A stretch of 31,936 bases of DNA from Acidobacteriota bacterium (GTDB lineage: Bacteria > Acidobacteriota > Vicinamibacteria > Vicinamibacterales > UBA2999). Shown here piece by piece: positions 1-31,936 of this stretch. Under the pieces are notes generated by a model. It had not been told where the DNA came from. It made no database searches and worked only from the letters and a program-made list of their open reading frames with translations. The translations under genes and the position numbers were made by a program. Numbering within the stretch: the stretch's first letter is position 1; each line of letters starts with the position of its first letter. Location of the stretch: positions 1 through 31,936 of the forward strand of contig JABFRY010000367.1 of assembly GCA_013140955.1 (NCBI GenBank), written 5' to 3'.

Positions 1-720
1 CTATTCGAGCGCCTGGACGTCAACCTGGCGCAGAAGGTGGTGGCCGACGAGACGATGCTGCCGGCGGTCCGCGAGCAGTACCGGCGCCTCGCGGCCATCC
101 TGCACGACGCGCAGAGCACGCGGAACCTTCAGGTCATCATGGTGGCGAGCGCCGTGGCCGGCGAGGGCAAGACCCTCACGGCCTCGAACCTTGCCCTCAC
201 CCTCAGCGAGTCGTACCAGAAGCGGGTCCTGCTGATCGATGCCGACCTCCGGCGGCCGGCCCTGCACCAGGTCTTCAAGATCGACACCTCGTCCGGCCTC
301 ACCGACGGCCTCGCGCCGGGAGGCTCGGCGAAGCTCGTCGTGCGTCAGGTGTCACCCAAGCTGGCGGTACTGCCTGCCGGGCGGCCCACCTCCGACCCCA
401 TGGCGGGCCTCATCTCCGAACGCATGCAGCGCCTCATCGAGGAGGCGCGCGAGGGCTTCGACTGGGTGATCGTGGACACGCCGCCGCTCCTCCTCCTGCC
501 GGATGCCCACCTGCTGGCCTCGATGGTGGATGGCGCGATCATCGTGGTCCGCGCGGAGTCCACGCCGCACGACATGGTGAAGCGGGCGACCGACGCCATC
601 GGCAAGAGCCGTATCCTCGGCGTGGTCCTCAACCAGACGAGCAGCGGCAAGCAGGGTACGTACAACGAGTACCACGAGTATTACTACAGCGCGAAGCCGC
701 GCACTCGGAACAGCCCCTGA
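1..720 (+). CDS. CpsD/CapB-family (BY-kinase) tyrosine autokinase of the EPS locus, probably 5'-truncated at the window edge
   Basis: Walker A (AVAGEGKT), A' (VLLIDADLRRP), Walker B (WVIVDTPP) and a C-terminal Tyr cluster (TYNEYHEYYYS). Frame 1 is open from base 1 (LFERLDVNLAQKVVADE...). Confidence 0.92.
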   Translation, partial: LFERLDVNLAQKVVADETMLPAVREQYRRLAAILHDAQSTRNLQVIMVASAVAGEGKTLTASNLALTLSESYQKRVLLIDADLRRPALHQVFKIDTSSGLTDGLAPGGSAKLVVRQVSPKLAVLPAGRPTSDPMAGLISERMQRLIEEAREGFDWVIVDTPPLLLLPDAHLLASMVDGAIIVVRAESTPHDMVKRATDAIGKSRILGVVLNQTSSGKQGTYNEYHEYYYSAKPRTRNSP

Positions 721-2117
721 TGCTTGTCCTCATCAGCGGACTCACCGTGCGCTCGGTCACGCTCATCGCGTTCGAGGCGGTGCTGATCGTGTCGGCGGTG
801 GCTCTGGCAGCCTGGGCACGACTGGGAGCGCGGGCCTGGGAGCTCGTCGCGGACGAGAACCTGGTGTGGAAGGCGCTACTGATGGCCGGCGTCACCCAGA
901 CGTGCCTGTACTTCGCGGACCTGTACAACCTCCGCGTCGTGTCGGACCGCCGCGAACTGTTCACCCGTATTACGCACGCGCTCGCGTCAGCGTCGTTCAT
1001 TCTTGCTGCGATCTACTTCTGGTTTCCCGCCCTCATCGTCGGCCGGGGGGTCTTCCTGATTGCGGCGCTCCTTGTCATGACGCTGGTCGTCGCCTGGCGC
1101 ATCGCCTTCGAATGGGGCAGCCGGAACGCACGGCCGCACGAGCGGCTGCTGATGGTGGGGACGAGCGCCGCCGCGGTGGACCTGGCGCGCGAGATGTTCG
1201 AGCGCCGGCACGACCTCGGCGTGGAGATCGTGGGTTTCGTCGATCCCGACCCGTCCAAGGTCGGAACGCCCGTGCTCAACCCCGGCGTCGTGGGATCCAT
1301 CGAGGACATTCCGAGCATCGTGCGGAGCCGAGGCGTGGACCGCGTGGTGGTGAGCCTGGGCGATGCGCGAGGCAAGCTGCCGATGGAGAAGCTCCTCGAC
1401 ATGCGCCTGCTCGACGGCGTGCGCTTCGACCACCTCGCCGACGTGTACGAGGAGTACACGGGCAAGATCGCGGTCGAGAACCTGCGCCCGAGCTGGCTCA
1501 TCTTCTCCCCTGGGTTCAACAAGAGCCGTCTCCTGTCTGCGTCGAAGCGCCTGCTCGACATCCTCGTCGCCGGCATCGGCATGCTGCTCGCCGCGCCGCT
1601 GGTGGCGCTCGTGGCGCTGGCCGTCCGCCTGACCTCGCCAGGTCCCGTGCTGTACCACCAACAGCGCGTGGGCCTGCACGGCCGCGTGTTCACCGTCCAC
1701 AAGTTCCGCTCCATGCGTCAGGACGCGGAAGCGAAGACGGGACCGGTCTGGGCGTCGAAGGCCGGCGACCCACGCGTGACACCGGTGGGAGCCTTCCTCC
1801 GGCGTTCGCGCCTGGACGAAGTGCCGCAGCTCTGGAACGTGCTCAAGGGCGACATGAGCTTCGTGGGACCGAGGCCGGAACGGCCAGAGTTCGTGAAGGA
1901 ACTGACGACGCAGATCCCCTTCTACGGCCAGCGGCACATCGTCCGGCCGGGACTCACCGGCTGGGCCCAGGTCCGCTATACCTACGGCGCGACCACCGAG
2001 GACGCGCTCCAGAAGCTGCAGTTCGACCTGTTCTATATCAAGAACCTGTCCATCGCGCTCGATCTCTTTATCATCTTCGCGACGGTCAAGACCGTAGTCC
2101 TGCGGAAGGGGGCCTGA
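720..2117 (+). CDS. Priming polyprenyl-phosphate sugar-1-phosphate transferase (PEP-CTERM/XrtA-locus type)
   Basis: N-terminal TM helices, a central CoA-binding-like domain and a C-terminal bacterial sugar transferase domain ([57 protein letters not shown]). TGATG coupling to the kinase gene. Confidence 0.95.
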
Positions 2118-2118
2118 C

Positions 2119-3021
2119 GTGGCCCCCGCGCAGTCCGGCCGCGTAATCAACGCGATGAGCGTGGACGTGGAAGACTACTTCCAGGTGAGCGCGTTCGAGC
2201 GCACGGTGTCACGTGATGCCTGGGATTCGTTCGAACGGCGTGTGGACACGAATACGCGCCGCTTGCTCGACATCTTCGACGAATACGCGGTGCGCAGCAC
2301 GTTCTTCACGCTGGGCTGGGTGGGCGAACGGCACCCCGCGCTCGTGCGCGAGATCGTGGCCCGGGGGCACGAACTGGCCTCGCACGGCTACGCGCATCGC
2401 CTCGTGTACGACCAGACGCCCGAGGCGTTCCGCGACGACGTCCGACGCGCGAAGCACGTGCTCGAAGACGCCGGCGCCGTCGAGGTCGTGGGATACCGCG
2501 CCCCGAGCTTCTCGATCACGGATCGTTCCCTCTGGGCACTGGACGTGCTCGCCGAGGAGGGCTACCGCTACGACGCCAGCATCTTTCCGGTGCGCCACGA
2601 CCGGTACGGCATCCCCGATGCACCACGGCACCCGCACCTGCTCCACCGGACGGCGGCCACGCTGCTCGAGGTGCCGGGGTCCACGGTGCGCCTGGGCTCG
2701 ACCAACATCCCGGTCGCCGGAGGCGGCTACTTCCGGATCCTGCCGTATGCCTGGACGCGCTGGGGCATCGCCAGGCTGAATCGCACCGAGGAGATGCCCG
2801 CCGTGTTCTACCTGCATCCGTGGGAAATCGATCCAGAGCAGCCGCGGCTTCCGGCTGGATGGCTCAGTCGATTTCGCCACTACCGGAACCTGGACGTGAC
2901 CGAGCGTCGGCTCCGGGCGCTGCTGACCGACTTCAGCTTCGCTCCGGTCGCCACAGTGCTCGGCAGCCGCATCCCCGAACCCGCCCGGCAGCAGGTACCT
3001 GCGGGCGTCCCCCTGCACTGA
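2119..3021 (+). CDS. CE4 polysaccharide deacetylase, PEP-CTERM/XrtA-locus subfamily
   Basis: NAMSVDVEDYFQV, ELASHGYAH, GYRAPSFS, PVAGGGYFR and FYLHPWEIDPEQPR motifs typical of this subfamily. Confidence 0.92.
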   Translation: MAPAQSGRVINAMSVDVEDYFQVSAFERTVSRDAWDSFERRVDTNTRRLLDIFDEYAVRSTFFTLGWVGERHPALVREIVARGHELASHGYAHRLVYDQTPEAFRDDVRRAKHVLEDAGAVEVVGYRAPSFSITDRSLWALDVLAEEGYRYDASIFPVRHDRYGIPDAPRHPHLLHRTAATLLEVPGSTVRLGSTNIPVAGGGYFRILPYAWTRWGIARLNRTEEMPAVFYLHPWEIDPEQPRLPAGWLSRFRHYRNLDVTERRLRALLTDFSFAPVATVLGSRIPEPARQQVPAGVPLH

Positions 3022-3042
3022 CGACGTGGGGCACGGAGTCGC

Positions 3043-4116
3043 ATGAGCGTGACAGCCGAACTGGCCAGGCCGGAGACCGCATCGCCGCGAGCGCTCGAGG
3101 TGCGCCTCGACACGCCGGCCGATGCCTGCGACGCGTACGTACGTGCGCATGCGGATGGCCGGACCTACCATCGCCGCGGGTGGACCGATCTGATTGGGAG
3201 GGCCTTCGGTCACGACACACGCTATCTGACGGCGCGCTCCGGGGAGCAGGTGGTCGGCGTACTGCCCCTGGTGGTGTTCCGCAGCCCGCTCTTCGGGCGC
3301 TTCGCGGTGTCCCTGCCGTTCGTGAACTACGGCGGGGTGCTGGCCGATGATGCGGCGACCGCGCAGGTCCTGCTCGATGCCGCCATCGCGCAGACCAGAA
3401 GCGCCGGCGGCAGCCACCTGGAACTGCGTCACACGACGCGTCGTTTCGAGGCCTTGCAGCCCAAGCAGCACAAGGTTGCGATGCTGCTGCCGCTGGCCGA
3501 CACCGTGGACGCGCAGTGGCAGGCCCTCGACCGGAAGCTCCGCAACCAGGTGCGCAAGGGAGAGAAGAGCGACCTCGAGATCCATGTGGGTGGGCTCGAA
3601 CTGCTGCCGGTCTTCTACGCGGTGTTCGCACGGAACATGCGGGATCTGGGCACGCCCGTCTACGGCGAGGGCTTCTTCCGGGAAGTGCTGTCCACGTTCC
3701 CCGACGAGACGCGGATCCTGGCGATCACCCACAAGGGCCAGCCGGCGGCCGCGTCACTCGTGCACTGGTACCGGGGCACGATCGAGGTGCCGTGGGCCTC
3801 GGCCATCCGCGAGTACAACGCCCTGTCGGCCAACGTGCTGCTCTACTGGCACATGCTCAAGTTCTCGGTGGAACGGGGCCTGGCCACGTTCGACTTCGGC
3901 CGTTCGACGCCTGGCGAGGGCACGTTCCTGTTCAAGAAGCAGTGGGGCGCCGAACCGAGCGCGCTGGTCTGGGAATACTGGATGGCGGACGGGCGGACGA
4001 TGCCCGACATGAGCCCCAAGAACGCGAAGTTTTCGCTGGCCATCGACATCTGGCAGCGCCTGCCACTGGCCGTGGCCAACGCGCTGGGCCCGCACATCGT
4101 GAGGAACATCCCTTAG
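3043..4116 (+). CDS. FemAB-related (GNAT-fold) protein, PEP-CTERM/XrtA-locus associated
   Basis: GVLPLV..RSPLFG..AVSLPFVNYGG, LRNQVRKG, FY..FARNMRDLGTPV, FDFGRS..G.G...FKKQWGA, and the C-terminal WQRLPL..AN.LGP.IVRNIP. Confidence 0.9.
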   Translation: MSVTAELARPETASPRALEVRLDTPADACDAYVRAHADGRTYHRRGWTDLIGRAFGHDTRYLTARSGEQVVGVLPLVVFRSPLFGRFAVSLPFVNYGGVLADDAATAQVLLDAAIAQTRSAGGSHLELRHTTRRFEALQPKQHKVAMLLPLADTVDAQWQALDRKLRNQVRKGEKSDLEIHVGGLELLPVFYAVFARNMRDLGTPVYGEGFFREVLSTFPDETRILAITHKGQPAAASLVHWYRGTIEVPWASAIREYNALSANVLLYWHMLKFSVERGLATFDFGRSTPGEGTFLFKKQWGAEPSALVWEYWMADGRTMPDMSPKNAKFSLAIDIWQRLPLAVANALGPHIVRNIP

Positions 4117-4118
4117 GC

Positions 4119-6527
4119 ATGCTCGCGCTCCTGCTCGTCTCGCTCGGCGTCCTCTGGTACATCGTCGCGGGCTACCCGCTGGCGCTGCGCCTGCTCGTGT
4201 GGCTGCGTGGCCCGCGGCTCGTCCGCCGGGCCGACATCCGGCCTCGCGTGTCGCTGCTGATCTCGGCCTACAACGAGGCCGCCGTCATCCGCCAGAAGAT
4301 CGAGAACGCTCTCGCACTCGACTACCCAGCCGGCCTGCTGGACGTGGTCGTGGTCTCCGACGAGTCCGACGACGGGACCGACGACATCGTGCGCGAGTTC
4401 GCAGGCCGTGGCGTGGCCCTCGCGCGCCAGGTGCCCAGGCGTGGCAAGACGGCCGGCCTCAACCGCACCGTTCCGGGGCTCACGGGTGAGATCGTCGTGT
4501 TCTCGGATGCGAACGCGATGTACGAGCCGGATGCCCTGCTGAAGCTGGTGCGCAACTTCGCGGACCCCTCGGTAGGCTACGTCACGGGGGAGGCACGCTA
4601 CCTCGACACGGGCATGGCGGCGGCCGACGTGGGCGAACGCGCGTACTGGAGCTACGAGATGCAGGTGAAGCGTCTCGAGACGGCCGTGGGCTCGATGGTC
4701 GGGGGCGACGGCGCCATCTACGCGATCCGCCGTGAGCTGTGGCGCGAGCTGCCCGAGAACGCGATCAACGACTTCCTCAATCCTCTGCAGATCGTGGAGG
4801 CCGGGTGGCGCGGCGTCTACGAACCCGAAGCGGTGGCCTGGGAGGAAACGGCCGGCGCGACCGGCAGCGAGTACCGGCGGCGCGTGCGTATCGTGAGCCG
4901 CAGCTGGCGGGCCGTGTTCCTCGCGCCTGGCGTGCTCAATCCGTTCCGGGTGGGCCTCTTCACGTGGTGCCTGCTCTCCCACAAGGTGCTGCGCTGGTTC
5001 ATCGGCCTGTTCGCAGCGGGCGCGCTGGTGGGCGGGGGCGGCCTGTACATCCGGGCCGTAACGAGCTGGCCGCTGCCGGTGCTCGGCGCCACGGCGGCGG
5101 GCGCGCTCGGGCTGCTCACCCTGCGGGGGCGGCAGATCCTCTCCATGGCGGGCTACTTCCTGGCGCTGAACGTGGCCTCGACCAAGGGCCTGCTGATGGG
5201 CAGCCTCGGACAGGTGTCCGGCGTCTGGTCCACGCCCAGGGCGGCGGCGCCATCCCAGCCGGCCGTACGCGGGGGCGCGATCATCCCGGTAGGCACCCTG
5301 TTTCTCGTATCGGCGGGCCTGGTGATGGCGGCAGGCCTGGTCTCGCTGGTCCGAATCGACCGGCCGGCGTTCGTGCTCTTCTGGGTTTCCGTGGGGGTGC
5401 TCGGCTACATCTACGCCGGCTATCCCCTGCTCATTGGCGCGCTCAACCTGCTGGCCAGACGCCCGGTGCAGGCCGCAGCGTTCGAACCCGCGGTGTGCCT
5501 GTTCATTGCGGCCAACGACGAAGAAGCCGTGATGGAGTCGAAGCTTCGCAATGCGCTGCGGCTCGACTATCCGCCCGACCGGCTCGAGATCGTGGTGGCC
5601 TCCGACGGCTCGGTGGACCGGACCAACGAGATCGTGCGCGGCTTCGGCCCGCGGGTGCGGCTCATCGAGTTCTCGCCGCGCCGAGGCAAGATTGCCACGA
5701 TCAACGACGGCCTGCGCCAGGTCGCGAGTGACGTGATCATCTTCTCGGACGCGAACACCTTCCTGCAGGCCGACGCGGTGCGCGCCCTCGTGCGGAACTT
5801 CGCGGACGAGCGGGTGGGCGGCGTGAGCGGCGACGTGGTGCTGGTGGGCGAGCGCGCGTCGCTGGCCAAGTCCGAGGACCTCTACTACCGCTACGAGCGC
5901 TGGCTCCAGCGGGTCGAATCGGAGATCGGTTCCATGATCGGCGCCGACGGTGCCCTCTACGCCATCAGGCGAGAGCTCTTTGCCCCGCCGGCCCCGGACA
6001 CGATCCTCGACGACATGGCCATTCCGATGGCCGTGCTCAGGGCCGGTCGCCGGATGGTCTTCGAGCCCGATGCCCGGGCGTGGGAGCAGGGCTCCGAGAG
6101 CGCCATGCAGGAGTTCGCCCGCAAGTCGCGCGTGATCGCCGGCGGCATGCAGTTCCTCCGGCGCAGGGACAGCTCGGTGCCGCTCGCCATGCCGCAGGTG
6201 ATCCTGTCGCTGGTGTCGCACAAGGCGCTGCGGTGGCTGTCGCCGCTGTTTGCCACCTCCGCGCTCCTCTCGTCGCTCACCCTTTCCGGCGTCTGGCCCG
6301 GCTACGCGGCTGCGGCCTGGGCGCAGGCCACGCTGCTCGGCCTGGGGCTGGCCGGCTGCGTCCCGGCGCTTCGCCGATCGAGCACCATTGCCATCGCGCA
6401 CTACTTCTGTCTCATCCAGACGGCGGCCGCCACGGGCCTCATCTGGGGCCTGAGCGGCCGGCAGTCCGTCTTGTGGCGTCGCTTCGTCCGCGTGCCCGCC
6501 GACGCGCCCTTCCGGGTGATTCCATGA
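4119..6527 (+). CDS. Membrane glycosyltransferase with two complete GT2 units fused head-to-tail (802 aa)
   Basis: The ATG at 4119 follows the femAB-like stop and is in frame with the 3516 ORF. Unit 1: ISAYNE, SDESDDGT, FSDAN, GGDGAIYAIRR, EYRRRVRI. Unit 2: IAANDE, SDGSVDRT, FSDAN, GADGALYAIRR, EFARKSRV. Confidence 0.9.
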   Translation: MLALLLVSLGVLWYIVAGYPLALRLLVWLRGPRLVRRADIRPRVSLLISAYNEAAVIRQKIENALALDYPAGLLDVVVVSDESDDGTDDIVREFAGRGVALARQVPRRGKTAGLNRTVPGLTGEIVVFSDANAMYEPDALLKLVRNFADPSVGYVTGEARYLDTGMAAADVGERAYWSYEMQVKRLETAVGSMVGGDGAIYAIRRELWRELPENAINDFLNPLQIVEAGWRGVYEPEAVAWEETAGATGSEYRRRVRIVSRSWRAVFLAPGVLNPFRVGLFTWCLLSHKVLRWFIGLFAAGALVGGGGLYIRAVTSWPLPVLGATAAGALGLLTLRGRQILSMAGYFLALNVASTKGLLMGSLGQVSGVWSTPRAAAPSQPAVRGGAIIPVGTLFLVSAGLVMAAGLVSLVRIDRPAFVLFWVSVGVLGYIYAGYPLLIGALNLLARRPVQAAAFEPAVCLFIAANDEEAVMESKLRNALRLDYPPDRLEIVVASDGSVDRTNEIVRGFGPRVRLIEFSPRRGKIATINDGLRQVASDVIIFSDANTFLQADAVRALVRNFADERVGGVSGDVVLVGERASLAKSEDLYYRYERWLQRVESEIGSMIGADGALYAIRRELFAPPAPDTILDDMAIPMAVLRAGRRMVFEPDARAWEQGSESAMQEFARKSRVIAGGMQFLRRRDSSVPLAMPQVILSLVSHKALRWLSPLFATSALLSSLTLSGVWPGYAAAAWAQATLLGLGLAGCVPALRRSSTIAIAHYFCLIQTAAATGLIWGLSGRQSVLWRRFVRVPADAPFRVIP

Positions 6528-7555
6528 GCCTGCGCTCGCAGGCGGCGCCGGCCGCCAAGACCGCGCTGCTCCGCCTGGGTGGATACGCCGCCTGCCGGAC
6601 GCTCTTTCCGAGCCGGAAGATCGCCATTCTCCGCTACCACGCGGTGTGCGATCCCTGGGGCAACCCCTACGCGCATCCCGGCATCTGCGTGTCGCCGGCG
6701 GCGTTCGAATCGCACGTGCGCTACCTCGCCGGGCACTACGCCGTGCTGCCCCTGCCGGAGATCGTGGACCGCGTGCGCGGCGGCCGGCCCCTGCCCGCCA
6801 ACACCGTAGCCATCACCTTCGATGATGGCTACGCCGACAATCTCGACGCCGCCCGCACGTTGCACCGCCACGGCCTGAGCGCGACGTTCTACATCACCGC
6901 CGGCTGCCTGGCAGGCGGGCAGCCCTTCTGGCCCGCCGAGATCCGGACGCTGCTGCGCGCGGTCCCCGGCCCCGTGCTGACGCTCTCCACGGGCGGCACA
7001 CCAGTGCGCATTCCGCTGGGCACGCCCGAGGAGCGCCGCACGGCCGTCCGTACGGTGACGAAGCTGCTGAAGGGCAACCCCATCCCCGTGCGCGAGGCGC
7101 TCCGGGATCAGCTGCGCGAGGCGGCCGGTGACGTGCAGGAACCCGAGTACATGCTGCGGTGGGACGAGCTGGCCGAGATGCACGCGCTCGGCATGACGAT
7201 CGGATCGCACACGCTCACCCACCCCAACCTGCCGAACGCGGGCGTCGAGGCCGCGAGGCAGGAACTCACGGAATCGAAGGCACGCCTCGAACGGGAGCTC
7301 GGCGCGCCGGTGACGATGTTCTCGTATCCCAACGGCGGGGCCGACCGGTACATGACACCGGCGATCGCGCAGGTGGTCCGCGACACCGGCTACGCGGCGG
7401 CCACCACCTCGCGCAACGCCTTCGCCACGCCTGCCAGCGACCTCTACGCGCTGGAGCGGGTGCAGGTGCAGGAGAGGCTCGAAGACCTGATCTTCGCGCT
7501 TGAGATCGAGCGCTTCCTGCTCAAGCCGATGGCGCGTCCCGGAGAAGTGGAGTGA
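6524..7555 (+). CDS. CE4/NodB polysaccharide deacetylase (IcaB/PgaB-like)
   Basis: ATGA overlap with the GT2 stop. ILRYHAV, ITFDDGYADN, IGSHTLTH and FSYPNG motifs. Confidence 0.9.
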   Translation: MSLRSQAAPAAKTALLRLGGYAACRTLFPSRKIAILRYHAVCDPWGNPYAHPGICVSPAAFESHVRYLAGHYAVLPLPEIVDRVRGGRPLPANTVAITFDDGYADNLDAARTLHRHGLSATFYITAGCLAGGQPFWPAEIRTLLRAVPGPVLTLSTGGTPVRIPLGTPEERRTAVRTVTKLLKGNPIPVREALRDQLREAAGDVQEPEYMLRWDELAEMHALGMTIGSHTLTHPNLPNAGVEAARQELTESKARLERELGAPVTMFSYPNGGADRYMTPAIAQVVRDTGYAAATTSRNAFATPASDLYALERVQVQERLEDLIFALEIERFLLKPMARPGEVE

Positions 7556-7561
7556 GACATC

Positions 7562-8482
7562 GTGGCTGAGAAACTCCGTGTGGTGTTCGTGGCGGGCTCC
7601 GGGCATACGGGCTCGACACTGCTGGCCATGCTGGTCGACACCCACCCGCAGATCGTGAGCGTCGGTGAGACTTCGATCAAGCCCAAGATCCGCCGTCGTG
7701 GTGACGGCGACAAGCAGCCGTGCTCGTGCGGACGCTTGATCAAGGACTGCTCGTTCTGGCAGGGCGTCTTCGAGAACGTTCGACGCCAGGGTTTCGACTT
7801 CAGTGAGCACAACTGGGCGAACGACTATCGCCTGGAACATCCACGGCTCAATCGTCTTCTCGGCCACCATTCGTCGCGACGGCCGGTTCGGCTGTTCCAG
7901 GAGTGGGCGGCACACAACCTGCCAGTGTTCAAGGAACGAACAACGCGCGTGGGGCGCGTGAACGTCGCGTTCGTCAGAGCCTTGCTGGAAGTGTCCGGCG
8001 CTCGTGTATTCTTCGACACCACCAAGCACACCCTTCGTCTCTCCAGGCTGCTGGAACTTCCGGAGCTCGATGTCAAGGTCGTGACACTCGTGCGGGACGT
8101 CCGCGGCTACGCCGCGTCAGCGAAACGGAGGGGCCTTTCGATCGTGGACGCCAGCCATACGTGGCGAAAGGACCAGGAAGTGATCGCGTCCATTACCGAT
8201 TCGCTTCCCAGCGAACGCCGCATGACCCTCCGATATGAAGACCTGTGTCTTGACCCCGCGCAGGCACTATCGCGAGTGTACGAGTTCTGCGAAGTGGATG
8301 CAGTCCTTCCGGTTTCGTCTGTGAATTCGGTGGACCATCACGTCATAGGAAACAGCATGCGCTTCGGAGGCTCCATCAGGGTCAGGCTGGATGAGAGTTG
8401 GCGTTCGCGACTCGAAGATGAGGAGCAGCAGCGTATTCTCCAGATCGCAGGGCGCGCAAACGCCGAGTTCGGATACGCGTAA
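7562..8482 (+). CDS. PAPS-dependent sulfotransferase
   Basis: 5'-PSB loop AGSGHTGSTLL, CSCG..CSFW, FFDTTK, 3'-PB motif LVRDVRGYAAS, LRYEDLC, and HHVIGNSMR. Confidence 0.85.
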   Translation: MAEKLRVVFVAGSGHTGSTLLAMLVDTHPQIVSVGETSIKPKIRRRGDGDKQPCSCGRLIKDCSFWQGVFENVRRQGFDFSEHNWANDYRLEHPRLNRLLGHHSSRRPVRLFQEWAAHNLPVFKERTTRVGRVNVAFVRALLEVSGARVFFDTTKHTLRLSRLLELPELDVKVVTLVRDVRGYAASAKRRGLSIVDASHTWRKDQEVIASITDSLPSERRMTLRYEDLCLDPAQALSRVYEFCEVDAVLPVSSVNSVDHHVIGNSMRFGGSIRVRLDESWRSRLEDEEQQRILQIAGRANAEFGYA

Positions 8483-8516
8483 TGGCAACTGCGTCAGGGC
8501 CAGGGGAGTGTCCAGC

Positions 8517-9941
8517 ATGAAGGCACCACATGCCCTCGTGGTCGCGTACGACTTTCCTCCGCACGCGGCGATCGGGACGATGCGGACGCTTCGCGTCGTG
8601 CGCCAACTGAGCACCGAAGGCTGGCGGGTAACGGTGATTACCAGCGAGCCGTCTTCCTACCGGCCAGGAACCGCGGTCGACGAGGCACTCCTCGCGCAGG
8701 TGCCGGCCGGCGTTCGCATCGTGCGTGCCGGCACGTTCAGGGGCTTCGAGAGCCTGAAGTCCTGGGCCAAGAGCATGAGGACACGAAGGCCTACGCCGCC
8801 ACATCCGGGTGTGTCACACGGCCGAGGCATCGCCGGACGGAAGCGCTCCAGCTTAGCGAAGCTTGTTGACGCTGTCGACGGGGTGCTTGCGATTCCTGAC
8901 CAGGAGTCCGGGTGGCTACTACCGGCCGTCCGCGCCGCGATGCAAGCAACCGCAACAGATCAACCAGATGTGCTGTTCTCGTCTGCGCCACCCTGGACAG
9001 GACAACTCGTCGCCTTGGTGCTCTCGCACCGGCTTGGATGCCCATGGGTCGCGGACTTCCGTGACCCATGGGCGCGGGCTCCGTGGCGAGACGATCGCTC
9101 ACGCTTGGCACGGTGGGGCGCTTCGCTGCTCGAGCGCCAGGTCGTGCGCACCGCCGATCGCGTGGTATTCGTCGCGCAGGGCAACCGGGAGGACTTCGAA
9201 CGGCACTACCCGGCGACGTTCCGCCGTAAGTTCGTTACGGTGTCGAACGGATGTGACCCGGCAGAGTTCGAAGGCCTCAACGCAGGCGCCGCCAGCGTAG
9301 ATCCCTTCGTGCTGCTGCACGCTGGCTCACTGTACGCCGGCCGGACTCCATTGCCGCTGTTCAGAGCCCTGGCGCGAGCAATCAGCGCCGGCCTCATCGA
9401 TCCGTCCCGGTTCAGACTGCGCTTCCTCGGCGCGCAGGGCATGCACTCGGTGGATCTTCCGGGGGCTGTTCGTGAACTCGGTCTCGAGCGGGTGGTGGAG
9501 TTCGCCTCCCGCGTACCGAGGCGCCAGGGACTGCAGGCAATGGCGCAGGCGTCCGGGCTCCTGTTGCTGCAGCCTGGTCACACGGCCTCCGTCCCAGGCA
9601 AGCTGTACGAGTACATGGCTCTCGGCCGCCCGATCTTTGCCGTGGCTGAAGAGGGCGAGACTGCTGAACTGGTTCGGAAGGCCGGACACGGCGTGTCGGT
9701 CATCCCGGACGACGAGGATGCGATCTCGGAGGCACTGGTGGCGTTCCTTCGATACCCCCAAGGCCTTGTCAAGAAGCCGGATCCCGGCCTGTTCGACGGA
9801 ATGCTCCGCGCTCGCGAATTGGTCCAATTGTTGGGAACGATCGTGCAGACTCCTCGCGACAGGATGTCGTCTGCGCCAGCAACCGCGTCCGTCGAGTCCG
9901 AGTCAACGACCGGCACCATGGAGGGAACGCACACGCCATGA
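8517..9941 (+). CDS. GT4-family glycosyltransferase
   Basis: ATG at 8517 preceded by GGGGAG. AYDFPP..IGTMRT, SSAPPW, WVADFRDPW, NGCDPAEF, LLHAGSLY and PGKLYEYMALGRPI. Confidence 0.88.
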   Translation: MKAPHALVVAYDFPPHAAIGTMRTLRVVRQLSTEGWRVTVITSEPSSYRPGTAVDEALLAQVPAGVRIVRAGTFRGFESLKSWAKSMRTRRPTPPHPGVSHGRGIAGRKRSSLAKLVDAVDGVLAIPDQESGWLLPAVRAAMQATATDQPDVLFSSAPPWTGQLVALVLSHRLGCPWVADFRDPWARAPWRDDRSRLARWGASLLERQVVRTADRVVFVAQGNREDFERHYPATFRRKFVTVSNGCDPAEFEGLNAGAASVDPFVLLHAGSLYAGRTPLPLFRALARAISAGLIDPSRFRLRFLGAQGMHSVDLPGAVRELGLERVVEFASRVPRRQGLQAMAQASGLLLLQPGHTASVPGKLYEYMALGRPIFAVAEEGETAELVRKAGHGVSVIPDDEDAISEALVAFLRYPQGLVKKPDPGLFDGMLRARELVQLLGTIVQTPRDRMSSAPATASVESESTTGTMEGTHTP

Positions 9942-11272
9942 GTCTCACCGCTCTTACCTGGCTGTTGGGCTATTGCCTTCTTGCCTGTCTCTCGTTCCTC
10001 AATCCGCTTTTCGGGGCTCTCGGCTACTTGCACGAGTATTACAACCGCCCGGAACTGCAGTGGTGGGGTGACGAGTTGCCCGCACTCCGATGGAACCTCA
10101 TCATCTCCATCATCCTTGGCGTCACCTTTCTCGTGCGCCGCTCCTCGCTCAGACCGCTGAAGTCCCTGAAGAACCTGACCGTGCCCTGGCTGCTTGTTCT
10201 AAACGCCACGATGATCATCGTCAGTGCTGTCCTCGCGGTCTGGCCGAGCGAGAGCTGGGATTGGACAATCCAGTGGACGAAGACGGCGTTGATTTTCCCG
10301 CTCTTGCTGATCGGCGTAACGAGGTCTCGGGGTGCATTCAACGCCATCGCGGCAGCCAACGTCGCCGGCGCCCTGTGGTGGGGTTGGGACTCGTGGCGCG
10401 ATCCCAAGCGACAGGCGGGGCGGCTCGTTGGCGTGGGCTCAGGGGATACGCAAGACGATAACGCGGCTGCCGCACACCTGGTGACGGTTCTGCCGCTGGC
10501 GGTGATGTTCCTGCTGGTCGAGAAGGACAAGCGACTTCGCGCCCTTGGGCTCGTCGCGGTGCCGTTCATCATCAATACAATCATCCTCTGCAACAGCCGC
10601 AGCGCGGTGGTGGCCATGGTCGTCGCCGCCGGCGCAACGATGCTCCTGGTGCGCTCGCAGTACCGCCTCAAGCTGGGCGGAGTGGCCCTGGCGATGGGGC
10701 TCGCCTTCTTCATGCTGGCCGATGAGCAGTTCATCTCGAGGCAACAGACCACGGCGAACTACGAGGAGGACAACTCCGCGCAGCAGCGCCTGATTGCTTG
10801 GCGGGCGGGGTACGAACTCGTCAAGGACCATCCTCTGGGCACTGGTGGGCGAGGCTTCCATTTCCTGAGCCCCATCTACATGCCCGAGATCGTCGCTGCT
10901 TACAATGGCGACCTGCGCGGGCCACACAATACGTACGTCATGGTGGCGTCCGAGTGGGGCGTTATCGGGCTCGTGGCGTTCATCGGCTACATCTCGGCGA
11001 CGTTCGTCATGCTCGGGCGTGTGAAGAAGAGGGCCAACGGGCAGGACTTCTACTACTGGCGAGCGCTGGCGGTTCAAGTCGGCTTCATTGCCTACCTGAT
11101 CGCAAGTGCCTTTACAGCGCGGCTCTATGCGGAGGTGGGCTACTGGTTCTCTGGACTGGCGTTCGTACTGTACCGCTTGCAGTACACGGAGATCGCTGAG
11201 CAGGCCAACCCGGTGAGCGAAGGCACCGAGATCGAACGCACCAGGGACGGGATTGACCGCTCGGCCGCCTGA
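9938..11272 (+). CDS. O-antigen ligase/Wzy-like polytopic membrane protein (similar to exosortase-locus O-glycosylation ligases)
   Basis: ATGA overlap, many TM segments, DDN..AAHL, NSRSA, SAQQRLIAW..G..L.KDHPLGTGGRGF and GPHNTYVMVASEWGVIG. Confidence 0.82.
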   Translation: MSLTALTWLLGYCLLACLSFLNPLFGALGYLHEYYNRPELQWWGDELPALRWNLIISIILGVTFLVRRSSLRPLKSLKNLTVPWLLVLNATMIIVSAVLAVWPSESWDWTIQWTKTALIFPLLLIGVTRSRGAFNAIAAANVAGALWWGWDSWRDPKRQAGRLVGVGSGDTQDDNAAAAHLVTVLPLAVMFLLVEKDKRLRALGLVAVPFIINTIILCNSRSAVVAMVVAAGATMLLVRSQYRLKLGGVALAMGLAFFMLADEQFISRQQTTANYEEDNSAQQRLIAWRAGYELVKDHPLGTGGRGFHFLSPIYMPEIVAAYNGDLRGPHNTYVMVASEWGVIGLVAFIGYISATFVMLGRVKKRANGQDFYYWRALAVQVGFIAYLIASAFTARLYAEVGYWFSGLAFVLYRLQYTEIAEQANPVSEGTEIERTRDGIDRSAA

Positions 11273-11273
11273 G

Positions 11274-12428
11274 ATGCGCGGCAACGGTCCCAGGCCAGGA
11301 GCGCACGCCGCCACCTCGATTTCTCCCGCTGGCGTCGCCGATCCGGCGCATCGAAAGAGCGCGCGCTCAAGCCCGATCGTCCCGGCCGTGTTCACGCCGG
11401 TCCTCGCCCGTCTGCAGCAGGAAGCCGCCGGACACTTTCCGGTGCCGGATGCCGTGCTGGTGGCCGTGAGCTACGAGGAGCGCCCGTTCTCGCACCTGCT
11501 CCGGGTGGGTATCGTGGGTCGCGGTGACGATGCCCCTCGGTCGCATGTGTTCGTGAAGATCTTCAAGACGGGTCCTCTCGGCGGCGACACGGCGAAGATG
11601 GCGGCGCGCGTAGCCCACGACTTCGAGACGACCCGGCGTCTGCACGATGCCATGGCGCACTGGGGCGACATGGGAGTCGTGCGTCCGGTGGCGTGCTATC
11701 TCGACCATCTGGCCATCGTCACGGAGGAAACGGAGGGCGTGACCCTGCAGGCGCGTCTCGAGGCCGACGCGGCGTGGCTGCCGTCGCACGACACGATGCA
11801 GGCGCTCGTCGCGACCATGCATCGAGCCGGCCGGTGGGTCGCTGCGTTTCAGACGATCGAGCCGTCGGACCGGCACGTGAACACGAGGGACCTGCGGGAC
11901 TACATCGACCTCCGACTCGGGAAGCTGGTGGGCGCACCGGCTGCGCGCTTCGACGACGCGGACCGCGCGCGGGTGCTCCGCCACCTCGACCACCTGACCG
12001 GCCTGGTTCCCGCCGGCGACCTCCGCGATGTCCTCGTCCACGCGGATCTCACGCCCGCCAACATGCTCGTTGCCGGCGACGGCATCGTGGTGCTGGACCT
12101 GGCCATGACACACCGCGGGACGCGCCTGCACGACCTCGCGCGCATGCACTTCCAGCTCGAGCTCCTGACGGCCAAGCCGCACTTCCTGGTGCGGACGGTC
12201 CGCCGCCTGCAGCACGCGCTGCTCGACGGCTTCGAGCCCGGCCTCACCGACCGTGACCCGCTCTTCAGGCTGCTGCTCCTGATGCAGCGGGTCAACCACC
12301 TGGGCTCGCTGGCGATCCGGCCGGCCGGCTTCCCCGCGTCCCTCTACAACCGGCATGTCCGGCGCCTGCATCGGCGGTGGCTCGACCGCGAGCTCCGCGT
12401 GGCAGCGGGCCAATCGGAGACGCGGTGA
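11274..12428 (+). CDS. APH/choline-kinase-fold phosphotransferase (start uncertain: TTG 11253, ATG 11274 or a later GTG)
   Basis: VFVKIF (ATP-binding Lys), catalytic loop VHADLTPANML, Mg-binding VVLDL, followed by DLAR. Confidence 0.72.
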   Translation: MRGNGPRPGAHAATSISPAGVADPAHRKSARSSPIVPAVFTPVLARLQQEAAGHFPVPDAVLVAVSYEERPFSHLLRVGIVGRGDDAPRSHVFVKIFKTGPLGGDTAKMAARVAHDFETTRRLHDAMAHWGDMGVVRPVACYLDHLAIVTEETEGVTLQARLEADAAWLPSHDTMQALVATMHRAGRWVAAFQTIEPSDRHVNTRDLRDYIDLRLGKLVGAPAARFDDADRARVLRHLDHLTGLVPAGDLRDVLVHADLTPANMLVAGDGIVVLDLAMTHRGTRLHDLARMHFQLELLTAKPHFLVRTVRRLQHALLDGFEPGLTDRDPLFRLLLLMQRVNHLGSLAIRPAGFPASLYNRHVRRLHRRWLDRELRVAAGQSETR

Positions 12429-14797
12429 GCGGCGCGCCGGTCGTAGGCTTTGGAGGCCGACTCCGCAAGCTCCGCGCGATGACCCCTGCGGAAGTCGCCG
12501 AGCGGCTCCGCTATCGGGTGTATCTCGGTCGTGAGCGCCGGGCTCATCGCCGGGGCACGCTGGCCCCAGCCGATCGCCTTCCCAGGGGCCTGGTCGATGA
12601 CCTCCGCGGGGCGGACTGGAGGGCGCGCCTGCTCGCTGCGCGCCTGAGCCGTCGGACACGATTCCTGCCAGGCGTGCAGCAGCAGGAGACGATGCGCAGC
12701 CTCTTCGCGAAGCGCTACGCCAGCGAGTTCGCCGCCACGACAACCCATGCGGCGAGGGCCAGAGCGCGGGAGTTCGCGTTCTTCGGCCACACGTTCACCT
12801 ATCCAGACGGGATTCCCTGGCAACACGATCCCGTGACGAACCTGCCGTGGCCGCCCGTGTACCACGCGGACGTCCCGATTCACCGCGGCAACACGGTGGC
12901 CGGGGACGTGAAGCACGTCTGGGAGCTGAGTCGGCATCAGTTCCTCATCGACCTGGGCAAGTCGGTCTTCCTCACGGGCAGCGCCGAGGACACCGCGGCG
13001 ATCCGGTCGCTGGTCCGGAACTGGCGCGCGGGTAATCCGTACGCCACCGGGGTCAACTGGGCGTGCGCCCTCGAGCCGGCCTTCAGGTCGTTCTCGTGGA
13101 TGTGGGCGTACTTCCTGTCGGTGGACGCACTGGACGACGACTTCCATATCGAGTGGCTCGAGGGCCTGCTCGACCACGGCCGATTCCTGTACCGGCACCT
13201 CGAGTACTTCGCGAGCCCGTACAACCACCTGATCGGCGAGGCGTCGGCGCTCTACATGCTGGGTGCGCACTTTCCGGAATTCTCCGAAGCCGCCGAATGG
13301 CGGGCGCGTGGACGACACGTGCTGGAGGGCCGGCTCGCGGAGCAGTTCTACCAGGACGGTGGCAGCGTCGAGCAGTCCACGTTCTATCACCACGCCACGA
13401 TCGGCTACTACCTGCTGGCCACCCTCACGGCGCGCGCCGCCGGCGACACCCTGGCCCCGGCGATCGACCAGGCCATCGAGCGGGGACTGGACTTCAGCGT
13501 CGCGCTCTCGCAACCCGACGGCAGGACGCCGGAGATCGGGGGCGCGGACGACGGCAAGCCGATCAGGATGGAGCACCTGCCCTTCTGGGACTTCCGGCCG
13601 TACTACGCCATCGGTGCAGTGCTCTTCGGGAGGACCGACCTCAAGCGTGCCGCCGGACGCTTCCACGAGGATGCGCTCTGGCTCCTGGGTCCCGAGGGTC
13701 TGGCCCGCTTCGACGCCATGCCCGACGGTGAGCCACGGGCCACATCGGTGGCACTCCCCCATAGCGGCTACTACGTGATGCGCAGCGACTGGACGGAGGG
13801 CGCTGACTACGTCTGCATGGACTGCGGGGAGCAGGCCGCCGGCATGCGGACCGATGACGTCCCCAATTCCATGCACGGCCACGCCGATTGCCTCTCGGTC
13901 GTGGCCTGGCTGGCCGGCCGGCGCGTGCTGGTGGACTCGGGCCTCTTCGCCTACAACTGCGGGGGATCCTGGGAGGCGCACTTCCGCGAGACGGCCGCAC
14001 ACAACACGGTGCGCGTCGATGGACGGGATCAGGCGCGGCATATCGGCAAGATGGCGTGGTCCCACAGCTACCGTGCCACGTGCGAAGGCTGGTTGGCCGG
14101 CGATCGCGAGGCCTGGGTCATCGGCACCCACGACGGCTACGCGCGTGGCGAGGCGGGCGTGGTGCACCGGCGCGCCGTGTGGTTGAGGCCAGCTGGCTAC
14201 ATCGTCATCTGCGACGAACTCGTCGCGACCGGCGGGCATGACTACGAAGTGAACTTCCAGTTCGCGCCAGGGAGACTCAACGTGGCGGCCCCGCGGCAGG
14301 TGTACTTCGACGACGGTGCCACCGCGGGCGCTGGTGTGGACGTCCTCTGGACGGGCAGCGCCGCATGGACCGCCCGCACGAGCCTCGGAGGCGGGGCGCC
14401 CGACGACGGCTGGATCGCGCCAAGTCTCGGCGTGAAGCAGGCGGCCCCTCGACTCACGCTCACCTGCTCGGGGAGCGAGGGACGAACGGTGCTGTTGACG
14501 GTGCTTGCAGCCCGGAGCCCGCACGTGTCCGGGCCACGGGTAGACCTCGCACCGTCGCAGGCTTCCGCCATGGCAGGGGCCATCCGGGTATCCACCGCGG
14601 ACGGCGTGGATTGGTGTACCGCGCGCGGACTTCGGCCACCGGACGGCATCGACACCGATGCGCTGATCGCCATCTGCCGCGAGACGTCCCAGGCCTGGCA
14701 TGGCTCCTGGCAGGTGGGCGGCACCTACGTCCGTTGCACCGCCCATCCGGACGGCGCTCCGCGCCGCGACCACACGACCGAGGATCCGACACGGTGA
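12425..14797 (+). CDS. Heparinase II/III-family (lyase-fold) protein of capsule/EPS-locus type, no signal peptide
   Basis: GTGA overlap with the previous stop. WELSRHQ, YNHLIGEA, DGGSVEQSTFYH, YYVMRSDW, HGHADCLS and TAAHNTVRVDG. Confidence 0.88.
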   Translation: MSGAPVVGFGGRLRKLRAMTPAEVAERLRYRVYLGRERRAHRRGTLAPADRLPRGLVDDLRGADWRARLLAARLSRRTRFLPGVQQQETMRSLFAKRYASEFAATTTHAARARAREFAFFGHTFTYPDGIPWQHDPVTNLPWPPVYHADVPIHRGNTVAGDVKHVWELSRHQFLIDLGKSVFLTGSAEDTAAIRSLVRNWRAGNPYATGVNWACALEPAFRSFSWMWAYFLSVDALDDDFHIEWLEGLLDHGRFLYRHLEYFASPYNHLIGEASALYMLGAHFPEFSEAAEWRARGRHVLEGRLAEQFYQDGGSVEQSTFYHHATIGYYLLATLTARAAGDTLAPAIDQAIERGLDFSVALSQPDGRTPEIGGADDGKPIRMEHLPFWDFRPYYAIGAVLFGRTDLKRAAGRFHEDALWLLGPEGLARFDAMPDGEPRATSVALPHSGYYVMRSDWTEGADYVCMDCGEQAAGMRTDDVPNSMHGHADCLSVVAWLAGRRVLVDSGLFAYNCGGSWEAHFRETAAHNTVRVDGRDQARHIGKMAWSHSYRATCEGWLAGDREAWVIGTHDGYARGEAGVVHRRAVWLRPAGYIVICDELVATGGHDYEVNFQFAPGRLNVAAPRQVYFDDGATAGAGVDVLWTGSAAWTARTSLGGGAPDDGWIAPSLGVKQAAPRLTLTCSGSEGRTVLLTVLAARSPHVSGPRVDLAPSQASAMAGAIRVSTADGVDWCTARGLRPPDGIDTDALIAICRETSQAWHGSWQVGGTYVRCTAHPDGAPRRDHTTEDPTR

Positions 14798-15876
14798 CGA
14801 GCAGGCCAGCCCGCATTCTGGAGATCACGTCCTACCCACCGCCACGGGCCGGCTGGGGCATTCGCGTGGAGTTCCTCAAGAAGCGCATGGAACGCGAGGG
14901 GCACTCCTGCGTCGTGCTGAACATCGGCACGAGCCGCGCCATCCCGAGCCCCGAGTACGAGACCGTGCTCGGAGGCCGCGACTTCCTTGCGAAGGTGTGG
15001 CGCTTCTCGCAGCAGGGGTACGTCATCCATGCGCACGCCAATGGCGACGCCCTGAAGGGGCTGGCGCTGGCCCTCATCGCCGAGGTCGTCGGGCTGGTGC
15101 ACGGCCGGCGCTGCTTCCTCACGTTCCACGCGGGGGTCATTCAGCGCTACTTTCCCAGGCACCGTGCGTGGTGGCTGGCGCCCGTGTTCTGGCTGCTGTT
15201 CATCATCCCGAAGCGCATCATCTGCAACAGCGAACCTGTGAAGGCGTGCATCAGGGGATACGGCGTCAGCGGCCGGAAGATCGTGCCGATCGCCGCCTTC
15301 AGCAGTCAGTACCTCGAGTTCACGCCCCGGGAACTGCCCTCGCACCTCACGGCGTTCCTCACGCACTACCCGCACATCGTGTTCACGTACATGCGCATGC
15401 GGACGCTCTTCTACCCGGTCACGATGATCGAGGGCATGGCGCGCCTGATGGCGCGACGCGGCGACGTCGGGCTGGTGCTGTGCGGAGGACGCGGCCACTC
15501 CGACGAGGGCATGGGCGAGGCGGTGGACGCAGCCATCCGCCGGCACGGCGTCGCGGACCGCATCTGCCAGGTGGACGACCTCGACCACGATGCGTTTCTC
15601 ACGGTGCTTCAGCGCTCCACCCTGTACCTGCGCACGCCGATTACCGATGGTGTGGCGTCGTCGGTGCTGGAGTCCATGGCGCTCGGCGTGCCGGTGGTGG
15701 CCTGCGAGAACGGGACGCGCCCGCGCGGGGTGGTGACCTATCAGGCCGAGGATGCGGCCGGCCTGGCCGACGCAGTGGAACACACCATCGACAACCGCGC
15801 GGCCGTTGCGGCTGCCATGGCGCAGTTCGAGGTGCCCGATACGCTGGCGGACGAAATTGCACTCCTGACGTCGTAG
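14794..15876 (+). CDS. GT4-family (GT-B) glycosyltransferase
   Basis: GTGA overlap. ITSYPPPRAGWG, HAHANG, LTFHAG, RIICNSE and YLRTPITDGVASSVLESMALGVPVVA. Confidence 0.8.
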   Translation: MTSRPARILEITSYPPPRAGWGIRVEFLKKRMEREGHSCVVLNIGTSRAIPSPEYETVLGGRDFLAKVWRFSQQGYVIHAHANGDALKGLALALIAEVVGLVHGRRCFLTFHAGVIQRYFPRHRAWWLAPVFWLLFIIPKRIICNSEPVKACIRGYGVSGRKIVPIAAFSSQYLEFTPRELPSHLTAFLTHYPHIVFTYMRMRTLFYPVTMIEGMARLMARRGDVGLVLCGGRGHSDEGMGEAVDAAIRRHGVADRICQVDDLDHDAFLTVLQRSTLYLRTPITDGVASSVLESMALGVPVVACENGTRPRGVVTYQAEDAAGLADAVEHTIDNRAAVAAAMAQFEVPDTLADEIALLTS

Positions 15877-16107
15877 CCGACGGTCCGAAGCCCGTGCCGC
15901 CTCCTGGGACCCGGCAGGTACGGTCTGGCGTGTGAGCGCAGGAGGCGCCAACCCTGGCGGCGGCGACCGATAAAATGCCTGTGACTGTTGACAATAGGCT
16001 GCGTTCAGGCAGACAACTACCATTGGGCCTGTCAAGCATTCATGGCCATGCGGGGCGTTCGGCAGCCAGATGCGCGCCGGAGCGGCTGTCCTCCGCCAGC
16101 CTACGTC

Positions 16108-16124
16108 TTGGCCAGCTTCTTGCG
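16108..16124 (+). promoter_or_regulatory. Putative sigma54 (-24/-12) promoter of the acylation operon
   Basis: TTGGCCAGCTTCTTGCG = TGGC-N7-TTGC with exact GG-N10-GC spacing, about 97 bp before the GTG at 16221. Confidence 0.55.
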
Positions 16125-16220
16125 CTTGTGGAGCGCGAACCACGTGGTCCCGGGGACAGCTCCGGCGGGCCATCACTCGTGGGCGGAACCGACCGTCCAT
16201 CGGAAGGTGTGTAACGTACC

Positions 16221-17372
16221 GTGATTGCGCCCATCGATCTCACCGCGGACCAGCAGCAGCTGCAGGACGCCGCCATCGCGTTCGCCAAGCAGGCGCTCGG
16301 ACGGGACATGATCGCCCGCGACCGCGAGGAGCGCTTCAACCGCGAGGACTGGATGCAGTGCGCGGAGTTCGGCGTCCAGGCCATGCCGGTCTCCGCCGAC
16401 TACGGGGGCCTCGGCCTCGGCCTGGTGACATTGATTTCGGTCATGGAGGGCCTCGGCTACGGCTGCCGCGACTCGGGCCTCCTCTTCTCGCTCAACGCCC
16501 ACCTGTGGACCAATTCGATTCCCATCCAGATCTACGGCACCGAGGCACAGAAGCAGCGGTACCTGCCGGGACTCTGCAACGGGACGCTCATCGGCGCCAA
16601 CGGCGCAAGCGAACCGGACGCCGGGTCCGACATCTTCTCGATGCGCACCAGGGCCGAGCGCGTGGGCGACCACTACGTGCTGAACGGCGCCAAGACGTTC
16701 GTCAGCAACGCCCCTGTGGCCGACCTCTTCGTGCTCTACGCCACGATCGATCCGGCCCTTGGCCCCATGGGCGTCACCGCCTTCATCATCGAGCGCGACA
16801 CGCCAGGGCTGTCAGTGGGAAAGCACCTCGAGAAGATGGGCCTCCGAACCTCGCCGATGGCCGAGGTCATCCTGGAGGACTGTCGCATCCCGGTGGAGAA
16901 CCGGCTGGGCCGCGAAGGACGGGGCGCAGAGGTCTTCGAGTGCTCCATGGAATGGGAACGCGGGTGCATCCTGGGCAGCTTCCTCGGCACCATGCGCCGG
17001 CAGCTCGAGCAGTGCATCACACACGCCCGGAGCCGGAAGCAGTTCGGCAAGGCCATCGGGAAGTTCCAGTCCACGGCGAACCGCATCGTGGACATGCGCG
17101 TCAGGCTCGATGCCTGCCGGCCCATGGTGTACCGCATCGGGCAGCTCAAGGATCAGAACCGGAAGGCGGTGCTCGAAGCCTCGGTTGCCAAGCTGTTCGT
17201 GTCGGAGTCGCTCGTGGCGTCGATGCTCGACGCGGTGCAGGTGTTCGGCGGCTACGGCTACATGACGGAACAGGAGGTCGAGCGTGACCTGCGCGACGCC
17301 GTGGGCAGCACCCTGTACTCGGGCACGTCGGAAATCCAGCGCAACATCATCGCCAAGTGTCTTGGCCTGTAG
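16221..17372 (+). CDS. Acyl-CoA-dehydrogenase-fold flavoenzyme, most similar in motifs to L-prolyl-[carrier] dehydrogenases (PltE/PigA/RedW/CloN3/AnaB type)
   Basis: GLGYGCRDSGLLFSLNAHLW, IGANGASEPDAGSD, GAKTFVSN, KMGLRTSP, SMEWER (Glu246), FGKAIGKFQ and QVFGGYGY. STLYSGTSEIQR has Ser at the position of the MCAD catalytic Glu. Confidence 0.82.
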   Translation: MIAPIDLTADQQQLQDAAIAFAKQALGRDMIARDREERFNREDWMQCAEFGVQAMPVSADYGGLGLGLVTLISVMEGLGYGCRDSGLLFSLNAHLWTNSIPIQIYGTEAQKQRYLPGLCNGTLIGANGASEPDAGSDIFSMRTRAERVGDHYVLNGAKTFVSNAPVADLFVLYATIDPALGPMGVTAFIIERDTPGLSVGKHLEKMGLRTSPMAEVILEDCRIPVENRLGREGRGAEVFECSMEWERGCILGSFLGTMRRQLEQCITHARSRKQFGKAIGKFQSTANRIVDMRVRLDACRPMVYRIGQLKDQNRKAVLEASVAKLFVSESLVASMLDAVQVFGGYGYMTEQEVERDLRDAVGSTLYSGTSEIQRNIIAKCLGL

Positions 17373-18722
17373 GTGAGCGAGAGCATGTCCGTCCTGGCGA
17401 ACACGGGAGTCCCCATCATCGGACAGGTTGCCACGGGCAGCCCGGCCAAGCCCGCCGAGGGGCGCGCCGCCATGGCACAGACCGACTTCGGGCGGTTCGT
17501 GAGCATGATGGCGCAGCTGGGCCTGCTGCTGCTGGTGTTCTACTTCTACGACCTCGAGGAGCCGGCTTTCGGCATCCTCTCGCTGCTGGTGGTTGCGGGA
17601 TTCGCCATCCACTACTGGCTGCCCTTCGCCTGGAAGGAGACCTTCTACATCGGGTGGTGCCTGGCCGGCGCCTTCGTGATGCTCGATCCGCAGACCGCGG
17701 GGCTGCTGATCGCGTCGGGTCTGGCGCTGTTCGGCATCGTCAACCTCTCGATCCCGTTCCGCGCGCGGATGGCCATCGTGGCCGCGGTCATCGCCGTCCT
17801 CGTCTACGCACGGGCCACGTTGAGCCTGGGCATCCCGTACGAGTTCTGGCCCGTGTTCGGCGCCATCTTCATGTTCAGGTTCATCATCTACCTGTACGAC
17901 GCCGCCCACGCGAAGGCGAAGCCGACGCTCCGTGAGTTCCTCACCTACTTCTTCGTCCTGCCGAACTACTACTTCCTGCTGTTTCCGGTGGTGGATTTCC
18001 AGACGCACCGGCAGACCTACTTCCGGCGCAACATCAACGACATCGCGCAGCAGGGCATCGTCTGGATCGCGCGAGGCGCGATCCAGCTCCTGCTCTATCG
18101 CCTCGTCTATCACTGGAAGGGGCCGTCGAACGCGCCGGAGCTGGTGACGACGTTCCCGAGCCTGCTGACGACGATGACGCTGACGTACCTGCTCTACCTG
18201 CGGGTGTCCGGGCAGTTCCACGTCATCATCGGCTTCATGCACCTGTTCGGGTACGACCTGCCGGAGACGCACCGGAAGTATCTGCTCGCACGCAGCCTCA
18301 CCGACTTCTGGCGCCGCATCAACATCTACTGGAAGGACTTCATGGTGAAGCTCGTCTACTTCCCCGTGTACTTCCGGATGCGGCGCAGCGGTGAGGTGCG
18401 CGCGCAGGTGGTGGCCACCCTGATCGTGTTCGTCGTCACCTGGTTCCTGCACGCCTACCAGTGGTTCTGGCTGCGGGGCGACTTCCTGATGACGTGGCCC
18501 GATACGCTCTTCTGGGCGATCCTGGGCGGCCTGGTGACCATCAACCTGCTCATGGAGCGACGGAAGCCGGCGACCAGGGCGGCCGTTTCTCCGTGGCAGG
18601 CCCGGCTGGAGCCGTTGAAGGTGGCCGGCACGTTCCTGCTGATCGTCACGCTCTGGTCGTTGTGGAACTCGCCGTCGGTCCCCGAGTGGGTGGACCTGAT
18701 GACGTGGTGGAGAGTCGGCTGA
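17373..18722 (+). CDS. MBOAT-family membrane-bound O-acyltransferase (DltB/AlgI-like)
   Basis: Polytopic hydrophobic protein with MFRFIIYLYD, FPVVDF, SLTDFWRRINIYWKDF and FVVTWFLH (His360, the likely catalytic His). Confidence 0.9.
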   Translation: MSESMSVLANTGVPIIGQVATGSPAKPAEGRAAMAQTDFGRFVSMMAQLGLLLLVFYFYDLEEPAFGILSLLVVAGFAIHYWLPFAWKETFYIGWCLAGAFVMLDPQTAGLLIASGLALFGIVNLSIPFRARMAIVAAVIAVLVYARATLSLGIPYEFWPVFGAIFMFRFIIYLYDAAHAKAKPTLREFLTYFFVLPNYYFLLFPVVDFQTHRQTYFRRNINDIAQQGIVWIARGAIQLLLYRLVYHWKGPSNAPELVTTFPSLLTTMTLTYLLYLRVSGQFHVIIGFMHLFGYDLPETHRKYLLARSLTDFWRRINIYWKDFMVKLVYFPVYFRMRRSGEVRAQVVATLIVFVVTWFLHAYQWFWLRGDFLMTWPDTLFWAILGGLVTINLLMERRKPATRAAVSPWQARLEPLKVAGTFLLIVTLWSLWNSPSVPEWVDLMTWWRVG

Positions 18723-18751
18723 ATCACGGGACCCCTGGAGACAACCTAGCG

Positions 18752-19003
18752 ATGGACAGTACCAAGGAAGCAATCCGCACCTACATCCTCAACGAGTACC
18801 TGCCCGGCGAGTCGCCGTCGAACCTCAAGGACGACACTCCGCTGCGTACGAGCGGCATCCTCGACTCCATGGCCACCCTCAACCTGGTGAGCTACCTGGA
18901 GCAGACGTTCGGCATCCAGATCGACGCGCACGAGACAGGAGTCGAGAACTTCGACCGGATCGAGGACATCGTGGCGCTGGTGGCCAGCAAGAAGGGCGCC
19001 TGA
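18752..19003 (+). CDS. Acyl/peptidyl carrier protein (83 aa), PltL/PigG/RedO-like
   Basis: GGAG upstream. IRTYILNEYL...DDTPL..SGILDSMATLNLVSYLEQTFGI, with the phosphopantetheine Ser39 in GILDSM. Confidence 0.92.
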   Translation: MDSTKEAIRTYILNEYLPGESPSNLKDDTPLRTSGILDSMATLNLVSYLEQTFGIQIDAHETGVENFDRIEDIVALVASKKGA

Positions 19004-19005
19004 AC

Positions 19006-20562
19006 GTGAACCTCTGCGACTACCTCGCGGGAAGTGTGGTCCGGACACCCGACCGCGTGGCGGTGGTAGGCCCGTCCGGCCGTGGCCTGACGTACCGGGA
19101 ACTCGACGACCTGTCGAACCAGGTGGCCGCATTCCTGCGGGCCCGTGGCGTGAAGCGGGGTGACCGGGTGGGGGTCATCGCGCCCAAGAGCGCAGAGGTC
19201 GTCGCCACCCTGTTCGGCGTGATGAAGGCCGGGGCGGCGTACGTCCCGGCAGACTACACGGCGCCGGTCACGCGCAATCGCACGCTGCTCTCCGACTGCG
19301 CCGTGTCCGCCGTGTTCCTCGCGCCGTCATGCGCGGGCATCATGGCCGAGTGGCCCCTCGCCCAGGCGCCGCACGTCGCCTGGCTGCCGGGCGGGGATGC
19401 CCCGGCCGGGATGGGCACGCCGTGGGCCGACGTCGTCTCGACGCCTGCCGCGGAGGGGGCCGACCTGGCGGGCCCCGACGAACTGGCCTACATCCTCTAT
19501 ACGTCGGGCTCGACCGGCGTGCCGAAGGGTGTGATGCTCACCCAACGGAACGCAACCAGCTTCGTGGACTGGTGTTCCGACGAGTTCCTGCCACGGGAGA
19601 CCGACCGGTTCAGCAGCCACGCGCCGTTCCACTTCGACCTGTCCATCCTCGACCTGTACGTGCCCCTCAAGCACGGGGCCGCCCTGCACCTGGTGTCGGA
19701 GGCCGTGGGCAAGAACCCGCAGGAGCTCGCCGCCTTCGTCGCCGACCGGCAGATCACGGTCTGGTACTCGACGCCGTCCATTCTCAGCCTGCTCGCCCAG
19801 TTCGGCGGCCTCGAGGCCAGGGACTGTTCGGCCCTCAGGCTGGTGCTCTTCGCCGGGGAGGTCTTCCCAGTGAAGCATCTCCGGAGCATCACGGAGCGGT
19901 GGCCGCAGGCGGCCTTCTACAACCTGTACGGACCGACCGAGACCAACGTCTGTACGTTCGCGCGCATACCGGCGGTGGTGCCGGAAGACCGGACCGCACC
20001 CTATCCCATCGGGCCGGCATGTCCGCACTGCGACGCCCTGGTGCTCGATACGCCTGGCGGCTCGGTCGTCGGGCAGGGCGAGGAGGGGCTGCTGCACATC
20101 GCCGGCCCCTCACTGTTTGCCGGCTACTGGAACCGCCCGACGAGCGAGACGTTCTTCGAGCGTGACGGGCGGCGGTGGTACAACACCGGCGACGTGGTGG
20201 TGGAAGATCCGGACGAGGGGTACATCTACGTGGGCCGGCGCGACAGGATGGTGAAGCGCCGAGGCTACCGGATCGAACTCGGAGAGATCGAGAAGGGGCT
20301 CTATCAGTTCGACCGCGTCCGTGAGGCGGCCGTGGTCGCCCTCCCGGATGCGTCGGCTGGCGTGCGGATCATCGCCTTCGTCACGCCGTCCGGTGAACGG
20401 CCGTCGATCATCGAGCTCAAGTCCTTCTGCGGGCGGGCGCTGCCGGCGTACATGAACCCCGATGCCTTCGTGTTCATGGATGCCCTGCCCCGCACCTCGA
20501 CGGACAAGGTGGACTACCAGGCCCTCATCGGGTCGCAACTCGCGCCGAAGCAGCCGGCCTGA
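19006..20562 (+). CDS. Stand-alone amino-acid adenylation enzyme, predicted L-proline--[carrier] ligase (PltF/RedM/CloN4 type)
   Basis: LAYILYTSGSTGVPKG, FHFDLSILD, ITVWYSTPS, VLFAGEVF, NLYGPTETNVC, YNTGD, GRRDRMVKRRGYRIELGEIE and LPRTSTDKVDY. The pocket residues, aligned by eye to GrsA, read DLLYLALVCK. Confidence 0.85.
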   Translation: MNLCDYLAGSVVRTPDRVAVVGPSGRGLTYRELDDLSNQVAAFLRARGVKRGDRVGVIAPKSAEVVATLFGVMKAGAAYVPADYTAPVTRNRTLLSDCAVSAVFLAPSCAGIMAEWPLAQAPHVAWLPGGDAPAGMGTPWADVVSTPAAEGADLAGPDELAYILYTSGSTGVPKGVMLTQRNATSFVDWCSDEFLPRETDRFSSHAPFHFDLSILDLYVPLKHGAALHLVSEAVGKNPQELAAFVADRQITVWYSTPSILSLLAQFGGLEARDCSALRLVLFAGEVFPVKHLRSITERWPQAAFYNLYGPTETNVCTFARIPAVVPEDRTAPYPIGPACPHCDALVLDTPGGSVVGQGEEGLLHIAGPSLFAGYWNRPTSETFFERDGRRWYNTGDVVVEDPDEGYIYVGRRDRMVKRRGYRIELGEIEKGLYQFDRVREAAVVALPDASAGVRIIAFVTPSGERPSIIELKSFCGRALPAYMNPDAFVFMDALPRTSTDKVDYQALIGSQLAPKQPA

Positions 20563-20589
20563 CGGGCCGGCAACCTTACGGGGACACGC

Positions 20590-21780
20590 ATGAAGACCGC
20601 ATTGTCGAACGACGTCGTCCGCATCGTCATCGTCCTGCTGCTGCTGCTCGGCCTGAAGGGTCTCACCGCGGCCGAGTGGCCAGGCGGCACGCTCGGCTCG
20701 TGGAATGAGACGTTGTTCACGACCATGGCGAACCGCGACCTGAACAAGGAGGCACGCGAGGCGCTCACGGCCGGCTACTACGAGGGTCTCATCAACGAGG
20801 GCTCGCGCCTCAGCTCGATGAACCGGCTCGTCACCGACACCCGGCGTCCCTCCTGGGAAGACCGGTCGCAGCCGGACCGCCGGCAAACGTTCGACTTCAT
20901 GTTCTACGAGCTGATCCCCAACTCCGACATCCCGGACTACCAGGATGAGCGGTTTAAGTACCGCCTGCGCACCAACAGCGCCGGCTTGGCGGATCAGGAA
21001 TATGCGCTCGAGAAGCCGGCCGGGACGAGGCGACTCGCCATCGTCGGCGACTCGATCACGCGCGGGCAGGGCGCCCCCTTTCAGGGTAACTACGAGGCGC
21101 TGCTCGAGCGCCGTCTCAACGAGGCCCACGTCACGGGCGACACGACGAAATACGAGATTCTCAACTTCGCCATCGGGTCGTACAACGTCACGCAGATGAT
21201 GGAGGCCGCCATCGTGCGGGCAACCCCCTACCAGCCGGACGTCTACGTGGTGGCCTTGTCTGACCTGAGCGTGTATCGGCGGTGGGACCAGCACATCGCC
21301 ATGCTCGTCTACGCTGGCATCGACCTGAAGTACGACTACCTCAAGGATCTCATCGCCACCACGGGACTCTCGGCCGACGACCCGATCGGCGTGTTCGATG
21401 CGAAGCTCTCGCGCTACCGCATCCCGACGATTCAGTGGGCGCTCGAACAGGTGAAGCAGCACGCCGACGCGCAGGGCGCCGATATGGTGGTGCTGCTCGT
21501 ACCGACGGCAGACGACCCTGCGCTGCTCGCCGAGGAGTTCCTCGGCGTGCGGGAGATGCTGGATACGCTGGGGGTTCCGGTCGTGGACCTGCTCGGCACG
21601 TTCGACGGCATCGACGACCGCGGACGCTACCGTGTGTCGGACGGCGACCGCCACCCGAACGCGGAGGGCCATCAACTGCTGTACGAGGGCCTCTACGAGC
21701 GCCTCCAGTCAAACGCCGAACTGCGATCGGCGATTACCGGTACGGCGGGCGATTCACCCTCCCCCGCACGGACCCAGTAG
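20590..21780 (+). CDS. Membrane-anchored SGNH-hydrolase-fold protein (DltD/AlgJ/AlgX-like periplasmic acyltransferase)
   Basis: N-terminal hydrophobic helix, block I LAIVGDSI, block II NFAIGSY, and block V DGDRHPNAEGH. Confidence 0.8.
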   Translation: MKTALSNDVVRIVIVLLLLLGLKGLTAAEWPGGTLGSWNETLFTTMANRDLNKEAREALTAGYYEGLINEGSRLSSMNRLVTDTRRPSWEDRSQPDRRQTFDFMFYELIPNSDIPDYQDERFKYRLRTNSAGLADQEYALEKPAGTRRLAIVGDSITRGQGAPFQGNYEALLERRLNEAHVTGDTTKYEILNFAIGSYNVTQMMEAAIVRATPYQPDVYVVALSDLSVYRRWDQHIAMLVYAGIDLKYDYLKDLIATTGLSADDPIGVFDAKLSRYRIPTIQWALEQVKQHADAQGADMVVLLVPTADDPALLAEEFLGVREMLDTLGVPVVDLLGTFDGIDDRGRYRVSDGDRHPNAEGHQLLYEGLYERLQSNAELRSAITGTAGDSPSPARTQ

Positions 21781-21799
21781 GCAGGAAGGCTGAGCGTTC

Positions 21800-22810
21800 A
21801 TGGATGCCCCCACGGTCGACGTCGCCACGCGGGAACGGGCCCCGCTGCTCATCATGGGCAGCCCCCGCTCTGGGACGACGTTCCTCTCGCACATGGTCAA
21901 TCGCTTCTTCGACATCCACGTGTCGAGGGACAACGGCACGCTCCTGCGGTTCCACCGCGTACTGGCCAGCTACGAACCCCTGAGCAACGACGCCAACCTG
22001 CGGCGCCTGATCGACAGCCTCTACCAGGACCACTTCTTCAAGTCGAGGCTGCGCGAACGGGGGCTCACGCTCACCGAAGGGGAGCTGGCGGGGCGCGTGT
22101 CGACGCGGAGCTACGGCGGCGTCATCGAGGCCGTGTTCTCGGCGATTGCCGAGACACACGGCAAGTCGTGCTGGGGGTACAAGCGCGCATCGTTCGCGCG
22201 GTTCGAAGGGCGCCACCTGAACGACCTGTTTCCCACGGCCCGCTTCGTCCACATCATCCGGGACGCCAGGGATGTGGTGCTGTCGATGCGGAACACGCCC
22301 AAGGTGCTGCTCGAACGGAGCTGGCACTTTGCGGCTGAAGACTGGGTGTCGCACGTACGGACGGGGCAGTCCATTGGCGCGCAGCTCGGCCCGGAACGGT
22401 ACATGGAGGTCCGGTACGAGACGTTCATGGCCAACCCTGCCGCGGTGCTGGCGGACATCCTCGCGTTCAGCGGGCCTGATGCATACGCGGCCGAGCGCGT
22501 GGCCCGCATGCGCACCGAACTGGCCGGCCTGGTCAGGAGCAACAACACGGAGAAATGGCGGAAGCTGATGTCGCCAGGCGCGCTGCGCCTGGTGGAACGC
22601 GTGGCCGGACCCCTGCTGCTGGACCTGGGCTACCCGGTCGTCAACAGGGACGCCGCCGGCGCACCGGTCAGCACGATGGAACTGGCATGGCTGCAGGCAG
22701 ACCGGACGGCGCGAAACCTGTTCACGCGCAACATCCCGATGATGCTCCGCTACCGGTTCGAAGTGCTGAAGGCCCACGGACGGGCGCGATTCGCACGCGG
22801 CGGGAGTTGA
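21800..22810 (+). CDS. PAPS-dependent sulfotransferase
   Basis: IMGSPRSGTTFL, WGYK, FPTARFVHIIRDARDVVLS and EVRYETFMANP. Confidence 0.88.
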   Translation: MDAPTVDVATRERAPLLIMGSPRSGTTFLSHMVNRFFDIHVSRDNGTLLRFHRVLASYEPLSNDANLRRLIDSLYQDHFFKSRLRERGLTLTEGELAGRVSTRSYGGVIEAVFSAIAETHGKSCWGYKRASFARFEGRHLNDLFPTARFVHIIRDARDVVLSMRNTPKVLLERSWHFAAEDWVSHVRTGQSIGAQLGPERYMEVRYETFMANPAAVLADILAFSGPDAYAAERVARMRTELAGLVRSNNTEKWRKLMSPGALRLVERVAGPLLLDLGYPVVNRDAAGAPVSTMELAWLQADRTARNLFTRNIPMMLRYRFEVLKAHGRARFARGGS

Positions 22811-22811
22811 G

Positions 22812-22842
22812 GCGCGCAGCCGCCCCTTGGGCGGCTGCGCGC
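22812..22842. terminator. Perfect 14-bp GC-rich hairpin between convergent genes (probable bidirectional terminator or RNA-stabilising stem)
   Basis: GCGCGCAGCCGCCC-CTT-GGGCGGCTGCGCGC, between the + stop at 22810 and the - stop at 22866. No U-tract on either strand. Confidence 0.7.
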
Positions 22843-22865
22843 TCCCCCGAATGCGGGTCGGCCCG

Positions 22866-25475
22866 CTACTGGGCCAGGATGCGAAGGTTGCGTGGAGCGG
22901 CGGGAGCCGATGTAGACGGAGCAGCCGGCGCAACCGGAGGCGGAGGTAGTTCAGGAATCGGCTGCAGCGCCCTGAACGACACGCGGGTTCCGGCTGAGGC
23001 GTTCACGGACATGTATAGGAGTCCGGAGCTGGTGGCGGCTTGGCGAGCCGTGCTGCTGCCAGTGGTCACTTCGTACTCAACGCCAGGCCCGAGGTCGGCG
23101 ACAAGCACGCGGTAGGCTCCCGCCTGGTCGATCGTGAAGTCCCCCTGAGCCACACCTCTCTCCTGGTCGCCGTTGTACTCGACTGCGGCCAGTGTGGCAA
23201 ACACGGCAATTCGATTCCCGACCCTGACACCACGGTAGTTCTGTCCCGACAGGTACGCCGTCGGCGACTTGGGCGTTCCGACCTCACCGGCCTCGAACAC
23301 GTTCAGGAAGTCTGCGTTCCGAGTCGAAACCGCAGGAATGATTTCAACCCGGTACTGCCCGACGTACTGCGCGTCGGACAACTTGTAGCTGTTCCGGTTC
23401 GGGTTCGGGAAACCGAACGGGTCCTCGAATTCATGACTGAACGGGGTCGGGTCGGTGTCCCCGGTTGGCTTCGCCCACTCACCGAAGGAGTTTGGCCCCC
23501 CAACCAACACGACGTTGCGGTCGACAGGGAGCAGGCTCGTCACCCAGAGTTGGCCGTTCGAGCCGTCGGCATCGTTGACGACGGACATGGTGCCATTGCC
23601 ATTGCCCGTGTAGGTGGTCTTTCCCTCGCCACTGCCATTCCGGATCGGGACGTTCGCCTGCGGCGCCCCACCGATCACGGGTCGCCTGGACGGGTGAAAG
23701 ATCCAACGCTTCTCGAACTGCTCGCCCGTTGTCTCCGTTCGGTCGAAGATCACGATGCGATCGGGTTGTCCGGCCGACTCCGGCCTGAAGTAGACGAATT
23801 GGCGTGTGAATCTGGCGACCTTCGAGGAATTCACCGCATCGATAGCGTACGGTCCATTGAAGGTTCTGGTCGCATCCGCGAGGAAATAGTCGAAATCTCG
23901 CGCGTTGTTGCCGGGCTCGAACGTAGAGGCTCGAGTGATTCCACCGACGTCGTAGTCCGACGCCGGCTGGAGAAAATCAGTGCCGGTGACGTTGATGTAC
24001 GCCTTACGCTGCCCGCCCCGGTCCCAGGAATTCTGGTCCAGCACTTCGTCCGGGTCTGGAAAGATGATGGTGTTCCCTGACCATGCACCGGCAGCGTAGA
24101 CCTGGTGGCCGGCGGTCCCGCTCTTGATAACAAGGGGGCCACGGCGATCGATGGTGAAACTGGGATTCGACACCTGCCAGTAGGTGTTCGGCCGCGCCCA
24201 CGTGGCGGCATCCAGGGCGACGAAGCTGTCGCCGGCGTCGACCCATTCGGGGGTCCAGCGAGTCCTCATGAAGACCGAGCCGTAGGTCTCGAAGCGCTTG
24301 GTCAGCGGCATGCCCGCCTCGACCGGAGACCGGGCGGTCACGCCTTCAGCCAGAAGGAAGTGGCCGAACAGGTAGAAGAGACGCGCGCTGGTCGATGACT
24401 GCGACAGTGTGCCCTGCGTGTCGAGCAGCCACTGCGCGAGCCCTGCAGTGTTGTCGTCAATGCCCTTGTAGAGTCTCAGGGCACCAAGGAGGTGGATCAT
24501 GCCGGTGTACTGCGCGTACTTGGGCGCCTCGTCCGTGTTGTGCGTCCTCCATAGAGCGCCGCCGCCCTGGGGCAGGAGCATCGACACGATCCACTGCGGA
24601 TAGCGACGAAACACTGTCGCTGGACCGAAAACGTCTTCGCGGGTGAGCCCGAAGGCCGTACGCCTGGCTTCCATCGCCCTGATGGCCGCCAGTGTGGAAT
24701 CGCGAGTGGAGTAGCCCAGTCCCTGGCTCCAGCCCCCGTCGGATCCGGCGACGAAGTTGCCGGCAGTGACGATACTCGTGCTCTCGCCCTCGATGAAGCG
24801 ACTGTAGTCGTCCATACGGCGCAGCGCTTCGATATTGCCCGTGTTGAGATCGCCGATGCCCGTGTATTCGCCGTAGAACGCGAGGCCGGAAGTCACCCAT
24901 CGCTCGCGACCGTACATGGGCTGATCGTCGAAGGGGCTGTCGGTCGACTTGGGCTCCCTGAATCCGAGCATGTGGGTCACAACCTGGCGGCGCTGCTCCA
25001 CCGTGAGCCGGTCATGGAGCCAGTCGTACGCGACCGGAATGAAGTGTCCTTCGACGCCGTTGGCGATGGCCTGAAGCAGGAGCTGAATCGCCAGGTCGCC
25101 GTACTGGGCGCGCGAGAGGCCTGGCGAGATCCCGGGCACAGTGGACGGATCAACCTGATACAGGAAGGCGTAGTCCGCGATGTACATGAAGTTGTCTTCG
25201 TTTCGCCAGCCGACCGCGTCTGTGACCACCGTGGGCGCGGCCTCGTCCATGAGCTGGACGAACCTGGCGAATTCCGTCCGGAACGGACCACCCAGCTTGA
25301 CCCGCATCGCGGGCAAGTTGCCGGGTGTCAGGTACAACCTCGGATGAGTCCCCATCGCGATGGGAGATCCGGGAGGGACCACGGAGCCGTCTCCACTGGC
25401 GGCCCCCAGAAGCCCAAGGGATCCGGCGAGTACGGCCAACACGGCACACATCGCTACCTGTCTCGAGAACATCAT
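22866..25475 (-). CDS. Secreted heparinase-II-fold (PL21/PL12-like) protein, 869 aa, with a divergent active site and a Pro-rich C-terminal tail
   Basis: Signal peptide (AMCAVLAVLAGSLGLLGAA). THPRLYLT, GGWSQGLGY, GSVFMRTRW, FTIDRRGPLVIKSG, GGQR, DYFLADAT, FTRQFVYF..IVIFDR..KRWIFH. Confidence 0.7.
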   Translation of the reverse strand: MMFSRQVAMCAVLAVLAGSLGLLGAASGDGSVVPPGSPIAMGTHPRLYLTPGNLPAMRVKLGGPFRTEFARFVQLMDEAAPTVVTDAVGWRNEDNFMYIADYAFLYQVDPSTVPGISPGLSRAQYGDLAIQLLLQAIANGVEGHFIPVAYDWLHDRLTVEQRRQVVTHMLGFREPKSTDSPFDDQPMYGRERWVTSGLAFYGEYTGIGDLNTGNIEALRRMDDYSRFIEGESTSIVTAGNFVAGSDGGWSQGLGYSTRDSTLAAIRAMEARRTAFGLTREDVFGPATVFRRYPQWIVSMLLPQGGGALWRTHNTDEAPKYAQYTGMIHLLGALRLYKGIDDNTAGLAQWLLDTQGTLSQSSTSARLFYLFGHFLLAEGVTARSPVEAGMPLTKRFETYGSVFMRTRWTPEWVDAGDSFVALDAATWARPNTYWQVSNPSFTIDRRGPLVIKSGTAGHQVYAAGAWSGNTIIFPDPDEVLDQNSWDRGGQRKAYINVTGTDFLQPASDYDVGGITRASTFEPGNNARDFDYFLADATRTFNGPYAIDAVNSSKVARFTRQFVYFRPESAGQPDRIVIFDRTETTGEQFEKRWIFHPSRRPVIGGAPQANVPIRNGSGEGKTTYTGNGNGTMSVVNDADGSNGQLWVTSLLPVDRNVVLVGGPNSFGEWAKPTGDTDPTPFSHEFEDPFGFPNPNRNSYKLSDAQYVGQYRVEIIPAVSTRNADFLNVFEAGEVGTPKSPTAYLSGQNYRGVRVGNRIAVFATLAAVEYNGDQERGVAQGDFTIDQAGAYRVLVADLGPGVEYEVTTGSSTARQAATSSGLLYMSVNASAGTRVSFRALQPIPELPPPPVAPAAPSTSAPAAPRNLRILAQ

Positions 25476-25712
25476 CCGCTTACCACCTCATCAGGGCGTT
25501 GAGCCCGTATATTCCAGACCGTTGACAGACAAGACCTGTGCCGTTCCAGCCATCCAGGAAGTGCCCCTTCAGCGGGGGTTCGGGGCGGCCTCGACCTCGT
25601 CTTGGCACCAAGCTTGGCCGTGGTTTGACAGAACCGTAAGCCTGGGCGTGAAGAGCCACGCCAACCGCCAAGTGTCAGGTCGCCGACGAGTGTGTAGTTT
25701 TTCCCCCACCGA

Positions 25713-25731
25713 TCGGCCCAGACTGGGCCGA
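25713..25731. repeat. Perfect 9-bp inverted repeat in the divergent intergenic region
   Basis: TCGGCCCAG-A-CTGGGCCGA. Confidence 0.6.
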
Positions 25732-25825
25732 CCCTCAATCCTAGGAGAAGCGGACTAAAGTCTCGCGACCGACCGCTGGCTACCTCACCGCAGCGGACTA
25801 TCTCCTCAACACGGCGCTTGGCGGG

Positions 25826-25841
25826 TGGCGCTACAATTGCT
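25826..25841 (+). promoter_or_regulatory. Putative sigma54 (-24/-12) promoter of the AlkP-like/methyltransferase genes
   Basis: TGGCGCTACAATTGCT = TGGC-N7-TTGCT with GG-N10-GC spacing, 87 bp before the ATG at 25928. Confidence 0.6.
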
Positions 25842-25927
25842 CGTGCCCTTGCGTCGTTGTCTTCAGGTCGGCCGAGCGGCTGCTACCTGATTTCTCGACC
25901 GGTAGGGTCCCTTTCTGCAGGATTCCC

Positions 25928-27316
25928 ATGTCGAACCCATCTGTCATCCTCCTGGAATTCAACGAGCTCACCCCAGCCGTCATCGAGCGGTTCATGGCCG
26001 AAGGCCACCTCCCGAACTTCAGCCGGTTTGCCGGCGAGGCGGTCCGCTTCACGACGCGGGCCGAGGAGCCGTTCACGCTGCTGGAACCGTGGATTCAATG
26101 GGTGACGGTCCACTCGGGCCTCGCCTACAAGGAGCACGGCGTCCTCAAGCTCGATCAGGGCCACCATTTGGCGGCTCCACGGCTCTGGGACCTCGTGTCC
26201 AGAGAGGGCCGACGGTCCTGGGTGTGCGGGAGCATGAACGTCAACTACGAGGCGGATTGCGACGCCTACGTGCTGCCAGACCCATGGTGCACGAAGGTAG
26301 CGCCTCGGCCGGACGAGTTGAGACCCTTCTTCGACTTCGTCCAGACGACGGTCCAGGAGCACACGAACGAGGCGCATGCGGCCTCGCCCGCGGCCTATGC
26401 ACGCTTCGCGGCGTGGATGCTGCAGCGGGGGCTGTCCATGGACTCTGTCACCTCGATCATGAAGCAGCTCAGCACCGAGCGCTTCGATCGCACGCAGTGG
26501 AAGCGACCCGCTGTACTGGATCAGCTTCAGTTCGACGTCTTCTCCCACTACTATCGCCGACTGCGACCCGCTTTCTCGACGCTGTTCCTCAACAGCACGG
26601 CCCACTTCCAGCATGCCTACTGGGACAGCATGGAGCCGGCCGCCTACTCAGACGGTGCGGGCTCTGGAGAACGCACGCGCTTCAAGGACGCGATCCGTTT
26701 CGGCTACGAGCAAATGGATGCCCTGCTTGGTCGCATCCTGCAGCTGGCCGGGTCCGATGTGACGCTGGTGCTCTGTACGGCTCTCAGCCAGGAACCCAGT
26801 CGCGGCGAGCGGGACTTCTACAGGCCTCGGGACATCGACGCGCTGATTCGGCTCGCCGGGCTGCCGGCGCATGTCTCCGTGGCGCCGGTCATGACCCAAC
26901 AGTTCTTCGTCGAGTTTGCCGATACGGCCAGTGTGGAGGATGCCGTGACGCGACTCGCCGCGGTTCGCTGGAATGACCAGCCCGCGCTTCGTACGCGGCG
27001 CGACGGCCTCCGGCTGTTCGTGAGCTGCGGTATTCGGAGCCGGGTACCAGCGGGCGCCACTCTGGCATTCGGCGATTCCCGGCTCCCGTTCGAGGACGTC
27101 TTCTATCGCGTTCCGACACGAAAGGTTGCCGACCACAACCCGGACGGACTCTTCTGGATTCGTCAGCCAGATCGCGCGACCGCTACCGTGGCCGAGACCG
27201 TCCCGCTGACGAGCGTCGCGCCGACGTTGCTGAAGCTACTGGGAATCGGTATCCCGGACTACATGGGAGAGCCGGTGCCGACGAGCGCGATGGCTGCGCA
27301 GACCACGACGGCATGA
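25928..27316 (+). CDS. Alkaline-phosphatase-superfamily (nucleotide pyrophosphatase-like) protein with apparently degenerate catalytic motifs
   Basis: VILLEFNEL, EPWIQWVTVHSG, FLNSTAHFQHAYW, TLVLCTALSQ, ADHNPDGLFWI and VAPTLLKLLG. Confidence 0.65.
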   Translation: MSNPSVILLEFNELTPAVIERFMAEGHLPNFSRFAGEAVRFTTRAEEPFTLLEPWIQWVTVHSGLAYKEHGVLKLDQGHHLAAPRLWDLVSREGRRSWVCGSMNVNYEADCDAYVLPDPWCTKVAPRPDELRPFFDFVQTTVQEHTNEAHAASPAAYARFAAWMLQRGLSMDSVTSIMKQLSTERFDRTQWKRPAVLDQLQFDVFSHYYRRLRPAFSTLFLNSTAHFQHAYWDSMEPAAYSDGAGSGERTRFKDAIRFGYEQMDALLGRILQLAGSDVTLVLCTALSQEPSRGERDFYRPRDIDALIRLAGLPAHVSVAPVMTQQFFVEFADTASVEDAVTRLAAVRWNDQPALRTRRDGLRLFVSCGIRSRVPAGATLAFGDSRLPFEDVFYRVPTRKVADHNPDGLFWIRQPDRATATVAETVPLTSVAPTLLKLLGIGIPDYMGEPVPTSAMAAQTTTA

Positions 27317-28044
27317 AGTACCCCGCGCGCTACTACATCTGGAAGCTGCTCAACCCACGCGGAGATTTCGGAGACTATTACGTCTCCAGCATCGAACGCC
27401 AACTCGACCGAGGCGGTGCCCACCCCACGCTGGGAGGGCGGCGGAAGGACGCTGGCACCTTCGAGACATCCGGTCGGCTTCTCGTCGACTGGCTGGTCAG
27501 CGATGGGCTCCAGCCGTCCGACCGCTTGGTTGACTTCGGCTGCGGCAGCCTGCGATTGGGGCGCCACTTCCTTACCTATCTTCAGGCCGGACACTACATC
27601 GCCATGGACCTGTCGGACCGGTTCTATCAGGAGGGACTGGCCCAGCTGCCCGAGGACCTTGTCGGAGCGAGCCGGCCACGATTCTTCCTGATCGACGACG
27701 CGAACCTGGTGACAGTTGCGGCCGAAAGGCCGGAGGTTGTCGTGTCGTTCGCCGTGTTGATACACATTCCACTCGACGGGGTGTCCGAGTACTTCGGGCG
27801 CATTGCCCGCCTGCTGCCTCCCGGTGGACGGGCCTATGTGTCCTTCCAGGATGGACCGGAGTTCCGGCGGCGGGCCGGGATGTCGTTCGTCCATCCCGTC
27901 GCAGAACTGACGGCGAGGGCGGGCGCATGCGGGATGTCGACGGAGGTGTTTCCCGACCCGCAACAGCAGCTGCCGGGACGAAAGCCCGACGCAGCCTTCC
28001 AGAAGGTGCTCAGACTCACCAGAGTCGAATCGGCTAGGGCGTAA
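27313..28044 (+). CDS. Class I SAM-dependent methyltransferase
   Basis: ATGA overlap. LVDFGCGSLRLG, YIAMDLS, VVVSFAVLIHIP and LLPPGGRAY. Confidence 0.85.
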   Translation: MKYPARYYIWKLLNPRGDFGDYYVSSIERQLDRGGAHPTLGGRRKDAGTFETSGRLLVDWLVSDGLQPSDRLVDFGCGSLRLGRHFLTYLQAGHYIAMDLSDRFYQEGLAQLPEDLVGASRPRFFLIDDANLVTVAAERPEVVVSFAVLIHIPLDGVSEYFGRIARLLPPGGRAYVSFQDGPEFRRRAGMSFVHPVAELTARAGACGMSTEVFPDPQQQLPGRKPDAAFQKVLRLTRVESARA

Positions 28045-29572
28045 GCTCTGCGAACCGATCCAGATACCACCGGACCCATGGATGCTTGGCGACCTGGCGA
28101 GGTGCCATATCTCGCGCTACCTCGCAGACGAGTGCCCTGAGTTCAGCGTGCCGTGCGAAGAGCACGAACGCTGCAGCAGCCGCTGCGGAAGCGACGCCCT
28201 GACATCCCAGAAGCACCCAGGGCGATACCGTGCCGGTCGACACACGCACTGCCCACCCGACGGAAACAGCCACGACAGCGGCTACCGCGCCACACTGTAA
28301 GGAGGGCAACAGCGGCTCGAACATGTCCTTCCACTGGAGCGGAGTCACGCGCTTGAGCAGGAGATGCATCCAGACGGTCATCACCGCGGTCGCAATGAGG
28401 ACGCCCCCAGCAGCGCCGACCGCTCCCCATCGTCTGAGTGCCACGAGGCAGAGCACTATCAGGATGGTGTAGCCTGCCTGGCGCCACACCTCTGACCACA
28501 CCTGACCAACAGCCTGAGTCGCCGAGCTGGCGTAGGTGTTCACAAGCTTCAGCATGCCCGCAAGGCAGAGCACCTGAAACGGCACGGTAGCCTCGAGCCA
28601 TCTGGCTCCGAACAGCACCTCCACCAGGTGGGGCGCCGTAGCCATGAGGATGGCAAACAGCGGAATGCCCATCATGCCGCTCGAGAGCAGCACCTTTCGG
28701 TACGCGCGCTGAAAGCGACTGGCATCGTCGTGGATCGCGGCGAAGACCCGGAACGTCACGTTGGGTCCCGCGCTGTTCATCCGCGTCAGGAAGCGGTTCA
28801 TCGTGCTGAACGCCTTGTCGTACAAGCCGAGCGTCACCATCCCGAAGAATCGCCCCACCACGAGATTGTCGATATTGCCGGCAACGTAATCGAGTAGCCG
28901 CTTGGCGTACATCCCCAGGCCGAAGGAGAGGACGTCGTACATCGCCGCCCTGGAGAAGCGCAGGGACGGCAGCCAGCGGGCGTAGTAGAGGCGAGAAGCC
29001 GCCTGCACGGCGACGGCCATGATCCTCGCATAGACGATGCTCATGTAGCTGTAGCCGTACCAGGCCAGAATGACGGAAGACACGGCGAATACGAGTCCCT
29101 GGTACCAGTCGACCTTCGCGGCTTCCTTGAAGCGCATGTCCCTGATGAGGACACCGGCGGAAACAGTGCCCAGGGGTGCAATCAAGAAACTGATGGCAGC
29201 GACGGGCAGGATCTGCCCCGTCTCTGGCTGGTCATAGAATGCAGCAACCCATGGCGCGATAGCGGTGAGGACACCCGCGGTCAGGGCTCCGACCACCAGG
29301 TTGACCACGAATACGGACGATAGGTGAATCGGCTCGATGACCTTCGAGCGGACGATCGCCGCATTGAACCCGAGCTCGGAAAGCTTGTTCGACAACTGGG
29401 TGAAGAACAGAGCAGCCACCGCGATGCCGAACTCACGGGGCGACAGCAGTCGCGCGAGGATCATCGACTGCGGAAACATGACCAGCTCGGTCACGCCCTC
29501 TCGCAGGAAGGACCATGCGACCCCCTCCTTGGCTACCTTGCCGTACGACTTCTTCTCGTGCACGATTCCCAC
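28034..29572 (-). CDS. wzx: Wzx/PST-family oligosaccharide flippase
   Basis: ILARLLSPREFGIA, ELGFNAAIV, SSVFVVNL, DNLVVGRFFG..TLGLYDKAF, with about 12-14 hydrophobic segments. Confidence 0.88.
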   Translation of the reverse strand: MGIVHEKKSYGKVAKEGVAWSFLREGVTELVMFPQSMILARLLSPREFGIAVAALFFTQLSNKLSELGFNAAIVRSKVIEPIHLSSVFVVNLVVGALTAGVLTAIAPWVAAFYDQPETGQILPVAAISFLIAPLGTVSAGVLIRDMRFKEAAKVDWYQGLVFAVSSVILAWYGYSYMSIVYARIMAVAVQAASRLYYARWLPSLRFSRAAMYDVLSFGLGMYAKRLLDYVAGNIDNLVVGRFFGMVTLGLYDKAFSTMNRFLTRMNSAGPNVTFRVFAAIHDDASRFQRAYRKVLLSSGMMGIPLFAILMATAPHLVEVLFGARWLEATVPFQVLCLAGMLKLVNTYASSATQAVGQVWSEVWRQAGYTILIVLCLVALRRWGAVGAAGGVLIATAVMTVWMHLLLKRVTPLQWKDMFEPLLPSLQCGAVAAVVAVSVGWAVRVSTGTVSPWVLLGCQGVASAAAAAAFVLFARHAELRALVCEVARDMAPRQVAKHPWVRWYLDRFAELTP

Positions 29573-29617
29573 CGCTCGTTGAAGGCCCGACTGCCAGCTC
29601 TCACCAGCAGCACCTGA

Positions 29618-30607
29618 CTAGACACGCCCGATCCTGGCCCGAATGGCTTCCCGCGTCCTCTGCCAGCGCTGTCGCTTCGCTTCGCGGAGTTCCTCGGCAC
29701 CAGTCCGATAGGCGAGCGCCTGACTCGCCATCGTCCTCACGCCTTCGGAGATCCCGCCTGGCGTATTGTCAACGTGGACAGCGCCTTGGGGAAACGCCTG
29801 CCTGAGAATCGGCCAGTCCGAGACGATGACCGGCGTGCCCTGGTAGATGGCCTCGTACGCCCCGCGCAGCATGGTGTGGTCCCTGGTCGTCAAGGTCATG
29901 ACGGCGTCGGCGCCGGCCAGCAGGCCGCCGTACGCCGCGACGCTCAGGAAACCCGTGCGGGTGACGTTGGGGGGCACCCGGCTCTCGAGATCCTTCGGGA
30001 AGTGCTTCGGATTGCCGGTCATCAGGAACCGCACGTCGGAAAGGGCGGCGGCGGCTTCCAGGATCGCTCCTATCGGCTCATCGTAGTTGAACGAACACAC
30101 GACGGCCACGGTGAATGCCTCGGTGCGAGACAGGGGCTCGAGCGACTGGTACTCGACGGGCACGTCGGGCACGAGCGTCACGTGTCCCCCCCAGGCGCGC
30201 ACGATGTCTGCGAGGTGCTCGTTGTGCACCAGGTTGGTGGCGGCGCGCCGGCACTGCCAGCGCTGGAGCCACTGCAAGTAACGCCAGCGTGGGTGCAGGA
30301 AGGCCGCGGTGTGCGTGTCGAGAACCACTCGGGCGCCGTGCCGCCACGCGTACCAGAAGGCCGGGAGCGCCGCAATGACCGGTGGCGACATGACGAAGAC
30401 GGCCGACGGCCGCTCCTGCCGCAGGATGGCGGACGTACGCGTCCACTGCCCGAGGTACTTGAGCAGGATCGTTGAGGGGCGACTCCCGAGTTCCGGGAGG
30501 TAGACCATGTGCGAGGCCCCGCCGAGTTCACGGGCCGTATGGTCGCTCCGGCTGCACGATTCCGCCCACGACACGTAGGTGATGGCCTGGCCGGCCGTCT
30601 GCGCCAC
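29618..30607 (-). CDS. GT4-like (GT-B) glycosyltransferase
   Basis: The likely GTG start at 30607 follows GAGGA. VLDTHTAAF, LVHNEHL, CSFNYDEP and MLRGAYEAIYQGTPVIVSD. Confidence 0.8.
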   Translation of the reverse strand: MAQTAGQAITYVSWAESCSRSDHTARELGGASHMVYLPELGSRPSTILLKYLGQWTRTSAILRQERPSAVFVMSPPVIAALPAFWYAWRHGARVVLDTHTAAFLHPRWRYLQWLQRWQCRRAATNLVHNEHLADIVRAWGGHVTLVPDVPVEYQSLEPLSRTEAFTVAVVCSFNYDEPIGAILEAAAALSDVRFLMTGNPKHFPKDLESRVPPNVTRTGFLSVAAYGGLLAGADAVMTLTTRDHTMLRGAYEAIYQGTPVIVSDWPILRQAFPQGAVHVDNTPGGISEGVRTMASQALAYRTGAEELREAKRQRWQRTREAIRARIGRV

Positions 30608-30615
30608 GCGAATCC

Positions 30616-31936
30616 TCAGGAACCCACAGGGGCGAGCCCCGTGGCCGAGGGCAGCACCGCGCCCATCGACGCCCACGGGCGCAGCACGTCGCCAAGTGCC
30701 GGGATGCCCACCAGGTCGATCACCGTGTGCTGGCTGCGGAGCAGCTCGGGGAGTGCATCGATGCCCGCGACCTTCTTGCCGACGATGACGACATCAACGG
30801 CGTCCAGCGTCTGCTGCAGGTCGTCCGCGATGAGCTGCGCCACGTGCGGCAGGTGCTCTTCCACGTAGGCCTTGTTGCGGCCGAACACGTTGCCGATGGT
30901 CACATCGGGATCGTACACGTGCAGCGGCACGCCCTTGCCGATGAGCCCCTCGGCCAGGCGGACGAAGGGGCTCTCGCGCAGGTCGTCGCTTCCGACCTTG
31001 AAGCTCAGGCCCAGCAGCGCCACACGCTTCTTCCCCATCTCGAGCACCGTGTCCACCACACGCTGGATGTGGTGATCGTTGCTCGGCAGGATGCTGCCGA
31101 GGAGCGGCGTCGCCAGGTCGTGCTCCTTCGCCACGTACACCATGGCCCGGAGATCCTTCGGCAGACAGGAACCGCCGAACCCGAACCCTGGTCGCAGGTA
31201 GCGCGGCGAGATATTGAGTTCGCGGTCCTCGCAGAAGACGGTCATCACGCGCTGGCCGTCGATACCGAGCTGGCGGCACACGGCGCCGATCTCGTTGGCG
31301 AAGGCCACCTTGATGGCGTGGAAGTTGTTGCTCGCGTACTTCACCATCGAGGCCTCGTCCGGCAGGACGCGGTGCACCGGGGCGTCGAGGTGGGCGTAGG
31401 CCGCCAGCAGCGCATCCGCGGCCTTGGCATCCGAGGAACCGACCACGGTGAAGGGCGGCCGCTCGAAGTCGCGGATGGCACTGCCCTCGCGCAGGAACTC
31501 GGGATTGACGCAGACGCCCAGGGTGTCGCCCACGCGCCGACCGCTGGCCTTCTCGAGCAGCGGCACGAGGGTGCCGGCCAGCACGCCGGGCAGCAGCGTG
31601 CTGCGGACCGCGACGACGTGGTACGCGGACGTGGTGGCGAGCGCCTGGCCGATCTTCTCGATGACGCGTTCGAGAAAGCCCGACTCGAGACTGCCGTTGC
31701 GCCGGCTCGGCGGGCCGACGCAGATGAGCGAGCGCGCGCACTCGCCGACGGCCGCCGCTGTATCGTCGGTCACCCGGATGCGCTTCTCGGCCACCATGCG
31801 TCCGAGGAGTTCGTCGAGCCCCGGTTCGCGGATGGGCGACCGCCCCTGCCCGACGAGATCCAGCTTGTGCCGGTCCACGTCCACACCCACGACGTCGTGC
31901 CCGGCCGCGGCCAGGCACGACGTCGTGGGTGTGGAC
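30616..31936 (-). CDS. UDP-glucose/GDP-mannose 6-dehydrogenase family, AlgD-like; 5' end truncated at the window edge
   Basis: CLAAAGHDVVGVDVD, ICVGPPS..NGSL, VRSTLLPG, NPEFLREG, catalytic GFGGSCLPKD and LSFKVGSDDLRESP. The N-terminal GxGxxG is missing. Confidence 0.92.
   Translation of the reverse strand, partial: STPTTSCLAAAGHDVVGVDVDRHKLDLVGQGRSPIREPGLDELLGRMVAEKRIRVTDDTAAAVGECARSLICVGPPSRRNGSLESGFLERVIEKIGQALATTSAYHVVAVRSTLLPGVLAGTLVPLLEKASGRRVGDTLGVCVNPEFLREGSAIRDFERPPFTVVGSSDAKAADALLAAYAHLDAPVHRVLPDEASMVKYASNNFHAIKVAFANEIGAVCRQLGIDGQRVMTVFCEDRELNISPRYLRPGFGFGGSCLPKDLRAMVYVAKEHDLATPLLGSILPSNDHHIQRVVDTVLEMGKKRVALLGLSFKVGSDDLRESPFVRLAEGLIGKGVPLHVYDPDVTIGNVFGRNKAYVEEHLPHVAQLIADDLQQTLDAVDVVIVGKKVAGIDALPELLRSQHTVIDLVGIPALGDVLRPWASMGAVLPSATGLAPVGS
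31879..31936. repeat. 58-bp near-perfect palindrome ending exactly at the last base (fold-back)
   Basis: GTCCACACCCACGACGTCGTGCC-C-GGCCGCGGCC-A-GGCACGACGTCGTGGGTGTGGAC, with a single mismatched pair (31902/31913). Confidence 0.9.

What the first reader, a model, noticed from the sequence alone, without database searches (positions are those of the whole stretch)
16221..21780. Proline-to-pyrrole-2-carboxyl carrier module wired to an MBOAT/SGNH relay: candidate pyrrolyl-acylation system for a surface polysaccharide
Seen in sequence: five tightly packed genes (gaps of 0-29 bp) in the order dehydrogenase, MBOAT, carrier protein, adenylation enzyme, SGNH protein, embedded among EPS genes. The A-domain pocket read by eye against GrsA is D-L-L-Y-L-A-L-V-C-K (from FDLSIL, WYSTPS, LFAGE, NLYGPTETNVC). 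The dehydrogenase has GLGYGCRD..LFS..AHLW, SMEWER and YSGT instead of MCAD-type YEGT. The 83-aa carrier reads IRTYI..DDTPL..GILDSM. Established knowledge: a stand-alone proline adenylation enzyme, a carrier and an ACAD-fold prolyl-carrier dehydrogenase (PltF/PltL/PltE, PigI/PigG/PigA, RedM/RedO/RedW, CloN4/CloN5/CloN3) make pyrrolyl-2-carboxyl-S-carrier. AnaC/AnaD/AnaB stop at pyrroline-carboxyl. As I recall, the pocket code of these proline enzymes is DLLYLALVCK or DLFYIALVCK; this needs verifying. Adenylation enzyme + carrier + MBOAT + SGNH is the architecture of Dlt (teichoic-acid D-alanylation), and MBOAT + SGNH is that of AlgI/AlgJ (alginate acetylation). In clorobiocin the pyrrole is esterified to a sugar hydroxyl, but by cytoplasmic CloN2/CloN7 enzymes. 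Inference: here the pyrrolyl (or pyrrolinyl) group is passed from the carrier through the MBOAT to the periplasmic SGNH protein and onto the EPS or PEP-CTERM-protein glycans. That would be an antibiotic-pathway starter unit repurposed as an envelope-polymer substituent. No PKS, condensation domain, halogenase or CloN2-like transferase is in the window to accept the group instead. I know of no description of this, but cannot search.
Basis: partly seen in the sequence, partly recalled or inferred. Interest (0 to 1): 0.93.

Follow-up and report, generated by a model that had tools for sequence, protein, structure and literature searches.

The report
Proline-to-pyrrole surface acylation cassette
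Five adjacent genes in a soil bacterium's slime-sugar locus join the enzymes that turn proline into a pyrrole acid on a carrier protein to a membrane relay like the one that decorates Gram-positive cell walls, which predicts a surface decoration that I found in none of the papers searched.

Summary
Window 16221-21780 (+) carries five tightly packed genes: an acyl-CoA-dehydrogenase-fold (ACAD) enzyme, a divergent MBOAT, an 83-aa carrier protein, a stand-alone adenylation enzyme and a membrane-anchored SGNH protein. They lie inside an XrtA/PEP-CTERM exopolysaccharide locus.

- **Proline loading:** the nine pocket residues read from an alignment are identical to those of the proline ligase PltF (PDB 6O6E).
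- **Oxidation:** the dehydrogenase's best solved relatives are the prolyl-carrier dehydrogenases AnaB, PigA and Bmp3.
- **MBOAT:** Pfam does not recognise it, but its AlphaFold model matches DltB and then only other MBOATs.
- **Conservation:** the cassette recurs across many phyla with shuffled gene order. In 15 of 80 loci the MBOAT and SGNH are fused into one protein. All ACAD-positive loci scored keep Asp235, and all but one a PltF-like code.
- **Pyrrole product:** sister cassettes carry a PltA-type pyrrolyl-carrier halogenase.
- **Other cargo:** another variant swaps the proline enzymes for a 4-hydroxybenzoate set.

Best reading: a Dlt-like relay exports a proline-derived, probably pyrrole-2-carbonyl, group to an extracytoplasmic acceptor. 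Here that is probably the sulfated exopolysaccharide. The acceptor and the two- versus four-electron oxidation remain inferred.

No paper describing this was found. Earlier AI notes of this scan report the same cassette on at least twelve other genomes.

The parts
16221..17372 (+). Prolyl-carrier-protein dehydrogenase (ACAD fold, 383 aa). SMEWER motif (E244, E246) and YSGT in place of YEGT.
   Evidence: Pfam finds Acyl-CoA_dh_N, _M and _1. NCBIfam scores: PigA 455 bits, RedW 415, next best AcrC 284. PDB scores: AnaB 4IRN 452.6 bits, PigA 5ZW0 329.6, Bmp3 6CXT 327.4, generic ACADs 274 or less. It is the only such gene in the genome. It clusters with the other cassette ACADs and the natural-product ACADs against generic ACADs, support 100/99.
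17373..18722 (+). Divergent MBOAT (449 aa; the public gene call starts at 17385, giving 445 aa). Invariant H283, N317 and H360, and motif D311-FWRRxNIYWKDFM. No C-terminal FxYxxF motif.
   Evidence: No Pfam hit, and only 19 bits to DltB TIGR04091. The AlphaFold2 model has pLDDT 87.8. Foldseek against the PDB gives DltB 8JEM/6BUG first (E 3e-7), then HHAT, PORCN, LPCAT3, ACAT and DGAT1. Conservation. JGI names homologues DltB or AlgI, and NCBI calls them hypothetical.
18752..19003 (+). DltC-like carrier protein (83 aa). Phosphopantetheine site Ser39 in GILDSM.
   Evidence: Pfam PP-binding 26.8 bits. NCBIfam: NF052616 109 bits (cut-off 130), DltC E 4.8e-7. It is conserved next to the MBOAT even in cassettes with another ligase and no ACAD, at 46-61% identity.
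19006..20562 (+). Stand-alone L-proline adenylation enzyme (518 aa). Pocket DLLYLALVCK.
   Evidence: TIGR01733 351 bits (above its cut-off); DltA models 276-280 bits (below theirs). The best single-domain PDB match is PltF 6O6E at 338 bits, against 231 for DltA. All nine pocket residues are identical to PltF. The same code is found in 33 cassette rows (32 homologous loci plus the window).
20590..21780 (+). Membrane-anchored SGNH acyltransferase or esterase (396 aa). N-terminal TM helix (about residues 2-27), flexible tether, catalytic Ser155, Asp353 and His355.
   Evidence: Pfam Lipase_GDSL_2. AlphaFold2 model pLDDT 85.9. Foldseek finds SGNH proteins including TesA and the transferase PatB 7TJB. 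S155 and H355 are invariant in 75 of 75 sequences. It is fused to the MBOAT in 15 of 80 loci.
20773..20784 (+). GYYE motif (G62-Y63-Y64-E65) on the tether of the SGNH protein; candidate tyrosine acyl shuttle.
   Evidence: Y63 and Y64 are invariant in 74 of 74 homologues, including fused forms and cassettes with other cargo. In fused proteins the motif follows two extra TM helices after the MBOAT core. That is the same topological place as the FxYxxF shuttle of PatA/AlgI (PMC12148441). Its function is inferred.

Best explanation
The five genes form a carrier-protein-dependent envelope acylation relay whose cargo is made from proline.

1. The adenylation enzyme activates L-proline and loads it on Ser39 of the 83-aa carrier. 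This is shown by homology: the pocket is identical to PltF.
2. The ACAD-fold flavoenzyme oxidises prolyl-S-carrier, most likely by four electrons to pyrrole-2-carbonyl-S-carrier. The family assignment is shown; the oxidation state is inferred.
3. The divergent MBOAT takes the acyl group from the carrier at the cytoplasmic face and passes it across the membrane. The likely receiver is a tyrosine of the invariant GYYE motif on the tether of the SGNH partner. This step is inferred by analogy with DltB/DltX and PatA.
4. The SGNH domain then transfers the group through its Ser155 to a hydroxyl of an extracytoplasmic acceptor. In this organism that is probably the sulfated XrtA-type exopolysaccharide encoded around the cassette. 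This step is inferred from context.

The MBOAT, SGNH protein and carrier are the constant core of a wider family. The loading enzymes are exchangeable cargo modules.
For: **Proline loading.** All nine pocket residues equal those of PltF 6O6E, while DltA differs at six. PltF is the best single-domain PDB match.

**Oxidation.**
- The best relatives of the ACAD are AnaB, PigA and Bmp3, and the NCBIfam PigA and RedW models.
- The motif holding the catalytic Glu of AnaB and Bmp3 is conserved (PMC10849742).

**Linkage of the parts.**
- Of 53 homologous loci with at least 6 kb on both sides, all have the SGNH protein, 47 a carrier, 41 a PltF-like enzyme and 36 the ACAD. Gene order varies, and the loci come from Acidobacteriota, Planctomycetota, Gemmatimonadota, Pseudomonadota, Chloroflexota and others.
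- In 15 loci the MBOAT and SGNH are one polypeptide.
- All 48 ACAD-positive loci scored keep Asp235, and 47 have a PltF-like code. Most ACAD-negative loci have a ligase without Asp235.

**Pyrrole rather than pyrroline.**
- PltA-type halogenases (580 bits to PltA 5DBJ) lie inside the cassettes of L012, L014, L021 and L048, and next to the MBOAT on the short contig L033.
- In L012, L014 and L021, which carry an ACAD, it is 69-71% identical to this one and falls in the same subclade.
- PltA halogenates pyrrolyl-S-carrier (title of Dorrestein 2005, listed).
- A second cargo variant encodes chorismate pyruvate-lyase plus a non-amino-acid ligase, which points to 4-hydroxybenzoyl, another planar aromatic acyl group.

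**Export machinery.** The MBOAT fold and the SGNH fold are confirmed.

**No competing acceptor.** The genome has no condensation domain and no second NRPS-type adenylation enzyme.

**Glycan context.** The cassette sits in a glycan locus here and in L081, L082 and L093.
Against: - There is no biochemical evidence at all.
- The nearest solved relative is AnaB, which stops at pyrroline-5-carboxyl-carrier (PMC3252866). This window has no halogenase.
- The MBOAT is so divergent that neither Pfam nor a family profile searched against PDB sequences finds MBOATs. Donor use is therefore inferred from synteny alone.
- The canonical acyl-shuttle motif is absent, and the GYYE role is untested.
- Two of six ACAD-positive contexts examined (L092, L094) are not glycan loci, so the acceptor may be a common envelope component and not the local EPS.
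- The cassette is sporadic: 4 of 300 sampled genomes of the phylum.
- The genome is only 84% complete, so a distant acceptor pathway cannot be excluded.
Confidence: 0.62

Rival explanations
1. The relay is the same, but the dehydrogenase stops after two electrons, as AnaB does. The exported group would then be pyrroline-5-carboxyl (dehydroprolyl), a reactive imine or latent aldehyde ester, and not an aromatic pyrrole.
For: AnaB (4IRN) is the closest solved relative: 452.6 bits against 329.6 for PigA. The same holds for the fused-type cassette. AnaB yields (S)-pyrroline-5-carboxyl-AnaD (PMC3252866). This window has no halogenase or other pyrrole-specific enzyme.
Against: PltA-type pyrrolyl-carrier halogenases sit inside cassettes whose ACADs are 69-71% identical and in the same subclade. 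RedW, PltE and Bmp3, from the same family, perform the four-electron oxidation (PMC10849742). The alternative cargo module makes an aromatic acid. No residue is known to me that sets two- against four-electron chemistry.
Confidence: 0.2
2. The cargo is as proposed, but the acceptor is not the neighbouring exopolysaccharide. It would be another extracytoplasmic molecule: a lipid, lipopolysaccharide, peptidoglycan, a GT-C-made glycan or a protein.
For: - The cassette stands alone outside glycan loci in L092 and L094.
- Many acidobacterial and Singulisphaera versions lie next to PMT_2 or PTPS-related GT-C membrane proteins, or next to an LpxL-like acyltransferase.
- The nearest curated family of the carrier is the ACP next to the ornithine-lipid genes of Singulisphaera acidiphila.
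Against: Here and in L081, L082 and L093 the cassette is embedded among glycosyltransferases, apparently in the same transcription unit. The known MBOAT-SGNH pairs that this one resembles in fold acylate glycopolymers (PMC12148441).
Confidence: 0.3
3. Two unrelated systems happen to be neighbours. A pyrrole starter-unit trio would feed a secondary metabolite, and an AlgI/AlgJ-like pair would O-acetylate the EPS from acetyl-CoA.
For: Close homologues of the ACAD (56-58% identity) sit in cassettes without an MBOAT, next to KASIII-like enzymes, on plasmids of Mycetohabitans and Streptomyces. The trio can therefore work in other contexts.
Against: - Linkage persists across phyla while gene order changes.
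- This MBOAT family keeps a carrier protein and a ligase beside it even when the ACAD and the proline enzyme are replaced.
- The MBOAT lacks the FxYxxF motif of acetyl-CoA-dependent MBOATs.
- The assembled genome has no NRPS condensation domain, and the window has no KASIII.
Confidence: 0.05
4. It is an ordinary Dlt-type system that esterifies a polymer with D-alanine or another unmodified amino acid, and the ACAD is a metabolic passenger.
For: The DltA and DltC models give the best named full-length NCBIfam matches after the generic adenylation model. JGI annotates homologues of the MBOAT as DltB.
Against: - The pocket differs from DltA at six of nine positions and equals PltF.
- DltA model scores are far below their cut-offs.
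- The ACAD belongs to the prolyl-carrier clade, not the metabolic ACADs. It co-occurs with the Pro-type code.
Confidence: 0.03

Closest known systems
Thiotemplated pyrrole triads: PltF/PltL/PltE (pyoluteorin), PigI/PigG/PigA (prodigiosin), RedM/RedO/RedW, Bmp4/Bmp1/Bmp3, and the two-electron variant AnaC/AnaD/AnaB (anatoxin-a)
   Same: A stand-alone proline adenylation enzyme with the PltF pocket, a stand-alone carrier, and an ACAD-fold dehydrogenase of the same clade. It carries the SMEWER glutamate motif and lacks the YEGT base.
   Different: No PKS, NRPS, KASIII or other cytoplasmic acceptor is present. The trio is instead linked to a membrane MBOAT and an extracytoplasmic SGNH protein inside a polysaccharide locus. 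The carrier is nearer to DltC-like carriers than to curated PCP families.
Dlt pathway (DltA, DltC, DltB, DltX, DltD): D-alanylation of teichoic acids
   Same: The logic is the same: adenylation enzyme, then small carrier, then MBOAT, then membrane-anchored SGNH-type protein, then envelope polymer. DltB is the best structural match of the MBOAT.
   Different: - The cargo is proline-derived and oxidised on the carrier, not D-alanine.
- The MBOAT scores 19 bits on the DltB model, whose cut-off is 375.
- There is no DltX microprotein.
- The likely shuttle tyrosine sits in a GYYE motif on the SGNH protein.
- The hosts are diderm soil and water bacteria without teichoic acids.
Acetyl-CoA-dependent MBOAT-SGNH pairs: PatA/PatB (peptidoglycan), AlgI/AlgJ/AlgX (alginate), WssH/WssI (cellulose)
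   Same: An MBOAT plus an SGNH partner in Gram-negative envelope glycan modification. In the fused relatives two extra TM helices precede a tyrosine motif, as in PatA and AlgI.
   Different: The donor is a carrier-protein thioester, not acyl-CoA. The MBOAT has no C-terminal FxYxxF motif. The cargo is not acetate.
CloN/CouN pyrrolyl transfer in clorobiocin and coumermycin
   Same: A carrier-bound pyrrole-2-carbonyl group ends up as an ester on a sugar hydroxyl.
   Different: That transfer is cytoplasmic and uses soluble acyltransferases on a small-molecule glycoside. Here a transmembrane relay is predicted to act on an exported polymer. This comparison rests on my own knowledge and was not tested.

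Membership tests
Thiotemplated pyrrole (prolyl-carrier oxidation) triad | Stand-alone adenylation enzyme with a proline-specific pocket | tested here: met
   Nine of nine pocket residues are identical to PltF 6O6E. PltF is the best single-domain PDB hit at 338 bits.
Thiotemplated pyrrole (prolyl-carrier oxidation) triad | Stand-alone carrier protein with a phosphopantetheine serine | tested here: met
   Pfam PP-binding 26.8 bits, above its cut-off of 20.8. Ser39 lies in GILDSM.
Thiotemplated pyrrole (prolyl-carrier oxidation) triad | ACAD-fold dehydrogenase of the prolyl-carrier clade | tested here: met
   AnaB 452.6, PigA 329.6 and Bmp3 327.4 bits, against 274 or less for other ACADs. The PigA model scores 455 and the RedW model 415, both below their strict equivalog cut-offs of 500 and 650. 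The clade is separated from generic ACADs with support 100/99.
Thiotemplated pyrrole (prolyl-carrier oxidation) triad | Product is pyrrolyl-S-carrier (four-electron oxidation) | not testable with these tools
   The only support is indirect: PltA-type halogenases inside sister cassettes. The nearest solved relative, AnaB, performs a two-electron oxidation.
Thiotemplated pyrrole (prolyl-carrier oxidation) triad | Hand-over to a PKS, NRPS or soluble acyltransferase of a natural-product pathway | tested here: not met
   None of the window's genes scanned matched such a family. The 84%-complete genome has no condensation domain.
Dlt pathway | DltA: D-alanine-specific ligase | tested here: not met
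   The DltA models score 276-280 bits against cut-offs of 476 and 560. The pocket differs from DltA 3E7W at six of nine positions.
Dlt pathway | DltC carrier protein | tested here: inconclusive
   The DltC models score 29.7 and 20.2 bits, below cut-offs of 68 and 52. The carrier is related but not an equivalog.
Dlt pathway | DltB: MBOAT with a catalytic histidine | tested here: inconclusive
   The fold matches DltB best (E 3e-7, TM 0.53-0.57), and all of the top 21 hits are MBOATs. N317 and H360 are invariant. The sequence scores only 19 bits on TIGR04091, whose cut-off is 375. It is an MBOAT, but not a DltB equivalog.
Dlt pathway | DltX microprotein with a C-terminal FxYxxF acyl-shuttle motif | tested here: not met
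   Intergenic gaps of 0-29 nt leave no room for such a gene. The MBOAT C-terminus lacks the motif. An invariant GYYE motif on the SGNH protein may replace it.
Dlt pathway | DltD: membrane-anchored SGNH-type transferase | tested here: met
   N-terminal TM helix plus an SGNH fold. Ser155 and His355 are invariant. Transferase as opposed to hydrolase activity was not testable.
Acetyl-CoA-dependent MBOAT-SGNH pairs (PatAB, AlgIJ) | C-terminal FxYxxF motif on the MBOAT and no carrier protein | tested here: not met
   The C-terminus reads ...EWVDLMTWWRVG, and that position varies (D, Y, N, V or A) among homologues. A carrier gene accompanies the MBOAT in 47 of 53 full-length loci.

The most novel reading that the evidence does not exclude
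This MBOAT, SGNH protein and carrier would be the core of a widespread, undescribed family of relays. They would export natural-product-like (hetero)aromatic acyl groups onto surface polymers of diderm bacteria: pyrrole-2-carbonyl here, halopyrrolyl where a PltA-type halogenase is present, and 4-hydroxybenzoyl-type where a chorismate lyase module replaces the proline enzymes. The relay would use a tyrosine shuttle (GYYE) that has moved from the MBOAT or DltX onto the SGNH partner.
Probability: 0.45. Interest if true: 0.88.

Novelty: new variant of a known kind. Interest (0 to 1): 0.8.

Why it matters
Until now the only carrier-protein-fed MBOAT-SGNH relay with a worked-out mechanism has been Dlt, which moves D-alanine in Gram-positive bacteria. 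Carrier-bound pyrroles were known only as starter units of antibiotics and pigments.

If this cassette does what its parts indicate, three things follow:
- A secondary-metabolite building block is used as a covalent decoration of bacterial surface polymers in hundreds of soil and water species.
- The family shows modular cargo swapping: proline-derived, halogenated or hydroxybenzoyl.
- It gives a third solution for the tyrosine acyl shuttle.

The prediction is directly testable. Base-labile pyrrole-2-carboxylate should be found on EPS. Such a group would change the hydrophobicity, UV absorbance and enzymatic resistance of the matrix.

Tried and rejected
**Searches that found nothing**
- A family profile of the MBOAT against PDB sequences found no MBOAT. 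The fold search was needed instead.
- Literature searches for the pocket string, for prolyl or pyrrole terms combined with MBOAT or EPS terms, for pyrrole-2-carboxyl substituents on polysaccharides, and for Dlt-like or MBOAT-SGNH systems. None gave a description of this cassette.
- One context look-up failed because the gene call did not match.

**Leads that did not hold up**
- The carrier's hit to the 'ACP_for_OlsHI' model suggested an ornithine-lipid link. The Singulisphaera acidiphila homologue (51% identity) does lie beside the presumed OlsH gene, but no MBOAT is there. This shows only that the carrier families are related.
- tblastn with this window's own EPS proteins against the 80 loci found few shared neighbours. 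EPS loci are too variable for this test, so Pfam-annotated contexts were used instead.

**Limits of the analysis**
- I could not place AnaB, PigA, PltE or RedW in the tree, because their sequences were not retrievable as references. PDB and NCBIfam scores stand in for them.
- Some locus ORFs (L028, L031, L058) contain in-frame stops and were left out of the alignments.

Full report
**1. Observation**

The window is GC-rich (about 66%). Codon-position GC singles out the real genes. On the + strand, five ORFs with GC3 of 0.88-0.94 lie at:
- 16221-17372
- 17373-18722
- 18752-19003
- 19006-20562
- 20590-21780

They are separated by 0, 29, 2 and 27 nt. Pfam finds the three Acyl-CoA_dh domains, PP-binding, AMP-binding plus AMP-binding_C, and Lipase_GDSL_2. 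It finds nothing for the second protein.

The surrounding genes are an XrtA/PEP-CTERM exopolysaccharide locus:
- a tyrosine autokinase matching TIGR03018 (below its curated cut-off)
- the TIGR03013 priming transferase
- the TIGR03006 deacetylase
- the TIGR03019 FemAB-like protein
- GT2 and GT4 glycosyltransferases
- an O-antigen-ligase-like protein matching TIGR03097 (below its curated cut-off)
- two heparinase II/III-like proteins
- a Wzx flippase and a UDP-glucose dehydrogenase
- two sulfotransferases and an APH-like kinase

**2. The loading enzymes**

*Adenylation enzyme.* It passes the amino-acid adenylation model TIGR01733 and fails the DltA models. Among solved structures its best single-domain match is the L-proline ligase PltF (6O6E, 338 bits). 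DltA reaches 231 bits.

In a HMMER alignment of the pocket region, the residues at the nine Stachelhaus positions between motifs A4 and A5 read D-L-L-Y-L-A-L-V-C in both proteins. A second proline ligase (7THN) reads DLFYIAWVC. DltA differs at six positions.

*Dehydrogenase.*
- NCBIfam: 455 bits on the PigA model, 415 on the RedW model, 284 on the next family.
- PDB: 452.6 bits to AnaB (4IRN), 329.6 to PigA (5ZW0), 327.4 to Bmp3 (6CXT), and 274 or less to metabolic ACADs.
- It shares the SMEWER segment with AnaB. A recent paper states that the catalytic glutamate is conserved in AnaB and Bmp3, and that RedW, PltE and Bmp3 perform the four-electron oxidation (PMC10849742). AnaB yields pyrroline-5-carboxyl-AnaD (PMC3252866).
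- It is the only such enzyme in the genome. The other ACADs score about 225 bits on the PigA model.

**3. The export proteins**

*MBOAT.* The second protein is recognised neither by Pfam nor by a family profile searched against PDB sequences. JGI calls its homologues DltB or AlgI, and NCBI calls them hypothetical.

An AlphaFold2 model built on 26 homologues is confident (pLDDT 87.8, pTM 0.86). Foldseek ranks DltB first (E 3e-7). HHAT, PORCN, LPCAT3, ACAT and DGAT1 follow, and the top 21 hits are all MBOATs.

Across 78 homologues, N317 and H360 are invariant and lie 43 residues apart. This is the Asn/His pair typical of MBOATs. H283 and the block DFWRRxNIYWKDFM are also invariant.

*SGNH protein.* The fifth protein has an N-terminal TM helix, a low-confidence tether and a confident SGNH domain. 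The domain matches SGNH hydrolases and the transferase PatB. Ser155 and His355 are invariant.

**4. Comparative genomics**

*Distribution.* Searching one genome per species with the MBOAT gave more than 560 hits, and 80 loci were fetched. They come from Acidobacteriota, Planctomycetota, Gemmatimonadota, Burkholderiales, other Pseudomonadota, Myxococcota, Chloroflexota and Rhodothermaceae. The window's near twin is a Vicinamibacterales MAG. Within the phylum the family is sporadic: 4 of 300 sampled genomes.

*Census.* Of the 53 loci with at least 6 kb on both sides:

| Feature present | Loci |
|---|---|
| SGNH partner | 53 |
| Carrier | 47 |
| Any ligase | 47 |
| PltF-like adenylation enzyme | 41 |
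| ACAD | 36 |
| All five genes | 35 |

Gene order differs between lineages.

*Fusions.* In 15 of the 80 loci the MBOAT and SGNH form one protein of about 850 aa. This is a Rosetta-stone argument that they act together.

*Pocket code and ACAD go together.* All 48 ACAD-positive loci scored keep Asp235, and 47 have a PltF-like code; 32 of them, like the window, read exactly DLLYLALVCK. Most ACAD-negative loci have a 24%-identical ligase without Asp235. A few, such as Singulisphaera, keep the proline-type enzyme without a nearby ACAD. These loci are related, so the counts are not independent events.

*Tree.* Cassette ACADs and ACADs from natural-product-style contexts form one clade against generic ACADs (100/99) and are interleaved. 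The natural-product-style contexts are KASIII, carrier, adenylation enzyme and ACAD on plasmids of Mycetohabitans and Streptomyces, and a halogenase-bearing set in Brasilonema. The trio therefore moves between contexts.

**5. Which oxidation state?**

AnaB is the closest solved relative, which favours pyrroline. Following a lead from earlier notes of this scan, I searched my own loci for halogenases.
- L012, L014, L021 and L048 (two copies) carry a protein inside the cassette, and the short contig L033 carries one beside the MBOAT, that is 61-65% identical to the Brasilonema enzyme.
- The L012 protein scores 580 bits to PltA, 599 to ChlB4 and 571 to the FADH2-dependent halogenase 5BUK.
- PltA chlorinates pyrrolyl-S-carrier protein (title of Dorrestein et al. 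2005, listed).
- The ACADs of L012, L014 and L021 are 69-71% identical to the window's and fall in the same subclade. L048 and L033 show no ACAD in the DNA fetched.

In addition, about ten Acidobacteriaceae loci keep the MBOAT, SGNH protein and carrier but replace the proline enzymes. In their place are an amidohydrolase, a non-amino-acid ligase, chorismate pyruvate-lyase (which makes 4-hydroxybenzoate), often an O-methyltransferase, and a PMT_2 glycosyltransferase.

Both observations point to planar aromatic acyl cargo. I therefore favour pyrrole-2-carbonyl at about 0.7 against 0.2 for pyrroline. This is inference.

**6. Mechanism of transfer**

In Dlt and in PatA/PatB the MBOAT acylates a tyrosine in an FxYxxF hexapeptide. 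That motif lies at the C-terminus of DltX or of the MBOAT, after two extra TM helices. The SGNH partner takes the acyl group from this tyrosine (PMC12148441).

Here there is no room for a microprotein. The MBOAT C-terminus (...EWVDLMTWWRVG) has no tyrosine, and the corresponding position varies among homologues. Instead, G62-Y63-Y64-E65 on the tether of the SGNH protein is invariant in 74 of 74 sequences, whatever the cargo module.

In the fused proteins the order is MBOAT core, two TM helices, about 35 residues, GYYE, then the SGNH domain. This is topologically where the PatA/AlgI shuttle sits.

Another first-stage note on this window proposed the same role for GYYE. I confirm its conservation and placement, not its function.

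**7. Acceptor**

| Locus | Context of the cassette |
|---|---|
| Window | Between glycosyltransferases, heparinase-like proteins and sulfotransferases of an EPS operon |
| L081 | EPS plus PAPS synthesis and sulfotransferases |
| L082 (Burkholderiales) | Three GT4 genes nearby |
| L093 (Myxococcota) | Glycan locus |
| L092 (Gemmatimonadaceae) | Stands alone |
| L094 (Bryobacterales) | Stands alone |

Many acidobacterial versions abut GT-C membrane proteins. The EPS is the best guess for this organism. A lipid, LPS or protein-glycan acceptor is not excluded.

**8. Rivals**
- A coincidence of two systems is unlikely, given the conserved linkage, the fusions and the carrier dependence of this MBOAT family. 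The assembled genome also has no NRPS condensation domain and no second NRPS-type adenylation enzyme. It is a MAG of 3.28 Mb in 554 contigs, 84% complete.
- A plain D-alanylation system is excluded by the pocket and by the ACAD clade.

**9. Novelty**

No paper in the searched library describes a proline- or pyrrole-loaded MBOAT-SGNH relay, or pyrrole-2-carboxyl esters on bacterial polysaccharides. The library omits most subscription journals, so this is not proof of absence.

Earlier AI notes of this scan report the same cassette on at least twelve other genomes with the same reading. They are not independent evidence, but they show that the cassette recurs.

I class it as a new variant of a known kind: a Dlt/Pat-type relay with a new donor chemistry and a relocated shuttle motif.

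Noticed in passing
window 20773-20784 (SGNH residues 62-65): The GYYE motif on the tether between the TM anchor and the SGNH domain is invariant in 74 of 74 homologues. In fused MBOAT-SGNH proteins it follows two extra TM helices. It is a candidate replacement for the FxYxxF tyrosine acyl shuttle.
   Followed up: partly
window 7562-8482 (+), 21800-22810 (+), 12377-14797 (+), 22866-25475 (-), 11253-12428 (+): The locus holds two sulfotransferases (PF13469), two heparinase II/III-like proteins and an APH-like kinase. This suggests a sulfated, glycosaminoglycan-like exopolysaccharide. The related locus L081 also carries PAPS-synthesis genes.
   Followed up: partly
L024:9314-18515, and L009, L029, L035, L037, L040, L044, L045, L046, L072: A cargo-swapped variant of the same MBOAT, SGNH and carrier core. 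It has Amidohydro_2, an AMP-ligase without Asp235 (pocket AHAPFALSAK), chorismate pyruvate-lyase, often an O-methyltransferase, and a PMT_2 glycosyltransferase. This points to a 4-hydroxybenzoyl-type cargo.
   Followed up: partly
L012:15572-16924; also L014, L021, L048 (two copies), L033: A PltA/ChlB4-type flavin halogenase (580-599 bits) lies inside MBOAT/SGNH cassettes. In L012 it sits beside a Na/H-exchanger-like membrane protein. This predicts exported halopyrrole groups.
   Followed up: partly
L053, L054, L056, L057, L059, L065, L068, L069, L071, L073, L075, L076, L078, L079, L080: Natural MBOAT-SGNH fusion proteins of 842-880 aa, followed (or, in L053, L065, L069, L075 and L080, preceded) by carrier, proline adenylation enzyme and ACAD where these lie in the fetched DNA. 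Their ACADs mostly form a separate subclade.
   Followed up: partly
L095:6116-10092 (Mycetohabitans rhizoxinica pBRH01) and L096:6085-10092 (Streptomyces microflavus plasmid): Cassettes of a KASIII-like enzyme, carrier, adenylation enzyme and ACAD whose ACADs are 56-58% identical to the window's and nest among the envelope-cassette ACADs. In Mycetohabitans the adenylation gene is split into two annotated fragments.
   Followed up: no
L098:8710-8958 (Singulisphaera acidiphila chromosome, about 2.01 Mb): The closest carrier homologue in S. acidiphila (51% identity) lies just downstream of a 543-aa ORF, at the chromosomal position expected for the ornithine-lipid OlsH locus (the ORF's identity was not checked). 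This explains the NCBIfam 'ACP_for_OlsHI' hit. The Singulisphaera MBOAT/SGNH/adenylation loci (L067, L070, L077) show no adjacent carrier and no ACAD.
   Followed up: partly
L092:16606-16992: A holo-ACP synthase (PF01648) lies two genes downstream of a stand-alone five-gene cassette in a Gemmatimonadaceae MAG. No phosphopantetheinyl transferase is present in this window.
   Followed up: no
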